In this document: positions 1 to 64,000 of the stretch, piece after piece | Numbering within the stretch: position 1 is the stretch's first letter | How the letters are laid out: each line of letters begins with the position of its first letter | NCBI GenBank assembly: GCA_963755765.1 | Contig: CAVWKZ010000008.1 | Coordinates: 615,695 to 679,694, forward strand | Length of the DNA: 64,000 nt | Direction: 5' to 3' | Origin: an uncultured Acidobacteriaceae bacterium | GTDB lineage: Bacteria; Acidobacteriota; Terriglobia; Terriglobales; Acidobacteriaceae | Program-made: the position numbers and the translations under genes | Notes under the pieces: model-generated | Told to the model about the DNA's origin: nothing | Databases searched by the model: none | The model's input: only the letters and a program-made list of their open reading frames with translations

Positions 1-1
1 G

Positions 2-241
2 GAGATCATGCGCTGCTCAAAAGAAATCGAAAACTACCAGCTCACAGTCGATCTCGAAGCGTTGCGAGTGGAAGACGGCCAGGGATTTGCCGCGGCCTTC
101 GCGATGGATGAATTCTCCCGGCATTGCCTGCTCAACGGATTGGACGATATCGGACTGACCCTGCAACGCGAATCGAAGATCGCGGCCTATGAAGCAAACC
201 ATCCGGTGCGCGCGGAGATGAAGACAATTCTGGCCGTTTGA
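2..241 (+). CDS. leuD: 3-isopropylmalate dehydratase small subunit, C-terminal fragment (5' end off window)
   Basis: The frame is open to the window edge. The C-terminus ...FAMDEFSRHCLLNGLDDIGLTLQRESKIAAYE matches the remembered LeuD C-terminal motif (F..HC..NGLD.IGLTLQ....I..YE). Confidence 0.8.
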   Translation, partial: EIMRCSKEIENYQLTVDLEALRVEDGQGFAAAFAMDEFSRHCLLNGLDDIGLTLQRESKIAAYEANHPVRAEMKTILAV

Positions 242-345
242 TCCGGCGGTGAAGTGACGCTTGGCAACTAATCGTTCCTGACGCAAATCGCCTTCCCGTT
301 GTACACTTTTGAGTTTCACTGCCAGCCCGTCTTGGGTCACATCTC

Positions 346-2652
346 ATGCTGAATCGGAGTCCGTTCGTGAAAAAAGTTCTTCTCGTTTTCGCTCTTAACG
401 TGTCGGTGTTGCTTTTCGCAGCGAGCGCCCAAACTGGCACCTCGCCCGCCGCACCGAAGCAGCTCACGATCGAGCAGATCTTCGCCGAAGGAGGAGTCAC
501 CGGACGCGCCCCGGAAACGATCGAATGGAGTCCCGACTGCACCAAAGTGTCTTTCGTACAGCGCGATGACGAAGGCGAGCACGGCGAACTCTGGTATGTG
601 GACGCAGCGACGGGCGAGAAGAAATTATTAGCCAGCGAAAACAAGCTATCGCAGCTTGCCCCTTCCACCAGCAAGATCAAGGACGAGCGCGAGAAAGAGC
701 GCGTGACCCGGTACCACGTCGCCGCCTACATCTGGTCGCCCGACTCCAAACATCTCCTCTTCGATTCGCAGGGACAGCTCTGGTATTACAGCCTCGACAC
801 GGGAACGGCGGTGCAGCTCACCTCTTCTCCCGACCCCAGCGAAGACCCCAAGTTTTCCCCAGACGGCAAGCGGCTCACGTATGTGCGCAAGCACAATCTT
901 TATGTGCATCCGGTATCGGGTGAGGAAGGCGAACGACCGCTCACCCGCGAGGAAAAAGAGAAAGATAAAGATAAAGACAGGGATAGAGATAGTGATAAGG
1001 AAAAAGACGACAACATCCTGAATGGCGAGGTGGACTGGGTTTACGCCGAAGAACTGGCCGTGCGCAGCAACTACTTCTGGTCGCCCGAAGGACACGAAAT
1101 TATCTTTCTGCAAATGGATGAGACCCGGGTGCCGACCTATCCCATCACCGACTGGCTGCCCACGCATCCCAGGGTCGAGCAGGAAAAATACCCGAAGGCG
1201 GGCGATCCCAATCCCAGCGTGCGCCTGGGAGTGGTGAGCGGCAACGGAGGCAAGGTTCGGTGGCTCAAGCTCACCGACGATGACGACACCTATGTGCCGC
1301 GCTTCGGCTGGATTCGCGAAGGCTGGGCCTGGGCGGAAGTCCTGAATCGCAAGCAGGACGTGATGGACCTTTATTTTATTGACGCGAAGTCGGGCAGGTC
1401 TCGCAAAGTGCTCACCGAGTCGGCCCCGGACGCTTGGGTCAACGTCAACGACGATTTCCGCATCCTGAAATCCGGCGACCGCTTTCTGTGGACCAGTTGG
1501 CGCGACGGCCACACCCACATTTATCTCTACAGCTTCAACGCGGCCGATCCGCTCTCTGCCGACGCCAAACTCGAACGCCAACTCGAAAGCGGAGACTATG
1601 AAGTCATCGCGATCAGCGGCGTGGATGAAGCATCAAGCACAGTTTTCTTTACCGCTAACAAAGGAGATCCGAGGCAGGAGAAACTTTTTTCCGTCAAGCT
1701 TGATGGCTCGGGAATGCAGACTATTTCGGCGGACGATGGGAATTATGCTACGAGCTTCTCAGTCGACGCCAAGCATTTTGTGGAAACCCATTCTGCGACG
1801 CTGATGCCGCCACGCATTTCGGTGTGCGCGCCAGGGGGCGCGTGCCAGAAAATCTGGGAAAGTCGCAGCGTAGCCGATTATGACCCGATTGCCCCAAGGA
1901 TGTTGGAATTCAAAGCTGATGACGGCACGGTGTTGTATGGCTATGTTATTCTGCCGCGCAATGCGGACCCCGCTCAGAAAATTCCGCTCCTCGTGCACAT
2001 CTATGGCGGTCCGGCGGGGCAGACCGTGCGGGATGCTTGGGGTGGAACAAATGAGCTCTTCCACCAGATTCTGGCGAATGAAGGATTCGCGACTTTCTCA
2101 GTCGACAATCGCGGAACTCCGAATCGCGGAAAGAAATTCTCGGCCGCGATTCGCGGACAGTCGGGTCCGATCGAATTGAAAGACCAGCTCACTGCGCTCG
2201 ACCAGTTGTATGCCCAGTTTCCGCAGCTCGACCCCACGCGTACCGCGATGTGGGGATGGTCGAACGGCGGCTCGATGACGCTGTACGCGCTGACTCACTC
2301 TGACCGCTTCAAGGCGGGAATCTCGGTCGCTCCGGTAACCAGTTGGCGCAATTACGACTCGATTTATACCGAGCGTTACATGGGCTTGCTGAAGGATAAT
2401 TCCAGCGCCTACGACGATTCCATCGTCAGCGCGGCCAGTAGTCTGCACGGCTCCTTACTGCTCGTGCACGGCACCAGCGACGACAATGTTCATTTTCAAA
2501 ATACAATCCAGATGACCGACGCCCTGATCCGGTCGGGAAAGCAGTTTCGCCTGATGGTTTATCCAGACAAGACACACGGCATTGCGGGATCGGGTACGCG
2601 CACCCAGTTGTTCCACATGATGGAAGATTTCTGGAACAAGGAATTGAAGTAG
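346..2652 (+). CDS. S9 family dipeptidyl-peptidase IV-like serine peptidase, secreted
   Basis: 768-aa ORF with an N-terminal signal-like hydrophobic segment (VLLVFALNVSVLLFAASAQT). The long N-terminal half is propeller-like. The C-terminal alpha/beta hydrolase has the GWSNGG nucleophile elbow and later VHGTSDDNV and DKTHGI (Asp/His). Confidence 0.9.
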   Translation: MLNRSPFVKKVLLVFALNVSVLLFAASAQTGTSPAAPKQLTIEQIFAEGGVTGRAPETIEWSPDCTKVSFVQRDDEGEHGELWYVDAATGEKKLLASENKLSQLAPSTSKIKDEREKERVTRYHVAAYIWSPDSKHLLFDSQGQLWYYSLDTGTAVQLTSSPDPSEDPKFSPDGKRLTYVRKHNLYVHPVSGEEGERPLTREEKEKDKDKDRDRDSDKEKDDNILNGEVDWVYAEELAVRSNYFWSPEGHEIIFLQMDETRVPTYPITDWLPTHPRVEQEKYPKAGDPNPSVRLGVVSGNGGKVRWLKLTDDDDTYVPRFGWIREGWAWAEVLNRKQDVMDLYFIDAKSGRSRKVLTESAPDAWVNVNDDFRILKSGDRFLWTSWRDGHTHIYLYSFNAADPLSADAKLERQLESGDYEVIAISGVDEASSTVFFTANKGDPRQEKLFSVKLDGSGMQTISADDGNYATSFSVDAKHFVETHSATLMPPRISVCAPGGACQKIWESRSVADYDPIAPRMLEFKADDGTVLYGYVILPRNADPAQKIPLLVHIYGGPAGQTVRDAWGGTNELFHQILANEGFATFSVDNRGTPNRGKKFSAAIRGQSGPIELKDQLTALDQLYAQFPQLDPTRTAMWGWSNGGSMTLYALTHSDRFKAGISVAPVTSWRNYDSIYTERYMGLLKDNSSAYDDSIVSAASSLHGSLLLVHGTSDDNVHFQNTIQMTDALIRSGKQFRLMVYPDKTHGIAGSGTRTQLFHMMEDFWNKELK

Positions 2653-2740
2653 CATTCAGCAGTCAGCACTCAGCATTCAGACAAGAGAATTGCCTGTAGT
2701 GCAAACGAAAACTGAGTGCTAACTGCTGAATGCTGAGTGC
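2652..2740. repeat. Intergenic imperfect inverted repeat (about 22-bp arms) built from the words cagcactcag/cattcag
   Basis: Left arm gcattcagcagtcagcactcag. The right arm ctgagtgctaactgctgaatgc is its reverse complement with one mismatch. It lies between the peptidase stop and the next start, so it probably acts as a terminator or stabiliser hairpin. Confidence 0.75.
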
Positions 2741-2746
2741 TTCTTT

Positions 2747-3586
2747 ATGCATCGCACAACTCTCGGCGATTTCGAACTAACAGTAGTCTCCGATGGAACC
2801 TACTTCCTCGACGGCGGAGCTTTCTTCGGCGTCATCCCGAAAACCATGTGGTCGAAAAAGGTGACGCCTGACGAGCAGAACCGCCTCAACGTGGGACTGA
2901 ATTCGCTGCTAGTTCGCACCGGCAAGAAAAATATCCTGATCGAGACCGGAATCGGCAACAAGCTGCCAGAAAAACTGGTGCAGATCTACAAACAGCCCGC
3001 CAAGTTGCTCGACAATCTCCACGCCGCCGACCTTGCGCCCGAAGACATCGACATCGTCATTAACACCCACCTGCATTTCGACCATTGCGGATGGAACACG
3101 GTGCGGCGCGATGGCAAGACTGTCCCAACTTTTCCGCGCGCGAAATATTATGCGCCCGAAGGCGAATGGCAATACGCGCGCCATCCCAGTGAACGCGATG
3201 CCATCAGCTTCATGCCCGACAACTACGATCCGCTCGTGCAAAGCGGCCAGATGACGTTGCTCAAAGGTGGCGAGGAAATTGTCCCCGGCATCTCGGTGAA
3301 AACCTTCTCCGGCCACACCGCCCACATGCAAGCCGTGATCGTCGAGAGTGGAGGCCGCACCGCCTGCTACATCTCCGACCTAATCCCCACCGCCGCCCAC
3401 ATCGCCATCACCTGGGGCATGAGTTTCGACCTCTATCCTCTGCAAACCATCGAGAGCCGCAAGAAGTATTACGCGCAGGCGATTCCGGAGAAGTGGCTGA
3501 CCGTTTTCACGCACGACCACCAGACACCGTGGGGCTATGTGGAACGCGACGAGCGGGGAAGGCTCGCATTAAGGTCACTCGTATAA
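2747..3586 (+). CDS. MBL-fold metallo-hydrolase
   Basis: 279 aa with the HxHxDH zinc motif (NTHLHFDHCGWN) and a later SGHTAHM histidine. Confidence 0.85.
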   Translation: MHRTTLGDFELTVVSDGTYFLDGGAFFGVIPKTMWSKKVTPDEQNRLNVGLNSLLVRTGKKNILIETGIGNKLPEKLVQIYKQPAKLLDNLHAADLAPEDIDIVINTHLHFDHCGWNTVRRDGKTVPTFPRAKYYAPEGEWQYARHPSERDAISFMPDNYDPLVQSGQMTLLKGGEEIVPGISVKTFSGHTAHMQAVIVESGGRTACYISDLIPTAAHIAITWGMSFDLYPLQTIESRKKYYAQAIPEKWLTVFTHDHQTPWGYVERDERGRLALRSLV

Positions 3587-3608
3587 GGACATCCGCCCTC
3601 GGCCGTCC

Positions 3609-4676
3609 CTACGTGGCCTGCACTGGTAGTTTCGCCTCAAAAAACTCTTCCACCCGCCCCAATATCTCTGGTCCGCTCTTAGCTTCGTAGATCGCCTTCC
3701 GCAGCGCCGCCCCTCCCGGAACACCGTGCGTGAACCACGACGCGAACTGCTTCATCTTGCCTTCGGCTCCGGGCATTTCTTCTCCCAGCAGCATCGCGAA
3801 ATAAGTCCGGATCATCTGGTAGCGATCAGCTTCGGTGGGCTCGTCATAGTTGCCCCGGCTAACATATTGCCCAATCTGCCGGAAGATCCACGGATTCGCC
3901 GGCGCCATCCGGCCAATCATCACAGCGTCGCACCCGGTCCGCGCAACGATGGCGCAAGCGTCTTCAGGCGACCTGATGTCGCCATTGCCAATCACGGGAA
4001 TCTTGACTGCCTGCTTCACCGAGGCAATCCATTCCCAGCGCGCGTTGCCGCTATAGCCTTGCTCGCGCGTGCGGGCATGTAGTGCAACCGCTGCCAGGCC
4101 GCAGCTCTCGGCCATGCGCGCCAGTTCGACACATACGATTTCGTCGTCGTTCCACCCCGCGCGAAACTTAACTGTGAACGGAATCTTCACCGCCGCGCGC
4201 ACCGCTTCGAAAATTTGCCGGATCAGTGGCAGGTCGCGCAGCAGTCCGGAGCCGCCGTTGCACTTCACCACTTTCTTCGCCGGACAGCCCAGGTTCAGGT
4301 CAACAATGTCGAAGCCGAGATCCTCTACCAGCCGCGCAGCATCGGCCAGCACCCTAGGACTGCTCCCGAAGAGCTGAGCCGAAATCGGGTGCTCGTCTTC
4401 ATAGAAATGAAGGTATCGCCCACGCACCCGCTCATCGCGCAGTACGCCGTCCGCCGAGGTGAACTCGGTCATGATCAGCCCGCATCCCCCAAGGTTCTTG
4501 ATAAAGCGGCGAAAGACGGTGTCGGTAACGCCAGCCATGGGGGCCAGCACGGTAGCGGGAGCGATGCGGACGCCGCCGATCGCGAAGGAACTGGGAAAGG
4601 CGCGCGCGGCCGTTTGGCCAGCCTGCCCGAGGGCCGGAGCGTCAGCGCCGCGCGGATTGTCCCAGAACTTCTGCAC
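3609..4676 (-). CDS. dus: tRNA-dihydrouridine synthase
   Basis: 355 aa with Dus family motifs: LAPMAGVTD, DLNLGCPAKKV and the TVKFRAGW TIM-barrel pattern. Confidence 0.9.
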   Translation of the reverse strand: MQKFWDNPRGADAPALGQAGQTAARAFPSSFAIGGVRIAPATVLAPMAGVTDTVFRRFIKNLGGCGLIMTEFTSADGVLRDERVRGRYLHFYEDEHPISAQLFGSSPRVLADAARLVEDLGFDIVDLNLGCPAKKVVKCNGGSGLLRDLPLIRQIFEAVRAAVKIPFTVKFRAGWNDDEIVCVELARMAESCGLAAVALHARTREQGYSGNARWEWIASVKQAVKIPVIGNGDIRSPEDACAIVARTGCDAVMIGRMAPANPWIFRQIGQYVSRGNYDEPTEADRYQMIRTYFAMLLGEEMPGAEGKMKQFASWFTHGVPGGAALRKAIYEAKSGPEILGRVEEFFEAKLPVQAT

Positions 4677-4783
4677 AATCTGATTTTACGTGGTTTTAGC
4701 GGCGAAGACCTGGTAAAGCTGGACGGGGCCAAAAGTAAAGCCTCCCGCACGAGAGGCTTTTAAGAATGCCCGTTTCTCGGGAA

Positions 4784-5032
4784 TTACTTCTTCGCAGCCT
4801 CTGCCTTTGCGGCTTCGGCTTTCCCGGCATCGCTCTTGGCGTATTTACGGCGGAAGCGCTCGACGCGGCCAGCGGTGTCCATAAGCTTCTGCTTGCCGGT
4901 AAAGAAAGGATGGCAGGCGGAGCATATTTCCACGCTGATGTCGCCCTTGTGGGCGGAGCGGGTGACAAATGCGTTGCCGCAAGCGCAATGTACTCGAATC
5001 TCGCTGTAGTTGGGATGGATAGCTGCTTTCAT
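4784..5032 (-). CDS. rpmE: 50S ribosomal protein L31 (Zn-binding type A) with Ala/Lys-rich C-terminal tail
   Basis: MKAAIHPNY...CACGN...[26 protein letters not shown] is the canonical L31 sequence. The tail [18 protein letters not shown] is extra. Confidence 0.95.
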
Positions 5033-5179
5033 GTCGGTTCCTAAATCCTCGATTCAGACATTTGATTTTACCGGAGTTAGGAAGGATTCAGCAAGCCAGT
5101 TGCCAGGTTTCAGCGGTTAGGTCTCGGGAAAGCCTTCGCTCCGAAACGCTGAGACCTGAGACCTGGCACCTGAGACCTG

Positions 5180-5210
5180 AAAAAAAACGGCAGGACCGAC
5201 CCCCTGCCGT
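5180..5210 (-). terminator. Rho-independent terminator downstream of hup
   Basis: On the minus strand: cggcagg, an 8-nt loop, cctgccg, then a run of 8 T. It starts 31 nt after the hup stop. Confidence 0.7.
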
Positions 5211-5240
5211 CTCGCTCGTATCCAAGAATTCTGGGGCCCC

Positions 5241-5522
5241 TTACTTACCTTTATTGACCACTTTCTTCAGTTCGTTCCCGGGAGTAAATTTGGCGACTCT
5301 ACGGGCCGCTATCTTGATGGTGGCACCCGTCTGAGGGTTTCGGCCATTGCGGGCCTTGCGTTGTGAGACGGAGAATGTGCCGAATCCAATCAAAGCTACT
5401 CGGTCTCCTTTTCTAAGGGCAGCGGTAACGCTGTCCACGGTGGTGTCGATCGCGGTCGTCGCCTGCGCCTTTGATATGTTGCAGGCTCCGGCGATCCGGT
5501 CAACCAGATCAGCTTTATTCAT
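5241..5522 (-). CDS. hup: HU family DNA-binding protein
   Basis: The 93-aa core MNKADLVDRIA...GFGTFSVSQRKARNGRNPQTGATIKI is typical HU/IHF. I trimmed the 211-aa ORF to the internal ATG at 5522, because the upstream extension has no HU similarity. Confidence 0.9.
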   Translation of the reverse strand: MNKADLVDRIAGACNISKAQATTAIDTTVDSVTAALRKGDRVALIGFGTFSVSQRKARNGRNPQTGATIKIAARRVAKFTPGNELKKVVNKGK

Positions 5523-5604
5523 GCTCTCTCCTGACACTAGTCGTTTCGGTTCCCGCGCATTCAGCCGGGGAGGAAAGCCCAAAGCGCGAGCACCGGCGAT
5601 GGCC

Positions 5605-5632
5605 ATTCTCGCCCATGTTAAGGGATTGTCAA
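5605..5632 (-). promoter_or_regulatory. Candidate sigma-70 promoter for hup
   Basis: On the minus strand: TTGACA, a 16-nt spacer, then GAGAAT. It lies roughly 80 nt upstream of the hup ATG. Confidence 0.4.
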
Positions 5633-5934
5633 TGGGAAACACGTGCCAGTTGCCGGTTTTGACACCTTGCGTGCCCCGCTCTGTGTAGTGATTGGAGAAT
5701 GAGTCGAAAGTGCTAAGTAACGTGCTAAGGGCTTCTTGGTCGCGAACGAGAAGGGTGTGAGTTGACTCGTGCCGTAAGCTGTCGAAAATGGTCCGCGCTT
5801 TAGCGCCCGAGGTAAGCCTTCTGCACCGTTCTCCACAACTAGCTCCTCCTCTCCACAGGATGTACACAGAGAGCAACCGCTTTCGAGTTGCAGCCCAAGC
5901 CGTTCAAGGTGCACAGTCTAATTACACGAGATTT

Positions 5935-6705
5935 ATGAAGACAGCAGCTGAAGTTTGCCCCTGGTGCGCGGGTTCAGGATGGAAGCCGGTTCCCGAAGCG
6001 CCGGAGCGAGGCGTAACGCGTTGCGATTGTCAGTTGCGGGCGCGCGGCAGCGCCATGATCACGGCGGCGCGTATTCCCAAGCGATACGAGCATTGCGAGC
6101 TGTCGAACTTCACCACCGATTTTCCCGGCGCCGATCGTTCGGTGGAGCTGGCCCAGATCAGCGCCGCGCGCTTCGTGCAGGAGTTTGACCCGCGAGACGG
6201 AGCCGGCCTGCTGCTGGTCGGAGGAATCGGCACCGGCAAGACCCATCTCGCTGTGGGCATTCTCAAGGAACTTATCGCCACCCGAGGCAGCGCCTGCCTT
6301 TTTTGCGATTATCGCGAGCTGCTGAAACAGATTCAGAACTCATACAACGATTCCGTCCAGGCGACCGAATTACAAGTGTTGCGGCCAGTGTTTGAAGCCG
6401 AAGTGCTGTTGCTCGATGAACTCGGCGCCGTGAAACCAAGCGAGTGGGTATGGGACACAGTCAGCCTCATCCTCAACACCCGCTACAACGACAATCGAAC
6501 CACGATCATCACCACGAATTTTGCGGACGAGCCGGCTGCCAGCGTAACTCGATCGTTGTCGCCGGCTCGTGCCGCCGCGCGCGAAGAGACCCTTGGCGAC
6601 CGCATCGGAGAACGCATGCGCTCCCGTCTGCAAGAGATGTGCCGCATTGTGAGGATGGACGGCCCCGACTTCCGCCAGAAGTTCAAGAGCGCAAGCTTCG
6701 GATGA
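5935..6705 (+). CDS. DnaC/DnaI/IstB-like AAA+ ATPase with N-terminal Cys-rich zinc-finger-like motif
   Basis: Walker A GGIGTGKTHL and Walker B LLLDELG, followed by TTIITTN. The N-terminus is CPWCAGSGW...TRCDC. I trimmed the start to the ATG at 5935. Confidence 0.75.
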   Translation: MKTAAEVCPWCAGSGWKPVPEAPERGVTRCDCQLRARGSAMITAARIPKRYEHCELSNFTTDFPGADRSVELAQISAARFVQEFDPRDGAGLLLVGGIGTGKTHLAVGILKELIATRGSACLFCDYRELLKQIQNSYNDSVQATELQVLRPVFEAEVLLLDELGAVKPSEWVWDTVSLILNTRYNDNRTTIITTNFADEPAASVTRSLSPARAAAREETLGDRIGERMRSRLQEMCRIVRMDGPDFRQKFKSASFG

Positions 6706-6726
6706 AGTCAGGGTTGTTCACCTCTA

Positions 6727-6752
6727 CAATCTGACCTCTAACCTCTGACCTC
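6727..6752. repeat. 26-nt repeat copy (caatctgacctctaacctctgacctc)
   Basis: Identical except for one base to 26081-26106. Confidence 0.85.
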
Positions 6753-6767
6753 TTCTACAATCGAACC

Positions 6768-7937
6768 GTGCTGACTGAGCGCATCGAGTTCCATCCGGAA
6801 GCCGACTCCAAAGTCTTCTCCGCTGTAGCCGACGCACCCGCCGTGTTCCTTCTGCGAGCTGAAGACGCGAACTCCGAACCGTACGTCAGCAAAACCGCCA
6901 ACCTGCGGCGACGCCTGCAGCGTTTACTTTCCCCTCCCGAGGAGCGTACCAAGCGCCTCAACCTGCGCAATCGCGTCCACTGGATCGAATACACGCTGAC
7001 CGGCTCCGACTTCGAATCGGGATTCATACTCTATCAAGTCCTGCGCACTGCCTTTCCCAGGACCTACGCGAATCGCCTGCGGTTGCGCTTCGCTCCGCTG
7101 GTCAAGTTGCATCTGGAAAACGAATTCCCTCGGGCGTCGATCACGACCCGGCTTGGACGAGCCTCCGGAAAGAACATTTACTACGGCCCGTTTGCCTCGC
7201 GCGTGTCAGCGGAAAAGTTCATGAACGACGTGCTCGACTTCTTCAAAATGCGCCGCTGCGTTAGAGACCTCCATCCCGATCCGAAATTTCCCGGCTGCGT
7301 TTATTCCGAGATGAAGATGTGTTTGGCCCCCTGCTTTCGCGGTTGCACCGATGACGAGTATCGCGCCGAAGTCGTGCGCGTGGAGGATTTTCTCGACTCA
7401 CGCGGCGAATCGCTAAAGCGCCAAATGTCGGCGGAGCGCGATGACGCTTCGGCGCGAATGGAATTTGAGACCGCTGCAGCCATCCACGCGCGACTCGACA
7501 AACTAACTCCCGTGCTGCAGCAACTGCCGGAATTCGTCCACCGGATTGATCAGTTGCACGCCGTAGTCGTTCAGAAGTCTATCCAAAAGCCAGAGCAGCC
7601 GGGAAGTGTTGCCTTATTCCGCGTTGACGGTGGCGCAATCGCGGGACCGCTGGAGTTTCCTATTTCCGACGCGGAGCACGCCAAATCTCAGTCAATGGAA
7701 GCCCGCATCCACGCCGCGCTGGCGGCGTTTCCCGCGGCCAAGCCGGCCAGCGCCATCGAGGGCATGGAGCACCTCGCAATCCTGAAGCGCTGGTGCTATC
7801 GCGGCTCCCGCAGCGGCGAAATCTTCTTCGCCGACACAAAAGGAGAGCTGCCAATGCGGCGCCTGGTGCGAGGAATCGGCCGAGTATACAAAGGCGAAGC
7901 GCCGGAAAGCGAGATCCCGAAGCCAATCAGTCCTTAA
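6768..7937 (+). CDS. UvrC N-terminal-half homologue (GIY-YIG-like plus UVR domain, no C-terminal endonuclease/HhH); Cho-like
   Basis: PAVFLLRAED..EPYVSKTANLRRRL aligns with UvrC GVYRM...IYVGKAKDLKKRL. YYGPFASRVSAEKFMNDVLDFFKMRRC aligns with YFGPFPN...IFPIRQC. MEFETAAAIHARLDKL is UVR-like. At 389 aa it ends before the RNase H-like/HhH half. Confidence 0.7.
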   Translation: MLTERIEFHPEADSKVFSAVADAPAVFLLRAEDANSEPYVSKTANLRRRLQRLLSPPEERTKRLNLRNRVHWIEYTLTGSDFESGFILYQVLRTAFPRTYANRLRLRFAPLVKLHLENEFPRASITTRLGRASGKNIYYGPFASRVSAEKFMNDVLDFFKMRRCVRDLHPDPKFPGCVYSEMKMCLAPCFRGCTDDEYRAEVVRVEDFLDSRGESLKRQMSAERDDASARMEFETAAAIHARLDKLTPVLQQLPEFVHRIDQLHAVVVQKSIQKPEQPGSVALFRVDGGAIAGPLEFPISDAEHAKSQSMEARIHAALAAFPAAKPASAIEGMEHLAILKRWCYRGSRSGEIFFADTKGELPMRRLVRGIGRVYKGEAPESEIPKPISP

Positions 7938-8003
7938 GCTCAGTGCGTTGGTTGTTCGCCAACGACCAACGACCAGCGACCAACGACATACAATGGAATC
8001 ACC

Positions 8004-8540
8004 ATGGCGAAGAAGACCAGAAAAACATCAACCAAGTCCAAATCGAGCAAGAAAGCGGCGGCGCGCCCGGCATCTTCCGATCAGCCTCTCCGCGACCACC
8101 TGCTCTACCTGCTGAAAGATGGTGGTGCACACGTCACCTTCGACGCCGCCCTGGGCGACTGGCCCGTGCAACTCGCCGGAGTCAAAGTCGCGAACTTCCC
8201 CCACACCGCCTGGATGCTGCTCGAACACATGCGCCTCGCCCAGTGGGACATCCTGGAATTCAGCCGCAACTCGAAGCACGTCTCACCGAAATGGCCCGAA
8301 GGATACTGGCCCGCATCGGAAGCGCCCCCGAACGAGAATGCGTGGATCGAAAGCATGGCCACCTTCAAAAAAGACCTGCGGACACTGGAGCGGCTCGTTG
8401 CCGACCCTAAAACCAACCTCTACGCTCGGATCCCATGGGGTGACGGGCAAACAATTTTGCGCGAAACATTGCTCGTGGCCGACCACAACGCATATCACCT
8501 CGGGCAACTCGTAATGCTGCGCAAGAGCATCGGGATTTAA
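8004..8540 (+). CDS. DinB family protein
   Basis: 178 aa. The helical-bundle His pattern ends in HNAYHLGQLVMLRK, which is typical of the DinB superfamily. The N-terminus is a lysine-rich tail. Confidence 0.75.
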   Translation: MAKKTRKTSTKSKSSKKAAARPASSDQPLRDHLLYLLKDGGAHVTFDAALGDWPVQLAGVKVANFPHTAWMLLEHMRLAQWDILEFSRNSKHVSPKWPEGYWPASEAPPNENAWIESMATFKKDLRTLERLVADPKTNLYARIPWGDGQTILRETLLVADHNAYHLGQLVMLRKSIGI

Positions 8541-8605
8541 GTTTTTTTCAAGAACCAAGAAAAGGTTTTTCTCGGCGCTTTCTGCGTCTCGGCGGTGAAT
8601 AAAGT

Positions 8606-10281
8606 CTAAACCACCCGAGCCGGCGTCCGCGCCGGTCGCTTGCGAAACACAACCCGTATCTCTTCCCGCCAGCGCTCGTCGATTCCCAGCACTTCCCAAT
8701 CGATCTCGGGCGAGAGATAGCGCAGGATCGTGTCGATCGTGGGATGCACATGCAGAGCAGGCGAAACCAGCATCAACAGAGGCTTCTGCACCGAGAGCTC
8801 GCGCCCGGGGAAATAACCGAACTGCGCAAACTCGCCGCGGCTCTGGTGCCAGGCCACGCGCGACCAGTAATCCACTCCTTGCAGCGGCAGGTGGATATCT
8901 TCGTCGGCTTTGAGTTCAATCACCGCCAGCCGCGCCTCGCGAGTTGTGGCCAGAATGTCGATCATCGCTCGATCTGCCGCAGCAAACGCGGGCACCTTTG
9001 CATACACCGGCTCCGGCCGCAGCCGCCCGTCAAGAGCCGCGACGTTCGTGACCACCAGCGACTCCAGCCAGCGTTCGGGATGCATTCGCCACAAAGCGTG
9101 GTTCTTCGGACCGTCCTTATGACGAACCGCTGCCGCCAGACGCACCAGATCGCCAAACTGCGTTTCGTTCTCCGAGTTTAGTACCCGCTCTTCCGGCCCC
9201 ACGCCGAAAGCGATTTCCTCCCTGCTCTTGAAGTCCAGAGGATCATGGGCAATCCTCCCCTGTGCAAATTCGAGGCCATGCCGCCGAAACGAAATCAATG
9301 CCGGCGAAAGCACCACGACCTCAGCTTGCGGCAGAATGCCGTGAATGCGCGCGATCGACTCCGCAAAGCGATCACGCGCAGGACCTTCATCCACCACATG
9401 CACCAACCGGGTTGCCGGGTTGCCAGGTTGCCGCGATCGCCGATGTCTGCCGGTGCGAGCGCATCCTCCCGCTGGTCGAATTCGTACAAACTCCATTTCG
9501 ACGCTGCTGGATTCAGATGGGCCATGCGCTGCCGCGTGAGCGTAGCCATTCCTTTCGGCAAAATCATCGCCAACCCCTCTACCAATCGGCGGTCCCGCTG
9601 GGCAAGCCGGCACGCCTCCAGCCAAAGAATTCCGCAGGTAAGCCCACCATCAACGGTCGATTGTGTCTCTTCATCATTCACCCCAACCACTGCCAAAGCG
9701 CGCTGTCCGTGTCGCAACCAGCCGCGCAGGTAAGACGGACCGAAAGAGTGTTCAAGGTCGATAGCAGTAGTGAGTCGAACCACCGTCCATTCGGGGAAAT
9801 TTCTTTCTAGTGCCCGTCGCACCCGAGGCTCGTAAGCTACTCGTGCTTGCCGGCGCGCGGCGGGCGAGCGCTGGTCGCGATCCCGGCAGAAATCGAGGCG
9901 AGTCGGACGATTCTGCCCCATCCGCTGCACCTGCAGCCGCAGTGTAGTGGCCTTCACTTCCCCATCCAGCACACGCCGCACCACGTTTCGTTCGTGGGAC
10001 CACAGATGCAGCAGACATTTGTTGTACTCGCCCGAAATTGAGTACTTCGACTCCGCCAAATCGAACGCGATGGCGCCATCTTCCACCACCACCGCCGCGC
10101 GAGCACCAGTGAGGAAGCCGGAGAGCATCTGGCCGAGCGAATCCGGGGTCATATCGGAATTATTCGCCCGGCCGGAGACGGTGTCAGTGATGGGTGAACC
10201 GCGCAATTGTTTGGTTTCGTCAGGCACAGCGCAGTCTAACTTCCGTAATCTTTCCCCTGAAACTGAAGAGGTTCCGCTCAT
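8606..10281 (-). pseudogene. Frameshifted gene for a roughly 555-aa protein with a PD-(D/E)xK-like nuclease C-terminal domain
   Basis: Two overlapping minus-strand ORFs (9295-10281 and 8606-9625) each read as protein only up to or from the 8-nt tandem repeat at 9409-9432. The C-terminal part has ...AMIDILATTREARLAVIELKADEDIHLPLQGVDYW (a D...ExK...Q..Y pattern). Confidence 0.6.
9409..9432. repeat. Three tandem copies of an 8-nt unit (GGGTTGCC GGGTTGCC AGGTTGCC) at the frameshift point
   Basis: Read directly from the sequence. Deleting one unit joins the two reading frames and gives ...DIGDRGNLATRLVHVVDEG... Confidence 0.9.
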
Positions 10282-10342
10282 GTGATAATGCAGTTAGCGG
10301 GCGGTACATTTTCCCGCGAGCGACAGCCCCTCGGAGGGTTCC

Positions 10343-10618
10343 ATGGAGGTATCGGTTGCATCGTCGAAACCGGCGCGGGTCGTTATGACCTGCCTTTTGT
10401 TCTCATGTACAGTACTGTCAATGTGGAAGGGATTTCTTCGGTTTGAGTGGGTGTTTTTCTTCTGCTTTGGCTTGTACTACATGATGTATCTCCCAAAACA
10501 AAAGGGGGAGGCTTTCGCGGCATACCTCAAGAGACCACGAACTGTCGCCTCGGTGGCGCTGCTGGTCGCGGCGGTAGCCGGAGCAGGATATAACCTGCAC
10601 GTTGCGTTTATGAAATAG
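10343..10618 (+). CDS. Hypothetical small membrane protein
   Basis: 91-aa ORF with hydrophobic segments (WVFFFCFGLYYMMYL; VASVALLVAAVAGAGY). No recognisable family, and the start is uncertain. Confidence 0.3.
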   Translation: MEVSVASSKPARVVMTCLLFSCTVLSMWKGFLRFEWVFFFCFGLYYMMYLPKQKGEAFAAYLKRPRTVASVALLVAAVAGAGYNLHVAFMK

Positions 10619-10689
10619 GCCGAACGAGATGGCCGCAAGATACCGCATCTAATCGCTACGAGTCGTTTTTCCTACGAAGGCATCAAAAT

Positions 10690-12159
10690 ATGGTGACAGC
10701 CAATCAGGAACGTTTCTTCTTCGAGCACTACGGACTCACCAACCACGATCTCGAGATTTATCTCACCGCCGCCCTTTCCGCCGGCGGAGACTATGCCGAC
10801 CTTTATTTCGAATACCTGACCTCGACCTCGCTGATGGTGGATGAGTCTTTGGTCAAATCCGCCTCGCAGGGAATTTCAGCGGGCTGCGGCGTGCGTGTCG
10901 TCTCCGGCGAGCGCACAGGCTACGCCTACACCGACGATCTTTCTCCACAGCGCATTCTGCATGCGGCCCGCACCGCGGCTCTGATCGCGAGCGCGCCGTC
11001 CAAGACGACAGTCGCCGGATTCCAGCAGAAGCCCGCCCGCAGCTTGTACCCCATAGCCTTGCCTTCGGTGGACGCCGACATCACCGCCAAAGTCGAACTC
11101 CTGATGCGCGCCGATCGAACCGCACGCGGTTACGATCCGCGAATCAAAGAAGTTCGCGCCAGCTATGCCGATGAATTAAGGACCATCCTGATAGTCGGCT
11201 CCGACGGCACCTTTGCGGAAGACTCGCAGCCCTTGGCGCGGATGAATGTTTCCTGCATCGCGAAAACGGATGCAACTTCCGGCCGCGGCACCTCCGGCGG
11301 CGGCGGTCGCGTCGCGCTCGATTTCTTCTTTGGTGGTCATGGCGAAAAGACTCCCGAGTTCTTTGCCAAAGAGGCGGCGCGCCAGGCAATCCTGCAACTC
11401 GACGCCCGCGAAGCTCCGGCGGGCGATATGGAAGTCGTGCTTGGTCCAGGATGGCCCGGCGTGCTTTTGCACGAGGCCGTAGGCCACGGACTGGAAGCCG
11501 ACTTTAATCGCAAGAAGACTTCAGCGTTCGCCGGACTGATCGGCAAACGAGTCGCCAGCGAGAAGTGCACCGTGGTCGACAACGGCACCATGCCGTGGCG
11601 CCGCGGCTCCCTGAACGTGGACGACGAGGGCCAGCCCACGCAGGAAACCGTGCTGATCGAGAACGGAATTCTGAAGGGGTATCTGAGCGACAAGCTTTCC
11701 TCGAAGCTCATGGGCCTCGCCGACACGGGCAACGGACGTCGCGAGAGCTACGAGCACATCCCTATGCCGCGCATGACCAACACCTACATGCTGGCCGGGC
11801 AGGATGATCCCGGCGACATCATTCGCTCAGTGAAAAATGGCGTCTATGCGGTGAACTTCGGCGGCGGACAGGTAGACATCACCAACGGCAAATTTGTCTT
11901 TTCGGCATCGGAAGCCTATCTCATCGAAAACGGCCAAATCACGGCCCCAATCAAGGGCGCAACCCTGATCGGCAACGGCCCCGATGTGCTGACCCGGGTT
12001 TCGATGGTCGGCAACGACCTGAAACTCGACGAAGGCGTCGGCACCTGCGGCAAAGATGGACAGGCCGTTCCCGTCGGCGTTGGCATCCCGACCATTAAGA
12101 TTGATCGCATGACCGTCGGGGGCACCGCCAAGCGCGAAACCGGCGGATACATGCAGTAA
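10690..12159 (+). CDS. tldD: Metalloprotease TldD
   Basis: 489 aa with the HEAVGHGLE zinc motif and typical TldD/PmbA family length and C-terminus. Confidence 0.9.
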   Translation: MVTANQERFFFEHYGLTNHDLEIYLTAALSAGGDYADLYFEYLTSTSLMVDESLVKSASQGISAGCGVRVVSGERTGYAYTDDLSPQRILHAARTAALIASAPSKTTVAGFQQKPARSLYPIALPSVDADITAKVELLMRADRTARGYDPRIKEVRASYADELRTILIVGSDGTFAEDSQPLARMNVSCIAKTDATSGRGTSGGGGRVALDFFFGGHGEKTPEFFAKEAARQAILQLDAREAPAGDMEVVLGPGWPGVLLHEAVGHGLEADFNRKKTSAFAGLIGKRVASEKCTVVDNGTMPWRRGSLNVDDEGQPTQETVLIENGILKGYLSDKLSSKLMGLADTGNGRRESYEHIPMPRMTNTYMLAGQDDPGDIIRSVKNGVYAVNFGGGQVDITNGKFVFSASEAYLIENGQITAPIKGATLIGNGPDVLTRVSMVGNDLKLDEGVGTCGKDGQAVPVGVGIPTIKIDRMTVGGTAKRETGGYMQ

Positions 12160-12162
12160 CAC

Positions 12163-12240
12163 CACGGAGACACAGAGACACGGAGAAAACCAAGATCTTT
12201 TTCTTTCTTGTTTTGCTTTTCTCTGTGTCTCTGTGCCTCA
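12163..12240. repeat. Intergenic inverted repeat built from the words gagacac/agagacacggag
   Basis: cacggagacacagagacacggagaaaa ... ttttctctgtgtctctgtgcctc, located between tldD and pmbA. Confidence 0.7.
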
Positions 12241-12261
12241 GTGGTAGATTCTGACCTTGAA

Positions 12262-13647
12262 ATGACGACAACTCTGGAAACTCATACTCCTAAAGTCGAA
12301 ACTGAATTGCGGGAACTCGCAACCGATGTCGTCCGCCGCGCCATGAAAGGCGGAGCGACCGCGGCCGAGTGCATCGTCCGCGAAGGCGACGAATTCTCCA
12401 CCGTGGTGCGCCTCGGCCAGGTCGAAACTCTGAAAGAGTCCGGTTCGCGCGCCATCGGAGTCCGCGTCTTCTTCGGACAGCGCGCTGCCAGCACCTACTC
12501 CAGCGACTTCTCCGCCGCTGGTATCGAGCGCATGTTGAAGTCCGCCCTCGAACTCGCGAAGATCTGCTCTGAGGATCCGTACTCGGGCATTCCCGAAGCC
12601 GCTAAGCTCGGATCGCTCTCCGGCAACCTCGATCTCTATCACGAGGATGTCTACTCGCTCCCCGGCTCCGAGCGCATCGAGTACGCGCGCCGCGCCGAGA
12701 AGGCCGCGCTCGACGCCGATCCGCGCATCAAGAACTCCGAAGGCGGATCGTTCGACGCCGCCACCGGCAGAAAAGTGCTGGCAAATTCTCATGGTTTTGT
12801 CGGCGAATACAGGCGATCCTACTGTTCCGTCGCCGCTGTGCCCATCGCGCAGGACGCGAACGGCCTGATGCAGCGCGATTACTGGTACTCAGTGGCCCGC
12901 AGCCTGGCGAAGCTCGACTCCGCGGAGCAAGTAGGCAAAGAAGCAGCGCGCCGTACCCTCCGACGCCTAGGCGCCCGGAAGGTGAAGACCGCCCACGTGC
13001 CGGTGGTGCTCGATCCCATGGTCGCCAGTTCGATGCTCGAACATATTTTCGAGGGCGTGAACGGCGACTCCGTCTATCGCGGAGCCTCGTTCCTGGCCGG
13101 CAAACTCGGCGAGAAAATTGCCGGACCGAACGTCACCGTCATTGATGACGGCACCATGCCCGGCGGTTTCGCCACCACGCCCTTCGACGGCGAAGGCATC
13201 CCCACGCGCCGCACGGTGGTAATTCAAGACGGACTTCTAAAGTCGTATCTGCTGAACACCTACACCGCGAAGAAGTTAGGATTAGAGACTACTGCCAACG
13301 CATCCCGCGGCCTTGCCGGAACACCCGGAATCGGCCCCGGGAATTACTTCCTCGAACCAGGGACGAAGGCGCCAAAGCAAATCATTGCAGACATCAAAGA
13401 CGGCTTGTATGTAACCGAGTTTCTAGGCCACGGCGCCAACCTGGTCACCGGCGATTATTCCCGCGGAGCCTCCGGCATGTGGATCGTCAACGGCGAACTG
13501 GCCTTTCCGGTCGAAGAGATCACCGTGGCCGGCAATCTCAAAGACATGTTTTGCAACATCTCCGAGATAGGAAGCGACTTGGAATTCCGCGGCAGCGTAG
13601 CCTCACCGACCATCCGCATCGACGGCCTCACTGTGGGTGGAGAGTAA
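12262..13647 (+). CDS. pmbA: Metalloprotease PmbA/TldE
   Basis: TldD/PmbA family paralogue immediately after tldD. I trimmed the start to the ATG at 12262, because the upstream residues (FCFSLCLCASVV) translate the hairpin repeat. Confidence 0.9.
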   Translation: MTTTLETHTPKVETELRELATDVVRRAMKGGATAAECIVREGDEFSTVVRLGQVETLKESGSRAIGVRVFFGQRAASTYSSDFSAAGIERMLKSALELAKICSEDPYSGIPEAAKLGSLSGNLDLYHEDVYSLPGSERIEYARRAEKAALDADPRIKNSEGGSFDAATGRKVLANSHGFVGEYRRSYCSVAAVPIAQDANGLMQRDYWYSVARSLAKLDSAEQVGKEAARRTLRRLGARKVKTAHVPVVLDPMVASSMLEHIFEGVNGDSVYRGASFLAGKLGEKIAGPNVTVIDDGTMPGGFATTPFDGEGIPTRRTVVIQDGLLKSYLLNTYTAKKLGLETTANASRGLAGTPGIGPGNYFLEPGTKAPKQIIADIKDGLYVTEFLGHGANLVTGDYSRGASGMWIVNGELAFPVEEITVAGNLKDMFCNISEIGSDLEFRGSVASPTIRIDGLTVGGE

Positions 13648-13696
13648 AGATTTCGGGGGACCGCCATCGGTTGCCCAGCCCGGCTACCACGATCTT

Positions 13697-14182
13697 TCAA
13701 GCAAGCTCCCGCAGCGCCCCCAGCAACTCTTCAAGGTTCGGCAGTTGGTCAATCGGATAAACCTTAGCAAAAACAATCCTCCCCGCTTTATCCACAATGA
13801 ACGCAGCCCGTTCACTGATGCCTGCGACCGGCGGCCCTTCCCGCAGGATGCCGAATTTCCGCGTCACCTCGGCATGTGGATAGAAATCGGAGCACAAAGG
13901 AACCTCGACCGGACCAAGTTCCTCCCGCCGCCACGCGATGTGGCTCGGAATCGAATCTACGCTGATGTCCATGACCTGGGCATTAAGCGCCGCGAACTCT
14001 TTTTTCCTGGCGTCGAGTTCCGGCACCTGCGCCGCTCAAGTCGGTGTCCAATCCAGCGGATGAAACGCCACGACCAGGTTCTGCCGGCCGAGATACTCGC
14101 GCGAGCGCATCATAATCTGGCGTTCGCCCGCAACCGCGGGAAGTTCGAACTCCGGCGCTCGGTCGCCAATTTTAAGGGCCAT
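13697..14182 (-). CDS. Bcp/PrxQ-type peroxiredoxin with in-frame UGA at the peroxidatic Cys position (candidate selenoprotein)
   Basis: The ATG at 14182 gives MALKIGDRAPEFELPAV...NLVVAFHPLDWTPT-[TGA]-AAQVPELDARKKEFAALNAQVMDISVDS..., which aligns with the Prx motif F.P.DFTP.C. The ORF track shows only the part after the TGA (13697-14026). Confidence 0.75.
13994..14035 (-). promoter_or_regulatory. Candidate bacterial SECIS hairpins downstream of the Prx UGA
   Basis: On the minus strand after the UGA there are two hairpins. One is cggcg-cagg-tgccg at +2 to +15. The other is gaactc-(15-nt loop containing GG)-gagttc at +16 to +42. Confidence 0.4.
14036..14038 (-). other. In-frame UGA (putative Sec codon) in the peroxiredoxin
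   Basis: The plus strand reads tca at 14036-14038. It is in frame with both the ATG at 14182 and the downstream ORF. Confidence 0.7.
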
Positions 14183-14295
14183 TGTCGTTTCCCATCCGAA
14201 CAAAATTGTAATTGAGATTGCAGGCGGCCGTTCTTAACCCCGGAATTAACCTGCTTTTAACATCCGCCCTGTCATGAGCCGTTAACATTTCTCAC

Positions 14296-14640
14296 ATGCC
14301 CGATCAGCCGTTGAACATCGAAGATCTACCCGGGTCGCGGGAGGGAGTCCACATCCTGCGCCTTTCTGGGCCGCTGACGCTTACCAACCTATTCGGTTTT
14401 CAGTCCAAGGTTCGGGCCGATAACGCGCGCGCCCTCATCCTAGATTTCACGAATGTTCCCTTAGCTGATTCGGCGGGGATTGGAGCGCTCGTCGGCGCCT
14501 ACGTCACGCGACAGAAAGATGGACGCAGCCTGGGCTTGGTCGGCGTCAATCAGCGCATCCACCAGGCTCTGGAAGTCACACGCGTGGAAGGCTTTTTCCA
14601 ATTCTACGAAACCGTTGCTGAAGCCGAGCAGGCAGCATGA
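14296..14640 (+). CDS. STAS domain protein (anti-sigma-factor antagonist-like)
   Basis: 114 aa with the SpoIIAA-like pattern ...LILDFTNVPLADSAGIGALVG.... Confidence 0.8.
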   Translation: MPDQPLNIEDLPGSREGVHILRLSGPLTLTNLFGFQSKVRADNARALILDFTNVPLADSAGIGALVGAYVTRQKDGRSLGLVGVNQRIHQALEVTRVEGFFQFYETVAEAEQAA

Positions 14641-14667
14641 ATTAGAGAGCCGAGTTCGGTCGCACCA

Positions 14668-14705
14668 AAAAGAAAAGCGGCCTTTGCAGGCCGCCCTTCT
14701 TGTTC
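14668..14705. terminator. Hairpin between convergent STAS and cspA genes (bidirectional terminator candidate)
   Basis: gcggcc-tttgca-ggccgc, flanked by an A-rich run upstream and a C/T-rich run downstream. Confidence 0.5.
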
Positions 14706-14722
14706 CGAGTTTTGATTGTGGT

Positions 14723-14923
14723 CTAGACGCCTTTTACGTTTTCTGCCTGCGAGCCCTTCGGGCCTTTTACCACGTCGAACTGAACTTGTTGACCTTCCTG
14801 CAGGCTGCGAAACCCGTTTGCCTGGATGGCGGAGAAGTGTACGAAAACGTCTTCACCATTCTGGCGGCTGATAAACCCATAGCCCTTGGCATCGTTAAAC
14901 CACTTTACTGTTCCGGTTTCCAT
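14723..14923 (-). CDS. cspA: Cold-shock protein
   Basis: [33 protein letters not shown] contains the RNP1/RNP2 motifs. I trimmed the start to the ATG at 14923. Confidence 0.95.
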
Positions 14924-15286
14924 GATGTTGCTGTGTTCCTTTTGTGTTGAAGTAGCGCTGAAACTCGGAGGATAGTGCAGGCAGGTCACGCTTTGGAGCG
15001 GTCTGCTGCTGACAACCGCAAAGCTCAAACGCACCTAGATCTTACATATTCGGGGCTGAATCGCCAGAGGATTTTGTGCTTACAGGTAACCCGCATGGGC
15101 TTACCCGCAAGCAGGATCCAGCGAATACAGCATTCACTGTACGAATACATTTCTCTGCAAGCCTCCCAAGAATTCCCGGCCGCGTCCCGTCCCGTTGTCA
15201 TATCAAACTGAAAAATAACCCCGTTGTCCTTTGGCAGGAACTTTGCATCCAAGATTGGCGAGTAACTAAGGGGTTGGAGGATTCTT

Positions 15287-15649
15287 ATGCTGGCCATCCG
15301 CGCTGAAAACCTTGGTGACCTGGCTGTGATCGAGTGTAGAGGTCGTATCTTGCGCAGCGATTCGGTTTTCAAGCTGCGCGATTTCGTGCAGGCGCAAGCA
15401 CCCGTCCGGATTATTGCGCTCGATCTTTCCGAAGTCGAAGCTATCGGCGGCGGCGGCTTGGGGATGCTCGCATTCCTCGAGCGCTGGGCGCGCGAACACG
15501 ATATTCGATTGAAACTGTTCGCGCCGTCCAAACCCGTATTGGAAGGCTTGGTGCGCAACCGCTCCATCCTGAACTTCGAAATTGCGACCTTCCATCAAAT
15601 GATGGATATGCTGGCCAACTCCGCCGGCCAATACGCCATTGCCGCCTGA
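15287..15649 (+). CDS. STAS domain protein
   Basis: 120 aa with ...IIALDLSEVEAIGGGGLGMLAFL..., a SpoIIAA-like fold pattern. Confidence 0.7.
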   Translation: MLAIRAENLGDLAVIECRGRILRSDSVFKLRDFVQAQAPVRIIALDLSEVEAIGGGGLGMLAFLERWAREHDIRLKLFAPSKPVLEGLVRNRSILNFEIATFHQMMDMLANSAGQYAIAA

Positions 15650-15692
15650 TCACTCAGTTGCAACTTCCCACGGGCTCATTCATCATCGAGGC

Positions 15693-16667
15693 ATGAGTAT
15701 TCAGTTGGGAAAGTGGGGCTTGGTCCTCGCAGGAATTCTCCTCTACATCTCCTTAAGCGTTCTCACTCCGGCCCCAACGCTCGCCCAATCCGACCTCATC
15801 GGCGATGTACGCGCTCAATTAGCGCAGAACTCCTTTCCCGCGGCCGAGTCCGAACTTCGTGCCTACAAGGCTCAGCATGGCATCACGCCGGAGTACCTCG
15901 AAGCCTTGTCGTGGATGGCCCGCGCAGCGGCCGCAGCCAAACAATGGGACCAAGCCACGACTTACGCGATCGAGACTCGTACTCTCTGCGAGCAGCAACT
16001 AACACCAACGACGAGCAAGCGCAAACTGGACGCCGAACCTCATCTTGCCATCGCTCTCGGCGCCGCCTACGAAGTTCTCGCCCAGGCGATGGAGGCAAAA
16101 GGTCAGCACGCAAAAGGCGTCAGCCTGCTGCGCTCGGCGCTGGCGCGTTACGGAAATACATCCATAAGACCGCGGCTCCAAAAGAACATCAACCTGCTGG
16201 CTCTAGTCGGTCAACCGGCACCGCCCTTGCAGGAAGCTCAGTATCTTGGACCGAAGCCACCCGCTCTCGCGTCGCTCAAAGGCTCGCCCGTTCTCCTGTT
16301 CTTCTGGGCGCATTGGTGTGGAGACTGCAAAGCCGAAGTCCCCATCATTGCCCGCCTGCGACAGGAATTCGCTCCCGAAGGTCTGGTAGTCATCGGTCCC
16401 ACCCAACTCTACGGCTATGCGGCACAAGGAGCCGATGCCTCACCCGAGCAGGAGCGATCATATATAGAATCGGTGCGCGCCCGCTATTACGCCAGCCTTC
16501 AGGACATGCCAGTACCGTTAAGCAAGCAGAACTTTAACGCTTACGGAGCGAGCACAACGCCGACTTTGGTCGTTCTGAATCGCGCCGGTCAGGTAGCGAT
16601 GTATCACCCCGGCGCGCTCTCCTATGACGAACTGAGAGCTGCGGTGCAGAAGGCTGTAGCTCGTTAA
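15693..16667 (+). CDS. TlpA-like thiol:disulfide oxidoreductase with N-terminal helical domain
   Basis: Signal/TM segment WGLVLAGILLYISL. The C-terminal thioredoxin fold carries FFWAHWCGDCK (CxxC). I trimmed the start to the ATG at 15693. Confidence 0.8.
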   Translation: MSIQLGKWGLVLAGILLYISLSVLTPAPTLAQSDLIGDVRAQLAQNSFPAAESELRAYKAQHGITPEYLEALSWMARAAAAAKQWDQATTYAIETRTLCEQQLTPTTSKRKLDAEPHLAIALGAAYEVLAQAMEAKGQHAKGVSLLRSALARYGNTSIRPRLQKNINLLALVGQPAPPLQEAQYLGPKPPALASLKGSPVLLFFWAHWCGDCKAEVPIIARLRQEFAPEGLVVIGPTQLYGYAAQGADASPEQERSYIESVRARYYASLQDMPVPLSKQNFNAYGASTTPTLVVLNRAGQVAMYHPGALSYDELRAAVQKAVAR

Positions 16668-16706
16668 CGCGGGGATGGGCGGCCACTTTTCAGCCGCCGC
16701 GGAAGA

Positions 16707-18836
16707 TTACAGCGCCGCAGCCTGTTCGCGCCGACGGCCCTGAATCTCGATATAAACGTTGATCAAAGAAACCGCCGCCGGCGTCACCCCGGGAATGCGC
16801 GAGGCTTGGCCCAGCGTCTGCGGGACGACATTTCCCAGCTTCTCCTGCATCTCGCGCGACAACCCGCTGACGGCTCCGTAATCGAACCAATCGGGAATGC
16901 GCCGCTGCTCCGCCTTTTTCAATCGGTCAATGGCGCGCTGCTGCTGGTCGAGATACCCGGCATACTTAATCTCAGTTTCGACCGCCTTAAGCTCGTTGCG
17001 GATTTCAGACGAAAGATGGAGCGGAGAAGCATCAACCGCAGAGGACACCGAGTTCGCTGAGCAATTTCTTTCGAAAAACCGCGGTGCCAGTTCCGCGAGA
17101 ATCGCCGCCAGTTGCTCGATGGTAATTTCAGGCCGCTTAAGCAGTTGAGCCAAAGGCTGCCCAATCGCGGAAGACAGATCGATCACCTCGGAATCCGTAG
17201 TCGCAGCCGCCTCCGCATGCCCCCGACCCGTTGACCGCAGCTCGACAGCGATCTCCTCGGCCATCGCCCCCGTGACCCTAGTCCGCTCCAGCAGCAGCTT
17301 CACTTCCTCCAGTCGCCGCTGCTTCGCCTCAAAATCCGCCCAAGCCTCATCCGAGATCAGCCCTACCCGCCGTCCATGGGGAGTCAACCGTCGATCAGCA
17401 TTATCGATCCGCAGGTGCAAGCGGAACTCCGCCCGCGAAGTAAACATCCGGTAAGGTTCGTTGGTCCCCTTCGAAATTAAATCGTCGATCAGAATCGCCG
17501 TATAAGCTTCCGTGCGATCGAGGATCAGCGGAGCATCGTTCTTCACTTTCAGAGCCGCGTTAATTCCCGCCATGATTCCCTGGCACGCCGCTTCCTCGTA
17601 CCCCGACGTCCCATTGATCTGCCCGGCCAGAAACAATCCCGCGATCTTTTTCGTTTCCAGTGTCCGCTTGAGTTCCGTGGGATCGATCGAGTCATATTCA
17701 ATCGCGTACCCCGGCCGCATCATCTCCGCGTTTTCGAGGCCCGGAATCGACTTGAGAATCGCCAGTTGCACATCAATCGGCAGCGAAGTGCTCATGCCGT
17801 TGACGTAGATCTCGTGCGTGTTCAGGCCCTCCGGCTCCAAAAAGAGCTGGTGCGTCAGTTTGTCGGGGAACTTGACGATCTTGTCCTCAATCGACGGACA
17901 ATAGCGCGGCCCGGTTGATTGAATCTGTCCGCTATACATCGGCGAGCGATGCACGTTCTCGCGAATAATGCGGTGCGTCTCTTCAGTCGTAAAAGCGATG
18001 TAGCAAGGCACCTGCGAATCGTGATGCGCAACTCTCCGCGTGCGAAAACTGAATGGCGTGGGATCCAAATCCCCCTGCTGCCGCTCAAATCGCGACCAGT
18101 CAATCGTGCGCCCATCCAGCCGAGGAGGCGTCCCCGTCTTGAGCCGGCATCCTCGCAGCCCAAGCTTCTTGAGCGCCTCGCCCAGTAGGACCGCCGCCGG
18201 TTCTCCCGATCGCCCCGCCGGATACTGCTGCTCGCCGCAGTGAATCAGCCCATTAAGAAAAGTCCCGGTGGTAATGATGACCACCGAAGCCGAAACGCGG
18301 CGCCCATCGCGCAATAGAATGCCGCGAATGCAGTTCTCGGTTCCCAGTTCCCGGTCCTCAGTACTTCCGGCGACATTGTCATCCTGAGCGGAGCGAAGGA
18401 CCCGCTTTTGCTGAGTGCTGAATGCTGAATGCTGAGTGCTGCCCAGAATCACATCCGAAACTTCCGCCTGCTTGATGCTCAAATTCGCCTGCGACTCCAG
18501 CACCTCGCGCATCTTGAGACGATAGGCCTGCTTGTCGCACTGCGCTCGTGGAGACCAAACGGCGGGCCCGCGTGAAGTATTAAGCAGGCGAAATTGGATT
18601 CCGACCGCATCCGTAATCTCGCCCATGATCCCGCCCAGCGCATCTACCTCGCGCACCAGATGCCCCTTAGCGATGCCCCCGATGGCCGGATTACACGACA
18701 TTTGCGCAATCAGATCGACATTCAGCGTAAACAGAGCAGTCTTCAGCCCCATGCGGGCGGCAGCCATGGCGGCTTCGCAACCGGCATGACCCGCTCCGAC
18801 AACTACGACATCGAAATGTTCGTCAAACGTCAGCAT
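16707..18836 (-). CDS. mnmG: tRNA uridine 5-carboxymethylaminomethyl modification enzyme MnmG (GidA), with internal insertion
   Basis: [60 protein letters not shown] and [13 protein letters not shown] are all canonical MnmG motifs. I trimmed the start to the ATG at 18836. Confidence 0.95.
18331..18445. repeat. Repeat-derived in-frame insertion inside mnmG
   Basis: The plus strand reads ...gtcatcctgagcggagcgaaggacccgcttttgctgagtgctgaatgctgaatgctgagtgctg.... It shares the exact 17-mer cagcactcagcattcag with the intergenic hairpin at 2652-2740. Confidence 0.65.
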
Positions 18837-18967
18837 GTGCGCTTTTATCAGAGGCCACGGTATCCGGGGAGAATGGCGCTTGTTTGATTGTAGCAACCTT
18901 GCTGATTTCAAAGTCGCGCCCTTGCGATCCGCCGATCGCGACCGTATAGTGAACGGTTTACTTCGCA

Positions 18968-19375
18968 ATGTCTATGGCCCGAGCCATCCCCATCGGCGTG
19001 CGCGGCGAAGCGGTTGAAACCGTCGAACTTAAGCACACGCTCGCGGGACATAATCCCGCGTTGCCACCCGTCTACACGACCCCCGACATGATTCGGCTGA
19101 TGGAAATCGCCGGCTTCCACGCGCTGCAACCATTTTGTGACGAGGGAGAAATCACCGTCGGCATTTCCATCCACGTCGAACACCGCGCCGCCAGCGGGAT
19201 CGGAGTGCGAATTCAAGCCGAGGCGGAACTGGAGTCTTTCGACGGGCGCTTCTATATCCTGCGCGTACGCGCCCACGACGGCACTCAGGAAATCGGCAGC
19301 GGTACCGTTGGACGCGCCGTGGTCCACGTCCCTACTTTCGTCAAGCGCATGCAGGAGAAGGCAAAGCCCACCTAG
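18968..19375 (+). CDS. Hotdog-fold thioesterase-like protein
   Basis: 135 aa. The pattern ...[19 protein letters not shown]...[37 protein letters not shown] resembles FlK/YbgC-like thioesterases as I remember them. Confidence 0.6.
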
Positions 19376-19471
19376 CACAGCTGTGCCTCGTCACCGTATT
19401 TCACCGATTGAATTGCGTCCTTCAGCATGCTTTCGCATCTTTGTAGGAGAGCACAATTTTGATTCACTGCC

Positions 19472-20044
19472 ATGAAAACACCGCCGATTTGGTTTGAGCG
19501 AAAGTTTGACTTCACGTTTCCCGTGGACCAGTGTCCGAACCTGTGTGCGCGTTTGCGAGGCACCCCGGCCCGGCTGGAAGAAATCGTCAACGCCATTGAT
19601 CGCGGCGTCCTGATCAGCAAGCCGGGCGAAAATAAGAAATGGTCAGCCCAGGAACACGCCGGACACTTGCTGGACCTCGAACCTCTATGGATGGCGCGGG
19701 TAAATAATTATCTGGGAGATGACTACCTGAATGAGGCATCGCAGCTAACCGCGGCTGATCTGAGCAATCGGAAGACGCACGAAGCGCACCACAACCAGCG
19801 CCCGATCGGCGAGATTCTCGCGGAATTCCGAAGCGCCCGCTCACAACTCGTGAACCAAGTCGAGAACCTCGGCCCTGCAATCTACGCCCGTGCTCTTCTT
19901 CATCCGCGGCTGAAATTACCCATGCGGCTGGTCGACCATTTGTACTTTGTGGCCGAGCACGATGACCATCACCTGGCCCACATCTGGGACCTGACCAGTA
20001 CCGATCAGTCAGCAACGCGCAAATCAAGAATCAACCCGGATTAA
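19472..20044 (+). CDS. DinB family protein
   Basis: 190 aa with His-containing helices (EHAGHLLDLE, EHDDHHLAHIWDL) typical of DinB_2. Confidence 0.75.
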   Translation: MKTPPIWFERKFDFTFPVDQCPNLCARLRGTPARLEEIVNAIDRGVLISKPGENKKWSAQEHAGHLLDLEPLWMARVNNYLGDDYLNEASQLTAADLSNRKTHEAHHNQRPIGEILAEFRSARSQLVNQVENLGPAIYARALLHPRLKLPMRLVDHLYFVAEHDDHHLAHIWDLTSTDQSATRKSRINPD

Positions 20045-21094
20045 CGGTTTCGTGCGCGGCAAAACCTCGCCGATTTCCACCGCCGGAACGCCAGCATCCC
20101 GCAGCGCTCGCGTAAGCGCAGCGGCCTCCTCAGCGGAAACCGAGATCAACAGGCCTCCGGCGGTCTGCGGATCGAACAAAAGCGTGCGGATATCGTCGGG
20201 CACCGTCGCATCGTAGCCCACCACGCATTCCGCAAAATCGCGATTGGCATTGAGTCCGCCGGGAATGTGGCTGGCATGAATGCAATCGAGCGCGCCCTCA
20301 AGCACAGGAATCTCGGCGGACTGAAATACCAGGCTCACGTCCGATGCCAGCGCCATCTCGCGAGCGTGGCCGATCAGACCGAAGCCGGTGATGTCGGTGA
20401 GCGCATGCACAGACCTTCTAGGCGAGTGCTCCGCAAGCCCGCTGATAATCACCTCAGCCGCGGCTTTATTCAGGGTTGTCATCGACTTCACGGCGGCGTC
20501 AATCCACTCCTGCCTGGCAACACCTTTCTTGATCGCCGTCGAAATCACGCCCGTGCCCAGCGCCTTAGTGAACAGCAACCGGTCGCCGGGTCGGGCGCCC
20601 TGATTAGCCAGCACACGCTTAGGATGAATCACTCCGGTAACGGAATAGCCGAATTTTGTTTCTTCATCGCGAATGCTATGACCGCCAACCACCGTGCATC
20701 CAGCCTCCATCATCTTCGACAAGCCGCCCGCCAGAATGCGCTCTAGAATTTCGAGGTCGCCTTTTTCGGGAAAGCAAACCAACGCCAGCGAGGTCAGCGG
20801 CTTTCCACCCATGGCATAAACGTCGCTGAGCGCGTTGGTGGCGGCGATCTGGCCGAAAGTGTACGGATCGTCCACGATGGGCGTGAAAAAATCCACCGTC
20901 TGCACCAGCGCCGTCTCCGGCGTCAACAGATACACTCCGGCATCGTCGGCGCGATCGAAGCCGACTAGCACATTGGGGTCCTGTTGCCGGGCTAATTTCC
21001 CAAGCACTGTGTCCAGCGCCGCCGGACTCAGCTTGGACGCTCAACCCGCAGCTTTAACAGACTCCGTGAGACGGAATGGTTTTACCTCAGACAC
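20024..21094 (-). CDS. selD: Selenide, water dikinase (selenophosphate synthetase) with in-frame UGA at the catalytic Cys/Sec position
   Basis: The GTG at 21094 gives (M)SEVKPFRLTESVKAAG-[TGA]-ASKLSPAALDTVLGKLARQQDPNVLVGF...DDAGVY.... This aligns with E. coli SelD [25 protein letters not shown]. The ORF track starts only after the TGA (21007). Confidence 0.85.
21000..21036 (-). promoter_or_regulatory. Candidate SECIS hairpin 4 nt downstream of the selD UGA
   Basis: On the minus strand: ccaagc-tgagtcc-(ggcggcgct loop)-ggacaca-gt-gcttgg. The stem is about 13 bp, interrupted, with one A-A mismatch and a 2-nt bulge. Confidence 0.5.
21041..21043 (-). other. In-frame UGA (putative Sec codon) in selD
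   Basis: The plus strand reads tca at 21041-21043, in frame with the upstream FRLTESVKAAG and the downstream ASKLSPAAL. Confidence 0.8.
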
Positions 21095-21150
21095 GAGGCC
21101 ATTGTATCGGAGAGAGAAGAAGCCATTCGCGACTATAATGGCGCGAACGG

Positions 21151-23205
21151 ATGGCCCTCTTTTCTACTTCACCAGAATCACCCGCAGAATTACGCAACCC
21201 ATGGTTCGCGGCAGCAGTTGCACTTCTGATGCTCGTTCTCCTAATCGAGCTGATCGTGCCCGCCTACCGTCAGTCCGCGACATTTGACGAAGGCTGCCAC
21301 ACATTGGCAGGATACAGCTATTGGACAAGAGGCGATTTCGGTATCAACCCGGAGAATCCGCCACTGGTCAAACTGCTGGCGGCTGTTCCCTTGCTTCCCA
21401 TGTCTCTTCGCTACTCGCCTCCGCCACAAACATTCTTCAAAGTCTCGTGCCTGGTGGGCGGAGGCCAGTTCCTCTATTCCAACAACGCCGATACCATGTT
21501 GTTCCGGGCTCGCATGGCCGCAGCCACTTTGACGATTCTGGCGGCGCTACTGGTCTTTGCCGTCGCCTCTGAGATGTTCGCCCCCGCAGTTGGGCTGCTG
21601 GCACTGCTTCTCTTTGTTTTCGAGCCTAACCTGATTGCTCACGGTTCCCTCGTCACCACGGACATGGGCATGACTCTGTTTCTGTTGGCGACAGTCTATT
21701 CGTTTTATCGCTATGTCAAGAATGCGACCGTGCCACGGCTGCTCCTCACCGGACTAAGTGTCGGTTTCGCGCTCGCGTCCAAACATTCAGCAATACTACT
21801 GTTGCCAGTTCTCTTGCTGCTCGCGCTCGCAGAGATCGTGCACCGCGACGCGGACCTCAACCCCGCGAGGGACGGAAAACTAAAACGCGCCCTTCGGTTG
21901 ACGGCCGCGTTGGCGGCTGTTGGAGTTCTATCGGTCGGGATCTTATGGGCATTCTATGGTTTTCGTTCTTACATGCGGCCGGGAGGGCCGCCGCCGATCC
22001 CCGCCTTTAGCCAGTACGTGCTCCACATGCATCACCCGCTCGCTGAAAAGATGCTAACGACTCTGGCCCGCTACCACTTGCTTCCAGAAGCCTATCTATT
22101 CGGCTTTGCCGACGTGGCCATCACGCCACAACACTTTTCGTCGTACTTGTTTGGGAAAGTCTACCGTCACGGCCGCTGGTTCTACTTTCCAGCTGCCTTC
22201 CTAATAAAGTCCACGATTGGATTTCTGCTCTTGTTGGTGGCAGTGCCGGTCGCGATCGCTGCCGAGCGCGTCCGCCGCTGTAGGGAGCTGCTGTTCCTGG
22301 CTATTCCCGCTGCCGTCTATTTCTTGGCGGCCATGGGATCAGACTTCAACGTCGGCATTCGTCACATACTCCCGGTCTACCCATTTCTAGTGATCCTCGC
22401 AAGCTACGGCGCCTGGAGCCTCGGGCGTTCCCACCGTTCGCACAAGGTGTGGCTCTATGCGATGTCCGCACTGGTCGTTTTTCATGTGGTTTCTTCCGTT
22501 CATGCGTTCCCGAATTATCTCCCCTATGCTAATGAAATCTGGGGCGGCCCGGCCAACACCTACAAGGTGCTGACCGATTCCAACGTTGACTGGGGACAGC
22601 AACTGAAACTTACCAAGAAATATCTGGACGAGCGCGGAATTCAGGATTGCTGGTTCGATTATTTTGGGCGCATGGCGGCGGATCCCGCCTACTACCAGAT
22701 CCCATGCAAGATTCTTCCCCAAAAACTAGGCGGCCCCGTCGAAAATATGCCGGCACGCGTCAGCGGAACGATACTGATCAGCGCCACCGAACTTTCTCCG
22801 GCCCTCTGGGGCCCCGGCGATCTGAATCCTTATTCCAAATTCGCGCACCTCCAACCCGACGACAAAATCGCTGATGGAGTATTCGTTTTCCACGGAGAAT
22901 TCGACGTGCCGCTGCTCGCCGCCATGAGCCATGCCCAAGCCGCGGAGACCCTGTTGGACAATGGAGAGCCAGGTGGAAAGCCAAGCGATGCGCAGGCCGC
23001 ACTGGCCTTAGTCGAGGCTCAACTCGCCGTGTCCTTAGCGCCCGACAATGTAGGCATCCAAGTCACTCTCGGTAACGCGCTGTCGGAGTTGCACCGCGAA
23101 GCCGAGGCCCGAGCGGCTTACCAGCATGCGCTCATGTTGGCGCAGACCAACTATCCAGAATTTCAAAGCGATTGGCTGCCCGGATTGAAGCGGATGCTGC
23201 GCTGA
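21151..23205 (+). CDS. GT-C type (family 39/ArnT/PMT-like) glycosyltransferase with C-terminal TPR-like region
   Basis: 684 aa with many TM helices. The N-terminal loop reads QSATFDEGCHTLAGYSYW...NPENPPLVKLL, as in ArnT/PMT-like enzymes. The C-terminus has TPR-like helices (EAEARAAYQHALMLAQ). Confidence 0.75.
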   Translation: MALFSTSPESPAELRNPWFAAAVALLMLVLLIELIVPAYRQSATFDEGCHTLAGYSYWTRGDFGINPENPPLVKLLAAVPLLPMSLRYSPPPQTFFKVSCLVGGGQFLYSNNADTMLFRARMAAATLTILAALLVFAVASEMFAPAVGLLALLLFVFEPNLIAHGSLVTTDMGMTLFLLATVYSFYRYVKNATVPRLLLTGLSVGFALASKHSAILLLPVLLLLALAEIVHRDADLNPARDGKLKRALRLTAALAAVGVLSVGILWAFYGFRSYMRPGGPPPIPAFSQYVLHMHHPLAEKMLTTLARYHLLPEAYLFGFADVAITPQHFSSYLFGKVYRHGRWFYFPAAFLIKSTIGFLLLLVAVPVAIAAERVRRCRELLFLAIPAAVYFLAAMGSDFNVGIRHILPVYPFLVILASYGAWSLGRSHRSHKVWLYAMSALVVFHVVSSVHAFPNYLPYANEIWGGPANTYKVLTDSNVDWGQQLKLTKKYLDERGIQDCWFDYFGRMAADPAYYQIPCKILPQKLGGPVENMPARVSGTILISATELSPALWGPGDLNPYSKFAHLQPDDKIADGVFVFHGEFDVPLLAAMSHAQAAETLLDNGEPGGKPSDAQAALALVEAQLAVSLAPDNVGIQVTLGNALSELHREAEARAAYQHALMLAQTNYPEFQSDWLPGLKRMLR

Positions 23206-23234
23206 TTTCTTCGGCGACGCAGGTGAATCGCTAA

Positions 23235-23744
23235 CTATCTTACGGCAACCTGCGTGATCTGCAGATCGGGATAGGCGCGGTTCCACTGTGCGGAAATGTT
23301 GTCAAAGGTAAGGCGGAAAGGCTTGCTTTGCCCGGGCCCAAGCGGCGAGAGGTTAAGGTCCACGGCTTCATCGTACGGTCCGCCGGTCCTCAGAACCCGG
23401 ATCGGAAGTTCTTCGCGCTGCGCTGTCTGTCCCAGTTCGTCCTTGAACGTAACCTGGGCTATCGCAAGGATGACCGTCTTATCGCCGATATTTGTGACGG
23501 TGCCGTCGAGGTAGCTGACGGTGGCGCCTGCAAAATTCTCCGCCGCGCTTGCCTTCAGTTCCGAAAATTTCAAGTTCGCGGCGTATGCCGGGGGCACAAC
23601 TGGCTTGGTCTGCTTGGCCCGCAAAATTAGCGCAAGAACAACGATCACAACTCCGACAATGACGATCCCAATAAGGATCGGACGCAGGCTGGACTCTTGT
23701 CGCTCCGTCGTGGGGTTAAAGCTTGGCTCGATCAGGCCATCCAT
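23235..23744 (-). CDS. Hypothetical membrane-anchored protein
   Basis: 169 aa with a single TM segment (ILIGIVIVGVVIVVLALIL) followed by a beta-rich domain. No family recognised. Confidence 0.5.
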   Translation of the reverse strand: MDGLIEPSFNPTTERQESSLRPILIGIVIVGVVIVVLALILRAKQTKPVVPPAYAANLKFSELKASAAENFAGATVSYLDGTVTNIGDKTVILAIAQVTFKDELGQTAQREELPIRVLRTGGPYDEAVDLNLSPLGPGQSKPFRLTFDNISAQWNRAYPDLQITQVAVR

Positions 23745-23783
23745 GGCGGGATTGTACTACCGGCGGCTGCTTATGAATGTGAC

Positions 23784-24602
23784 CTAACGGGCGACTGGGC
23801 CGGAAGACGATGATTTCGGAGCCTTCCCCGATGTCCACGAATCAACCTCGCGGTAATTGCTGTATTCGATCGTCAGCGTGGCCCGCCCTCCCAGACGGAT
23901 GTAGCTGACCGACTCGTTGCGGCGCGGAAGCCAGAAATCTTGCACCTTCATGTACTCGTGATGGATCTCGCTCTTCTTCGTCCAGAACGACGGATTCTGG
24001 GCCGGCTCCGCTTCAATCCGGGTGACTGCGAAATCGGTTTCATCGACCCAAACTTTGCCGCGATAGAGATACTTGCTTTTCGATTTAGGGTAGACCTCAA
24101 GCACGTATTGGCCACCCTCGCCGGAAGAATTTCGGCCCGAGGACTCGAAGCCGATCAGCGCGAAGTCGTAGTTGTCGCGGTTCAGCAGGGTCCGGGCGTG
24201 CATTCCCGGCTCTGTAGCTTCCGTTTCGCTCTCCAGCAACCGCTTGAACACTCGGTCAATCACTAGTTTCGATCCGTTTTGGGAGATGACCTTAAAGTTT
24301 TTCGTGGACGGACTGTCATACGTAGCCTCCACCGTCATCTCGGCATCGCGATCACCGGGGAATCCACGATAAGAAAGGCGATAGATGCGTGTGGACTCAT
24401 AGTGGCGCAGAGCCTGTGCCCGCTCTGCATCCTTCCGGACAAGATTGTTCACGACCTGCTCGACCGAGAGTGGCGCCGTGGTAATAGAAGGCAGGAGCTG
24501 GTTGGAATCGACGCTGGCACTCACCAGCGCGGACGTAAGAATTAGGCAAACTCTGACGGCAGTCAGCACTGAACTCTGTGGTGGGCTCAAAAGGCCAGCC
24601 AT
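23784..24602 (-). CDS. Hypothetical secreted protein, possibly LolA/RseB-like fold
   Basis: The ORF is open to 24746. I prefer the internal ATG at 24602 because it precedes a signal-like segment (VRVCLILTSALVSASV). The fold assignment is a weak impression only. Confidence 0.45.
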   Translation of the reverse strand: MAGLLSPPQSSVLTAVRVCLILTSALVSASVDSNQLLPSITTAPLSVEQVVNNLVRKDAERAQALRHYESTRIYRLSYRGFPGDRDAEMTVEATYDSPSTKNFKVISQNGSKLVIDRVFKRLLESETEATEPGMHARTLLNRDNYDFALIGFESSGRNSSGEGGQYVLEVYPKSKSKYLYRGKVWVDETDFAVTRIEAEPAQNPSFWTKKSEIHHEYMKVQDFWLPRRNESVSYIRLGGRATLTIEYSNYREVDSWTSGKAPKSSSSGPVAR

Positions 24603-24890
24603 CCAAAATCCGATCGCAGAACCTAGGGTACCACCTCCCCGGAACGTTCGGAACCTGGGCAATCTGACCACCGAGAGTTGCGTGGCGAAGATTTCCCCAA
24701 GCGGCGACACCGCTCGATTCTGGTCGTCGATGCAGGTCAAGGACAAGCACCAATTTCCCGGTGGTGTGGCGATTTGACTCCTCTATCCGGAGTTACCGCC
24801 AAGATTCTGGGAATATTTTCAATCACTTGCGGACGAGAACGAACGGTAAGATGATTGCTGCCGTACAGCTGTAAACGAGGAGCCTCCCCC

Positions 24891-25022
24891 ATGTGGACTC
24901 GCGAAACGGAAAGTCGTGTTTATTGCAACTGGATTGCGATCTTCTCCTACGCCGCGTCGATAGCGGCGAGCCTCGCGATTTGGCGAGGGCTATTCCTCGC
25001 CGTGGAACACTTGGTGAAGTAA
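24891..25022 (+). CDS. Possible 43-aa small membrane protein (below the ORF-track cutoff)
   Basis: aggagcc lies upstream of the ATG. The product is MWTRETESRVYCNWIAIFSYAASIAASLAIWRGLFLAVEHLVK with one hydrophobic helix. Confidence 0.25.
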   Translation: MWTRETESRVYCNWIAIFSYAASIAASLAIWRGLFLAVEHLVK

Positions 25023-25127
25023 CTCGGAACTAAGATGCTGGGAATGGCCGTGGATGTGCACCAGGGCCATCGCCACCGAGCCGCGAAATTGCTGGTCAGA
25101 GAATTGCCGACCGGACTGTCGATCAGA

Positions 25128-25694
25128 TTACCGATCATAGTGCAGGAGTGAGAACACGTCGTACTTCGCCAATTTCTCGCGACCCTTCAGGAAATCTAGC
25201 TCAACCACGAACGCCAATCCCGCAATCTGCGCGCCCAGGCGGCTGGCCAGTTCCGCCGTAGCCACCGCCGTTCCTCCGGTCGCCAGCAGGTCGTCCACAA
25301 TCAGAACGCGTTGGCCCTTCTCGATAGCATCTTTGTGGATCTCCAGCACGTTGCTCCCATATTCCAGCTCGTAGCTCACCTTGACGATTTCGGCAGGCAA
25401 CTTTCCCGGCTTGCGGACAGGGACGAATCCCGCATTCAGCCGATAGGCAAGCGCTGGTCCGAAGATAAATCCGCGCGCCTCCATGCCCAGCACCAGATCA
25501 ATCTCTTTGCCGATGTAGTGTTCCGAGAGCGCGTCAATCAGCCGCGCGAACCCGAGCTTGTCCTTGAGTAGAGTGGTGATGTCATAGAACAGAATGCCCT
25601 TTTTCGGGAAGTCGGGCACCTCCCGGATCAGTTCTTTCAATCCATCGCAAGTCGCCGGTTTGCTCTGCACTTCGGGCGTACTCTGCTTTGACAT
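25128..25694 (-). CDS. apt: Adenine phosphoribosyltransferase
   Basis: [12 protein letters not shown] and the PRPP motif [14 protein letters not shown]. Confidence 0.95.
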
Positions 25695-25701
25695 GCTTGC
25701 G

Positions 25702-26010
25702 TTATGCTCCTCGCACCTGAAAAGAACCGAGACCCGAGACCACTTCGGCCTCGGATTCCTCTACGACATCGACGCGCGCCGCCCGCGGCCCTTCACGCAA
25801 CCGTTCCCGCAATCCGGCCAACTGCTCGCGCGTTCCCATGGCCAGAACTTCAACGCCGCCGTCATGATTGTTCCGCACCCATCCCGCAATTTGCAGGATG
25901 TGCGCCTCGCGCTCGACAAACCAGCGGAAGCCAACACCTTGCACACGGCCGCGCACGATGAAACGACGAGCCTGGGCGGGAGTGGGAGACTGATGTTTCT
26001 TGGAAATCAT
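25702..26010 (-). CDS. acyP: Acylphosphatase
   Basis: [14 protein letters not shown] and [13 protein letters not shown] are the two acylphosphatase signatures. I prefer the ATG at 26010 over the TTG at 26016. Confidence 0.9.
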
Positions 26011-26023
26011 CGTCAAGATTTAG

Positions 26024-26099
26024 GAGGTGAGAGGTCAGATTGCAGAAGTGAAAACACAACTCCCTTGGTTTCAACCTCTGCAATCTGACCTCTCACCTC
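26024..26099. repeat. Perfect 22-bp inverted repeat between efp and acyP
   Basis: gaggtgagaggtcagattgcag (26024-26045) and its exact reverse complement ctgcaatctgacctctcacctc (26078-26099), separated by a 32-nt loop. Confidence 0.85.
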
Positions 26100-26109
26100 T
26101 GACCTCGCC

Positions 26110-26673
26110 TTACTGCGCTCGCGAAAGATACGTGCCTTCCGCCGTGTCCACCTTGATCTTCTCGCCTTCATTGATAAACGGCGGTACCTGCACAATGAGT
26201 CCAGTTTCAGTCTTCGCCGGCTTCGTAACACTCGATGCGGTAGCACTCTTCAACCCGGGCTCGACCTCCAACACGGTCAACACGACGGTCTGCGGCAGCT
26301 CGATGCCGACCGCTTTGCCGTCAAAGAACTCCACTTTGATCTGGAGGTTCGGCGTCAAGTAATCCACGGCATCGCCAAGCGTGTCGCGGGTCAGGTGCGT
26401 CTGCTCGTAGTTCTCTGTGTTCATGAAGTAATAGTCGTCGCCATCACTGTAGAGAAACTCCATGTTCTCTTCATCCACGTTGACCTTCTCGATAGGATCG
26501 GGCGAGCGAAAACGGTGCTCGAACATGGCGCCGGTGCGCAGGTTGCGCAGCTTAGCCTGGATAAAGGCCCGCAGGTTGCCCGGGGTGCGGTGTTCGACGC
26601 TGAACACGGAGTGCAAGTCATTGTTGTGCTTGATGATCATGCCGGGACGGAGTTGGGTCGCTGGAATCGACAT
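26110..26673 (-). CDS. efp: Elongation factor P (tip residue Asn instead of Lys/Arg)
   Basis: 187 aa that aligns along its full length with E. coli EF-P, including ...VKVDTAEGTYLSRA at the C-terminus. The loop reads EHRTPGNLRAF, against [11 protein letters not shown] in E. coli. Confidence 0.95.
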   Translation of the reverse strand: MSIPATQLRPGMIIKHNNDLHSVFSVEHRTPGNLRAFIQAKLRNLRTGAMFEHRFRSPDPIEKVNVDEENMEFLYSDGDDYYFMNTENYEQTHLTRDTLGDAVDYLTPNLQIKVEFFDGKAVGIELPQTVVLTVLEVEPGLKSATASSVTKPAKTETGLIVQVPPFINEGEKIKVDTAEGTYLSRAQ

Positions 26674-26952
26674 TGCTGGTTTACATCTCCTTCACTCTGC
26701 TAGGAATTTCGGACAGCAAGGCAGGTCCGGGTTCTCCCGCGAGCCCGCTCACGGCCTGCCGGAGTGGAGGTCGCCGGGGCGTCCGCCGCACTTGGGGTCA
26801 ACATTTTATTCTACACAGGGAGACAGGGTTCTGGGAACTGGCGCATCGATGCGACCGCTAAATCCGGGCAATGCTTTCAATTGCCAATTACAAATCGCAA
26901 ATTACTAATTCTATGATTTGGGACTAAAATAGAGTCGATCGGGAGGTTCATT

Positions 26953-27243
26953 ATGCGCATTGGAAAATATCAGAGTTCTGACGGTACCAGCGGCACCGCC
27001 GTCACTTTCTTGTTGATCGGACTTGGCGTCGGCGCCGCCCTCGGTCTGTTGCTCGCTCCGAAGACGGGGCGCCAGCTGCGGAAAGATCTGCGGCGCTCCT
27101 ATGATGACGCCCTGGACACTGTGTCCGACTGGACCGACGAAGCTAAAGATCGTTTTGAGGAAGCCGTCGAAAAGGGCGCCGATTTCGCCGACGAACTCCG
27201 CGCCAAAGCTGAGCCGCTAAGCGACTTGTTGCGGCGCCCGTAA
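26953..27243 (+). CDS. YtxH domain protein
   Basis: 96 aa with a TM/Gly-zipper segment (FLLIGLGVGAALGLLLAPKTG) followed by a charged helix, as in YtxH-like stress proteins. Confidence 0.65.
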   Translation: MRIGKYQSSDGTSGTAVTFLLIGLGVGAALGLLLAPKTGRQLRKDLRRSYDDALDTVSDWTDEAKDRFEEAVEKGADFADELRAKAEPLSDLLRRP

Positions 27244-27318
27244 ACTGCGCTTGATAATTCGTCGGTCGTCGACCGACAGTCGCCGCTCGCTAGCAAAACT
27301 CGGGCGGCAAACCCCGGC

Positions 27319-28104
27319 TTACGGTCCCACCTGGGTCTCGTCCTCCAGTGTGCGCTTCTTTCTGTGCACATTGCGGATGACTACGCCCACCGAAACCCGG
27401 AAGTTGTCCTGCTTCTGCTTGCCGACAGTGGGGAAGTCCGTGGCGGTCTGAAAATAATCAGCCTTGATCCGCAGTGCGTAACGCTCGTTGATCTTGCGGT
27501 CGAGGCCCCCGCCGATAATAATCGCCCGGCCGGTGCCGATCTCCGTGAAAGATTGCCCCTGTGCGCTCGCCTCGCCCCGCGCGCCCTGATGTCCGTACAT
27601 GACTTCACCAATGGGGGTCCACATTCCATACTTGCGGCGGGCAAATTGCACGCCAAAAAGAACGTTGTACTCGCGAGTTGCCGCATTAAACGTGTATGGC
27701 GACGACGGACAGAATGGCGGGCAAGTCGGAAATGGCGCCGGCACGGCCACCGGAATCTTGGAGGTCCCAAAGTATTGGCCGCCGTCCACTATGAACCCAA
27801 TCCAATCGGTCATGTTCACATCCAAGGACGCATCCCAGCCCGCCAGCCCGGCCCAATGTCCCGCGTTGAAAAGACCGGCCTCGGCATACGTACCACCGCC
27901 AAAGAACTCGAAACGAGGAAATTGTGGCGCGGGCGGCGCGGGTTTCGCTGCTGGCGTCGGAATCGGCGCCGCGGGCTCGGCAGTTGGCGCCTGCGCCGGA
28001 GTTTGATCTGTGGTGGTGGGAGCCGGAGTTGGAGCTGGAGCCTGCGCCCACGACATCAAACAAAACGCAGCCACACCAGCCAAGACTCCCAAGTATTTCC
28101 TCAC
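27319..28104 (-). CDS. Outer-membrane beta-barrel protein with Pro/Ala-rich linker
   Basis: Signal peptide MRKYLGVLAGVAAFCLMSWAQA and a PAPTPAPT... linker. Alternating beta-strand patterns end in ...FRVSVGVVI. Confidence 0.65.
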   Translation of the reverse strand: MRKYLGVLAGVAAFCLMSWAQAPAPTPAPTTTDQTPAQAPTAEPAAPIPTPAAKPAPPAPQFPRFEFFGGGTYAEAGLFNAGHWAGLAGWDASLDVNMTDWIGFIVDGGQYFGTSKIPVAVPAPFPTCPPFCPSSPYTFNAATREYNVLFGVQFARRKYGMWTPIGEVMYGHQGARGEASAQGQSFTEIGTGRAIIIGGGLDRKINERYALRIKADYFQTATDFPTVGKQKQDNFRVSVGVVIRNVHRKKRTLEDETQVGP

Positions 28105-28176
28105 GATACCCCCTTATAAATGGTTTTGAAAGATCCAGCTTCAGCCGGACCGCTGTGAGCCAGATAAACTACGGTT

Positions 28177-28767
28177 TTACTGCGCACGCTCTACGGGTTT
28201 TCCGAAAGCCGTATTGTAGTGAAGCCGGATATCCCCGCATGTCCCCTGCTCGACCGAATAGACCATGCAGGTGTCAAAAGGACGCGAATAGACGTGTAAC
28301 GTCACCCCGCGCTGGTTCGCTTCCCGCGGATTCACCACCCGGTGCACCGGCTCTCGGGGATCGACCGCGCACGGATTGGCAACCGTCAACTCCACCGTGT
28401 TAGATGCCACCAACTGGCACGTGCCGGCCTCGGTGTCCTGAAATCCCACGTGAAAATTCTCCACCAGCAGCTTCCCGACCGGGGCCGCCATCCAGCAATT
28501 CTGGTCGCGATGATTGTGCACCGAACTGCTCTGGCCAACCTCCCAGCAGATGGCCAGCAGTTCGTAGAGATCCGTCTTATCGATCAAGTTGCGCGTGTAA
28601 TGCTGCCGGTCCCAAGTCAAATACGGGACCAGACTGGCTTCTTCGACGGGCATCTTCCAGAGCAGCGAAAGTATCTGCTCCGTCCCATCGAAAGCGGATG
28701 CGGGAAAAGCGTGCAGTTCCCGGACCAGTGCGTCAATGGAAACCCGGGGTACGGTTAGCTCACTCAT
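28177..28767 (-). CDS. Cysteine dioxygenase type I-like cupin
   Basis: The SSVHNHRDQNCWM and TLHVYSRP motifs resemble the CDO His triad pattern. Confidence 0.65.
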   Translation of the reverse strand: MSELTVPRVSIDALVRELHAFPASAFDGTEQILSLLWKMPVEEASLVPYLTWDRQHYTRNLIDKTDLYELLAICWEVGQSSSVHNHRDQNCWMAAPVGKLLVENFHVGFQDTEAGTCQLVASNTVELTVANPCAVDPREPVHRVVNPREANQRGVTLHVYSRPFDTCMVYSVEQGTCGDIRLHYNTAFGKPVERAQ

Positions 28768-28877
28768 ATGTACTCACCATCAATATCAATATCGATGTGT
28801 TCGACAAACTATTGAGTATACCGTGCCCCGCCAATGAAGCGGCCCAATGACTCGGTACAATGAATGAAATCCAATGA

Positions 28878-29543
28878 ATGAGACCCATGGATATTAAACT
28901 TACCGAGAACGAAGTCCGCGTGCTGGGATCGCTGATCGAAAAGGACATCACGACGCCGGAATACTATCCATTGTCACTGAACGCGTTGCTGAATGCCTGC
29001 AACCAGAAGTCGAATCGCGATCCGGTCATGCAGTTGGACGAAAACACCGTGCGCGATGCGCTGGAGGGTCTACAGGAGCAACGTATGGCCGGCCCCGCCC
29101 GCGGCGCCGACAGCCGCGTAACGAAATACGAGCAGCGCTTGCAGGAAGTATTCAACTTCACGCGCCCGGAGATTGCCGTCCTGTGCGTCCTGCTGCTGCG
29201 CGGTCCACAGACACCGGGCGAACTCCGCGGACGAGCCGAGCGCCTGCACCGCTTCGAAGCCCTCGAGGACGTGCAATCAGCCTTGCAAAAGTTGATGCAG
29301 CGCGAGCCGCCCCTGGCGAAGGTCCTACCCCGGCAACCAGGAACGAAAGAGTCGCGCTATGCCCACCTATTTGCCGAGAACATGGCGGAGGTCGGGACGC
29401 CGTCGCACGCCGATACGGCTCCTGAACCCGGTTCAATGGATGCGGAGCGCATAGCGCGCCTGGAAGAAGAAGTGGCTGAATTGCGGAGGGACGTTGGGGA
29501 AGTGAAGGATCAGATGGAGAGATTTCGCAGGCAGATCGAATGA
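28878..29543 (+). CDS. YceH-like protein (DUF480/UPF0502)
   Basis: LTENEVRVLGSLIEKDITTPEYYPLSLNALLNACNQKSNRDPVM is the characteristic YceH N-terminus. The C-terminus is coiled-coil. Confidence 0.8.
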   Translation: MRPMDIKLTENEVRVLGSLIEKDITTPEYYPLSLNALLNACNQKSNRDPVMQLDENTVRDALEGLQEQRMAGPARGADSRVTKYEQRLQEVFNFTRPEIAVLCVLLLRGPQTPGELRGRAERLHRFEALEDVQSALQKLMQREPPLAKVLPRQPGTKESRYAHLFAENMAEVGTPSHADTAPEPGSMDAERIARLEEEVAELRRDVGEVKDQMERFRRQIE

Positions 29544-29695
29544 GGACATCAACGTCATGATCGCTTGTGTGGGGGACGGGCGCCCCGGCCCGTCGAAGCC
29601 GAGCAAGAGCTCGGATGAGTGACCCGCAACAACTCTCGATCACCATAGAATCCGGATTCTGATTGCGCTGTTGCCGGCGGCACGCCTGCCCTACC

Positions 29696-32452
<2,757 letters not shown>

Positions 32453-32562
32453 CTATTGAATTTTCTGCTATTTAGCTAGCACCAGAGCTGTTGTTATTTT
32501 AGCACAAAAAACACTCATTTTGAGGTTGGAATCGAGAGCATAAACGGCGTTTTTTGTTGCCC

Positions 32563-33246
32563 TTAGGGACGCGGTTTCGGGTGCTCTACGGCGGCGGTGA
32601 AATGCAGGCCGTCCATCAGGTCATCTAGTTCATCTTCGCTGCCGGCGATGAAGGTGAAGGAGACGATCTGTCCTTTGGCGAGGAGAACCAGCGTGCACTG
32701 GCGCATGGTGACTTTATCGCTCAGAGGTTTGATGAAATCGGCTCGCAGCAGATGGCGCGACTCAACATCCAGCGGGTATGGATCGCCTTCGGGCTTGAAG
32801 CCTTTCGCGGTCGCGAGTTCGGTTAGCGGGCCGAGGTAGTCTTCCGGATTCTTGAGGCCGGGGTAGGCGGCGGCACTTTCGGCCGCGAACACGACGGCGG
32901 AGTTGATGGTGTCTCCGGTGGCTTCGGGGGGACGCTCGAAAACCGCCAGCAGGAGTTCTGATTTGCCGGCTTCATTTCCCTCTTTCATTTTCTGGGTGCG
33001 ATCAACCCAGCCGTAGGGAATCTGATAGCGGAATCCGAATGTGCTGTTGCGGTAGAGCTGTGCGTCTTCGTTAGGTGTCGCGGTGGGCTTGGCGGCCGGC
33101 TTCGGGACGGGCGTGGGCTTGTTTTGGGCTGGCACTGCAAAGTTTAGGCCGAGAACAAAGACGGCGATCGCGAACGGCCAGAAACGCCCGCTACAAAAAA
33201 CAGATCCTTCCCCTTCGACAAGCTCAGCGTCAGGATGAGAATTCAT
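32563..33246 (-). CDS. Hypothetical secreted protein
   Basis: TM/signal segment FWPFAIAVFVLGLNFAVPAQ followed by a Pro/Lys-rich linker. No family recognised, and the start is uncertain (GTG at 33264 or ATG at 33246). Confidence 0.5.
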   Translation of the reverse strand: MNSHPDAELVEGEGSVFCSGRFWPFAIAVFVLGLNFAVPAQNKPTPVPKPAAKPTATPNEDAQLYRNSTFGFRYQIPYGWVDRTQKMKEGNEAGKSELLLAVFERPPEATGDTINSAVVFAAESAAAYPGLKNPEDYLGPLTELATAKGFKPEGDPYPLDVESRHLLRADFIKPLSDKVTMRQCTLVLLAKGQIVSFTFIAGSEDELDDLMDGLHFTAAVEHPKPRP

Positions 33247-33267
33247 TGAGAGAACAATTGTCACTCG

Positions 33268-34425
33268 TTACTCGACGAACATGCAATCTCCGTAGGAGTA
33301 GAAGCGGTATTCGGAATCGACCGCGTGCCGGTACGCGGCCATCACTAAATCGGTTCCTCCGAGGGCGCAAACCAGCATCAGCAGGGTCGATTGCGGCAGA
33401 TGAAAGTTTGTCAGCAGCGCGTCTACGATACGAAAGCTATAGCCGGGATAGATGAACGCGTCTGCCTCGCCTCGTCCGGCTTCTATCAGATTCGCGGCGG
33501 TGCTTTCTGCTGCGTGCTTTGCTGTGTACTCCGCTGCATACTCTAATGTGCGGACGGTGGTTGTGCCTACGGCGACTACGCGACGTCCTTCGGCTTTTGC
33601 CTGGTTGATGGCCCGCGCCGCCGCCTCGGGAATCTCGTAAGACTCGCGATGCAGTTTGTGATCTTCCACTTTTTCTACTCGCACCGGCTGAAAGGTACCG
33701 AGTCCGACGTGCAGCGTAATCTCGGCGATTTCAATTCCCCGTCCACGAATCTGTTCCAGAATCTCGAGTGTGAAGTGCAGGCCGGCGGTAGGCGCGGCGA
33801 CTGACCCACTCTGGTGGGCGTAAACCGTCTGGTAACGATCGCGATCGGATGCCCGGTCGTCGCGGCTGATGTAAGGAGGAAGCGGGACGTGTCCGATGCG
33901 CTCGATGCGGGCAAAAAAATCGGGGACAGGGGCGAATCGGATGCGTCGCTCGCCGAAACTGCCGCGTTCGATGACTTCGGCTTCCAGTTCGGGCGGGTCG
34001 CCAAAGTAAAGCTTTTCGCCGATTCCGATCTTCTTTCCGGGACGCACCAGGCATTCCCAGTCGTTCGGATCTTCGTTGGGGCTATCGGCGACCTGACGAG
34101 TTAGCAAAACTTCGATCCGCCCGCGCAGAAAATCTTCTGCGGCCGGATTCTGGGGCCTTGGGGGATGGGCTCGTTGTCCACTTCGCCGACCGTAAAGTCG
34201 GGCTGGAAAAACCCTCGTATTGTTCACGACCAGCAGGTCGTCTGACCGCAGTAAGTTGGGGAATTCGCGAAACTTCCGGTCCTGCCAGCCTCCAGACTGG
34301 CGACGCAGGTGCAGCAGGCGCGATCCGGCGCGGTCTGACAGGGGCTCTTGCGCAACGCGTTCGGGCGGCAGTTCGTAATTGAAGTCCGAGACGAGCATCG
34401 GGGAGATTATAGGGTTTGCAGGCAA
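33268..34425 (-). CDS. queA: S-adenosylmethionine:tRNA ribosyltransferase-isomerase
   Basis: FNYELPPERVAQEP..R..SRLL, GHVPLPPYI, YQTVYA...GSVAAPTAGLHFT and LTNFHLP are QueA motifs. Confidence 0.95.
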   Translation of the reverse strand: MPANPIISPMLVSDFNYELPPERVAQEPLSDRAGSRLLHLRRQSGGWQDRKFREFPNLLRSDDLLVVNNTRVFPARLYGRRSGQRAHPPRPQNPAAEDFLRGRIEVLLTRQVADSPNEDPNDWECLVRPGKKIGIGEKLYFGDPPELEAEVIERGSFGERRIRFAPVPDFFARIERIGHVPLPPYISRDDRASDRDRYQTVYAHQSGSVAAPTAGLHFTLEILEQIRGRGIEIAEITLHVGLGTFQPVRVEKVEDHKLHRESYEIPEAAARAINQAKAEGRRVVAVGTTTVRTLEYAAEYTAKHAAESTAANLIEAGRGEADAFIYPGYSFRIVDALLTNFHLPQSTLLMLVCALGGTDLVMAAYRHAVDSEYRFYSYGDCMFVE

Positions 34426-34545
34426 CGAGCGAGGTCATTGTCGCTGCGCGGTATACCCCGAGAGTCCACCGCGTTTACATATTTTGACCTTCTAGTGGTT
34501 GTAAGGGTCGCGAGGCGTGCTGTAACATGGCGGCGCAGGGTTTTG

Positions 34546-35283
34546 ATGGCCAGAGATCGCCAGCATCGGGTTGCGATTGTGCAGTACGGCCGCATGCTGC
34601 ACGAAAGCGGGTTTGTTGCGGCCACGGACGGGAACCTGTCGGTCCGTCTCGACGAAACACGCCTTTTGGTGACTCCTACCTGCATAAGCAAGGGCAGGAT
34701 GCGGGCTTCCGACATGGTGATTGTGGACATGGATGGGAAGCGCCTTGCCGGCAAACGCAGAGTTTCGAGCGAAATTGGCATGCACCTGCTGATTTACCGC
34801 CTGCGCCCCGACGTTCATGGCATTGTGCACGCTCACCCGCCGACTGCTACCGGGTTTGCCGCCTCTGGTTACGACCTGAACCGGCCGCTGGTGTGCGAGG
34901 TGGTGGTTGGACTCGGCTCGATTCCGCTGGCCCGCTACGGCACGCCGGGCACTCCCGAACTGACGGACGGTCTGGAGCCCCTGATTCCGCACCATGACGC
35001 CATCCTGATGGCGAATCACGGGGTGGTGACGTTTGGGTCCTCGCTCGAGAGCGCCTACATGAAAATGGAAACGGTGGAACACTTCGCGAAGATCGCGCTG
35101 GTTACGCACCTGCTCGGGAACGAACAGCCGCTGGGCGAGAAAGAAGTGCAGAAACTCCACGAGGTACGGCACCGCTATAACGGCGGAGCCAGTCCAATTC
35201 CTCCCCGGAGGGTTGCGACTTTTCAATCAGATGATCTGCAATCGGACGACGAGCCGCAAGAAACCGCCGGCAGCAGACGCTAG
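34546..35283 (+). CDS. Class II aldolase/adducin family protein
   Basis: GFVAATDGNLSVRL, the EIGMHLLIY..RPDVHGIVHAHPP zinc His motif and ILMANHGVVTFG. I trimmed the start to the ATG at 34546. Confidence 0.85.
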   Translation: MARDRQHRVAIVQYGRMLHESGFVAATDGNLSVRLDETRLLVTPTCISKGRMRASDMVIVDMDGKRLAGKRRVSSEIGMHLLIYRLRPDVHGIVHAHPPTATGFAASGYDLNRPLVCEVVVGLGSIPLARYGTPGTPELTDGLEPLIPHHDAILMANHGVVTFGSSLESAYMKMETVEHFAKIALVTHLLGNEQPLGEKEVQKLHEVRHRYNGGASPIPPRRVATFQSDDLQSDDEPQETAGSRR

Positions 35284-35285
35284 AG

Positions 35286-37529
35286 TTATTCTCCTCCGAT
35301 GCGAAACCTCAGGCCGGCGCGAAAGTTCGCTGTCCGGGCCGGATATCCCGCCACTTCGTTGTAGTGAGCGTTAAATACATTCCCGACATTTGCGTATGCG
35401 GTGACGCGCGAAGTGATCGCGTACCATCCGCCGATGTCGATGCGGGCGTAGCCGGCGGCATGGTCGACGAGATCGTCTTCAAAATCGGAATCTGGACGTC
35501 GCCCCACAAAGCTTCCGCTTAGGTTTGCGCTCCAGCGCGTTCCCAAGTAGTTGAGAAGCATGGTCCCGGAATGCTTGGGACGGCGGAGCAAGGGATCTCC
35601 GGGGGCGTAGGGGAAAAAGCAAGGGTTTGCCGGCGTACACAGTGGATTTTCTAGTATCTGAGTCGAAGTATAGGTATAGGCGGAGTTCAGCGACAACTTC
35701 TTCCATATCCTTCCATCCACCTCAAACTCTGCTCCTTGAGCGAAGGATTGCTGCACATTGAAGAACTGGCCGAGAGTGCCGGGCAGGTGGCCCATGTATT
35801 CCACAGTATTGGTTCCGTACTCAATTTGATCGTGGAAGAGGTTATTAAAGTAGGTTGCATTCAAGACCCAGCGGCCTGCCAGAAAGTTTTGCTGCAAACC
35901 GGCTTCGAAGGCGCGCGTCCGCACCGGTAGCAGACCCTTGTTCGGAACGTAGTAGGGCAGGCCGACAAACGTTTCGGTGAAATCGGGTTCCATGTAAGCG
36001 GTCGCATAGGAGAAACGCAGCCGTGTTCCAGAGAAGATTTCTCCACCTTTCAGCACTTGCAGCATCAGCGCAACCCGAGGCACGCCGGTGTTGCCAAATG
36101 CGCTGCTGTGGACGAAACGCCCGCCCGCAATTACGGACAGTTTGCCGAGTGTGAGCTGTTGTTGCAGATATGCATCCTGATTGAGCCGCTGGCCGCTCGT
36201 TGCCGGAGGAAACTCTGGATACTCGAACGAGGCGGTCTCATTCTCGATGCGATATCCGAAGGTCGAGTGCGCCGTAATTCGGTCAGAAGTGCGCTCCGAG
36301 TAATCTCCCTGGTATTCGAATGCCACGTGGTTGATGTCGTAGTCGTAAAGGGAAGCAAAGTTATAGGCATTTCCTTCCGGACTGTTGTCGGTGTAGTGGT
36401 AGAGGTAATCGGATCCGGTGAAACGGTGTTGCCAGCCGGAGGGAGCGGCGACGTCCAGTTCGACGCTTCCGAGCAGAGTGTTGGCGTGGGCATCCCCGAC
36501 GGTCAGCGGGGTGACGAAGGGATCGCCATTGAAACTCCACGCGCCGGGAAGCCCGGTATAACTGTTGGAGTGGCGCACGCGCGCACGCACGGACACGTCA
36601 TCGCTCAGAGCGACGCCGACGTTTCCTCCCATCAACGAATCCGAGTAGGAATTGTTTATGCCCTCGCCGTTGGTGTTGAACTGGTCGCCGAAAAAGTTGT
36701 AGTCCACGTGCTGGTAGGTGCCAGCGAGAGACGCGTAACCGTTGGCGGTTCCGAAATTTCCTCCATCGGCGCCAAAACGGAGCTCGGGCACCGGGGTGCT
36801 TCCGTTGCGGGTCCACACTTGCACCACGCTGGTCATGGCATCGGAGCCATACAAGGTGCTCTGCGCGCCGCGCACAAATTCGAGGCGATCGGCTTGGGCC
36901 AGGGGGAGCGTGCCGAAGTCAAAGGTCTCGCCGGGTTCGGTGATGGCAACCCCATCAACAATCACTTTGTTGTAGGTGGACTCGCCGCCGCGGACAAACA
37001 AAGACGAGAGTCCGCCGGGTTGTCCGTAACTATTCACGACGGCGCCCGGCAGGAAGCGCATGGCATCGGCCGCTTCAATGGGACGCATTACTTCTAATTG
37101 GCTGCCGCTGAGGGTTGCAACGTCGGCGCCCGCGGCCTGGGTTGGAACCGGAGTGCGGGTTGCGGTCACGACCACGGTTTCCGCTACCGTCGCCAGGTGG
37201 AGTTTGATGATGATGACTTCGGCAGTTGAGGAAGCGTCCACGGGCACTATTTCTGCGGCGAAGCCGGGAGTCAAGACCTGGATCCGATACTCCTGGATCC
37301 GATAATCCTTCGATGCCTGGGTCGCCTGCTCGCGGAAAATCGCCAAGCCTTCGGCGGACGTTCTTAACACGTCAACCGGAGCTGCCTTCCCCAATTTCAG
37401 TAATTGCACTTGCGCGCCGGCAACGGCGGCGTCTTGAGGATCGACAACTTTGACTTTAATTTCAGCTGATGCGATGGACGTTAGACAGATGGCCAACAGA
37501 AAAGCGAGACTATAAGATAACGAAACCAC
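35286..37529 (-). CDS. TonB-dependent receptor with N-terminal carboxypeptidase-regulatory-like domain (likely corrinoid uptake, given the riboswitch)
   Basis: Plug motifs (TVVVTATRTP..., LFVRGGESTYNKVIVDGV) followed by a long beta-barrel. The start is uncertain. The GTG at 37529 is in frame. A strong AAGGAG-N6-ATG at 37542 is out of frame by one nucleotide and stops after 10 codons. Confidence 0.9.
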   Translation of the reverse strand: MVSLSYSLAFLLAICLTSIASAEIKVKVVDPQDAAVAGAQVQLLKLGKAAPVDVLRTSAEGLAIFREQATQASKDYRIQEYRIQVLTPGFAAEIVPVDASSTAEVIIIKLHLATVAETVVVTATRTPVPTQAAGADVATLSGSQLEVMRPIEAADAMRFLPGAVVNSYGQPGGLSSLFVRGGESTYNKVIVDGVAITEPGETFDFGTLPLAQADRLEFVRGAQSTLYGSDAMTSVVQVWTRNGSTPVPELRFGADGGNFGTANGYASLAGTYQHVDYNFFGDQFNTNGEGINNSYSDSLMGGNVGVALSDDVSVRARVRHSNSYTGLPGAWSFNGDPFVTPLTVGDAHANTLLGSVELDVAAPSGWQHRFTGSDYLYHYTDNSPEGNAYNFASLYDYDINHVAFEYQGDYSERTSDRITAHSTFGYRIENETASFEYPEFPPATSGQRLNQDAYLQQQLTLGKLSVIAGGRFVHSSAFGNTGVPRVALMLQVLKGGEIFSGTRLRFSYATAYMEPDFTETFVGLPYYVPNKGLLPVRTRAFEAGLQQNFLAGRWVLNATYFNNLFHDQIEYGTNTVEYMGHLPGTLGQFFNVQQSFAQGAEFEVDGRIWKKLSLNSAYTYTSTQILENPLCTPANPCFFPYAPGDPLLRRPKHSGTMLLNYLGTRWSANLSGSFVGRRPDSDFEDDLVDHAAGYARIDIGGWYAITSRVTAYANVGNVFNAHYNEVAGYPARTANFRAGLRFRIGGE

Positions 37530-37574
37530 GGGAACAGGGCATGCACGTCTCCTTTATCACGCGAAAGGGGTTGT

Positions 37575-37775
37575 GGTGGACGGTTCACGCCGGTCTCCTG
37601 GCTTCGCGAGTAAGGATGTGAGCTTTCGCTCCAGCATCCGGTTGCTACAACCGGCCTTCCCAGGGTTGATCCTTTTCAGGTATCCCCAGTGACCGGTTGC
37701 GTTGTCCTCGCTTACAGTTGCGCGGCAGCGCGGGATTTGCACCCGCTTCCCATAGCGCCAGCTTTCGCCGGCCTA
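37575..37775 (-). promoter_or_regulatory. Cobalamin (B12) riboswitch
   Basis: The minus strand contains GGGAAGCGGGTGCAAATCCCGCGCTGCCGCGCAACTGTAAGCG (the conserved core). It also contains the B12 box AAGCCAGGAGACCGGCG (37588-37606 region), directly upstream of the TonB-dependent receptor. Confidence 0.85.
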
Positions 37776-37868
37776 CGATCATGCGCGAACCTAATTTTGA
37801 GAAAGAGCAAAAACAGCAGTCCGGTAAATCTACCGGGGCGTGTGCGGCAAAGTCAAACGCTCAACCGG

Positions 37869-38624
37869 CTAGATATTGATTATGGGAAACTCTGGCGATC
37901 CTACTTCGGCTACACGCTCCTCGGCGAACCTGGTTACGCGTTCCAGAGCAGCTTGCAACTGCGCGTGAAAATCCGCCATCTTTTCATCGTCGGTGGCTTC
38001 GGCGGGAACTTGCACTTTGGCGCTAAAGCGCACCAGCGCCTTCGAAAATGGCTTGGGAATCATCAGGGCATCCCAGGTGTTCAGCACCCAGGCATCGCTG
38101 AGGGCGACGTAGAATGCCGCCATCGGGAACGCACTGGCGCGCGACAGCAGCACGGGGCCCGGCTTGGCCACGTATTTCGGGCCGCGCGGGCCGTCGATGG
38201 TGAAGGCAACCAGGTTGCCTTGTTGAAGCTGGCTTCTTAGGCCGAGCAGGGCTTCGGCGCCGGCGCGACTGCTTGATCCACGCACGGCTGCGAAGCCGAG
38301 TTTTTCAATGGTCCGAGCGATGTATTCTCCGTCGAAACTGCGGCTGACTATTACTGCAATGCCGGTCTTCCTCCACAGCCAAGCGCTGGCAAAAACGGCG
38401 CGGTGCCAGAAAGAGTAGATCACCGGCTTTTCGTAGGTCACGTCGGGTGGGGAAGGTGGCTCCTCCCACGATATTGAATAGCGTAGAGTCGGGCCGATCA
38501 GCGAAATAGCCAGATAGCTTGCCCAGCTGATGAGCCACAAGAGGATTCGTTGTCGCAACGAGAAGGGGCTGCCTTCCGAGACGGGGGGTTGCTCAGGCTC
38601 GACTGCAGCAGAAGAAGAACACAC
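37869..38624 (-). CDS. DUF374-like lysophospholipid acyltransferase family protein
   Basis: SRSFDGEYIARTIEKLGFAAVRGSSSRAGAEAL...VAFTIDGPRGPKYVAKPG matches my recollection of DUF374. Confidence 0.65.
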   Translation of the reverse strand: MCSSSAAVEPEQPPVSEGSPFSLRQRILLWLISWASYLAISLIGPTLRYSISWEEPPSPPDVTYEKPVIYSFWHRAVFASAWLWRKTGIAVIVSRSFDGEYIARTIEKLGFAAVRGSSSRAGAEALLGLRSQLQQGNLVAFTIDGPRGPKYVAKPGPVLLSRASAFPMAAFYVALSDAWVLNTWDALMIPKPFSKALVRFSAKVQVPAEATDDEKMADFHAQLQAALERVTRFAEERVAEVGSPEFPIINI

Positions 38625-38680
38625 GCGGATATTGTAGCCGGGCGGGGAAAGGTTTCACTGAAGGCTGAGAGCGCGGTTGC

Positions 38681-39391
38681 TTAGGCTTCGAGGTATTTCA
38701 CGATCCATTCTTTCAGCTTTTGCCGACGCTCGTCGGCATTGTCAAAGCGGACGCCAAAACTTTTGTTGGGCTTCTTCCAGCTGACCTGCCCTCGCACCCA
38801 GACGCGGGGCAGCGTCAGCAGTGAAAATGAGACTTCCACCTGATTCCCGATTTCCGGCACGTGATTGCCCTTGAGCGACATTCCGCCCGAGCTGATTTCC
38901 TGGCTGGTCGCGGTCATGCGGCCACCGTCGGCCATCACGATCCCAACCTCGGTCATGACCGGAATGCGGACGTAGCGGCGAAATTCGTGCAGCACCAACA
39001 TTCGGGTGGAGCGCACCAGCTTCATCGCGGCGGACCGCTCCAGAGGCTCGTGAAATATGGCGTTGATGCAGAGCTTCGAATAGCGCATGGCATCCTGCGC
39101 GGTGCCGCCCAGGCCGAAAATGATAATCCGGCTGTTGGACGCCGATGCTCGGGCAAGTTCGATAATGCTGCCGGCGGTTTCTTTCAGGGGCAAGACACAG
39201 GCCTCGAATTTTTCGCGCTGCAGGCGATCTGCCTGCTCGCGAGAAATCGGAACCGTTTCGATGCCAAATTGACGGAAACACTCCGTGATCAGGAGCGCTG
39301 ACGTCTCTGGCAGGTCAAACAAGGCGACGCGCGCAGCAGACTTTCGATGGACGGGAATGGGGGCGGGAGCACTAGCGGTCGAGTTAGGCAT
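38681..39391 (-). CDS. PilZ domain protein with receiver-like N-terminal domain
   Basis: The C-terminal RRYVRIP...TSQEISSGGMSL fits the PilZ RxxxR / (D/N)xSxxG c-di-GMP motifs. The N-terminal roughly 120 aa resemble a receiver fold. Confidence 0.7.
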   Translation of the reverse strand: MPNSTASAPAPIPVHRKSAARVALFDLPETSALLITECFRQFGIETVPISREQADRLQREKFEACVLPLKETAGSIIELARASASNSRIIIFGLGGTAQDAMRYSKLCINAIFHEPLERSAAMKLVRSTRMLVLHEFRRYVRIPVMTEVGIVMADGGRMTATSQEISSGGMSLKGNHVPEIGNQVEVSFSLLTLPRVWVRGQVSWKKPNKSFGVRFDNADERRQKLKEWIVKYLEA

Positions 39392-39583
39392 GAGTCCCAG
39401 GGGATGAACTCCTCTAATAGCCCATTCTGACGGGCTTTCTGAGAGATGTATAGGTTTCGAAAGGGCCTACTCCCTCTCCAAATGGGCCATTACGGAAGTT
39501 GTACCTGGGCCCGCTAGGGGCGCTCCCTTTGGTTTGTGTCAGGTAAGATACTCCAATCTTTGCACGCGTAGCGCAGCCAGAAA

Positions 39584-40792
39584 ATGATCACGCTCAACGA
39601 CATCCAGTCGGCCTTGCGCCGAATTCGCAGCTCCATCTACCTTTCGCCCTGCGCGCGTTCGGAGACGTTTTCTGAATCTACCGGCAACCAGGTCTATTTG
39701 AAGCTCGACAACCTGCAGCGAACCGGCGCATTCAAGGAGCGGGGTGCGCTGAACAAGTTGCTCGCGCTGGATGCTGAAGAACGGGCCCAGGGTGTGATCG
39801 CGGCCTCGGCCGGAAATCACGCCCAGGGTGTGGCCTACCACGCCGGCAAGCTCGGCATCCGAGCCCAGATTTGCATGCCTTTAACCACTCCGCTCATCAA
39901 GGTCTCGGCGACGCGCGGCTACGGCGCCGATGTGGTGTTGCACGGCGCCAATTATGACGAAGCTTATGAGGAGGCCGTCCGCCGCAGCCACGCGGAACAC
40001 CTAACTTTTGTGCACGCCTTCGATGATGACGACGTCATTGCCGGGCAGGGTACGATCGGCCTCGAACTCATTCAGCAGCACCCTGACCTTGAAGCCGTGG
40101 TCGTGCCCATTGGCGGCGGAGGCTTGATTGGCGGCATCGCCTGCGCACTGAAGGAATCAAATTCGAAAATTCAAGTTTTCGGAGTTCAGCCGTCGAGGTT
40201 ACCGTCCATGAAAGTTGCCGTTGCCGAAGGCAAGCCGGTGACGCTCATGGCGGCCTCCACCATCGCCGATGGCATCGCGGTTCGACGCGCCGGTGACCGC
40301 ACCCTGCCGTTGGTGCAGAAGTACGTAGACGACATCGTTACTGTCGAGGAAGAAGAAATCGCCAACGCGATCCTTCTCTTGCTGGAGCGGGAGAAGACCC
40401 TGGCGGAGGGCGCAGGCGCGGCGGCCCTGGCGGCTCTGGTCAATCGCAAACTACCCATGGTGGGGAAGAAAGTTGCGGTGCTGGTATGTGGAGGAAACAT
40501 CGACGTCACGCTGCTCTCGCGGATCATCGAACGGGGTCTGGTGAAGGACGGGCGTCTGGTGCGTCTGCGCGTGCATCTGCCTGATTATCCCGGGGCGCTC
40601 AATCGGCTGACGTCTATTCTGGCGCAGCATCGCGCCAACATCGTCGAGACGGACTACGACCGCGCTTACCACGGCGTCGGCCTGGGTGAGACTGCGATCG
40701 AAATCACCATGGAGACCCGCGGGCCTGATCATATTGCAGAGATCATCTCGGCTCTGGGCGCGGCGGGTTACACGCAGGAACGAGTTCTATAA
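39584..40792 (+). CDS. ilvA: Threonine ammonia-lyase (short form, single regulatory domain)
   Basis: The PLP-lysine motif LQRTGAFKERGA, the GGGGLIGG glycine loop and a C-terminal ACT-like domain. Length 402 aa. Confidence 0.9.
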   Translation: MITLNDIQSALRRIRSSIYLSPCARSETFSESTGNQVYLKLDNLQRTGAFKERGALNKLLALDAEERAQGVIAASAGNHAQGVAYHAGKLGIRAQICMPLTTPLIKVSATRGYGADVVLHGANYDEAYEEAVRRSHAEHLTFVHAFDDDDVIAGQGTIGLELIQQHPDLEAVVVPIGGGGLIGGIACALKESNSKIQVFGVQPSRLPSMKVAVAEGKPVTLMAASTIADGIAVRRAGDRTLPLVQKYVDDIVTVEEEEIANAILLLLEREKTLAEGAGAAALAALVNRKLPMVGKKVAVLVCGGNIDVTLLSRIIERGLVKDGRLVRLRVHLPDYPGALNRLTSILAQHRANIVETDYDRAYHGVGLGETAIEITMETRGPDHIAEIISALGAAGYTQERVL

Positions 40793-40855
40793 CACAAACA
40801 CACGGCTGCGGCTACACTTATTCAAAATGTGAACAGGGTCGCGCCAGGGTCTCCG

Positions 40856-41878
40856 CTACGAAGATGAAAGCGTCCGAGTCCCCCGATTCGCATCGTACTT
40901 CGCCTCCGGATAAGCTCGGTCAAACAAGACCCAAAGCGCTCCGATCACGATGAAGACGAGGTAGCTACCCTCCGGCCCAACCGAGCCGCCCGTAAGCCAA
41001 ACCGGACCGTGCAAAGTGGAATGGAGCAGATTTCCAGGTAGCATCGCCCCGCTATCAGGAACGGAGTAAAGATAGCTCTCGCCCCAATCCCAAGCCATAT
41101 GAAATCCGACGGCCCACCACAAATCGCCCGTCCGCCGCAGCGTGAGACATAAAAAAAAGCCGATCAATCCCGCCGCCACCAGGCCGGTTTTCGCCTCACC
41201 CGGATTCCCCCCGTGGATGGCGCCGAACACAAACGACAGGAGCGCCGCCGTCGGCCAGAAATTCATTCCTCGCGAGAGCACCCACTGCGAGTAGCCGCGC
41301 ATCAGGAAATCTTCAAAGAACCCGGTAATCAGAAAAAACACCGCGTAATAAGCAGCAAATTTCCAGATGCGCGTACCGTGAAGAGATAGAGCGAGCGACC
41401 CGAAATTAAACGCTCCGAGGACGCGAAGCACCAGCATCAGGACGCTCAGAGACGCAATGCCCCAAAAAGTTCCGACCCAGAAGTTTCGCCCAAAGGCGCG
41501 TCGCGCCGGAAGCCCAAAGTCTCCGAACGGACGACTCTCAATCCGCGCCATCACGAAGGCAGGTAAGATCACGGCCAGAGCCCTGCTAGCCTCGATCATC
41601 ATTCGCCACCAGATGGCGTTCACATGCGACTCAATCGAAACCAGCAGCCAGCTCTCAACCTCGAACACGATCCAAGCCATCGCCAGGTAAATCAGCCATC
41701 GCGGGAGCGCGTAGATTCCATCTGGTCCGACAAGAGCATTCCGCACTGGAGACGACGCAGCCCCTTGAGCACCATCCGCCGTCGCTGGCGTCTCTGACTC
41801 TGTCGAAGAAGGTGACAACAGTTTGTTATCCATCTTTAGTTGTCCAGACTTTAAGTTATCCAGAGCAGTCCCGGACAT
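40856..41878 (-). CDS. CPBP family (CAAX-type) intramembrane metalloprotease
   Basis: FFEDFLMRGY (EExxxR-like), FGAIHG and HMAWDW motifs within multiple TM helices. I trimmed the start to the ATG at 41878 to remove the overlap with the divergent gene. Confidence 0.7.
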   Translation of the reverse strand: MSGTALDNLKSGQLKMDNKLLSPSSTESETPATADGAQGAASSPVRNALVGPDGIYALPRWLIYLAMAWIVFEVESWLLVSIESHVNAIWWRMMIEASRALAVILPAFVMARIESRPFGDFGLPARRAFGRNFWVGTFWGIASLSVLMLVLRVLGAFNFGSLALSLHGTRIWKFAAYYAVFFLITGFFEDFLMRGYSQWVLSRGMNFWPTAALLSFVFGAIHGGNPGEAKTGLVAAGLIGFFLCLTLRRTGDLWWAVGFHMAWDWGESYLYSVPDSGAMLPGNLLHSTLHGPVWLTGGSVGPEGSYLVFIVIGALWVLFDRAYPEAKYDANRGTRTLSSS

Positions 41879-41908
41879 GGTAAAACACTCGGTCTGCCCG
41901 TTACGTAA

Positions 41909-43141
41909 ATGTTGCGCCGATTTCTCCATTCCGACGCGTTCCGCGCCCCGCAACTTGCCGCTGCTGCGCTGCTGCTCGTCTATCTTGTGCAATGCGTTTG
42001 GCTGGTCCGCATGCAGCAACCATCGCAGGACTCCGGCCAGGTTTTGCGTATCTATCAAGGCCTCGAGCAGTGGCAGAACGGCGTCATCGCAGGAACTCCC
42101 GAATCGTTGCGTTCCGAAGCCGCGACTGGCCTGCCTTCCGCCGGACGCGAAGGCCATCTCCGTGTGCGCGACGGCTACGATCAGGACCGCTCGCCACTCT
42201 ACTACCTCGTCGCCGCTGCACCATTTCTGGTGCGCCCCGGTTTATGGCTGCCGGAATCGCTCCATCCGCTGCTGGCCGCGTCGCCGTACCTGTTCTTCGG
42301 CGTCATGCTAGGAGCTTCGCTCTGGTACGTCGCGCGCCGTCTCTACGGCAACGCTGGTGGATACATCGCACTCGCACTCTACTGCTTCTCGCCAGCCATG
42401 ATTGTCAACGCCGCCGGCGCACAAAGCCTGGGTGAAATGGGAGCGGTGTGGGGAGCGTTCGGGACCGTCTTCAACGCCATCGCCGTGGCGCATACGCTCT
42501 ACGCGCCCCGCGAAGTTGTGCTCTGGAACTGGCGCCGCATTCTGCTTCTGGGTCTTTCTCTGGCGCTGGCCGCGGGCAACCAGTTTTCGCTGGCAGTGCT
42601 GGCGCTGCTGATTTTGCCAGTTATGTTCTGGGTAGCGCCAGTCCGTCTGCGCGCCGTGCTCGTGATCTGGGCTGCTTCCCTTGCGATCGCTGTGCTGCTG
42701 CTGTTTGCCGCCTATTTTGTCGAACCTGCTTTGTTTTGGCAAGGGATGCTCCACGCCCGCTGGATCAACTTCGAGCCCGCCGCATTTGCCGGGTCCGTCT
42801 CCTATCGCACAGCTATACGAACGATATTCACCGGCAGCCCTGCGCTGATGCTAGCCCTTCCCGTAGCGTTGCTCGCATACTTCGGATGGAAGCGCACCCG
42901 CTATTTCGGCAACACCGCGCCTCTACTGGTCGCTCTGCTGCTGCTCATTTTGGCGCTGGCTGCTCCCAGTTTCCCGGGAGACGGATTCTATCTGCCGGCG
43001 ATCGTGTTCCTCTTCGTCTTCGTAGCCGGAGTCTTTGCCGATCTGCTGGAGACTCGTCAAAATCTGTTGGTGACGGCGAGCCTTGGCGGATTGTTGGGCG
43101 CGTCGGCCATCTGGAACCTGCTGCAGTTGTGGCGCATTTGA
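41909..43141 (+). CDS. Polytopic integral membrane protein (possibly GT-C-like)
   Basis: 410 aa with at least 9 hydrophobic helices. No catalytic motif confidently recognised. Confidence 0.55.
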   Translation: MLRRFLHSDAFRAPQLAAAALLLVYLVQCVWLVRMQQPSQDSGQVLRIYQGLEQWQNGVIAGTPESLRSEAATGLPSAGREGHLRVRDGYDQDRSPLYYLVAAAPFLVRPGLWLPESLHPLLAASPYLFFGVMLGASLWYVARRLYGNAGGYIALALYCFSPAMIVNAAGAQSLGEMGAVWGAFGTVFNAIAVAHTLYAPREVVLWNWRRILLLGLSLALAAGNQFSLAVLALLILPVMFWVAPVRLRAVLVIWAASLAIAVLLLFAAYFVEPALFWQGMLHARWINFEPAAFAGSVSYRTAIRTIFTGSPALMLALPVALLAYFGWKRTRYFGNTAPLLVALLLLILALAAPSFPGDGFYLPAIVFLFVFVAGVFADLLETRQNLLVTASLGGLLGASAIWNLLQLWRI

Positions 43142-43215
43142 TTTCCTGCGGAGCGCGACGTGCCAATTCTCTACAGGTTAGAATAGTTGATTACAAAGTT
43201 GCCAAGGATCAACCT

Positions 43216-43875
43216 TTGAACGAATCACCGAATCCAACGTCGAAGACCATCTATGTAACTCGGACCGGCCTCCCGCTCAGTTTTACGCTCGACTGGCCGT
43301 TCCGCCGAGCCACGTCCGGCGCGGACTTTGACGTCCTGCATACCACGATCACACTGGAGAATTCCGACGGCTTGCGCGCGCTCGTGGCCGTGAATCTTTC
43401 CGCCACTCTCCGGGAAGTGCTGCCTTCGCTCGAACCGAAAGACATGGAAAGTCCCGTCATCAATGCTCTGCGCAAGGAGGTCGACAACAAGCAGACCGAG
43501 TTCGTGAAATCCGGCAAACTGGTGCCGCTTCCATTGTCCAGCCGCCACTACAGTTTCAAACTCAAGCAATGGGTCTTCGGCAAGGCGACCGACGAAGAAA
43601 TCGCACGCATGATTGAGCGGAAGGTTTATTGGCAGACTCGCCTGGTCGGCGGAGATGTGTGGCTCGCCGACCCGACCGAGGCTCTCTATGTCGATACCAC
43701 CTCCGATCATATCGCTGAGATCGCTGCTCGACTTGTGCAGCAGGGTCAGTTCACCGTGGCCCAGCGCTATGCAACCGCGCTCCCGGCCCTGATCGATTAC
43801 GTGGGCCGTTTCGAATCCGAAATGGCCGCAGCCCGTCAGCAACTGGAGGAAAAGCACGCTTTTGAGCGCGGATAA
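43216..43875 (+). CDS. Hypothetical protein (start uncertain)
   Basis: Only the 3' third of the 475-aa ORF 42448-43875 is free of overlap with the preceding gene. TTG at 43216 is the first canonical start after 43141. No family recognised. Confidence 0.4.
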   Translation: MNESPNPTSKTIYVTRTGLPLSFTLDWPFRRATSGADFDVLHTTITLENSDGLRALVAVNLSATLREVLPSLEPKDMESPVINALRKEVDNKQTEFVKSGKLVPLPLSSRHYSFKLKQWVFGKATDEEIARMIERKVYWQTRLVGGDVWLADPTEALYVDTTSDHIAEIAARLVQQGQFTVAQRYATALPALIDYVGRFESEMAAARQQLEEKHAFERG

Positions 43876-44091
43876 TCAGAACTCCCAGCCGAAAAGGTAC
43901 TCCCCGTTCCCCACGCGCGGCAGGCGATTCTTTCGAACCATGGACGGTCCTGGCATGCAGTGAAAGTGTTTCCGACAATCACATCGGGGATAAATGTCAT
44001 TTGCATGACACCGTACCTTAGTGCACCAGCAGTCGTACATCCCGAGTTAGTACCCCCTCTCTAGTTATCATGCTCTATTTAGCAACAATTC

Positions 44092-44120
44092 TTGACTTAG
44101 CCATTAGTGAGTTATACGAT
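44092..44120 (+). promoter_or_regulatory. Candidate sigma-70 promoter in an AT-rich stretch
   Basis: TTGACT (44092-44097), a 17-nt spacer, then TACGAT (44115-44120). It lies 13 nt upstream of the ATG at 44133. Confidence 0.4.
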
Positions 44121-44132
44121 CGCTAAATAAAC

Positions 44133-44402
44133 ATGTCTCATAACGTACTTATACTGCGGGAAAGGTCGTCAGCCATGATAGAAGTACTGTCCCACGAAAA
44201 CGAAGAAAGAAGCTTCGCGGAGTTCCGCCGGAAGGTGCGCTCGGCGGAAGTTCTTTCGGCAGCAATGCAACGTCTGTTACAGGCAATTCACTTCACTGGT
44301 CGTTTGAGTGTCATTGTGCAGAACGGGCAGGTGCTCAAATCCGGCTACGAGGAGGGTTACTTCCGGCAGCCGGAGTCCGGAGCCCTAGCCAGACTGCAAT
44401 AG
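44133..44402 (+). CDS. Hypothetical small protein
   Basis: 89-aa ORF, or 75 aa from the ATG at 44175. It is the first gene after the AT-rich region. No family recognised. Confidence 0.45.
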   Translation: MSHNVLILRERSSAMIEVLSHENEERSFAEFRRKVRSAEVLSAAMQRLLQAIHFTGRLSVIVQNGQVLKSGYEEGYFRQPESGALARLQ

Positions 44403-44523
44403 CTCTTTCAATCCTAATTACATAGCAATACAGGTCATCGTAAGAGAAACGAGCCCTGGGCCGAGAAATCGGTACCGGGGCTTTTTTGTTTTGCGCGTTT
44501 CTTATTTCCAAGGAGAGGCAATC

Positions 44524-44808
44524 ATGAACTTCATAAGCAAGATGGACGGCGACGAAATCCAAATCGAGCTGAAGTATTGCGAGCGGTGCGGCGGATTGTG
44601 GCTGCGCCGGCAAGGAACAGATGGAGTGTATTGCGCGAGTTGCAGAGTGTGTTTGGCAGCAATGCCAGACCCAGGGGAGGCGCCGCCGCGCAAGACGCGC
44701 CGCCGCAAAGTGCGTTTGCCGAAGGCGGAAGTTCGAAAACATGATCTTCAGAGCTCGGCCCGGATTGAATCTCTGCAGGGCGTCGCCGCGATGGAGGTGC
44801 GGGTATGA
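44524..44808 (+). CDS. Zinc-ribbon protein with basic C-terminal tail
   Basis: GGAGAGG Shine-Dalgarno sequence 5 nt upstream of the ATG. CERCGG...YCASC is a pair of CxxC motifs, followed by PRKTRRRKVRLPK. The stop overlaps the next start (ATGA). Confidence 0.55.
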   Translation: MNFISKMDGDEIQIELKYCERCGGLWLRRQGTDGVYCASCRVCLAAMPDPGEAPPRKTRRRKVRLPKAEVRKHDLQSSARIESLQGVAAMEVRV

Positions 44809-45389
44809 CGAGGATGCAAACGATGGACGCAGGAGTAGGGAGTCTAATGGGGCAAGCGGAACCACCGCCGTCGGCGCTGTATGGCGTGCCGGAGATGGAA
44901 CTGTGGCCTTATCGCAGACGCACAGTGGCGCTGCTCCGGCGGTATGCCCGAGCCTCTGTCGAGGTGGGGAGGCTACCGTCGCTGCTGGGGCGCGAGTTCT
45001 TCCGGTCGCGGGTCACCTCGTACACGATGAGGAACTTTGAGGACATCGTGATTTTTGTGGCCGACATGGAGCAGGCGATCGAGAAACTGAACGCGCTCGA
45101 AAAGAAGTTGCTGGCGATGAATGTTCTGGAGGAATACACCATTCCCGAGGTCGCGCGCCTGCTCAGTTATAACCAGAGAATGGTAGAGCGGCTCCTGCAG
45201 GACGCGCTCGACCGCCTCTCACGGATCCTGCTCGCGAATGGTTTGATGGAACAACTACCTATGACGAGTGGGGGGTCGAAAAGTTGTCAAGGGGGTAAGA
45301 ATCACAAATTCGATGTAAGTGATACAAACGATGGCAAAAATAAATATCGGAAATCTGTCGGTACACCCCCCTCTGATTTGATATCCTAA
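44805..45389 (+). CDS. Sigma-70 region-4-like HTH protein (no recognisable region 2)
   Basis: LNALEKKLLAMNVLEEYTIPEVARLLSYNQRMVERLLQDALDRLSRIL resembles an ECF sigma region 4.2 HTH. The gene is translationally coupled to the preceding ORF. Confidence 0.5.
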   Translation: MTRMQTMDAGVGSLMGQAEPPPSALYGVPEMELWPYRRRTVALLRRYARASVEVGRLPSLLGREFFRSRVTSYTMRNFEDIVIFVADMEQAIEKLNALEKKLLAMNVLEEYTIPEVARLLSYNQRMVERLLQDALDRLSRILLANGLMEQLPMTSGGSKSCQGGKNHKFDVSDTNDGKNKYRKSVGTPPSDLIS

Positions 45390-45419
45390 ACTTAAGAGTT
45401 GAAAAATAAACATTCTGAA

Positions 45420-45446
45420 GGGCGCGACACCAATCGCGCCCTTTTT
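45420..45446 (+). terminator. Rho-independent terminator
   Basis: gggcgcga-caccaa-tcgcgccc followed by TTTTT. It starts 31 nt after the stop at 45389. Confidence 0.85.
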
Positions 45447-45465
45447 CTATTTTGGGCGGGGGGGA

Positions 45466-45606
45466 ATGGCGGAGGAAAAGGCGGACGGCGTCGAAGAGCA
45501 GGAATCGCTGGCGAGATCGCTGATTGAGAAGCTGGGACTGTATGAAGAGCTCCCCGTCGTCGAAGTTGGCGAAGAAGGTGAGAGGGTTGAAGTAGAATCA
45601 GAGTAA
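45466..45606 (+). CDS. Possible 46-aa highly acidic small protein (below the ORF-track cutoff)
   Basis: A G-rich stretch precedes the ATG. The product is MAEEKADGVEEQESLARSLIEKLGLYEELPVVEVGEEGERVEVESE. It lies between the terminator and the phosphatase gene. Confidence 0.3.
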   Translation: MAEEKADGVEEQESLARSLIEKLGLYEELPVVEVGEEGERVEVESE

Positions 45607-45649
45607 TTACAGAACACGGATTGCGTCGGGAAAGCGAAACAAGCGCAGC

Positions 45650-46114
45650 ATGGACATGACCTGGGTCACAGAACGAGTTGCGCTGGGCGGTGGCATCTGG
45701 AATGCGCGGAATATGGAAGAGCTGGCGCAAGCGGGCATAACTCACGTGCTCAACATGCAGATCGAGTTCGATGACCGGCCGCTTGCCGAGCCGCACGGGA
45801 TCCGCGTGTTGTGGAATCCGACTGACGACGATTTTTTGCTGAAGCCCCCGGAATTACTGAAACGCGGCGTTGACTTTGCGCTGGAAGCGCTGGGGAATCC
45901 GGAGGCGCGGCTTTACATTCATTGCGCTGCGGGAGTGCACCGGGCTCCGATGATGACGCTGGCGGTATTGTGTGCGATGGAGTGGGAGATGGAAGCCGGA
46001 ATGGAGCTGATCGAAACCCGAAGGCCGGTGGTCGACTTCGCTGATGTGTATGTCGAGAGTGTGCGGCGATTTCTGGAATCGCGAGTTGAGAGTGCATCGC
46101 CGCGTTCAGACTGA
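45650..46114 (+). CDS. Dual-specificity/protein-tyrosine phosphatase (CX5R)
   Basis: The active-site signature IHCAAGVHRAP (HCxxGxxR), in a 154-aa protein. Confidence 0.8.
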   Translation: MDMTWVTERVALGGGIWNARNMEELAQAGITHVLNMQIEFDDRPLAEPHGIRVLWNPTDDDFLLKPPELLKRGVDFALEALGNPEARLYIHCAAGVHRAPMMTLAVLCAMEWEMEAGMELIETRRPVVDFADVYVESVRRFLESRVESASPRSD

Positions 46115-46152
46115 CACTCGGAAATGAGTTGGAGGGGATATGCGAAAAGGGC

Positions 46153-46176
46153 GCCGCTCAATAGAGCGGCTTTTTT
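46153..46176 (+). terminator. Rho-independent terminator
   Basis: gccgctc-aata-gagcggc followed by TTTTTT. Confidence 0.85.
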
Positions 46177-46247
46177 ATTGGCCTGAACATTGGCCCGAGC
46201 ATCGGTCCGAACCACGGTCGCATGCGCTCGCGAGGAGAAAGAAAGAC

Positions 46248-46961
46248 ATGCCCAGATCGTTCGCGGTGAATAACAGCTGTTTCTTGACGCCTGCGAAAGT
46301 GGCGATTTTCCTGGTGGTGCTGCTGATGGTGTTGGCATCATCAACCACGTCGTGGGCACAAGGGCCGGCGCTGACAACGGTCGCCGGCACCGTGTATCGC
46401 GCGGACGGAACCGAGGCCGCGGGTGCGGTCCTGATTTCATGGCCGTCGTTCCAGTCCGCTGAGGGAGACGCGGTGGCTGCGGGCAATCTGGCGGTGACGA
46501 TCGGATCAGAAGGCGCGTTTACAGCACAACTGGTTCCGAACGTGGGTGCGTCTCCGGCGGGAACTTACTACGTGGTCGTATTCCAGCTGGATGATGGAAC
46601 CGTCCGGACAGAGTATTGGGCAGTTCCGGCAACATCGCCGACCACAATTGCCGCGGTGTTGACGACGCCCGGTACCGGATTAGGGAACCTTGCCGCGACA
46701 CAGGAATACGTGAATGCGGCAGTAGCGCCACTTGCGGTCGACGCCACGGTAGTGCACCTCGCGGGAGCGGAAACGATTACCGGCACAAAGACGTTTGCTG
46801 TGCCTCCGTCGCTTCCGGTGCCGACCGAGCCGGATGACGCTGCGAACAAGAGTTATGTGGATGAGGCAGTTGAAAACGTAGGCTCAGGAGCGTACGTGCC
46901 CCTCGCCGGCGGTACCATGACCGGCCCGCTGACTTTGCCGGGAGAAACGCCGTTGGTCTAA
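46248..46961 (+). CDS. Secreted protein with phage tail-fibre-like C-terminal motifs
   Basis: Signal peptide (VAIFLVVLLMVLASSTTSWAQG) and a carboxypeptidase-regulatory-like segment. These are followed by DDAANKSYVDEAV and YVPLAGGTMTGPLTL, motifs I associate with tail fibres. The ORF ends 6 nt before the convergent E2 gene. Confidence 0.55.
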   Translation: MPRSFAVNNSCFLTPAKVAIFLVVLLMVLASSTTSWAQGPALTTVAGTVYRADGTEAAGAVLISWPSFQSAEGDAVAAGNLAVTIGSEGAFTAQLVPNVGASPAGTYYVVVFQLDDGTVRTEYWAVPATSPTTIAAVLTTPGTGLGNLAATQEYVNAAVAPLAVDATVVHLAGAETITGTKTFAVPPSLPVPTEPDDAANKSYVDEAVENVGSGAYVPLAGGTMTGPLTLPGETPLV

Positions 46962-46967
46962 GCGTGG

Positions 46968-48263
46968 CTATCCGACTTCTTCGCCCCAATTTTCGAGCGT
47001 CTTCTTCACCAGGGCCATGAACTGGTCAGCAACGGCGCCATCGATGATGCGATGGTCGTAACCCAGCGTCAGGTGGACGACAGAACGAATGGCGATGGAA
47101 TCTGCGCCGTCTTTGTCGGTGATCACCATGGGCTGTTTGGTGATGCCGCCGACGCCCATGATGGCCACGTTCGGCTGATTGATGATGGGTAATCCGAATA
47201 CGGCCCCAAACTGACCGGGATTAGTGATGGTGAATGTTGCTCCTTCGACATCAGTCGGCATGAGCTTCTTGGTACGAGATCGCTCGCCCAGGTCGGTGAT
47301 GCCGCGCTGCAGCCCGAGGAAGTTGAGTTCGTCGGCGCTCTTGAGCACGGGAACGATGAGTCCCCAATCGAGCGCAACCGCGATGCCCGCATTGACGTGC
47401 TTGTGATAACGAATGTTGTCGCCTTCAAGCGAGCTGTTGACGATCGGATACTGCTGCAACGCGATGATGGCAGCGCGCACAAAGAAGGGCATGAAAGTAA
47501 GTCGCGCTCCGTGGCGCTGCTCAAAACCGTTCTTGAGCTTGTTGCGCAAATTGACGATGCGGGTAAGGTCCACTTCGAACATGCAGTGGACGTGAGCGCT
47601 GGTGCGACGCGATTCGATCATGCGCTGTGCAATGATCCTGCGCATGTTTGACATGGGCACCAGATCGCCCGGAATGGCGACTGGCGCTGGAGCCGAGGCT
47701 GGGCGAGCGACGGGAGCTGCAGTCGGAGTGGAAGTTCGAGAAGAACCGCGGTGCTCCACGAAATCGAGGACGTCCTGCTTAGTGACGCGCCCGCCGGTGC
47801 CCGTGCCACTCACCCTTGCGAGATCCACATTGTTTTCGCGGGCGAGCTTGCGGACCAGCGGCGAGGAGCGGACGTCGGAACCCTCTTCGTCGTCATTCTG
47901 CGGGGCGCTCGTGGCCGCTGCGGGCGGAGGAGCGGGAGCTTCCCTGGTAGCTTCCTTTTTTGCGGGCGCCGGAGCCGCGGGAGCAGGAGCAGTGGCCTTG
48001 GCGGATGCCGAAGCCGAAGCGCCGTTGCCGTCGCCGATCACTCCGACAACCGTGTTGACCTGAACTGTGCTGCCTTCAGAAACCTTGATTTCCTGAAGGA
48101 CTCCGCTGGCGGGTGCGGGAATTTCGGCGTCAACCTTGTCGGTCGAAATCTCGAATAGAGGTTCGTCGCGCTGGACCTTTTCACCAGTCTTTTTCAGCCA
48201 CTTGGTGATGGTCCCTTCGAAAATTGATTCGCCCATCTGGGGCATGACTACGTCAGTCGGCAT
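46968..48263 (-). CDS. 2-oxoacid dehydrogenase E2 component (dihydrolipoamide acyltransferase)
   Basis: Lipoyl domain (EISTDKVDAEIPAP), E3-binding domain (SSPLVRKLARENNVDL..V.GTG.GGRVTKQDV) and catalytic DHRIIDGA. The substrate class is not assignable from the sequence alone. Confidence 0.9.
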   Translation of the reverse strand: MPTDVVMPQMGESIFEGTITKWLKKTGEKVQRDEPLFEISTDKVDAEIPAPASGVLQEIKVSEGSTVQVNTVVGVIGDGNGASASASAKATAPAPAAPAPAKKEATREAPAPPPAAATSAPQNDDEEGSDVRSSPLVRKLARENNVDLARVSGTGTGGRVTKQDVLDFVEHRGSSRTSTPTAAPVARPASAPAPVAIPGDLVPMSNMRRIIAQRMIESRRTSAHVHCMFEVDLTRIVNLRNKLKNGFEQRHGARLTFMPFFVRAAIIALQQYPIVNSSLEGDNIRYHKHVNAGIAVALDWGLIVPVLKSADELNFLGLQRGITDLGERSRTKKLMPTDVEGATFTITNPGQFGAVFGLPIINQPNVAIMGVGGITKQPMVITDKDGADSIAIRSVVHLTLGYDHRIIDGAVADQFMALVKKTLENWGEEVG

Positions 48264-48416
48264 TGTTCCCTTTCCATAAAGCCCCGCGCGGATGGCGGGA
48301 GGGCAAAAAACATTATAGCGAAGGCGGGAGTAGCAGTGCTCGCGCCGTCACGAGTGCGCCGGAATCGCTTCGAGTTCACGGAGCAGTAAGGATAAGGGTT
48401 AAGGACTTAAAGACCG

Positions 48417-50480
48417 ATGAAGAAACTATTCTCAGTTGTATTTTTCTGTCAGCTAGCCTTCGGGCAAGCAGGATACTCGGGTTCCTGGCTGTCCTCGGGA
48501 TCCGCGGCGTATGGCGCCGCGGCTGGAGCACCCGCGTTTTTCGCCGCGCTGCCCTTGAATTGGGTCGACAACACGGTCTGCAATCCGCCCGACGGCACCT
48601 ACGATACGACCGTGATCCTCGGCACCACCAACAACATTGGCCCGAATGTCGCGGGAAGTTCGATCGGCTCTCCCTACGCTTTGACGCCCGCGGGCTTGCT
48701 CGATGCCATGAATAACTGGCGCGACAACGCTGACAATGCCAGCCAGACGCCGCACTTTGCCGACAAGTGGTGGCTGATCGAAGTGCCCGCCGAGAGCACC
48801 GGCACGGTCCTGCATGGTTCGACGTTTGACGCCAACAACGCCCTGATCAGCCTTCCTGGCAAAGTGAATGGCTCGACCGAGCCCGCGAAATGTCTGGTCA
48901 TCGATTCCACCACTCCCCTGACCGCGGGCCAGATGGCTTGCGCACGCGGGCTGCCCGGCTTTGGGGGGGCGCGCAATCCAGGCTGCGCCTCGCCCAACGA
49001 CAAGAACTCGATGTGGAAGGTGCAACTCGACTCTGTCCCCGCGCCTGGCTATATCGGCGTCTACCTGGGTGAGGATCTGGCGAATCCGTCCTTCTGCCCC
49101 GCGGGTGGCTGCTGGGTCAATCACGTCGTCCTCAAGGACATCGAAGTGACGCTGGCACCCGGAGCGGCGCAGAGCGCGGCCAATGTTCACGCGCCGCAGT
49201 TGTTGCAAGTCAACAGCAACCCGCTGAATATCATTCCCTGCGTAGGCTGCCAGGCCGTGGATTACATTGGGCTCGACCGCTACTACGTGCATGGCTGGGA
49301 CCCCGGCGACGCAGGCCAGCCTTCGGGTGCATGCGCGGCGTGGACCAATACCGGTACGGTTACGGTCGCTGCGGACGGCTACGGCAACAGCACAGTCACC
49401 CGCGTCAGTGGCGCTTATTACGGTATGACGTTCACCGTGGGATCGTCGGTTACCATCAACGGCTCTACGTACAGCATCGCCAGCGATGCCTCCGGCCTGA
49501 CCGCTGGCATTCTCAACGGCACGCAAAACGCGCAATTCACCATCACCGGCACCCCGGCGGTTTCCGGCACGGTGTCGCTTTCGCAATCGAATCCGCCATC
49601 GCAGTATGCCAACGGCTGCGGCGACGATGTGCAGACTGCGGTGCAGTTCCATTGCGACTACTGCTGGCGTCAGAACGGCTACATCGAGAAAATCCACTGG
49701 TGGGGCGGCGAGTCTCATGCGTCAGCGCAAGGCTTCAATAACGGCCCGGAAAAGGAAGTGGACAACTGGGAGGAGGGCGGATCAGCCGCCTGGTTCAGTG
49801 GCGGCGCTGGGGTCGATTCGCGCGGCGGCCCCGGATCAGACAACGAGATCCGGCGCAACTATTTTGGCCGCGACCTGAACTACCGGCAGTTGACGGGAGC
49901 GGCGCTGCGCAGTCCCTCGCCGCCCTGGGGCTGTGGCAACGTCGATGGCACCTCTTCCCACAACACCTGCCCTTTCAGTTGGGCAGTCAAGAACTCGGTG
50001 GAACTGAAGCTGGGCCATCGCAATCTGTTTGACGGCAACATCATCGAAAATTCCTGGGCCGACGGGCAGTCCGAGTGGTGCATCGTGGTCAGCCCGCGGA
50101 CCTGCTCGGGCGGCCAAACCTGCGGGATCTACGATTCGGTCACCGGCTTGCCGCGGACTTACATTGACAACATCCGAATGTCGAATAACTGGATCCGCAA
50201 CTGCCCGTCGGCCGCGAGCACCGGAAGCCGCTCGGGGAGTGACGGTAACGGCGGTGGCGTCAGTCTGCCCTCAGAGGACAACGACTACATCAACAACCTC
50301 TGGTCGAACATTAATGATGTGAACCAGACCGGCAATCCGGACAATCAGTGGGAGTGGGGCCAGGGGCAGGATTACTTTACCTGCGCCATGTCCTATACGT
50401 TCGAGCAGCCCGTACACGGTCACCGCGCAGTGTGTTCCCTACCAGCAGGACATTTCCTGCAACATCTCAAAGATTGCTAG
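48417..50480 (+). CDS. Large secreted Cys/Gly/Asn-rich protein, possibly beta-helix
   Basis: 687 aa with signal peptide MKKLFSVVFFCQLAFGQA and many paired Cys. Repeats such as NxxxNNWIRN suggest a parallel beta-helix, but this is a weak impression. The last 25 or so residues look non-native (see findings). Confidence 0.6.
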   Translation: MKKLFSVVFFCQLAFGQAGYSGSWLSSGSAAYGAAAGAPAFFAALPLNWVDNTVCNPPDGTYDTTVILGTTNNIGPNVAGSSIGSPYALTPAGLLDAMNNWRDNADNASQTPHFADKWWLIEVPAESTGTVLHGSTFDANNALISLPGKVNGSTEPAKCLVIDSTTPLTAGQMACARGLPGFGGARNPGCASPNDKNSMWKVQLDSVPAPGYIGVYLGEDLANPSFCPAGGCWVNHVVLKDIEVTLAPGAAQSAANVHAPQLLQVNSNPLNIIPCVGCQAVDYIGLDRYYVHGWDPGDAGQPSGACAAWTNTGTVTVAADGYGNSTVTRVSGAYYGMTFTVGSSVTINGSTYSIASDASGLTAGILNGTQNAQFTITGTPAVSGTVSLSQSNPPSQYANGCGDDVQTAVQFHCDYCWRQNGYIEKIHWWGGESHASAQGFNNGPEKEVDNWEEGGSAAWFSGGAGVDSRGGPGSDNEIRRNYFGRDLNYRQLTGAALRSPSPPWGCGNVDGTSSHNTCPFSWAVKNSVELKLGHRNLFDGNIIENSWADGQSEWCIVVSPRTCSGGQTCGIYDSVTGLPRTYIDNIRMSNNWIRNCPSAASTGSRSGSDGNGGGVSLPSEDNDYINNLWSNINDVNQTGNPDNQWEWGQGQDYFTCAMSYTFEQPVHGHRAVCSLPAGHFLQHLKDC

Positions 50481-50499
50481 CATCTCGAACGTCGTCACT

Positions 50500-51624
50500 G
50501 TGTATGACGGCGAGCGCATGGACCCACTTCTCTGTACGTCTGGGAACACCACGGCTTGCGCCGCTGCCGGGCAGACGATAGTCATCTCTAACCACCCCGG
50601 CTGGAACGGCGCGTTCGCCATGTCGGGAACGAGCGGCAACTGGGCGGCGGCCGGCACCGGCGGCAACAACGTCATCTACACCGACCCCGTCAACGCTCCC
50701 GGAACGGCCACGCTCTGCGACAACACCACTTCGACCAAATGCTCAGCGCTGCTCAATACGGGAGACGTGACCTTCGCCTCGCTCGGTTTTAAGATGACCG
50801 ACATTTCGGTGGGCGACGATGTTTACGCTTATAACCTCGGCGGCGGCGACACCACCTGCACCGGTAACGGCTATGCGGTGGGCGCGGCTTCGCCGGCGGT
50901 TTATGCGATCACCGGCACGGTGACGACGGGGATGACCGTCCAATACCAGATCGCCACGCAACCGAGCGCGGGGAGCGCCAACTGCATCATTAACAATGGC
51001 GCCGGCTTCCCGAAGTACATCACGTTCCAGTCGAACACCTGGCTCAGTCCCAACCAAAGCACCATCCAGAACGGCCAAACCTGGCAGCAGGAGATCGGCA
51101 ATCAGATATTCAATAACGTGTGGGCCGACAACGATTCAGGCTACAACTCAGACGTAAACTGCAACGGCGCAACCAAGGAAGGCACCTTGTCTTTCGCCTG
51201 TTGGGACGCGAACACTTTTCAGTTCTATAGCAACGTGATGACGGGCCGGAACAGCGCTTATTGGAGCGTGGTGAGCTGCCCCGGTGGAAACTGCACGAAT
51301 GCCTTCCCTGCCACCGTGAACTGTGCCGGATCAAGCGCGGACCCAACCTGTCTCGGCTACGAGGGTTTTATGGGATCCAGTCCGACCGTAACATATCCCG
51401 CTGGAGCCTGCGTCTACGACGGCTCTAACCCATTCAACTGTCCTTTGATGGCGCTACCGTGGGCCAACAACTTCACCTATACGGACGTGTCTTACGTTGG
51501 CTCCAGCTCCTACTCCACCCAGGGAGTCAACACAACGCAACTGAACAACGCCATGACCCAGACCGAGTACGTCTGTCCCGCTGGTGGTAACTGCGGAGCG
51601 CACGGACCTTACCCAGATAACTAG
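50500..51624 (+). CDS. Cys/Gly/Asn/Thr-rich extracellular-type protein without its own signal peptide (may be the continuation of 48417-50480)
   Basis: 374 aa from a GTG start. Its frame is open upstream to 50323 and reads protein-like sequence from about 50410 onward. Confidence 0.5.
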   Translation: MYDGERMDPLLCTSGNTTACAAAGQTIVISNHPGWNGAFAMSGTSGNWAAAGTGGNNVIYTDPVNAPGTATLCDNTTSTKCSALLNTGDVTFASLGFKMTDISVGDDVYAYNLGGGDTTCTGNGYAVGAASPAVYAITGTVTTGMTVQYQIATQPSAGSANCIINNGAGFPKYITFQSNTWLSPNQSTIQNGQTWQQEIGNQIFNNVWADNDSGYNSDVNCNGATKEGTLSFACWDANTFQFYSNVMTGRNSAYWSVVSCPGGNCTNAFPATVNCAGSSADPTCLGYEGFMGSSPTVTYPAGACVYDGSNPFNCPLMALPWANNFTYTDVSYVGSSSYSTQGVNTTQLNNAMTQTEYVCPAGGNCGAHGPYPDN

Positions 51625-51666
51625 CGGCGAGCGTCGCATGAAAACTGCGCATGGAGCATACCCACA

Positions 51667-52113
51667 TTGAACCTTACTCCCCACTTTACTTTGGAAGAGA
51701 TGACTTATTCGGAAGCGGCCACACGCCTTGGCCTCGACAACACGCCAACTCCGGCGGTGGCAGCTAACCTGAGCCTTGTAGCTGCATTCATGGAAAGAAT
51801 AAGGACGCTGCTCGGCGACAAGCCCATCGTTGTGCACAGCGGCTATCGCTCGGCGGAGGTGAACCAGGCGGTGGGCGGAGTGAACACAAGCGCTCACTGC
51901 CACGGCCTGGCGTGCGACTTCGTTTGCCCCGATTTCGGTAGTCCAGCGGAAGTCGCGTTGGCCATCATGAAGTCCGACATCGAATACGACCAACTCATCC
52001 TCGAGTACGGGTGGGTGCACTTTGGTCTGTCGCAAGAAGGATTGTTATCCCGCCACGAAGCCTTCACGAAGCGTTCGCCAAAGGCGGCGTACGAGCCCGG
52101 CATCAGAGTTTGA
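51667..52113 (+). CDS. Peptidase M15A-type cell-wall hydrolase (endolysin-like), no signal peptide
   Basis: HFTLEEMTYSEAATRLGLDNTP... then VHSGYRSAEVNQAVGGVNTSAHCHGLACDF and WVHFGL (the H/D/H zinc pattern of Peptidase_M15_3). TTG start. Confidence 0.8.
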   Translation: MNLTPHFTLEEMTYSEAATRLGLDNTPTPAVAANLSLVAAFMERIRTLLGDKPIVVHSGYRSAEVNQAVGGVNTSAHCHGLACDFVCPDFGSPAEVALAIMKSDIEYDQLILEYGWVHFGLSQEGLLSRHEAFTKRSPKAAYEPGIRV

Positions 52114-52185
52114 TGCCTTCACGCCCCACTATCTCAATCGTCGTAACGCCATCATGTCGAAGCGCCATCATAAGGAGATAATATT

Positions 52186-52368
52186 TTGAAAAAGTACGCT
52201 CCCTATCTACCCACAGTTGTGTTACTGCTCACCGCGCTCGCAAACGCCGCGACGCCGGCGATTGCAACGTTCTGGACGAATCATGCCGCAGCGGCAGCGG
52301 TCTTTGCTCCGCTGGCCGTTATTGTGGCGCACTGGCTGCCTTCGCCATACACCGGTGCGAAGTCATGA
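52186..52368 (+). CDS. Holin-like small membrane protein (two TM segments)
   Basis: 60 aa. TM1 is LPTVVLLLTALANAA and TM2 is AAAVFAPLAVIVAHWL. TTG start. The stop overlaps the next start (ATGA). Confidence 0.4.
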   Translation: MKKYAPYLPTVVLLLTALANAATPAIATFWTNHAAAAAVFAPLAVIVAHWLPSPYTGAKS

Positions 52369-52697
52369 TGACACTGGCGCAGATCGCTCCCACTTTTTGG
52401 ACCAGCTATGGCGCAGCCGCGATTGCTCTCGTCGGCTTTCTTCTGAACGGCCTTCTCGCATTCGGGGCGGCGCAGAAATTGGCTGGCCAACGCGAGCAGC
52501 AGGGACTCGCCGATCAGGCGTCGAAGAAGGAGCACATGGCGCAGTCCAACGTGCGTGATATTGCCATCGCGGCGCTGCAGGCCATGGGAAACAGCAATGA
52601 GGCTACTGTAAAAGGCATTCAAGGGCAGCTGCTTCTAATCCAGGCGGAACTTCAGGAGCTTCGCAACCGAGCAGGGTCGTCGCGCGACCGCAGGTAA
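52365..52697 (+). CDS. N-terminally membrane-anchored helical protein (i-spanin-like architecture)
   Basis: 110 aa with TM segment YGAAAIALVGFLLNGLLAFGAA, then a charged helical region (GIQGQLLLIQAELQELRNR). Confidence 0.4.
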   Translation: MMTLAQIAPTFWTSYGAAAIALVGFLLNGLLAFGAAQKLAGQREQQGLADQASKKEHMAQSNVRDIAIAALQAMGNSNEATVKGIQGQLLLIQAELQELRNRAGSSRDRR

Positions 52698-52731
52698 TTC
52701 AATTCCGAAAATAAAAAGGGGAGAACTGTTT

Positions 52732-53337
52732 ATGAGAAAAGTTCTTGTCATTTCGTTGTCTCTGGCCATGTTCTGCACCGGATGTTCGACCGCGTGGGTG
52801 TCAACGCTCGATTCCATCTTGGCCGCGGCAGCGCCGGCGCTGATCAACGTTCTGCAAATCGTGGCTGTCGCCAACGGCCAACCGGTGAACAGCATCCTGG
52901 CAGCGAAGGTTAATGCCGACGCTACGATCGTGAAAACGCTGGCCGCCGACTTTGCAAAAGCGTCGTCAGCAGGCCCCCCGGGAGCTTGTCAACAGTTGCA
53001 AGCGGCCGTGAGCGCATACGAAGCCGATCAGCAACTCGTGCTTCAGGCGGCACAACTTAGCGATCCAAGTACGCAGACGAAGATTACTATGCTGGCTGAC
53101 TTGGTGGCAGGCACGGTGAGCGCGATCACTGCTGTGATTCCGTCATGTGGGAGTACTGCTTCGTTCCAAAATATGAAGGCCGCACCGCCCTACAGCCTCT
53201 CTTCCTTTGTCGCTCATTACAACCGCATCCTCGTGGCGCCCACGGGGAATGCAGCGGTGGATGCAGCTACCCGGAAGCTTAAGCTCCATCAACACTCCGC
53301 TCTTGTGCGGTCGGTGACTTTCGGACGGATCCAATAA
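52732..53337 (+). CDS. Lipoprotein, Ala-rich helical
   Basis: Signal peptide with lipobox LAMFCTGC|S. 201 aa. Confidence 0.6.
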   Translation: MRKVLVISLSLAMFCTGCSTAWVSTLDSILAAAAPALINVLQIVAVANGQPVNSILAAKVNADATIVKTLAADFAKASSAGPPGACQQLQAAVSAYEADQQLVLQAAQLSDPSTQTKITMLADLVAGTVSAITAVIPSCGSTASFQNMKAAPPYSLSSFVAHYNRILVAPTGNAAVDAATRKLKLHQHSALVRSVTFGRIQ

Positions 53338-53420
53338 CAAATCGTGCCGGTTGCCTGCGCTCCCGGTTTTCTTGCGCCGATTTCGGGAGCGCCTGAATCT
53401 AACAGCCAAGGCAGGTACAA

Positions 53421-54035
53421 ATGGCTCACGCAAAAGAAACCGCGCACGTGACAAGAATTTCAGACGATGCCCTGAACCAGATCTTTCTACAGGCCCGCAC
53501 CCATAATGCGTGGCTTCCTCGCCGCGTGCCCTTGGAAAAGTTGCGCGAAGTTTATGACCTCGCGCGCTGGGCCCCGACCAGCGCGAATTCCAGTCCCGCT
53601 CGTTTCGTATTCCTCGAAAGCGAAGCAGGTAAGGCACGCCTTCTGCCCGCGCTCGCTCCCACCAACGTCGAAAAGACAAAGGCAGCGCCAGTCACCGTAA
53701 TCGTCGCTTGGGACGCCGAGTTCTACGAGAAACTCCCCAAGCTGTTCCCCCACGCCAATATGCGTCCTTTTTTTTCAGGCAACCAGTCGCTGGCCGAAGA
53801 GACGGCGTTCCGCAACAGCTCGCTCCAGGGAGGCTATTTCATTCTCGCCGCTCGAGCCGTCGGACTTGATTGCGGCCCGATGTCCGGCTTCGACAAGGGG
53901 AAGGTGAACGCGGAATTCTTTCCCGACGGCAAATGGAAAACCAACTTCCTCTGCAATCTCGGCTATGGCGATCACACCAAACTGTTTCCGCGTAGTCCGC
54001 GCCTTGAGTTTGAGGAGGCTTGCCGGGTGCTCTGA
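53421..54035 (+). CDS. Nitroreductase family protein (RutE/YdjA-like)
   Basis: [40 protein letters not shown] is the typical N-terminus of this nitroreductase subfamily. Confidence 0.8.
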
Positions 54036-54082
54036 GGAGAAGGCTGGAGACGCGGCGAAGCGCGCCAGGAGCTTCGTGCAAC

Positions 54083-55819
<1,737 letters not shown>

Positions 55820-55970
55820 TGTATTTTATATGGGAAGAGCGGATTCGCGGGCTCAGGCTGGATTCAGAGCTCTGGCGCCGCGGTCAGAGAAGTAGCCCGC
55901 GTGATAATCTCCGAGGAGAGCCGGCTTCCTTTCTGTTATCGCCGTTGGAAGCCGTCGGCTTCAATCTTTT

Positions 55971-56801
55971 ATGGCAAATTGCGTTCAATGCGGTCGTCAG
56001 CTTTCCGCTCTTACCTTTGGCAAAAAGATCTGCCCATGGTGCAAGCAGCACGAAGCTGCCCAGCGCGGCGAGGATTCCCCGGTCCAGCGAGTCGAACCCG
56101 CGCCCTGGGTGCAGCGACAATCCAGTTCGATGGTGGTCACTCAGGCAATTTTCGGCATCAACGTAGCGGTCTTCGCGGCCATGCTGCTGGCTGGTGTATC
56201 ACCCGTAGATCCGACCGGCCAGCAACTGGTGGACTGGGGAGCAAATTTCGGCCCTTATACCATCGGTGGCCAGTGGTGGCGGCTGCTGACCTGCGTCTTC
56301 GTCCACATTGGCATCATGCACATCGCCCTTAACATGTGGTGCCTGTGGGGTCTGGGCAGACTCGCCGAGTCGGTCTACGATCGCTGGACCTTCGGCGCGA
56401 TCTACCTGATCACCGGCTTGTCGGCAAGCGTGGCCAGCCTGATTTGGAATCCGGTGGGCGTAAGCGCGGGAGCTTCGGGGGCAATCTTCGGAATCGCCGG
56501 AGCTCTGATTGCCGCTTTTTATCTAGGCGAATTTTCCCTGCCAAAAGCCGTGGTTTCAGGACTTCTAAGAAGTGTGCTGAAGTTCGCCGGCTACAACCTT
56601 GTACTCGGAGCCTTCTTGGGCCACACCGACAACGCCGCTCACGTTGGCGGGCTTGTTTCGGGCTTGATTCTCGGCGCGCTGATCGCCAAAGTCGCTCCGC
56701 AACGGGATGAGTTTGGTCGGCGCCTGGCCGTCCTGTTATTTGGGATTCTGCTGGTCTTCGTCGGAGCGGTCTGGTTGCGGCATGCGCATCCTCATTTTTG
56801 A
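55971..56801 (+). CDS. Rhomboid family intramembrane serine protease with N-terminal zinc ribbon
   Basis: CVQCG...CPWCK. WWRLLTCVFVHIGIMHIALNM, the GASGAIFG catalytic Ser motif and the AAHVGG His motif. Confidence 0.9.
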   Translation: MANCVQCGRQLSALTFGKKICPWCKQHEAAQRGEDSPVQRVEPAPWVQRQSSSMVVTQAIFGINVAVFAAMLLAGVSPVDPTGQQLVDWGANFGPYTIGGQWWRLLTCVFVHIGIMHIALNMWCLWGLGRLAESVYDRWTFGAIYLITGLSASVASLIWNPVGVSAGASGAIFGIAGALIAAFYLGEFSLPKAVVSGLLRSVLKFAGYNLVLGAFLGHTDNAAHVGGLVSGLILGALIAKVAPQRDEFGRRLAVLLFGILLVFVGAVWLRHAHPHF

Positions 56802-56827
56802 GGCAGATCGCCGCCTAGAGCTGTCGC

Positions 56828-58276
56828 CTAAAGCTTCTGAATGGCGTGCGCAATTCTCGCCAGCGTAGTTTCCTTTCCCAGAACCTCCAGCGTTTCAAAT
56901 AACGGCGGAGCATTCTTCCGTCCGCAAACCGCGACTCGAATCGGTTGAAACATCTGTCCCGCCTTGAGACCAAGTTCCTGTGCTGCGGCACGGAGAGCTT
57001 GGTCCAGCGGATCATGTTTGAATTCCGTTTGCGCCAAAACTTCTCTAGCGCGGGTCAAAACTTTGAGCGCCATAGCCGCGTCGCCTTTTTGCGGGATGAG
57101 TTCGGCCGGGTCGTAGGGTGGAAGCTCGTCCACCAGGAAAAAATCGGCCGCGGTCAGAACGTCGCGCAGCAGTTTGATGCGCTCACGAATAAGCGGAGTA
57201 ATAGCCAGCATTTTCTCCGGCGCAATCGGGAATCCAGCGGCGTGGACAATCGGGAGCAGCCGCGCGCTGAGTTCGTCGACGGAAAGCCCGCGGATGTGCT
57301 CAGCGTTCAGCCAGACGGCTTTGGGGTCAAACGTTTCGTCGGGTGTTGCCGCCGGCTCTTTGAAATTAATGACCGCGTTAGAGCGATTGATGCCTTCCAG
57401 AGAAAAGACGTCAATCAGTTCCTGCCGGGTCATGTTTTCACGATCGTCTTTCGGCGACCAGCCCAGCAGGCAAAGAAAATTTATGAAGGCTTCCGGCAGG
57501 AATCCGGCATCGCGATACGTGGTAACGCTGACCACTGGGCCATGTCGGCGCTTGGACAGCTTAGATCCATCAGGCGCGACCAGCAGCGGAAGATGGGCGA
57601 ACTGCGGCGGCTTGGCGCCCGCGCCTTCGAAAATCAGCACGTGCTTGTAGGTATTCGAAAGATGATCCTGGCCGCGAATAACATGGCTGATCCGCAGATC
57701 GATATCATCGGCGCAAGACGCGAGATGATAAGTGGGCATTCCATCGGACCGCAGCAGCGCGAAGTCTTCGATGTCGTCCGCCGATTTGATTTGCTCGCCA
57801 TAAACCGCGTCGTGGAAACGTACCTGCTCGCCGGCGCCGCGCGGAACACGGAAACGAAGAGCGAAAGACTCTCCGGCGTCAGCCCGGCGATCGCTTTCGG
57901 CGCGGGAAAGCTCGCGCATGCCCGGGTTAAAGAGCCACGTTTGATTCGCACCGGACTTTTCAGTGTCGCCCGTGTGTGCGGGCGTAAAGTCGCGATAAGC
58001 CAAGCCCTTCCGAAAGATAGCGTCGGCGATCTGGCGATGCAGAGCCAGACGTTCGGACTGCTTGTACTCCTCGTCCCACCCCAGATCGAGCCAGCGCAGC
58101 CCTTCGAAGATGGAATTAACGGAGGCGTCGCTGTTGCGCTCTACATCGGTGTCATCCAGGCGCAGGACCATAGTTCCTCCATTGCGACGGGCGTAGAGCC
58201 AGTTAAAAATGAAGGTCCGGGCACTGCCGACGTGTAGAAAACCGGTGGGAGACGGGGCAAATCGAACGCGAAGCAT
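56828..58276 (-). CDS. gltX: Glutamate--tRNA ligase
   Basis: [19 protein letters not shown] (HIGH-like) and KLSKRRHG (KMSKS). I trimmed the start to the ATG at 58276. Confidence 0.95.
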
Positions 58277-58578
58277 GACTGTTGAGTATAACGGGTTCGA
58301 CCCGCCGCGGAGGCGGAGCAAACCCTCTCTCCCCCCGGCAAATCAAGGTGGTTACCAAGCGATTACGAAGGTAACTCTCCGGCTGAAGATCGCTCTAGCG
58401 CCGTCGCATCACATAAGAAGATACTCTTTGGAACGCCGTGCCCAGGGCGGAACCTGCCAGAAACACCTGTTGTTTCGATCTGTTTCGTGTGACAGGATTA
58501 AGCCAGCACTAAGCCAGTATTCAGCCGACGAGAGTTCCGTCCGGGCGGCAAATCACGAGTGTTTAGGAATATGAATCA

Positions 58579-61500
58579 ATGAGCAGCGTTGCCACAGGTT
58601 TGATACTCATCCCCGGGGTCGTGGCCCTGCTGGTGCTCCTCGTCTTCACCTACCTGTACGAGCAGAACCGCCACAGCTATTTTCGCGCCTGGCAACTCGC
58701 CTGGGGAGCATATACGCTCCACTACGCTCTCAAGGCGTTCGAATATTTTCAAGGTCCTTCTCCGATTTTGTTTTTTCTGAGCTCTCTACTGCTGGTGGCG
58801 ATGGCGATTTGCATCTTCGTCTCGACCCGGCTGATGAAGGAACCGTTTCAGCTGAAATGGTATGACGTTGCCCTGACCGTAGTCGCGGTTCTGCTGGCAT
58901 ATGGGAACCTGCGGGCGCAAATGGTGAACGGGAGATTCGTCGAGAGGGCGGATCTTGTACCCAAATATCTAAGGCTGGAACTCGGATTGGCAGCGGTGCT
59001 GCTCTATTGCTCTTTCCATTTTTACCGTTACGCTTTTCGCCGAAATTCCGTCGCCTTTCGCATGCTCGCCTTTTCGCTGGCGCTCTGGGCGGCGCTTATG
59101 GCCGTCGGGCAGCTCCAGCAACCTTTCGTTGAATTCGTTGGCCAGCTCGGGGGGTTCCTGGGGCCGATTCCGCAGATGCTCCTGGCCATCTCCATGGTGA
59201 TGGTGTTATTTGAAAACGAGCGCAATGCGGTGCAGGAAAATGCCTTGGCGTTCTCGACCCTGGGCGTCGATCCGCGTCGCTTGCTATCGGCATCCGACCT
59301 GGTCCCCAGTTTGCAGGCTTTCGTAGACAGATTAGTGGCGCCGTTGCCAAAACGCCGCGCCGTATTTTTTGTTTCCGAGCAGTGGCGAGGTACCTTGCCT
59401 TCGGTGCAAAAGGGCTTTTCGGCGGAGTTCCTTGAAAAGCTGCACAAGACACATGCCGGGGACTACATCGCCGAGCTCGCCTACCGGCGCGGCGGTGTGG
59501 TCACTTTCCGCAGTCTCCCCGAGCTCGAAGAGCCCTTGCCCGCGCTTTCAGGAGGAAAGTTCGAGGCCTGCAAGCAGGCGCTGCTGGCGGAGGGAATCAC
59601 CGACCTCATGGCGGTGAGTCTGCAAACGCGCGAGCACAACTTCGGAGTTCTTCTGTTTCCCCACGCCGAGCGGCGGATGTTCGGCTCTTCGAACTTGCGG
59701 CTGCTCATCGGTCTGTCTCTGCAGATCGCGTTAACCCTCGAAAACTACGTCGTAATGCACGAAGCCCAGCGCCGAACCAAAGAATACGAACTCCTCACCG
59801 AGATCGGGCAGGCCATCAGTTCCCATCTCAACCAGGACGAAGTACTGCGCACAGTGCAGGCAGAACTCGGCCAGATTTTCGACACCACCAATTTCTACAT
59901 CGCCTTCCAGGAAGAAGACGAGATTCACTTCGAGCTGGAAATCGAAGGCGGCGAAGTTCTTCCCAAGCGTTCGCGGAAACTCTGCAATGCACTGACCGAG
60001 TACATCATCCGAACCGGGCAGCCCCTGCTGATCGAATCCGATCTCGAGCAGATGCGATCCAGACTGGGCGTCGATTTCGTGCCGCCGCGTCCGGCCAAAT
60101 CGTTCTGCGCCGCGCCCATTCTGCTGGGCGGACGACCCATGGGCGTGATGGCGGCGCTGAGCACCGATCGGGAATCGCAGTTCCTGCCAAGAGACCTCGA
60201 GGTAATGCAAACCGCTGCCGGCCAACTGGGGGTGGCTGTCGAGAATGCGCGCCTGTTCACCGAAGAGCAGCGCCGCGCCCGGCATCTCGCATTCTTGAAC
60301 AACATTTCAAAACTGGCCATCTCAAGCGAAGACGCCGAGCAGATGATGGCCAATATCGTGCGCGAAATCCAGAAGAACTTCCGCTACGATCACATCGGCA
60401 TCGGCATCATGGACTACGCCACCAAGGACATCGAGATCAAAGCCGAAGCCGGTACGGCATCGCAAACCCTGGGGCGCCGGATCGCGTTGGGCAGCGGAGT
60501 TCTAGGCAAGGTCGCGCGCACCGGAGTGAGCGCTCTGGTGCAAAACGCCGGCCCCGGACAGCTCCCCGGCGTGCTCCCGGAATCGCGCGCCGTCCTCTGC
60601 CTGCCGATCAGCTACGGCGAGTCGCTGCTTGGTGTGCTCAATGTGGAAAGCCGCGACGAAAATGCGTTCGCACCGCAGGATGTTCTCATCCTGAATACGC
60701 TGGCAGATCTTCTGGCGACGGCGCTGCATAACTCTTTCGTCTTCCAAAAGCTGCAACAGCAATCGATCACCGACGGTTTGACCGGCATCAAGACGAGACG
60801 CTTTTTCTGGGAGGCGCTGAGCTCGGAGTGGAAGCGCGCGTCGCGTTCCGGCCGCCCATTCTCGGTAGTGCTGGTCGACTTGGATAAATTCAAAGAGGTC
60901 AACGACACTCTCGGCCACCTGGAAGGCGATCTGGTTCTGGCCCGGGTTGGCCGGCTGCTCGAACAGAAGTGCCGCCAGTCGAACGTCGTTGCCCGCTACG
61001 GCGGAGACGAATTCATCATCCTCATGCCCGAGACCGGCATCGAGCAGTCGCAAGTGCTGGCGGAGAGATTGCGGTTGTGGCTGGCCACCGATCCGATGCT
61101 CGAAGAACACCACATCACCGGCAGTTTCGGCGTTGCCAGTTTCCCGGTTCACGGATTCTCCATGGAGGACCTGATTCGCGTGGCCGACGCCGGCATGTAC
61201 GTGTCTAAGCACGCGGGGGGTAACCAGGTTTCCACTTCCGATGCGTTCGGCGAAAATTCGGCGGTGCAGCGGCAACTGATCTCCGGTTATATCGAAGGCT
61301 TTCTGCAGCGCGAGCATAATGGGCCGGAGCACCTCGAAGAACTGGTCAGCACTCTGCGCAAGCTGTGCGGAAGCGAGGATCCGGCGGACCAGAAGGCGAT
61401 CAAGGAGGCGGTCGAAGCCTTGTCGCACGCGGCCGAATTGAGGCAGCACAACGCCGCCGGACATGGCGAGCAGTGCCGTCACTATGCCAGCGTCATCGCG

Positions 61501-61962
61501 CGCGGGCTGAACCTCCCTGATCAGGAAGTCGAAGACGTCGCCTTCGCCGCACGAGTGCATGACGTAGGCAAACTCTTTATCCCCGAGCGAATCCTCAATA
61601 AGGCGGGCGCACTCAGCGAAGATGAGTTCGTAGTGGTCAAGACCCACCCGCAAGTCGGGGCGGAGGTGGTGCGAGCCATTCCTGCCATCGAGCGCGTAGC
61701 TCACGCTATCGAATGCCATCACGAAGCGTTCGACGGTTCTGGCTATCCTTTTGGATTGAAGGGCGAGAATATACCACTCTATGGGCGCATCGTCGCTGTC
61801 GCCGACGCCTATGTCAACATGACCAGCGATCGTTCTTTCGCCCCTCCCAAGACCGACGAGCAAGCGATGGCGGAACTGGGAAAGCAGAGCGGCACTCGCT
61901 TCGACGGCATGATCGTCCGCCTATTCGCCCGCCTGCTCAAGATGGAAAGAGCCCCCCACTGA
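58579..61962 (+). CDS. Membrane sensor with GAF domains, GGDEF diguanylate cyclase and HD-GYP phosphodiesterase domains
   Basis: About 7 N-terminal TM helices and GAF-like regions. RYGGDEFIILMPE (GGDEF). HDVGKLFIP and HHEAFDGSGYP (HD-GYP). Length 1127 aa. Confidence 0.9.
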   Translation: MSSVATGLILIPGVVALLVLLVFTYLYEQNRHSYFRAWQLAWGAYTLHYALKAFEYFQGPSPILFFLSSLLLVAMAICIFVSTRLMKEPFQLKWYDVALTVVAVLLAYGNLRAQMVNGRFVERADLVPKYLRLELGLAAVLLYCSFHFYRYAFRRNSVAFRMLAFSLALWAALMAVGQLQQPFVEFVGQLGGFLGPIPQMLLAISMVMVLFENERNAVQENALAFSTLGVDPRRLLSASDLVPSLQAFVDRLVAPLPKRRAVFFVSEQWRGTLPSVQKGFSAEFLEKLHKTHAGDYIAELAYRRGGVVTFRSLPELEEPLPALSGGKFEACKQALLAEGITDLMAVSLQTREHNFGVLLFPHAERRMFGSSNLRLLIGLSLQIALTLENYVVMHEAQRRTKEYELLTEIGQAISSHLNQDEVLRTVQAELGQIFDTTNFYIAFQEEDEIHFELEIEGGEVLPKRSRKLCNALTEYIIRTGQPLLIESDLEQMRSRLGVDFVPPRPAKSFCAAPILLGGRPMGVMAALSTDRESQFLPRDLEVMQTAAGQLGVAVENARLFTEEQRRARHLAFLNNISKLAISSEDAEQMMANIVREIQKNFRYDHIGIGIMDYATKDIEIKAEAGTASQTLGRRIALGSGVLGKVARTGVSALVQNAGPGQLPGVLPESRAVLCLPISYGESLLGVLNVESRDENAFAPQDVLILNTLADLLATALHNSFVFQKLQQQSITDGLTGIKTRRFFWEALSSEWKRASRSGRPFSVVLVDLDKFKEVNDTLGHLEGDLVLARVGRLLEQKCRQSNVVARYGGDEFIILMPETGIEQSQVLAERLRLWLATDPMLEEHHITGSFGVASFPVHGFSMEDLIRVADAGMYVSKHAGGNQVSTSDAFGENSAVQRQLISGYIEGFLQREHNGPEHLEELVSTLRKLCGSEDPADQKAIKEAVEALSHAAELRQHNAAGHGEQCRHYASVIARGLNLPDQEVEDVAFAARVHDVGKLFIPERILNKAGALSEDEFVVVKTHPQVGAEVVRAIPAIERVAHAIECHHEAFDGSGYPFGLKGENIPLYGRIVAVADAYVNMTSDRSFAPPKTDEQAMAELGKQSGTRFDGMIVRLFARLLKMERAPH

Positions 61963-61976
61963 GGCGGATCGCGGCT

Positions 61977-62252
61977 CTAGCTCAGCGTTAGCACCAGCTT
62001 TGCGTCTTTAGGCAGGTAGCTCTTGCGGCGAAACCAGTCTTCGATCGCATCCCGCAGCTGATCCAGCGGGACATGCGTTCCGATTTCCAGGCACCCGTCA
62101 GCCACCGGCAGCGTATCGTCAAAAACCGGCGCGTTGGTGAAGTTGCGCATGCTGAAATTGTCCAGCCATTTCAAGGGACAGAGATGGATCTGCCCGTCGT
62201 GCTCGTATTCCACGCGAACTTTGCGGGCGAACATGTCTTGATTTAAGCACAA
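61977..62252 (-). CDS. Hypothetical protein
   Basis: 91-aa ORF (alternative ATG at 62234). No family recognised. Confidence 0.35.
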   Translation of the reverse strand: MCLNQDMFARKVRVEYEHDGQIHLCPLKWLDNFSMRNFTNAPVFDDTLPVADGCLEIGTHVPLDQLRDAIEDWFRRKSYLPKDAKLVLTLS

Positions 62253-62281
62253 GAGCCTGCTTCAGCGCCGACGGGAACGCC

Positions 62282-62770
62282 TCAAGAAACCCAAGTGCCC
62301 ATCGCAAACCGGAGGACCATCAGCAAGACGCTGCCTGTCACGAAAGCGATTCGCGCCCGGCCTCGTCCAAAGAATGAGAGGATGACGCCGATGAACACAA
62401 GGGTGTATCCCCAATGCACCCACGGGCGTACGTACATTGATAGCCAGTGGTGCCAAGGGTGCCGCATCAGCCATTTTATTTGGGACATTTCGAACAAGAA
62501 AACGGGCAGGGAAATTACGAGATAAACCGACGCGATCACCGCTATTAGCGCTCGCCAAGTTGTCTTTGGCGCGTGGTCATTTAGCAACAGGAGCCAGCCG
62601 CCAAGAATGGCCAAAGCCGCTAAGAGCAGTACTGCGGACTTCAAGATGTGTGATTGCGCAATGGTGCTCGGAAGGATCAAAACCGCCACGATCGCGGCGC
62701 AGCCCGCAAGAAACACCGGGCGAACGCGGACTAGACGCGCTTGGCCCTCGACATCGGTCATCGAGTTCAT
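62282..62770 (-). CDS. Hypothetical membrane protein (about 4 TM)
   Basis: 162 aa of hydrophobic helices. The start overlaps the pckG stop (ATGA on the minus strand), suggesting co-transcription. Confidence 0.5.
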
Positions 62771-64000
62771 TGCGTCTTCGCCGTCCGCAGCCGCTCTTCG
62801 AGTTCCGCAACTTCGCGGTTTAAAGCCTCCGGAAGATGGCTGCCGAACTTGGCAAAGTATGCCCGGATTAACGGCACTTCAGCGCGCCAGCCCTCCAGGT
62901 TCACGGTGAGTAACCTGGCGACCGCTGCCGCAGAAATATCAAGTCCCTTGATATCCAAGTCCGCGGGGTCGGGAAGTCGGCCAATCGGCGTATCGAGGGC
63001 GTGCACTTTGCTATCGCAGCGCTCGAAAATCCATTTCAGCACCCGGCTGTTCTCACCGTATCCGGGCCAGAGGAATTTGCCATCGTCGCCGGTCCGGAAC
63101 CAGTTTACGTAAAAAATCCTGGGCATTTGCGCACCCGGCCTGGTGCCCATCTTGAGAAAGTGCGCGAAGTAATCGCCCATGTTATAGCCGCAGAACGGGA
63201 GCATGGCCATCGGGTCGCGGCGCAGTTCGCCAACTTTGCCGGCGGCGGCGGCAGTGGTTTCGCTGCTCACGATCGCGCCCAGAAACGTCCCGTGCTGCCA
63301 GCCAAACGACTCGGTCACCAGCGGAACCACGCCAGCCCGGCGGCCACCGAAAAGAATGGCGTCGATCGGCACTCCCTTGGGATCTTCCCACTCCGGAGCA
63401 ATCGCCGGGCACTGACTTGCAGGCACCGTGAAGCGCGAATTGGGATGAGCCGCTTTAGTCGGAGACGCGGGACTCCAGGGACGACGCAACCAGTCGATCA
63501 ATTCGGCGGGCTTTTCGCTGGTCATCTGTTCCCACCATATGTCGCCGCCGGGAGTCATCGCGCAATTAGTGAAGATGGCATTCTTTGTTGCCGTGAGCAT
63601 GGCATTGGGGTTCGACTTCATGCTCGTTCCCGGAGCCACTCCAAAAAATCCGTGCTCGGGATTGATGGCGTAAAGCCGGCCGTCGGCTCCAAATTTCATC
63701 CAGGCGATGTCGTCGCCAATGGTTTCGACTTTCCACCCCGGAATGGTTGGGATCATCATCGAAAGATTCGTCTTGCCGCACGCCGAAGGAAACGCGCCCG
63801 CGATGTACTTGGCTTGGCCCCCGGGGCTGATCATCTTGAGGATGAGCATGTGCTCAGCCATCCAGCCTTCGTCCCGGGCTTGCACCGAAGCGATTCGCAG
63901 TGCATGACACTTCTTGCCGAGTAGCGCGTTGCCACCGTAGCCCGAACCGAACGACCAGATCTCACGCGTCTCCGGAAAGTGGCAGATGTATTTTTCCTGC
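62767..64000 (-). CDS. pckG: Phosphoenolpyruvate carboxykinase (GTP), 5' end off window
   Basis: The frame is open to the window edge. [35 protein letters not shown] and FPSACGKTN are canonical GTP-PEPCK motifs. Confidence 0.95.

What the first reader, a model, noticed from the sequence alone, without database searches (positions are those of the whole stretch)
8606..10281. A roughly 555-aa PD-(D/E)xK-like protein gene is interrupted by copy number of an 8-nt tandem repeat (possible slipped-strand switch or fresh pseudogene)
Two overlapping minus-strand ORFs make sense as protein only on opposite sides of 9409-9432. That stretch holds three tandem copies of an 8-nt unit (GGGTTGCC, GGGTTGCC, AGGTTGCC).

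Eight is not a multiple of three, so unit copy number sets the frame. Removing exactly one unit fuses the ORFs into ...YEFDQREDALAPADIGDRGNLATRLVHVVDEGPARDRF....

The C-terminal domain has a restriction-endonuclease-like pattern (IDILA...AVIELKADED...LQGVDYW). I do not recognise the N-terminal roughly 300 aa.

A nuclease gene toggled by a short tandem repeat resembles the phase-variable restriction and defence genes of other bacteria. This is only an analogy.
Basis: partly seen in the sequence, partly recalled or inferred. Interest (0 to 1): 0.65.

Follow-up and report, generated by a model that had tools for sequence, protein, structure and literature searches.

The report
Fresh frameshift in conserved nuclease gene
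A widely conserved but unnamed nuclease gene of soil Acidobacteria has very recently been broken here by an 8-base tandem duplication at a slippage-prone spot, which looks like an ordinary fresh knock-out and not a dedicated on/off switch.

Summary
On the minus strand, 9433..9407 reads GGCAACCT GGCAACCC GGCAACCC GG. Removing one unit fuses the two ORFs into a protein whose junction (GDRGNLATRLVH) is near-invariant in orthologues. The true gene is 512 aa (ATG 10152), not 555.

It belongs to an Acidobacteriota-wide, unannotated family. The model has pLDDT 93. The fold resembles NucS/EndoMS, and D-ExK-QxxxY is conserved in the C-terminal half.

All 83 in-frame orthologues examined carry two units. 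These are simply the G-N-L-A-T-R codons, and their wobble positions vary freely. No array is maintained and no variation in whole units is seen.

dN/dS is 0.05-0.08 in both halves, and there are no secondary lesions, so the break is very recent. An independent assembly (Logan) reproduces the 3-unit allele exactly.

A near-identical strain carries a different frameshift (+1) at the same spot, and a distant lineage has a deletion there. This points to a lacI-(CTGG)3-type indel hotspot.

Verdict: a fresh null allele at a slippage hotspot. A phase-variable switch is not supported but not fully excluded.

The parts
8606..10152 (-). Disrupted gene for a 512-aa NucS/EndoMS-like two-module nuclease. 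It runs from the native ATG at 10152 to the stop at 8606-8608 and contains one extra 8-nt unit.
   Evidence: Repair gives a protein 93-97% identical to intact 512-515 aa orthologues. The start at MTPDSL is shared by most orthologues.
9407..9433 (-). Tandem array of 3.4 copies of an 8-nt unit (GGCAACCT GGCAACCC GGCAACCC GG). The wild-type state is 2.25 copies, encoding G-N-L-A-T-R.
   Evidence: TRF result, sequence, and orthologue DNA with two units in 83 of 83 cases.
9409..9416 (-). The extra unit. Its placement is arbitrary: CAACCCGG is a perfect tandem duplicate of the preceding 8 nt. Its removal restores the frame.
   Evidence: An 8-nt gap sits exactly here in alignments to L201 and to all GTDB loci.
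9295..10152 (-). N-terminal product as now encoded: native residues 1-246 (a beta-barrel plus a PD-(D/E)xK-like domain) followed by a 39-residue out-of-frame tail.
   Evidence: Translation. The model of residues 1-250 has pLDDT 90.6, and its top Foldseek hits are EndoMS 5gke_A and XisH 2inb.
8606..9406 (-). Native reading frame of the C-terminal half (residues 247-512). It now lacks its own evident translation start, apart from in-frame TTG/GTG codons at 9404-9406 and 9401-9403.
   Evidence: Translation. Gene callers in near-identical contigs start this ORF at the GTG for V248 or further downstream.
8867..8959 (-). Catalytic motif of the C-terminal PD-(D/E)xK nuclease domain, in 512-aa numbering: D396 (8957-8959), E410 (8915-8917), K412 (8909-8911) and Q422...Y426 (8867-8881).
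   Evidence: These residues are at least 90% conserved in 61 diverse homologues. They align to the NucS 2vld motif GIVDVMGVDKDGNIVVLELK.
10159..10187 (-). Promoter-like site (CTGACA-17-AATAAT) ending 7 nt before ATG 10152. This is a weak consensus match only.
   Evidence: one site found, against 0.6 expected in shuffles.

Best explanation
The window carries a very recent loss-of-function allele of a conserved, single-copy-looking Acidobacteriota gene. The gene encodes a 512-aa nuclease built from two NucS/EndoMS-like halves.

In this lineage the codons GGC AAC CTG GCA ACC CGG (G-N-L-A-T-R) lie in the conserved linker between the halves. By chance they form a near-perfect 8-nt direct repeat. 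Slipped-strand mispairing during replication, or an unequal exchange at the end of a recombination tract, copied one unit (CAACCCGG). This shifted the frame after residue 246.

The N-terminal half is now made with a 39-residue nonsense tail. The catalytic C-terminal half has no normal way of being translated.

The site behaves as a local indel hotspot of the classical lacI (CTGG)3 kind. A near-identical strain and a distant lineage carry other frame-breaking indels at the same place. The duplication can in principle revert by losing a unit. However, nothing indicates that the repeat is maintained or used as a regulatory switch.

Shown: the duplication, its recency, its reproducibility, the intact state in orthologues, the fold and the motifs.

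Inferred: the slippage mechanism, the loss of function and the hotspot status.
For: - **Repair and family.** Repair restores a protein 93-97% identical to intact orthologues, with a near-invariant junction.
- **Orthologue state.** All 83 in-frame orthologues have two units, with free wobble variation.
- **Selection.** dN/dS between the window and its closest intact relative L201 is 0.05 in the N part and 0.08 in the C part. Window-specific changes are 19 synonymous to 7 non-synonymous, the same as in the intact sister (21 to 7). There are no other stops or frameshifts.
- **Assembly quality.** Against L201 over 11 kb and L207 over 8.5 kb, the focal insert is the only frame-breaking indel in coding sequence. 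All other indels that are not multiples of three are intergenic. A coding-potential scan shows no other within-gene frame switch in the 64 kb.
- **Reproducibility.** A Logan assembly of run ERR11523669 (L208) is 100% identical over 3,307 nt, including the three units.
- **Other hits at the same site.** L207 differs by only 2 mismatches in the gene and has wild type +1 nt at the same site. L214 (about 60% identity) has a deletion that removes the G-N-L codons.
- **Background rate.** Only 1 of 80 species representatives has a frameshift, and it lies elsewhere, near residue 450.
- **Protein identity.** The AlphaFold2 model has pLDDT 93. The top Foldseek hit is EndoMS 5gkj_B, E 5e-4. The N half alone also hits EndoMS and XisH. 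A profile search matches the NucS catalytic motif.
- **Precedent.** The lacI (CTGG)3 hotspot gains or loses one unit by slippage (PMC12606429).
Against: - No reads could be inspected. Fixation versus heterogeneity in the population is therefore unknown, and L208 may derive from the same read set as the window.
- The hotspot claim rests partly on a biased sample: I looked up C-terminal ORFs that start at V248.
- The +1 allele of L207 might be a consensus artefact at a heterogeneous site. Its contig name looks Flye-like, but this is only an inference.
- Two different null alleles on a virtually identical background need either a high local mutation rate or selection for inactivation. That is also what a contingency locus would show.
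- Loss of function is inferred, not measured.
- A run of 484 nt that is 100% identical to L201 apart from 1 mismatch ends exactly at the insert. This could indicate a recombination junction or a chimeric consensus, not simple replication slippage.
Confidence: 0.62

Rival explanations
1. Phase-variable (contingency) locus: the 8-nt repeat is a slipped-strand ON/OFF switch for the nuclease. Two units would be ON and three OFF, toggling at high frequency as in phase-variable restriction-modification or mutL/mutS switches.
For: - The unit length is not a multiple of three.
- The +8 allele is a perfect tandem duplication and therefore precisely revertible.
- Two different out-of-frame lengths occur at the same site in near-identical genomes.
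- Short repeats in the repair gene mutL are reported to act as spontaneous switches (PMC2955026).
Against: - There are only 2-3 units.
- All 83 in-frame orthologues have two units, and 68 of them have 2 or more mismatches between the units. The repeat is therefore not conserved as DNA.
- The other variants (+1, and a deletion) are not whole units.
- No ON allele was found on the near-identical background.
- Other 7-8-nt arrays in this genome show no copy-number change between the window, L207 and L201.
- The gene lies in stable core synteny.
Confidence: 0.1
2. Sequencing or assembly artefact: the organism really has two units and an intact gene. The extra unit would have arisen in consensus building, for example at a point where reads of two strains are merged.
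For: - The window's contig is 1.17 Mb. The related contig names (contig_50450) look like long-read metagenome assemblies, which are polished from Nanopore reads only (PMC12313526).
- A near-perfect identity tract shared with L201 ends exactly at the insert, as a strain-switch point would.
- L207 shows an odd +1 at the same place.
Against: - A k-mer based Logan assembly gives the identical 3-unit sequence over 3.3 kb.
- An 8-nt perfect tandem duplication is not a typical read-error type. This rests on my own knowledge.
- Neither assembly shows any other coding frameshift in 8.5-11 kb, and all other 1-2-nt indels are intergenic. That pattern marks real differences filtered by selection.
- A short-read JGI contig (L214) also has a frame-breaking indel at this site.
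Confidence: 0.08
3. Tolerated gene fission: the break falls in the linker between two structurally autonomous NucS-like halves. The halves are therefore made as separate polypeptides that reassemble, as NucS does as a dimer. The C half would start at the TTG/GTG codons for L247/V248 by re-initiation.
For: - The model shows two halves, and the N half folds confidently on its own.
- Natural breaks cluster at the linker: the window, L207, L214 and the P0414 contig, plus a nonsense codon 22 codons upstream in L211-213.
- In L207 every native residue stays encoded. The N-ORF stop lies 17 nt after a GTG start for V248, a geometry compatible with translational coupling.
Against: - In the window the N-ORF runs 39 codons (about 110 nt) past the candidate restart, and no Shine-Dalgarno-like sequence precedes it.
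- The linker residues G-N-x-x-T-R-L are themselves highly conserved. They are lost in L214, and L247 is lost from both products in the window.
- 79 of 80 species representatives keep the fused gene.
- No stable split lineage with its own divergence was found.
Confidence: 0.1
4. Programmed recoding: the gene is expressed as one protein through ribosomal frameshifting or transcriptional slippage at the repeat.
For: None beyond the location of the break inside a repeat.
Against: - There is no slippery heptamer or homopolymer at the site.
- The window (+8) and L207 (+1) would need shifts in opposite directions.
- Orthologues are in frame.
Confidence: 0.01

Closest known systems
lacI (CTGG)3 spontaneous frameshift hotspot of E. 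coli (Farabaugh et al. 1978, as summarised in PMC12606429)
   Same: A short tandem repeat of 2-3 units inside an ordinary coding gene. It gains or loses one unit by replication slippage. The unit length is not a multiple of three, so the result is a null allele that is precisely revertible. Nearby short direct repeats also seed deletions, as in L214.
   Different: The unit here is 8 nt, and the wild type has only 2.25 imperfect units. Recurrence is inferred from natural contigs, not measured in a mutation spectrum. One of the co-located variants (+1) is not a whole-unit change.
NucS/EndoMS mismatch-specific endonuclease (PDB 2vld, 5gkj, 5gke; PMC5290159)
   Same: The best structural match for the whole protein and for the N half alone. 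The C-terminal motif GxxD...(13)...ELK...QxxxY aligns to the NucS catalytic site. The layout is a beta-barrel domain followed by a RecB-like PD-(D/E)xK domain.
   Different: No Pfam or NCBIfam hit. The protein is twice the size, with two such modules in one chain instead of a homodimer. The N-terminal module lacks the canonical D/ExK triad. E-values and TM-scores are marginal. The phylum differs (Acidobacteriota), and the function is untested.
Simple-sequence-repeat phase-variable restriction-modification and defence genes (Haemophilus, Neisseria, Helicobacter, Campylobacter); from my own knowledge
   Same: A nuclease-family gene whose frame depends on the number of units of a repeat that is not a multiple of three.
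   Different: Those loci keep long tracts that vary in whole units among sibling cells and strains, and they sit in variable regions. Here there are 2 to 3 units, no conservation at the DNA level, no whole-unit polymorphism and stable core synteny.
Tandem-repeat 'genetic switches' in mutL/mutS (PMC2955026)
   Same: Copy-number change of a short repeat (three copies of 6 bp) inside a DNA-repair gene converts it between functional and defective alleles by slipped-strand mispairing. If this family is a repair nuclease, null alleles could act as mutator alleles.
   Different: The mutL change is in frame, and switching in both directions was shown experimentally. Here the function is unknown and only defective states were seen on the close background.

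Membership tests
SSR-mediated phase-variable (contingency) gene | A tract of many identical units, long enough for high-frequency slippage | tested here: not met
   There are 3.4 units in the window and 2.25 imperfect units in 83 of 83 in-frame orthologues.
SSR-mediated phase-variable (contingency) gene | Whole-unit copy-number polymorphism among close relatives or reads, including ON and OFF states | tested here: inconclusive
   Near-identical contigs show +8 (window, L208) and +1 (L207); no in-frame allele was seen on that background. Reads were not available.
SSR-mediated phase-variable (contingency) gene | The repeat is maintained at the DNA level beyond what the protein sequence requires | tested here: not met
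   Wobble positions vary freely. Only 15 of 83 orthologues have units differing at one position, and 35 of 83 differ at 3 or more positions.
NucS/EndoMS family (Pfam NucS domains) | Significant sequence match to the family profile | tested here: not met
   No Pfam hit at E<=1 for the repaired protein, and none at E<=0.01 for 61 diverse homologues. No NCBIfam hit. The PDB profile search gives NucS 2vld only at E 0.096, over about 60 residues.
NucS/EndoMS family (Pfam NucS domains) | [quoted passage not shown] | tested here: inconclusive
   EndoMS is the top Foldseek hit for the full model (E 5e-4, prob 0.97) and for the N half (E 6e-3, prob 0.77). However, TM-scores are 0.13-0.27 and rmsd exceeds 14 A, probably because of domain orientation.
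PD-(D/E)xK nuclease superfamily | Conserved D ... (D/E)xK catalytic residues on the core beta-strands, with QxxxY in the RecB-like branch | tested here: met
   D396, E410, K412, Q422 and Y426 are at least 90% conserved in 61 diverse members. They lie on strands E396-401 and E406-411 and on helix 419-435 of the model, and they align to the NucS catalytic motif. XisH-family PD-(D/E)xK structures match with prob 0.99-1.0.
Pseudogene (decaying) | Frame disrupted relative to intact orthologues | tested here: met
Pseudogene (decaying) | Relaxed selection and further lesions | tested here: not met
   dN/dS is 0.05-0.08, the terminal branch has 19 synonymous to 7 non-synonymous changes, and there are no further stops. 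The lesion is too young to show decay.
Anti-phage defence system component (PADLOC) | Significant full-length match to a defence-system model, or a defence-island context | tested here: not met
   Only PDC-S11 candidate models match, at E about 1e-4 over residues 437-473, which is the catalytic motif alone. The neighbours are PmbA/TldD, DinB_2, UvrC_M, HU, L31 and Dus, in conserved order.

The most novel reading that the evidence does not exclude
The inter-module linker of this Acidobacteriota-wide NucS-like nuclease is a recurrent, partly reversible inactivation point. Slippage-prone codons there would repeatedly generate null alleles (+8, +1, a deletion) that reach consensus frequency in natural soil populations. 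If the enzyme is a mismatch or recombination-control nuclease like NucS, these alleles would be naturally occurring, revertible mutator or hyper-recombination states. Alternatively, they would be viable two-subunit forms of the enzyme. The mosaic recombination pattern around the gene would fit loosened control of homeologous recombination.
Probability: 0.12. Interest if true: 0.7.

Novelty: new member of a known kind. Interest (0 to 1): 0.36.

Why it matters
The frameshift itself is an ordinary class of event: a tandem-duplication knock-out at a short direct repeat. Its value is mostly as a clean, datable example in an uncultivated soil bacterium. It also warns that '8-nt repeat plus nuclease' does not by itself mean phase variation.

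Two by-products are more useful.

- **An unannotated family.** The broken gene belongs to a large family: 1,894 clusters at 50% identity, with no Pfam model, and every named relative examined is acidobacterial and labelled 'hypothetical'. It can now be described as a two-module NucS/EndoMS-like nuclease with an intact RecB-type active site. That gives a testable hypothesis for a conserved acidobacterial DNA-transaction enzyme.
- **A possible hotspot.** Several independent natural null alleles cluster at one 18-nt site. If confirmed with reads, this would be a natural hotspot, and possibly a source of mutator subpopulations in soil.

Tried and rejected
- **Family libraries.** Pfam, NCBIfam and PDB sequence searches on the repaired protein and on a close-homologue profile found nothing. 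Only a diverse profile gave a weak NucS hit.
- **Metagenome scan for a 3-unit allele.** None lay in an orthologue; they are unrelated GGCAACCC microsatellites. This spent the only metagenome scan.
- **Window's own contig.** It could not be retrieved. An exact look-up of the 328-aa ORF found no gene on record, and the UvrC_M neighbour was not on record either.
- **Internal duplication.** hhalign of the N half against the C half gave no signal.
- **GC3 frame plot.** At 58% GC it was too noisy. I replaced it with a codon-usage log-odds track.
- **Hypermutable 7-8-nt arrays genome-wide.** Rejected: copy numbers are identical in the window, L207 and L201.
- **Programmed frameshifting.** Rejected: no slippery site, and the two alleles need opposite shifts.
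- **Provenance of runs and assemblies.** A literature search for the accession numbers found nothing.

Full report
**1. The observation**

The sequence is as described. On the minus strand, 9433..9407 reads GGCAACCT GGCAACCC GGCAACCC GG. Tandem Repeats Finder reports one array here: period 8, 3.4 copies. A 15-nt two-unit pattern occurs nowhere else in the window, against 0.04 expected by chance.

Two minus-strand ORFs overlap across the array: 9295..10281 and 8606..9625. Deleting any one unit yields a single open frame with the junction ...GDRGNLATRLVH....

**2. The repair is correct, but the gene is 512 aa, not 555**

A search with the repaired protein returned 5,675 hits. The best are 83-93% identical, about 512 aa long, from Terriglobales and Acidobacteriaceae MAGs, all named 'hypothetical' and all without Pfam domains.

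In the alignment the junction GNLATRLVH is near-invariant. Most orthologues start at MTPDSL, which is ATG 10152, and the upstream 43 residues are not conserved.

**3. What the protein is**

- Pfam and NCBIfam find nothing for the repaired protein, and Pfam finds nothing for 61 diverse members.
- An exhaustive HMMER scan of 1.84 billion representatives finds 1,894 clusters.
- Distant members that carry names are again Acidobacteriota, for example Bryobacteraceae.
- An AlphaFold2 model of the 93%-identical intact orthologue P0001 is confident, with pLDDT 93.1.
- Foldseek against the PDB puts EndoMS/NucS first (5gkj_B, E 5e-4, prob 0.97). XisH-family and Card1/Can2-type PD-(D/E)xK nucleases follow.
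- The N-terminal 250 residues, modelled alone (pLDDT 90.6), also hit EndoMS first (5gke_A, E 6e-3) and XisH (prob 0.99).
- A profile of diverse members aligns its C-terminal motif GviDLLa..grLaViELK to the catalytic motif of NucS 2vld, at a weak E of 0.096.
- D396, E410, K412, Q422 and Y426 are at least 90% conserved.

I read this as a chain of two NucS-like modules, of which the C-terminal one carries a complete RecB-type active site. TM-scores are low and no sequence-level internal duplication is detectable, so this is resemblance, not family membership.

The frameshift falls at residue 246, in the conserved connector between the halves.

**4. Genomic context**

The gene is monocistronic. 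It is divergent from PmbA/TldD genes and convergent with a DinB_2-like gene. Beyond that lie genes with UvrC_M and GIY-YIG domains, an IstB-like AAA protein, HU, L31 and Dus. This order is conserved in relatives. It is core synteny, not a defence island. PADLOC gives only weak hits (E about 1e-4) to candidate models, over the 40-residue catalytic motif.

**5. Is the repeat a switch?**

- I fetched 80 orthologous loci from GTDB species representatives, plus closer metagenome contigs.
- Every alignable locus lacks 8 nt relative to the window.
- All 83 in-frame copies read G-N-L-A-T-R with two units.
- The wobble positions vary freely: AAT 45 to AAC 38, GCA 48 to other codons 35. Only 15 of 83 have units differing at a single position.
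- The 'repeat' is therefore a by-product of the codons. It is near-perfect in the window's lineage, and the DNA-level repeat is not maintained.
- Other 7-8-nt arrays in this genome do not change copy number between close relatives.

**6. How old is the break?**

The closest intact relative is P0130, on contig L201. It is 97% identical in protein and 94% in DNA, and syntenic over 11 kb.

- dN/dS against L201 is 0.05 for the part 5' of the break and 0.08 for the part 3' of it.
- Polarised with outgroups, the window's own branch has 19 synonymous and 7 non-synonymous changes. The intact sister has 21 and 7.
- There are no further stops or shifts.

The lesion is therefore too young to have left any trace of relaxed selection. 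The 'plain dead gene evolving neutrally' reading is refuted.

**7. Real or artefact?**

- Across 11 kb against L201 and 8.5 kb against L207, the focal insert is the only frame-breaking indel in coding sequence. All other indels that are not multiples of three lie between genes. A coding-potential track shows no other within-gene frame switch in the 64 kb. Both points argue for accurate assemblies.
- Looking up the window's DinB-like neighbour by exact sequence recovered a Logan contig from run ERR11523669 (L208). It is 100% identical to window 7422..10728, three units included.
- I cannot tell whether that run is also the source of the window. Either way, a different, k-mer based assembler recovers the same allele.
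- I put the artefact explanation at about 8%.

**8. Other hits at the same site**

- The same look-up recovered L207 (ENA ERZ25039484, a 435-kb contig). It is 98.5% identical overall, virtually identical from about 5.5 to 12 kb, and has only two mismatches in the gene.
- At the very same position L207 reads GGCAACCTGGCAACCCGGC|TTGGTG. That is wild type plus one C, so it is also out of frame, but in the other phase.
- A search with the C-terminal half turned up further truncated products that start at V248.
  - L214 (short-read JGI contig, about 60% identity) has a deletion that is not a multiple of three and removes the G-N-L codons. It probably arose between CGCGAC microhomologies; its exact length is uncertain without a close intact relative.
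  - L211-L213 (three runs) have a TAA nonsense codon 22 codons upstream, with an intact repeat.
  - One more split contig had no DNA available.
- In the unbiased set of 80 species representatives, only one copy is frameshifted, and elsewhere, near residue 450.
- My look-ups were biased towards breaks near residue 248. With that caveat, three different indels within one 18-nt stretch suggest a local indel hotspot.
- This is the behaviour first described for (CTGG)3 in lacI: gain or loss of one unit, plus deletions between 5-8-bp repeats (PMC12606429).

**9. A detail on mechanism**

Identity between the window and L201 is mosaic: 12 perfect tracts of at least 120 nt in 11 kb. One run of 484 nt, containing a single mismatch, ends exactly at the insert. 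Divergence resumes at the next base, at about 20% over the next 27 nt.

The duplication may therefore have arisen by misaligned exchange at the end of a recombination tract, and not by simple replication slippage. By my rough estimate, the chance of such a coincidence is a few per cent. I could not test this further.

**10. Verdict**

The best reading is a fresh loss-of-function allele, produced by an 8-bp tandem duplication at a slippage-prone pair of codon-encoded direct repeats. The gene is a conserved but uncharacterised acidobacterial NucS-like nuclease gene (confidence about 0.6).

| Rival explanation | Confidence |
|---|---|
| True phase-variable switch | about 0.1 |
| Tolerated fission into two subunits | about 0.1 |
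| Assembly artefact | about 0.08 |
| Programmed recoding | about 0.01 |

If NucS-like function holds, null alleles could be mutator alleles; nucS loss raises mutation rates about 100-fold in mycobacteria (PMC5290159). Short repeats in mutL have been proposed as mutability switches (PMC2955026). That remains speculation here.

Reads from the named runs would settle most of this.

Noticed in passing
window 2651-2741, 5149-5180, 6730-6753, 7959-7987, 12163-12243, 18331-18441, 26084-26106: The window has 11 tandem arrays of period 7-8 with at least 3 copies, against 0.17 expected in 30 dinucleotide shuffles. Most of the other ten lie between listed ORFs. Two pairs are inverted (AGCATTC x4 with CTGAGTG x4; CACGGAGA x3 with TCTCTGTG x3) and would fold into hairpins built of heptamer or octamer units. 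Copy numbers are unchanged in close relatives.
   Followed up: partly
window 1-11400 versus L201: Identity to the closest intact relative is mosaic. Twelve perfectly identical tracts of 126-384 nt are interspersed with segments of 85-92% identity. This suggests frequent homologous recombination between lineages at about 94% ANI, or chimeric consensus. One tract ends exactly at the 8-nt insert.
   Followed up: partly
L081-L200 (metagenome contigs): GGCAACCC/GGCAACCT octamer microsatellites, with up to more than 10 units, are common in unrelated soil and rhizosphere contigs. They are often next to related octamers such as AGCAACTC.
   Followed up: no
L211 1009-1014, L212, L213; L214 1517-1548; L079 about 7334-7362: Other natural null alleles of the same gene family: a TAA nonsense codon in LYEFDQ in three sequencing runs, a frame-breaking deletion of the G-N-L codons in a distant lineage, and a +1 insertion near residue 450 in one GTDB representative.
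   Followed up: partly
window 9386-9400: Just 3' of the insert (minus strand), the window and L207 share a cluster of lineage-specific substitutions: GCC GTC becomes GTG GTG (A250V plus a synonymous change). This yields GTG CAT GTG GTG. Such clustering near the indel site hints at a multi-nucleotide event or an unsampled donor sequence.
   Followed up: no
window 10282-10690: The region upstream of the gene is lineage-specific. The 91-aa hydrophobic ORF at 10343..10618 is present in the window, L207 and L208, but much of this region is absent from L201. In L204-L206 a 587-aa DUF885 gene occupies this position.
   Followed up: no
window 5788-7937 and L204 12219-14843: The conserved neighbours include a 389-aa protein with only a UvrC_M domain. 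In some relatives there is also a separate 115-aa GIY-YIG ORF and an IstB/DnaC-like AAA protein. This is an unusual UvrC/Cho-like arrangement next to the nuclease gene.
   Followed up: no

Follow-up and report, generated by a model that had tools for sequence, protein, structure and literature searches.

The stretch of DNA analyzed here (64,000 nucleotides; referred to as the window) carries on its minus strand a complete candidate selenoperoxiredoxin gene at 13697..14182, a SECIS-like hairpin within that gene at 13973..14042, and selD, encoding selenophosphate synthetase, at 20024..21094. The peroxiredoxin gene starts at an ATG at 14182-14180, comprises 161 codons, and ends at a TGA stop codon at 13699..13697. 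Its codon 49 is an in-frame UGA (14036..14038) located at the peroxidatic position of the motif P42-x-x-x-T46-x-x-U49. The initial annotation had proposed a minus-strand frame from the ATG at 14182 interrupted by a single TGA, and our translation of 14182-13697 reproduced the peptide given there exactly. The TGA at 14038..14036 is the one internal stop, and the frame has no other stops or frameshifts. Full-length homologues have 161-165 aa.

As also stated in that annotation, the mechanical list of open reading frames has as its sole entry at this locus a GTG-started 109-aa fragment (13697-14026). Public gene calls cut the gene into products of 48 aa and 109 aa, and the C-terminal half carries the label "AhpC" at JGI. 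Identical 48-aa and 109-aa fragments are present in a 1.17-Mb NCBI/ENA contig and in the Logan assembly of run ERR11523669. A scan for promoters and terminators around the peroxiredoxin gene found none.

Peroxiredoxin family and catalytic position

The 161-aa protein matches Pfam PF00578 (AhpC/TSA) with an E value of 1.5e-27 and 96.4 bits (cut-off 26); the match aligns residues 5-138 with profile positions 1-123 of 124, and the domain crosses the TGA. An AlphaFold2 model (mean pLDDT 94.2, pTM 0.90) has the thioredoxin-like Prx fold, and the top 50 Foldseek matches are all peroxiredoxins, with TM scores of 0.81-0.91. Contrary to the original assignment, the protein does not belong to the Bcp/PrxQ type. 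The Bcp model PRK09437 (41.8 bits, cut-off 140) and the PrxQ model NF053650 (26.4 bits) both scored below Prx1/Prx6-type models at 74 bits, the protein lacks the resolving Cys of a CxxxxC motif, with residue 54 being Pro, and the fold matches the Prx1/AhpC type. None of the curated NCBIfam equivalog cut-offs was reached by the window protein.

The best folds were those of typical 2-Cys Prx1/AhpC proteins, for instance Arabidopsis 2-Cys PrxA/BAS1 (5ZTE) and human PRDX1-4 (TM 0.89-0.91, rmsd 1.2-2.0 Å), a group that also ranked first among the PDB sequence matches (E = 7.6e-20). These enzymes have ~190-200 aa, and their resolving Cys is located in a C-terminal arm that the window protein lacks. 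The second-best PDB sequence match (E = 4.5e-19), a moderate alignment of 72 bits, was to AhpE of M. tuberculosis (Rv2238c; 1XXU, 1XVW, 4X0X, 5C04), a 1-Cys peroxiredoxin of similar size (153 aa). In addition to the "FHPL..T..C" active-site block, AhpE has "SDFWPHG" and "NRG.F" in common with the window protein, and residue 49 aligns with the catalytic Cys of AhpE; AhpE differs in having Cys instead of Sec and in having Leu where the window family has a conserved Cys97. We classify the window protein as a predicted short Prx1/AhpE-like peroxiredoxin, a label that is to be read with the notion that plant 2-Cys Prx scores marginally above AhpE and that the AhpE subfamily has a single catalytic Cys, whereas the window family has the conserved C97.

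Peroxiredoxins containing Sec in PxxxTxxU are an accepted selenoprotein family (PMC13188914), for which PrxU of Eubacterium acidaminophilum is given as the prototype (Sohling et al. 2001, as cited in PMC13188914). Among Prx selenoproteins, Cys homologues are abundant and Sec/Cys switches frequent (PMC1794560, Table 1). The window protein resembles the PrxU-type selenoproteins (PF00578, TxxU) in its AhpC/TSA fold, in having Sec in place of the peroxidatic Cys in PxxxTxxU, as predicted here, and in a putative SECIS element in the coding region right after the UGA. Nevertheless, PrxU and the window protein are not orthologous: the latter scored 62.5 bits against NF040737 (cut-off 270), the profile of which has 233 positions compared to 161 aa here, and it lacks the C-terminal extension found in typical 2-Cys enzymes, having the conserved Cys97 instead. 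The hosts also differ, with Terriglobia soil bacteria for the window family and clostridia or deltaproteobacteria for the PrxU type.

The proposal that the UGA sits on the peroxidatic Cys was upheld by alignment, in which codon 49 aligns with the catalytic Cys of homologues and of M. tuberculosis AhpE. In an alignment with 26 homologues, the TGA column contained Cys in 23/26 and "W" in 3/26; among the best 120 database homologues, the corresponding numbers were 115/120 and 4/120, and altogether more than 1000 homologues have Cys at this position. Two of the clusters with "W" (P0010 and P0058) were looked up at the DNA level, and in 7/7 contigs read, the codon was TGA; the proteins from these contigs and the window protein are 62-65% identical in amino-acid sequence. 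Some close Cys forms are 83-86% identical to the window protein. P42, T46, and R125 are invariant in our alignment A1, and codon 49 is either UGA or Cys. Arg125 (codon at 13808..13810, minus strand) is the conserved active-site arginine of peroxiredoxins and aligns with the Arg of "IANRGTF" in AhpE. Cys97 (codon at 13892..13894, minus strand), located in PLCSDFYPH, is a candidate resolving cysteine; among sequences carrying the motif, it is present in 86/87 Sec forms and 90/90 Cys forms, i.e., in 176/177 together.

Conservation of the UGA codon and a SECIS-like hairpin

Scanning species-representative genomes for orthologues in which FHPxDWTPT is followed by TGA, we identified 90 genomes that carry TGA at this codon, nearly all from Terriglobia/Acidobacteriaceae; metagenome contigs carry it as well. 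The N-terminal open reading frame is intact and conserved in all 90 TGA orthologues, with at least 48 codons and a start of the form M(A/P)LK. Wherever the locus extends as far as the stop, the C-terminal open reading frame has 111-120 codons, with the exception of one 93%-identical relative (L054; 90 codons), which has a probable frameshift farther down the same gene. Thus, the pattern that the initial annotation had named as arguing against its own reading, with orthologues truncated at this point and the upstream 48 codons not conserved, is not what we found; both flanks are intact in the 90 orthologues. From a quick NJ tree, we estimate at least six switches between Sec and Cys, and one Cys form retains a relic hairpin.

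The initial annotation described two hairpins within 42 nt after the UGA. These hairpins are seen when 48 nt are folded alone, but with z = -0.43 they are no better than those of shuffled sequences. The supported structure is instead a single ~70-nt hairpin that includes the UGA (13973..14042, minus strand; MFE -27.1 kcal/mol, z = -2.29). In its basal helix, GACUUG at 14042-14037, which includes the U and G of the UGA, pairs with CAGGUC at 13978-13973; in the middle helix, GGUGCCG pairs with CGGCGCU; and in the upper helix, GAACUC at 14020-14015 pairs with GAGUUC at 13999-13994. The apical loop has 15 nt (14014-14000; GACGCCAGGAAAAAA), which is at or above the usual loop size of bSECIS elements. 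Similar to bacterial SECIS elements of the fdhF type, the hairpin is within the coding sequence and begins at the UGA, and its apical loop starts 21 nt past the UGA and has G as its first base. It differs from these elements in its length (~70 nt), in its large loop (15 nt), and in that orthologues use two registers of the upper stem.

Comparison of Sec and Cys forms supports that the structure is specific to the former. Starting at codon 49, a 66-nt segment had a mean MFE of -25.5 kcal/mol in 92 Sec forms vs -20.4 kcal/mol in 94 Cys forms (Mann-Whitney p = 1e-16), and it was exactly at codon 49 that the MFE reached its lowest value within the gene and that Sec and Cys forms differed most. Among 33 orthologues, the consensus helices were paired in 86.7% of cells, compared to 24-47% when the partners were slid by 1-3 columns. 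Synonymous sites are nearly frozen in Sec forms at codons 48, 53-56, 63, and 67-69; for instance, Thr48 is encoded by ACT in 68/92, Asn67 by AAT in 54/54, Ala68 by GCC in 89/90, and Gln69 by CAG in 90/90, while the synonymous choice at the same codons is spread in Cys forms. Only 2/24 pairs were changed on both sides, and a compensatory CG-to-UA change was observed for one pair in 6 sequences; covariation thus lends the hairpin little support, as the majority of its paired positions do not vary. The two registers found among orthologues differ in the upper stem (class A, which is window-like, and class B), and RNAalifold run on all Sec forms pooled returned no structure because of these two registers.

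No matching Rfam family was identified, either with the gathering thresholds or, over 13600-14300, with E <= 10; in the window as a whole, a cobalamin riboswitch is the only real Rfam match. Zhang and Gladyshev reportedly set out the bSECISearch consensus of bacterial SECIS elements in 2005. Using approximate bSECIS rules that discriminate poorly, we found that 13/92 Sec forms and 13/94 Cys forms passed a first version and that 45/92 and 21/94, respectively, passed a relaxed version.

selD and the selenocysteine machinery

In agreement with the initial annotation, which had placed a selenophosphate synthetase gene with an apparent Sec codon of its own nearby, selD lies ~6-7 kb from the peroxiredoxin gene and has a TGA at the position of the catalytic Cys. 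The gene (20024..21094, minus strand) matches TIGR00476 with 366 bits (cut-off 125), as scored with Cys substituted at the TGA, and is itself a predicted selenoprotein gene. The in-frame UGA (21043-21041, minus strand) is residue 18 counted from the GTG at 21094 and is found in "VKAAG*ASKLSP", in which the asterisk is the TGA. A hairpin that includes and follows this UGA (20988..21048, minus strand; MFE -34.8 kcal/mol, z = -2.66) has the same design as the element in the peroxiredoxin gene, with the UGA paired in the basal helix, and its apical loop is GGC.

Searches for other components of the Sec machinery covered the window and orthologous loci. In the 64-kb window, ARAGORN identified no tRNA at all, and none of 60 orthologous loci yielded a tRNA-Sec. 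The SelA and SelB sequences of E. coli had no tblastn matches in the window or in 218 loci, and Pfam scans of 20 open reading frames of the window detected no SelA or SelB domains. A six-frame scan of the window for TGA-split open reading frames with coding-like GC content by codon position found no further selenoprotein genes beyond those for the peroxiredoxin and SelD; three other TGA-split candidates (26764-27243, 15287-15649, and 43225-44040) were translated and were unconvincing. Sec use has been recorded in Acidobacteria (PMC1794560, Table 2), and Occallatibacter riparius, an isolate of the Acidobacteriota, possesses three selenoproteins (PMC12013277, Table 2 and Data S1).

Decoding of the UGA codon and wider implications

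We consider it very likely (probability of roughly 0.93), as judged from sequence data, that the gene at 14182-13697 on the minus strand encodes a predicted 161-residue thiol/selenol peroxidase in which the UGA at codon 49 is decoded as selenocysteine. The idea of UGA-to-Sec recoding rather than a broken gene gains support from the maintenance of the TGA and its flanks, from RNA structure and synonymous constraint specific to Sec forms, and from the Sec-containing selD. In a pseudogene, a nonsense mutation would have killed an ordinary Cys-peroxiredoxin gene, leaving both pieces to decay. For such an event, a single TGC/TGT-to-TGA change would be sufficient, gene callers do see two open reading frames, and there are near relatives with Cys (83-86% identical). 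However, the same TGA with intact flanks in 90 species, down to ~60% amino-acid identity, is not the pattern of a decaying gene; neither are the lack of additional stops or frameshifts, the RNA structure and frozen synonymous sites peculiar to TGA forms, and the presence of a Sec-dependent selD. We regard the loss of function as highly improbable, and the conservation data have effectively refuted it. An error in sequencing or assembly that hides a true TGC or TGT is conceivable given that the source is apparently a metagenome-type assembly and that the 93%-identical relative has a probable frameshift in the same gene; the chance of such an error is nevertheless close to negligible, with identical 48-aa and 109-aa fragments in independent assemblies and the TGA recurring in 90 independent genomes.

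Some pipelines rendered the orthologue codon as "W", as would be expected if TGA were reassigned genome-wide to Trp or Gly (code 4 or 25) and residue 49 were not Sec. Yet four genes supported by Pfam/NCBIfam, i.e., selD, a PMT-family gene, an IstB-like gene, and the peroxiredoxin gene, all end at TGA; the only two in-frame TGAs found inside recognizable genes in the 64 kb are both on catalytic Cys positions; and Trp in the peroxidatic site would be inactive. A reassigned code therefore has next to no probability in our estimation. The UGA could also mainly act as a terminator, or be suppressed by Cys or Trp, with Sec as a minor or conditional outcome and a product that is largely truncated or a Cys/Trp variant. 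In bacterial Sec decoding, Sec insertion competes with termination, and no selA, selB, or selC was found in the 64-kb window; both points count in favor of predominant termination. On the other hand, purifying selection jointly maintains the first 48 codons, the TGA, the hairpin, and the C-terminal domain across 90 species, and the only sensible reading of the joint conservation of both halves, the TGA, and the hairpin is therefore that the full-length protein is made. Predominant termination or suppression thus seems very unlikely to us.

If the UGA is decoded as Sec, the mRNA would fold into the ~70-nt hairpin from three bases before the UGA to 66 nt after it. SelB loaded with Sec-tRNA(Sec) would then bind the upper hairpin and supply the ribosome with Sec at the UGA, while SelD, encoded ~7 kb off and itself requiring the same recoding, would make selenophosphate as the selenium donor. 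We infer that selenium is actually incorporated into the window protein. In the proposed catalytic cycle, the U49 selenolate would attack the O-O bond of the peroxide, with T46 and R125 activating in the PxxxTxxU pocket, to give a selenenic acid. The family-conserved Cys97 would most likely resolve this acid, forming a selenenylsulfide that would presumably be reduced by a thioredoxin-type reductant.

Sec-peroxiredoxins, SECIS elements in coding regions, and Sec-containing SelD are all established, and the locus reveals no new mechanism. Tentatively, the observations can be joined into a picture of a large, apparently undescribed, Terriglobia-specific clade of short (~161-aa) Prx1/AhpE-like selenoperoxiredoxins in at least 90 soil species, with a U49/C97 selenenylsulfide cycle, at least six Sec/Cys flips, an unusually long SECIS in which the UGA is embedded, and systematic splitting into 48-aa and 109-aa catalogue entries; we hold this picture as a whole to be possible, with the odds somewhat against all of its parts being correct together. 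If true, a selenium-dependent peroxide defence in Terriglobia soil bacteria has been overlooked. Terriglobia are usually taken to be largely aerobic. In a survey, Sec forms were found to favor anaerobes (PMC1794560), and the Terriglobia clade may run counter to this trend.

The locus also represents a real gene that is mis-annotated, its 48-aa and 109-aa halves being stored as separate proteins in public catalogues. As a consequence, an intact antioxidant enzyme, which is also a marker of selenium dependence, is missing from protein-family statistics, pangenomes, and metabolic models of Terriglobia. With the genes described here, the hosts of selenoperoxiredoxins would gain a widespread soil lineage, and the closely related Sec and Cys forms provide a natural series useful for studying Sec gain and loss as well as the chemistry of Sec vs Cys peroxidases.

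Reading frame and type of the peroxiredoxin

The minus-strand frame that starts with an ATG at 14182 contains a sole in-frame stop, a TGA at 14038..14036 (codon 49), and ends with a TGA at 13699..13697, reproducing the peptide proposed in the initial annotation. As stated there, the mechanical ORF list shows only a GTG-started, 109-aa C-terminal tail of this gene (13697-14026). The public collection holds the exact 48-aa N-terminal and 109-aa C-terminal fragments as separate proteins, and the gene is, therefore, literally hidden by ORF calling. Each fragment clusters with other such fragments, the C-terminal ones are named "alkyl hydroperoxide reductase subunit AhpC" by JGI, and on a Logan contig the 48-aa and 109-aa calls adjoin.

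With the stop at codon 49 replaced by Cys, the translation matches Pfam AhpC-TSA over residues 5-138 (E = 1.5e-27), and the domain therefore spans the TGA, extending to both sides of codon 49. A protein search returned 1182 homologues at E <= 1e-5, and in each of the best 120 the match takes in 96% or more of the query; most of these proteins have a length of 160-170 aa. Codon 49 coincides with the C of PxxxTxxC, the universal peroxiredoxin motif, and among these best 120 of 1182 homologues, its column holds C in 115 and an apparent W in 4. These data support the proposal that the UGA lies on the peroxidatic Cys. In an alignment of 26 homologues, P42, T46, and R125 are invariant. Among sequences of solved structures, a plant 2-Cys peroxiredoxin matched best (E = 7.6e-20), followed by Mycobacterium tuberculosis AhpE (E = 4.5e-19); the catalytic Cys of AhpE aligns opposite residue 49 and its active-site Arg opposite R125.

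The protein reached none of the NCBIfam equivalog cut-offs. The best Prx1/Prx6-type model scored 74 bits (cut-off, 211), PrxU, the equivalog for known Sec-peroxiredoxins, 62.5 bits (cut-off, 270), and Bcp 41.8 bits (cut-off, 140), and the protein belongs to neither the PrxU nor the Bcp/PrxQ subfamily. AlphaFold2, run on the alignment, gave a confident model (mean pLDDT 94.2, pTM 0.90), whose 50 best PDB fold matches were all peroxiredoxins (TM 0.81-0.91), almost all of them typical 2-Cys (Prx1/AhpC-type). Together with the Bcp score, these matches speak against the Bcp/PrxQ label originally given to the gene. The protein shares the fold of the typical 2-Cys enzymes but is just 161 aa long, with their C-terminal arm missing. 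It resembles AhpE in being short and without this arm, whereas a second cysteine, C97 (PLCSDFYPH), is conserved in its family and not in AhpE. Among motif-carrying sequences, C97 is present in 86/87 Sec forms (orthologues with TGA at codon 49) and 90/90 Cys forms (homologues with a Cys codon there). Because C97 is conserved across the family, we suggest that the selenenic acid of U49 would be resolved by C97 in an atypical 2-Cys-like cycle.

Recoding versus gene decay

The apparent W residues are translation artefacts: in the two W clusters read at the DNA level, the codon is TGA on all 7 contigs, the remaining frame is intact, and the proteins are 62-65% identical to the window protein. Scanning the GTDB species representatives (a single genome for each species) for DNA that encodes FHPxDWTPT with TGA as the next codon, we identified 90 genomes, nearly all labeled Terriglobia, Terriglobales, or Acidobacteriaceae. 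If the TGA marked a broken gene, orthologues should be truncated at this point, with the upstream 48 codons unconserved. Instead, the upstream frame is open in 90/90 TGA loci, with an M(A/P)LK start 48 codons ahead of the TGA, and in every locus that reaches far enough, the downstream frame continues for 111-120 codons to a stop, except in the nearest relative, L054 (CAWGYS010000013.1, bin MFD01716.bin.2.24; 93% DNA identity and syntenic with the window). There, just 90 codons instead of 112 are open downstream of the TGA, likely owing to a frameshift or an error in long-read assembly. Given this identity and synteny, the window derives from an Acidobacteriaceae-like genome that is not itself among these representatives. 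The conserved frames on both sides of the TGA thus argue for recoding, as initially proposed, and against gene decay. Nor is TGA reassigned genome-wide, since it serves as the terminator of selD, of the peroxiredoxin gene itself, and of a PMT-family and an IstB-like gene. The tests run for "peroxiredoxin" (family profile, active-site motif, and fold) and "bacterial selenoprotein" (UGA aligned to Cys, conserved flanks, a hairpin at the UGA, and selD) all gave a positive result, and we consider the window gene to be a genuine Sec-peroxiredoxin gene with a probability of about 0.93.

The terminator at 13697-13699 (minus strand) being TGA as well, one mRNA would have one UGA read as Sec and another as stop. 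Two TGA-form orthologues lie beyond Acidobacteriota labels, in a Candidatus Elarobacter bin (L042) and an Acidimicrobiales bin (L068), which could reflect horizontal transfer or mis-binning.

The RNA element at the UGA and Sec/Cys switching

We folded 66-nt windows along the gene in 92 Sec forms and, as a control, 94 distinct metagenomic Cys-form genes sharing the upstream motif. In the Sec forms, the most stable window is the one from codon 49. Mean fold energy there is -25.5 kcal/mol versus -20.4 kcal/mol in the Cys forms (Mann-Whitney p = 1e-16), and this gap of -5.1 kcal/mol is the maximum along the whole gene. Averaged base-pair probabilities give a single long hairpin (14042-13973, minus strand; 15-nt apical loop at 14014-14000) with three helices. 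The basal helix pairs AC-N-UG, made up of the final bases of Thr48 plus the UGA's U and G, with CAGGU at +61..+65, and the middle helix joins +12..+18 with +48..+53. Orthologues are split between two registers of the upper stem, i.e., class A, to which the window-like GAACUC/GAGUUC pairing belongs (+19..+24 with +40..+45), and class B (+18..+21 with +45..+48 plus a 4-bp apical helix). When the window structure was imposed on 33 class-A sequences, 86.7% of cells were paired, compared to 24-47% with partners displaced by 1-3 columns. Few pairs covary, since most paired columns are invariant; one pair changes from CG to UA in six sequences. The Acidimicrobiales-bin orthologue, whose fold is the weakest (-19.6 kcal/mol), has a divergent 3' arm, with GGCGCUGUGG in place of AAUGCCCAGG. 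Folding 48 nt alone does reproduce the pair of hairpins initially described within 42 nt of the UGA, but this fold is no better than that of shuffled sequence (z = -0.43).

Synonymous codon constraint is a clear signal independent of folding. Thr48 is ACT in 68/92 Sec forms, while Cys forms use ACC (34), ACG (30), and ACT (25). Asn67 is AAT in 54/54 Sec forms and mostly replaced by Asp in Cys forms (GAC 27, GAT 11). Ala68 is GCC in 89/90 versus 38/48, and Gln69 is CAG in 90/90 versus 63/71.

A quick neighbour-joining tree, computed without residues 49-70, intermingles Sec and Cys forms, and parsimony requires at least six switches. The closest Cys form, L143 (metagenome contig Ga0210383_10216205; 79% nucleotide identity), has TGT at codon 49 and a nearly unchanged hairpin (-31.7 versus -32.7 kcal/mol), while the frozen AAUGCCCAGG block is already lost. 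Because the hairpin is retained and the block changed, L143 looks like a recent Sec-to-Cys change with a relic SECIS.

Selenium context and neighbouring features

The window's selD gene (20024-21094, minus strand; TIGR00476, 366 bits, cut-off 125) carries an in-frame TGA of its own at 21043-21041, within AAG-U-ASKL, in line with the initial annotation. In Escherichia coli SelD, the catalytic Cys of the GCGCK loop occupies this position. A hairpin at 20988-21048 (minus strand; -34.8 kcal/mol, z = -2.66) is built like the element in the peroxiredoxin gene, with the UGA paired inside the basal helix. For a Sec-containing SelD to function, its host cell must decode UGA as Sec. We found no SelA/SelB domains among 20 window ORFs and no tblastn matches to E. 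coli SelA and SelB in the window plus 218 loci. The window has no tRNA genes, and 60 orthologous loci yielded no tRNA-Sec; we infer that selA, selB, and selC are present in this genome. A six-frame scan of the window gave no further convincing TGA-split genes.

Coding-region bacterial SECIS hairpins and Sec-containing SelD are already established, and the window gene works in the same way as these and known Sec-peroxiredoxins; no new mechanism is involved. PxxxTxxU selenocysteine peroxiredoxins are likewise established (PMC13188914; Sohling 2001, as cited there), with 12 proteins and five Cys-to-Sec events described (PMC1794560). Published work also supports Sec use within the phylum, with three selenoprotein families and four selenoproteins in Acidobacteria (PMC1794560, Table 2) and AhpD-like, deiodinase-like, and FdhA selenoproteins in the Acidobacteriota isolate Occallatibacter riparius (PMC12013277, Table 2 and Data S1). 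The sequences described here possibly represent an undescribed Sec-peroxiredoxin clade in a major soil lineage, and correcting the split annotation is useful.

The peroxiredoxin gene adjoins plus-strand ORFs for a STAS-domain protein (14296-14640; Pfam PF01740) and a second protein that is STAS-like by eye (15287-15649). Beyond them lies an ORF for a 342-aa membrane thioredoxin-like protein with a C-terminal thioredoxin-like/AhpC-TSA domain (15639-16667, plus strand), and these ORFs may form a small neighbourhood with redox or stress-response functions. About 7 kb from the peroxiredoxin gene, an ORF (5788-6705, plus strand) whose product has an IstB-like ATP-binding domain (IS21 helper family) suggests a mobile-element remnant. 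The window also contains a full-length cobalamin riboswitch (37571-37799, minus strand; Rfam RF00174, 73 bits, E = 4e-16), directly followed by an uncharacterised 747-aa ORF (35286-37529, minus strand).

Follow-up and report, generated by a model that had tools for sequence, protein, structure and literature searches.

The four-gene cassette examined here, within a 64-kb stretch of DNA (the window), is probably the functional lysis module of a domesticated, vertically inherited phage-derived element, which would now work alone and resemble a type 10 secretion system (T10SS) in its effect. The picture suggests a lysis cassette on its way to becoming a tool of the host. The transition from phage lysis module to host cassette is visible across relatives: at least 28 species had head-tail genes at this locus and at least 23 did not, the losses involving several deletion junctions, and the lysis genes were conserved in both groups.

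Table 1. Coordinates of the cassette, its upstream neighbours and the retained genes of the phage-like element, counted from the first nucleotide of the window.
Feature	Position	Strand	Remarks
Small protein, 89-aa ORF	44133-44402	+	87% identical to the 75-aa gene (p75) of L144
Zn-ribbon protein, 105 aa	44491-44808	+	weak Pfam zinc-ribbon matches; end overlaps start of sigma-like gene
Sigma-70 region-4-only protein, 194 aa	44805-45389	+	Pfam Sigma70_r4_2, E = 8.3e-7
Dual-specificity phosphatase, 154 aa	45650-46114	+	Pfam DSPc, E = 6e-9; conserved partner of sigma-like gene
Fusion/remnant gene, 273 aa, secreted fibre-like protein	46140-46961	+	marks deletion of head-tail cluster
Dihydrolipoamide acyltransferase (E2)	46968-48263	-	Pfam 2-oxoacid_dh, Biotin_lipoyl, E3_binding; host-type landmark, not a functional part
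Large secreted Cys-rich right-handed beta-helix protein, ~1060 aa	48417-51624	+	hypervariable slot; frameshifted
M15 peptidase, 148 aa	51667-52113	+	TTG start; phage-type endolysin
60-aa protein, two transmembrane (TM) segments	52186-52368	+	holin-like candidate; conserved lipoprotein partner
110-aa type-II membrane protein, helical coiled-coil-like ectodomain	52365-52697	+	accessory; i-spanin-like
201-aa lipoprotein, helical bundle	52732-53337	+	conserved core component

All four ORFs that the initial annotation had described as co-oriented and tightly packed were found (Table 1), separated in gene order by a 72-bp gap, a 4-bp ATGA overlap and a 34-bp gap. Each was preceded by a GGAG-type ribosome-binding site, no terminator-like sites were found between them, and a sigma-70 promoter scan for the cassette operon returned nothing above chance. 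The 153-bp spacer between the divergent E2 and beta-helix genes contained an invariant TATAAT, which most likely belongs to E2 and not to the cassette operon, since it reads on the minus strand.

The M15 peptidase is, by its sequence relationships, a phage-type endolysin. It matched Pfam Peptidase_M15_3 (E = 4.7e-18; score 65.7 bits, curated threshold 23.2) and PHROG 894 'endolysin' (E = 1.1e-35), and was 57% identical to the endolysin gp23 of Burkholderia phage KS9, which lies between holin and Rz/Rz1, and 61% identical to an IMG/VR phage endolysin. Homologues were carried by 52 IMG/VR phage loci. In the alignment of host and phage proteins SGYR, H77-x6-D84 and H118 were invariant, and the zinc ligands (H77, D84 and the distal H118) were intact. 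Hydropathy revealed no hydrophobic segment, so that the protein lacks a signal peptide; together with the Pfam and PHROG matches this bore out its earlier description as a signal-less M15 peptidase. The gene evolved with a dN/dS of 0.14. It was missing from 5 of 73 loci that kept the lipoprotein; in three of these relatives its slot held another peptidoglycan-hydrolase-like gene (an M15_4/VanY-type peptidase by Pfam in L093; DUF2778-like genes, judged by eye, in L079 and L096), and in two it was empty.

The missing export signal would also suit a cytoplasmic housekeeping VanX or murein-recycling peptidase with membrane proteins as unrelated neighbours, as would a weak NCBIfam match to MepK and the sole match among PDB sequences in single-sequence and profile searches, the D-Ala-D-Ala carboxypeptidase 1LBU; ChiX-type PDB entries had no detectable sequence link to the peptidase. 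A role outside lysis is nevertheless highly improbable: the phage endolysins at 57-61% identity sit within lysis cassettes, the substitutes in the M15 slot include the phage-type endolysin of L093 and the other hydrolase-like genes of L079 and L096, and the succession of M15, 2-TM protein and lipoprotein was constant in at least 66 species.

The 60-aa protein had two hydropathy segments (7-29 and 31-53) and the 110-aa protein one (11-37) followed by a charged helical region, in agreement with the topologies claimed earlier, including the N-terminal anchor of the latter and the ATGA overlap that joins the two genes. The 60-aa protein was present in 70 of the 73 loci at 65-90% identity, evolved with a dN/dS of 0.12, and was missing from three loci that keep the lipoprotein. 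Its C-terminus is only weakly charged; its gene adjoins that of the hydrolase; a homologous 62-aa gene, with the common motif VAH(W/L)(L/M)PSP, precedes a lipoprotein only 35% identical to the present one. It matched no holin family and no other Pfam, PHROG, NCBIfam or PADLOC family; its two TM segments make it a holin-like candidate. The 110-aa protein has the architecture of an i-spanin (type-II TM segment plus coiled-coil-like part), a weak assignment, with a short periplasmic part (~70 aa) and a weak match to PHROG Rz-like spanins (E = 0.078). Its gene (dN/dS 0.12) occurred in just 17 of 73 loci.

The fourth gene encodes a lipoprotein, as the initial annotation had it, with a signal peptide and an invariant lipobox Cys18; the lipobox reads FCTGC/S in this genome and is canonical across the wider family (e.g., VSGC/S). 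Homologues comprised 607 close sequences and about 300 more distant clusters, and dN/dS was 0.15. The AF2 model was all-helical (pLDDT 75) and gave nothing significant with Foldseek against the PDB (best E = 0.85). Two helices (25-49 and 118-140) were very hydrophobic by hydropathy, which suggests a likeness to the buried hairpins of colicins or Bcl-2-type proteins. Among o-spanin features the protein showed only the lipobox and the position just after an i-spanin-like gene. It was rejected as a canonical o-spanin: it is 201 aa long and all-helical, matched no spanin, Pfam, PHROG, NCBIfam or PADLOC family, and in 56 of 73 loci had no 110-aa protein to pair with. Profile searches of the four proteins accordingly placed the M15 peptidase in endolysin families, left the 60-aa protein and the lipoprotein without a family, and gave the 110-aa protein only the match mentioned above; NCBIfam provided no usable name for the cassette proteins. 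Of the endolysin/holin/i-spanin/o-spanin logic seen in the initial annotation, the phage-type lysis cassette layout held, and the spanin assignments proved weak.

A papain-like peptidase gene lay directly 3' of the lipoprotein gene in 60 of 73 relatives and was missing at the locus of this genome. Distant lipoprotein homologues adjoined an M15_4 endolysin, small TM proteins and cysteine peptidases. Contexts suggestive of a phage origin were found only on short metagenomic contigs (L130, L134 and L135). A true phage had a holin-like protein, a lipoprotein, an amidase and a cysteine protease at the end of its tail genes. Neither the lipoprotein nor the 60-aa protein was found in IMG/VR, with three family members as queries, in INPHARED, or by HMM in the 52 phage loci with a related endolysin; the two may not be phage-derived. 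PADLOC defence models matched the cassette proteins at chance level only (E = 0.003 or worse), and a reading as anti-phage defence was rejected for want of a PADLOC match.

The contig collection had no exact match to the M15 protein; with the lipoprotein as the marker for retrieval, the cassette was recovered at the same site in 73 Terriglobales species representatives, all of them metagenome-assembled genomes seen over 10 kb on each side of the locus. It lay between E2 and a nitroreductase-GlnRS pair, in the common order E2 (minus), big protein, M15, 60-aa protein, lipoprotein, nitroreductase, GlnRS (minus), rhomboid and GluRS (minus), and E2 was present in every locus whose contig extends far enough. 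The M15, 2-TM and lipoprotein order was fixed as given above, and conservation of order and reading frame across the 73 representatives was far beyond chance. The window was collinear with L001 from 46940 to 62000 (87.6% DNA identity). Cassette genes had dN/dS of 0.12-0.15 and flanking genes 0.04-0.14; against the closest relative the cassette range was 0.08-0.17 (dS ~0.4). Pairwise distances correlated with those of GlnRS at Spearman coefficients of 0.65 (M15), 0.49 (60-aa protein) and 0.37 (lipoprotein), compared with 0.42-0.52 for housekeeping genes. These patterns of divergence indicate that the cassette is vertically inherited and under purifying selection.

The gene immediately upstream had been annotated as giant secreted proteins, roughly 1,060 aa of Cys-rich sequence. 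It is indeed large, Cys-rich and secreted, but the ORFs at 48417-50480 and 50500-51624 belong to a single gene whose reading frame is broken by one extra T near 50398-50400; its orthologues are intact, at ~1071 aa. Sequencing error was rejected as the cause of the frameshift, because an independently assembled sequence (99.6% identity) has the identical shifted end. The protein has 36 Cys in ~1042 aa and a Sec signal peptide (MKKLFSVVFFCQLAFGQ, followed by AGYSG). The AF2 model of an intact orthologue, P0272 (pLDDT 77; pTM 0.81), had Foldseek matches to GH110 glycosidases, the K1 capsule lyase and phage tailspikes, and suggests a tailspike or glycanase fold. In relatives the slot was filled by at least six unrelated families of large proteins that share only the leader; Pfam returned nothing for the other slot families except a weak Beta_helix/NosD match in one. 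The occurrence of at least six unrelated large proteins behind one signal peptide at one site raises the question of diversifying selection on the surface or secretome. In about 60 related species the cassette immediately followed, and was co-oriented with, the gene for a large secreted protein, regardless of the slot family.

This adjacency and co-orientation would fit a dedicated type-10-like secretion system that carries the Sec-exported beta-helix protein through murein and outer membrane, whether or not cells lyse, with i- and o-spanin roles for the 110-aa protein and the lipoprotein. Such a system is unlikely here, even though the fold of the cargo is that of glycan-degrading enzymes, comparable with the chitinases of the Serratia system, and the cassette was retained where the head-tail genes are gone. 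It would also agree with the nature of known T10SS, which are holin/endolysin/spanin clusters located outside phages and flanked by regulators and essential genes, although most of their known cargo lacks signal peptides (PMC10847048), whereas the big protein has a Sec leader. In this lineage, moreover, the cassette is intact but its supposed cargo carries a frameshift, the putative i-spanin gene is absent from 56 of 73 loci, and the lipoprotein is unlike o-spanins in its length, helical bundle and lack of a family. Finally, the cassette originally adjoined phage-like structural genes, portal and adaptor among them, and this neighbourhood in relatives implies that it began as the lysis end of an element and not as a dedicated secretion system. 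The analogy with T10SS release drawn in the initial annotation is thus upheld in the position next to a large secreted protein (~60 species), in purifying selection and in persistence after repeated head-tail loss; it gives way in the origin as the lysis end of a phage-like element, in the frameshifted cargo with a Sec signal and in the lack of a detectable sequence link to ChiX.

At least 28 relatives, counted as the loci that carry a complete 781-aa gene beside E2, had a phage-like head-tail cluster (portal, adaptor and 781-aa protein) just across E2. The large terminase of the same cluster occurred on viral-database contigs, and terminase, portal and adaptor matched PHROGs of generic phage families. 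The head-tail genes of relatives had dN/dS of 0.05-0.11 and co-diverged with the host. The full layout of the element is shown by L144. The left part comprises a repressor-like gene, a small protein, a sigma-like activator, a phosphatase and secreted fibre-like or beta-helix proteins; the middle, terminase, portal, probable capsid, adaptor and the 781-aa protein, with E2 on the opposite strand; and the right part, the hypervariable beta-helix protein, the endolysin, the 2-TM protein, an optional TM plus coiled-coil protein, the lipoprotein and the papain-like peptidase. The earlier term 'orphan' is therefore apt for the cassette in this window and does not extend to these relatives. Likewise, the idea that the block would be conserved in relatives free of prophages failed for the family, at least 28 of which carry portal, adaptor and other phage-like genes alongside.

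The window retained the p75, sigma-like and phosphatase genes of the element at 78-87% identity. The p75 counterpart in L144 precedes the sigma-like gene and adjoins a divergent Peptidase_S24 repressor-like gene; the protein of the window had no family match. The sigma-like protein matched PHROG phage sigma/activator families (E = 3e-6 to 8e-3), was 78% identical to its left-end counterpart in L144, and is a candidate late-gene activator of the element. The Zn-ribbon protein may belong to the element, judging by its position. The phosphatase and its L144 counterpart, which lies ahead of the portal gene, were 84% identical; the gene was kept in the 15 relatives without head-tail genes at the site. 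In its N-terminus the fusion gene shared 57% identity with the 62-aa ORF that follows the L144 phosphatase, its last residues (..GETPLV) are those with which the 315/361-aa gene ahead of E2 ends in complete elements, and it has a BppL_N/tail-fibre motif. At least three types of deletion junction were found among lineages.

The terminase, portal, adaptor and putative tail proteins of the related cluster had no match in the window, in keeping with the earlier statement that no capsid, terminase, portal, tail-tube or integrase gene is visible in it. Neither tRNA nor att-like direct repeats were found at the locus, and GC around the cassette (57-59%) was inside the range of the window (54-62%), with no anomaly. 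An intact or recently integrated prophage was ruled out, as the 64 kb yielded no structural matches to the related cluster, no tRNA and no att-like repeats.

The deletion of the head-tail genes, the frameshifted beta-helix gene and the lost papain-like peptidase are what an inert relic of a grounded prophage would leave after a recent deletion, with a selection signal that predates head-tail loss. The closest relative, L057, retains head-tail genes, so that this lineage may have lost them, or acquired the deletion allele through recombination, only recently. The fusion-gene junction was also present in L066 and L070, with intact cassettes, and at only ~75% protein identity, which implies that the deletion allele is old. 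There is only a small chance that the cassette is such a relic, given this shared junction, its four intact ORFs with their ribosome-binding sites, and dN/dS of 0.08-0.17 over a dS of ~0.4, which leaves little space for a neutral phase. Of 23 loci lacking head-tail genes, 17 had an intact cassette, as did 19 of the 28 that have them. 'Decayed prophage', an alternative offered in the initial annotation, was right as to origin and wrong as to decay, since the genes that remain evolve as housekeeping genes do.

The lysis genes of the Rhodobacter gene transfer agent (GTA) are located apart from its head-tail cluster. The cassette could in the same way be the lysis module of a particle-producing element, GTA-like or an inducible prophage, with head-tail genes elsewhere in the genome, of which the searched DNA covered 64 kb. 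The strong constraint on the head-tail genes of relatives and their co-divergence with the host agree with such an element. Its probability is slim, however, since the structural proteins of the related cluster were unmatched in the window, the 1.17-Mb contig carrying the locus has no recorded close homologue of the 781-aa protein, and the deletion junction indicates that the local copy was lost and not moved.

On the reading as a domesticated lysis module, a deletion stripped all head-tail genes from this locus and left the fusion gene, while the regulatory and lysis ends were kept and still evolve under purifying selection. The cassette would be co-transcribed rightwards from the intergenic region between E2 and the big gene, possibly via the sigma-like activator. 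The M15 peptidase, having no export signal in its sequence, would build up in the cytoplasm. At a trigger point the 60-aa protein, as its topology, position and conservation suggest, would permeabilise the inner membrane and give the peptidase access to murein, where it would, judging by its family and intact zinc site, cleave peptide stems or cross-links. The lipoprotein, which would be anchored in the outer membrane, might then finish the rupture of the envelope, aided here by the 110-aa protein; this is the weakest step. Controlled lysis of a fraction of the cells would thereby release cell contents and periplasmic proteins, the beta-helix enzyme among them, with no further need of phage particles. 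Repeated loss of head-tail genes with retention of the cassette is what would be expected of a lysis cassette under repurposing, as proposed for T10SS. The frameshifted beta-helix gene and the loss of the papain-like peptidase in this lineage count against this explanation and may mark the onset of decay. The absence of M15 from five loci and of the 60-aa gene from three, the lack of any family for the 60-aa protein and the lipoprotein and their absence from the phage collections, and the head-tail genes of L057 weigh on the same side.

A few enterobacterial pathogens are known to have lytic cassettes of the T10SS type, for which descent from phage lysis modules is assumed. Like those of Serratia (ChiWXYZ = SmaLC) and Yersinia entomophaga (YenLC), the present cassette is chromosomal, combines a holin-like protein, an endolysin and envelope accessory proteins, adjoins a secreted glycan-enzyme-like protein and lies outside an intact prophage in this genome, flanked by E2, nitroreductase, GlnRS and GluRS. 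It differs in having no Rz/Rz1 pair and, in its place, the 201-aa helical lipoprotein and, in most relatives, the papain-like peptidase; in the Sec signal of the neighbouring protein and the lack of a detectable sequence link between its endolysin and ChiX; in the physical linkage to head-tail genes in many relatives; and in its occurrence in Acidobacteriota, not Enterobacterales. On the current view T10SS arose by the repurposing of phage lysis cassettes and release proteins when a subpopulation lyses (PMC10847048).

The gp22-gp24' genes of KS9 (holin, M15 endolysin, Rz and Rz1) resemble the cassette in the endolysin (57%), in the position directly after a large tail fibre or tailspike gene and in their small TM proteins. 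The Terriglobales order differs, with the endolysin before the 2-TM protein, there is no embedded Rz1, and the accessory proteins are unrelated in sequence; the Terriglobales genes are also chromosomally fixed, co-diverge with the host and are retained without virion genes. The R/F-pyocin lysis cassette of P. aeruginosa is a domesticated phage module inside a tailocin cluster, where subpopulation lysis (explosive cell lysis) releases public goods and serves tailocin release. The present cassette would likewise be a chromosomal domesticated phage lysis module, one that on activation would lyse some of the cells and free public goods; in contrast to the pyocin case, the cluster of relatives had no matches to tail-sheath or tail-tube families, and the cassette outlasts the particle genes.

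The literature searched gave no description of this locus, or of a GTA or T10SS in Acidobacteriota. The cassette would extend domesticated lysis systems to this dominant, poorly studied soil phylum, and suggests that in peat and soil polysaccharide-active enzymes, DNA or particles might leave cells by controlled lysis. Two unassigned families become candidates for a spanin-independent breach of the outer membrane, namely the 60-aa protein together with the 201-aa lipoprotein, and the papain-like peptidase.

A more speculative proposal, of low probability, is that a vertically inherited GTA-type particle-forming element of Terriglobales had its lysis end exapted several times, without the capsid genes, as an autonomous lytic release system for hypervariable secreted beta-helix glycan enzymes, with a new family of outer-membrane lipoproteins (helical bundle, buried hydrophobic hairpin, usually coupled to a papain-like peptidase) replacing spanins. 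Release of GTA depends on an endolysin/holin pair. The complete element of relatives resembles RcGTA-type agents in consisting mainly of structural and lysis genes at one conserved site, with vertical inheritance and purifying selection. It differs in its S24 repressor-like gene and sigma-like activator, and the window differs in having no head-tail genes; the terminase, portal and adaptor of the relatives' cluster matched generic phage families only. The gene set of the complete element looks podovirus-like, going by gene sizes alone.

The cassette was classed as a domesticated phage lysis module with two unassigned accessory families. The four co-oriented genes described in the initial annotation were confirmed as plus-strand ORFs with an M15 match, transmembrane (TM) segments and a lipobox, the successive junctions being a 72-bp gap, an ATGA overlap of 4 bp and a 34-bp gap. 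All four starts were preceded by a GGAG-type ribosome-binding site, and no terminator-like sites were found between the genes in a scan of the cassette. The GC content of the window (54-62% in 2-kb windows) matched a Terriglobales (Acidobacteriota) chromosome, without anomaly at the cassette locus.

Positions of features in the window and on contigs compared with it
Feature	Contig or locus	Position	Strand	Length	Remark
Two overlapping ORFs, left boundary of element	window	41909-43875	+	410, 475 aa	
75-aa gene homologue	window	44133-44402			87% identity to L144
Sigma-like gene	window	44805-45389			78% identity to L144
Dual-specificity phosphatase	window	45650-46114			84% identity to L144
'Tail-fibre-like' ORF	window	46140-46961		273 aa	
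E2 acyltransferase	window	46968-48263	-		
Spacer	window	48264-48416		153 bp	
Large gene, first ORF	window	48417-50480		687 aa	
Common leader	window	48417-48480			
Extra T	window	near 50398-50400			
Large gene, second ORF	window	50500-51624		374 aa	
M15 peptidase	window	51667-52113	+	148 aa	
60-aa protein	window	52186-52368	+	60 aa	
110-aa protein	window	52365-52697	+	110 aa	
Lipoprotein	window	52732-53337	+	201 aa	
Lipoprotein residues 25-49	window	52804-52878			Kyte-Doolittle (17 residues) 2.09
Lipoprotein residues 118-140	window	53083-53151			Kyte-Doolittle (17 residues) 1.89
Gene in M15 slot	L093	9285-9773			
Gene in M15 slot	L079	9283-9714			
Gene in M15 slot	L096	9452-9871			
Papain-like peptidase gene after lipoprotein	L003	10606-11358			
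Head-tail part of element	L144	1-13516			

The species scan, with one genome per species, recovered the lipoprotein in 73 species representatives. Gene order was conserved on the left (E2 acyltransferase on the minus strand, one large protein, M15, 60-aa gene, lipoprotein) and to the right of the lipoprotein (nitroreductase, GlnRS on the minus strand, rhomboid, GluRS on the minus strand), and the window was collinear with its closest relative over 46940-62000 (87.6% DNA identity). With the window as reference, dN/dS (Nei-Gojobori) was 0.14 for M15, 0.12 for the 60-aa gene, 0.12 for the 110-aa gene and 0.15 for the lipoprotein; in the flanks it was 0.04 for GluRS, 0.07 for GlnRS, 0.10 for E2, 0.11 for the nitroreductase and 0.14 for the rhomboid. 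Synonymous divergence was comparable between cassette and flanking genes. Pairwise protein distances were correlated with those of GlnRS for M15 (Spearman 0.65), the 60-aa protein (0.49) and the lipoprotein (0.37), other housekeeping genes giving 0.42-0.52. Both dN/dS and co-divergence with GlnRS indicate that the cassette was passed on with the chromosome and maintained by selection. In every locus E2 lay between the left and right halves of the element, and the spacer beside it held an invariant CATTATAGCGAAG, which is TATAAT on the E2 strand. The E2 gene, embedded on the opposite strand, was a lone one, with no E1 or E3 beside it in the window.

In Pfam the M15 peptidase matched Peptidase_M15_3 (E 4.7e-18), and in PHROG the 'endolysin' family 894 (E 1.1e-35). 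It was signal-less, hydropathy placing no hydrophobic segment in it. It was 57% identical to the endolysin gp23 of Burkholderia phage KS9, the gene of which lies between holin and Rz/Rz1, just downstream of the tail tip fibre. Homologues were present in 52 IMG/VR phage loci (identity up to 61%), one of them with the order tail fibres, small TM protein, endolysin, second small TM protein. The active site was intact, SGYR, H77-x6-D84 and H118 being invariant in the alignment of bacterial and phage copies. By homology, the M15 peptidase is a phage endolysin. The sole solved structure detectable from it by sequence was 1LBU, a zinc D-Ala-D-Ala carboxypeptidase of Streptomyces. That the M15 peptidase is a non-lytic housekeeping enzyme was considered highly improbable. 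M15_3 was missing from 5 loci, 3 of which had another hydrolase-like gene in its slot: a Pfam-confirmed M15_4/VanY-type peptidase in L093, and DUF2778 / L,D-transpeptidase-like genes, judged by eye, in L079 and L096. A different small TM protein accompanied the replacement gene in L093 and L079. The endolysin slot of these three loci is one of non-orthologous replacement at a single position.

Hydropathy gave two hydrophobic segments in the conserved 60-aa protein adjoining the endolysin, and a single N-terminal one followed by a charged helical region in the 110-aa protein, a type-II membrane coiled-coil protein. The 110-aa gene was found in 17 of the 73 loci, and its product matched Rz-like spanins weakly (PHROG, E=0.078). 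The co-oriented lipoprotein carried a signal peptide, and its lipobox Cys was invariant throughout a wide family. For the 60-aa protein and the lipoprotein, no model matched in Pfam, PHROG, NCBIfam or PADLOC; both stand for unassigned accessory families. In the model of the lipoprotein (pLDDT 75, pTM 0.70), four long helices were accompanied by short ones at the C-terminus, and a PDB fold search gave no significant match. Residues 25-49 and 118-140 reached membrane-span-like hydrophobicity. These helices sat in a soluble-looking four-helix-bundle model and, speculatively, recall the buried hairpins of pore-forming domains.

Close homologues of the lipoprotein numbered 607, every one from Terriglobales metagenomes, and no match was obtained in IMG/VR, INPHARED or the 52 phage loci with a related endolysin. 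The wider family formed about 300 clusters at 50% identity. One homologue (35% identity) had upstream of it a 62-aa two-TM homologue of the 60-aa protein (HMM E 2.5e-5; common motif VAH(W/L)(L/M)PSP), and another (40%) had a Peptidase_C1 gene directly 3'. A third (34%) belonged to a series of small genes, all in one orientation and in this order: fibre-like, 84-aa holin-like, 75-aa TM plus coiled-coil, M15_4 endolysin, lipoprotein, 66-aa TM protein and PHROG 19005 cysteine peptidase. In the bona fide phage MW202816, the tail-gene block closed with genes for four proteins: one with 4 TM segments, a lipoprotein of 122 aa, an amidase and a homologous cysteine protease. Small TM protein, lipoprotein, murein hydrolase and cysteine peptidase thus occur together repeatedly, and the lipoprotein may play a part in the lysis machinery. 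Directly 3' of the lipoprotein, 60 of the 73 loci carried a signal-less papain-like peptidase (Peptidase_C1, PHROG 16701), the stop and start codons of the two genes often overlapping; the peptidase was absent downstream of the lipoprotein in the window and in the closest relative. Related cysteine peptidases adjoined endolysins in MW202816 and on contig L135.

Left of E2, collinearity between the window and its closest relative ended, the relative having genes of 325, 781 and 361 aa. The 781-aa protein pointed to an IMG/VR contig (L138/L139, UViG_3300027854_000335) whose upstream genes matched phage families: large terminase at E 1.7e-22, portal at E 3e-36 and head-tail adaptor at E 4e-13. 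More large secreted proteins, of fibre-like or beta-helix type, were encoded upstream of terminase. The long genomic contig L144 carried the phage-derived element and its flank, from repressor-like gene to GlnRS. Its left part consisted of a divergent Peptidase_S24 repressor-like gene, a 75-aa gene, sigma-70 region-4, dual-specificity phosphatase and a 62-aa ORF; its middle of portal, eight further genes, a 782-aa gene, a 315-aa gene and E2 (minus strand); and its right part of an 893-aa protein, M15, 69-aa, 111-aa, lipoprotein, Peptidase_C1, nitroreductase and GlnRS. No terminase was called on L144; the terminase comes from contigs L138 to L140 of the viral database. In the sequence available, no integrase was found. 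A complete 781-aa gene adjoined E2 in 28/73 loci, dN/dS of the head-tail structural genes was 0.05-0.11, and distances of the 781-aa protein followed those of GlnRS (Spearman 0.58). Judged from sequence, the conservation pattern of the head-tail cluster in many Terriglobales species is like that of a gene transfer agent (GTA), and it is in this pattern that the complete element in relatives resembles GTAs.

The structural proteins of the related head-tail cluster had no match in the 64-kb window, and the cassette was an orphan, as initially annotated, in the window's own genome; in many relatives it was not, phage-like head-tail genes lying across E2. The conserved left regulatory end was retained at 44133-46114 (small protein, Zn-ribbon protein, sigma-70 region-4-only protein, phosphatase), with no match to the Peptidase_S24 repressor-like gene of L144. 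At its N-terminus the 'tail-fibre-like' ORF matched the ORF found after the phosphatase in complete elements, and its last residues (..GETPLV) were those of the gene usually located just before E2. As read from these two ends, the ORF is a deletion fusion and the window a deletion derivative of the element. Two other Terriglobales loci, L066 and L070, shared this junction; protein identity to them was about 75%, which makes the deletion allele an old one. Other lineages had other junctions, for example the fibre-gene N-terminus (about 90 or about 150 codons) fused to the last ~60 residues of the 781-aa gene, and these differing junctions indicate that the head-tail genes were lost several times. 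M15, the 60-aa gene and the lipoprotein were intact (an approximate measure: tblastn coverage of at least 93% without stop) in 17/23 loci without head-tail genes and in 19/28 loci with them, counting only loci with enough flank. The cassette is under purifying selection and was retained after virion-gene loss; that it is an inert relic was considered unlikely. From the 1.17-Mb contig bearing the window locus, no close homologue of the 781-aa protein was recorded, and lysis genes serving particles encoded elsewhere in the genome were considered a quite unlikely explanation. Comparison of the loci records with unusual clarity how a prophage-like element became a stand-alone cassette. The two overlapping ORFs that border the element on its left had no family match; the 410-aa one looked like a polytopic membrane protein, and the C-terminal half of the 475-aa one read like a real soluble protein.

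A domesticated lysis module giving lytic release was considered, as a whole mechanism, somewhat probable. The retained sigma-like activator would drive expression of the cassette, in a subpopulation, and the 2-TM protein would gate access of the endolysin to murein. The lipoprotein, aided here by the 110-aa protein, would then breach the outer membrane, perhaps by insertion of its hydrophobic helices, and cell and periplasmic contents would be released by lysis.

The upstream sequence had been annotated as giant secreted proteins. A large protein with a textbook Sec signal peptide was indeed found; the two supposed genes were one, the second frame, read backwards, continuing the protein. Orthologues read CAMSYT-GSG-PYTVT where a single extra T in ACGTTCGAGC shifted the frame. 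An independently assembled sequence (99.6% identity, three amino-acid differences) ended in the identical shifted C-terminus; the frameshift is therefore a genuine mutation, and sequencing error was ruled out as the cause of the split. Compared with the closest orthologue, dN/dS was still about 0.15-0.17 in both halves, which makes the frameshift recent. Between the window and its closest relative, dS was 1.2-1.4 in the large gene and 0.3-0.5 in the remainder of the locus. Modelled via an intact orthologue and 33 homologues, the protein formed a right-handed parallel beta-helix (orthologue model; pLDDT 77, pTM 0.81), with best fold matches to GH110 galactosidases, Klebsiella K1 capsule lyase, AlgE4 and phage tailspikes (phi297, Det7, HK620, Sf6, CBA120).

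Type 10 secretion systems (T10SS) and bacterial lytic cassettes are described as clusters of holin, endolysin and spanin genes that lie outside phages, with regulators and essential genes on their flanks, and that release proteins via lysis of specialised cells (PMC10847048). The cassette would be alike in effect. Its 60-aa holin candidate had no holin family assignment, its genes did not make up a spanin pair, and only head-tail-less alleles lay outside a prophage; T10SS membership is not established. No ChiX-type PDB entry matched the M15 peptidase in PDB sequence searches, and a literature search found no description of this locus, or of a GTA or T10SS, in Acidobacteriota. A T10SS dedicated to the beta-helix protein was considered possible, though doubtful. 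Across the window and the 73 loci, the slot between E2 and M15 held proteins of 700-1500 aa from at least six unrelated families, none recognised by Pfam, which had only the first 40-70 residues in common, with the signal peptide MKKFLAVVVFCLPAFGQ|AAYSG. This common leader broke after MKKFLAVVL in some loci and was followed by a second signal peptide, which suggests recombination breakpoints within the leader codons.
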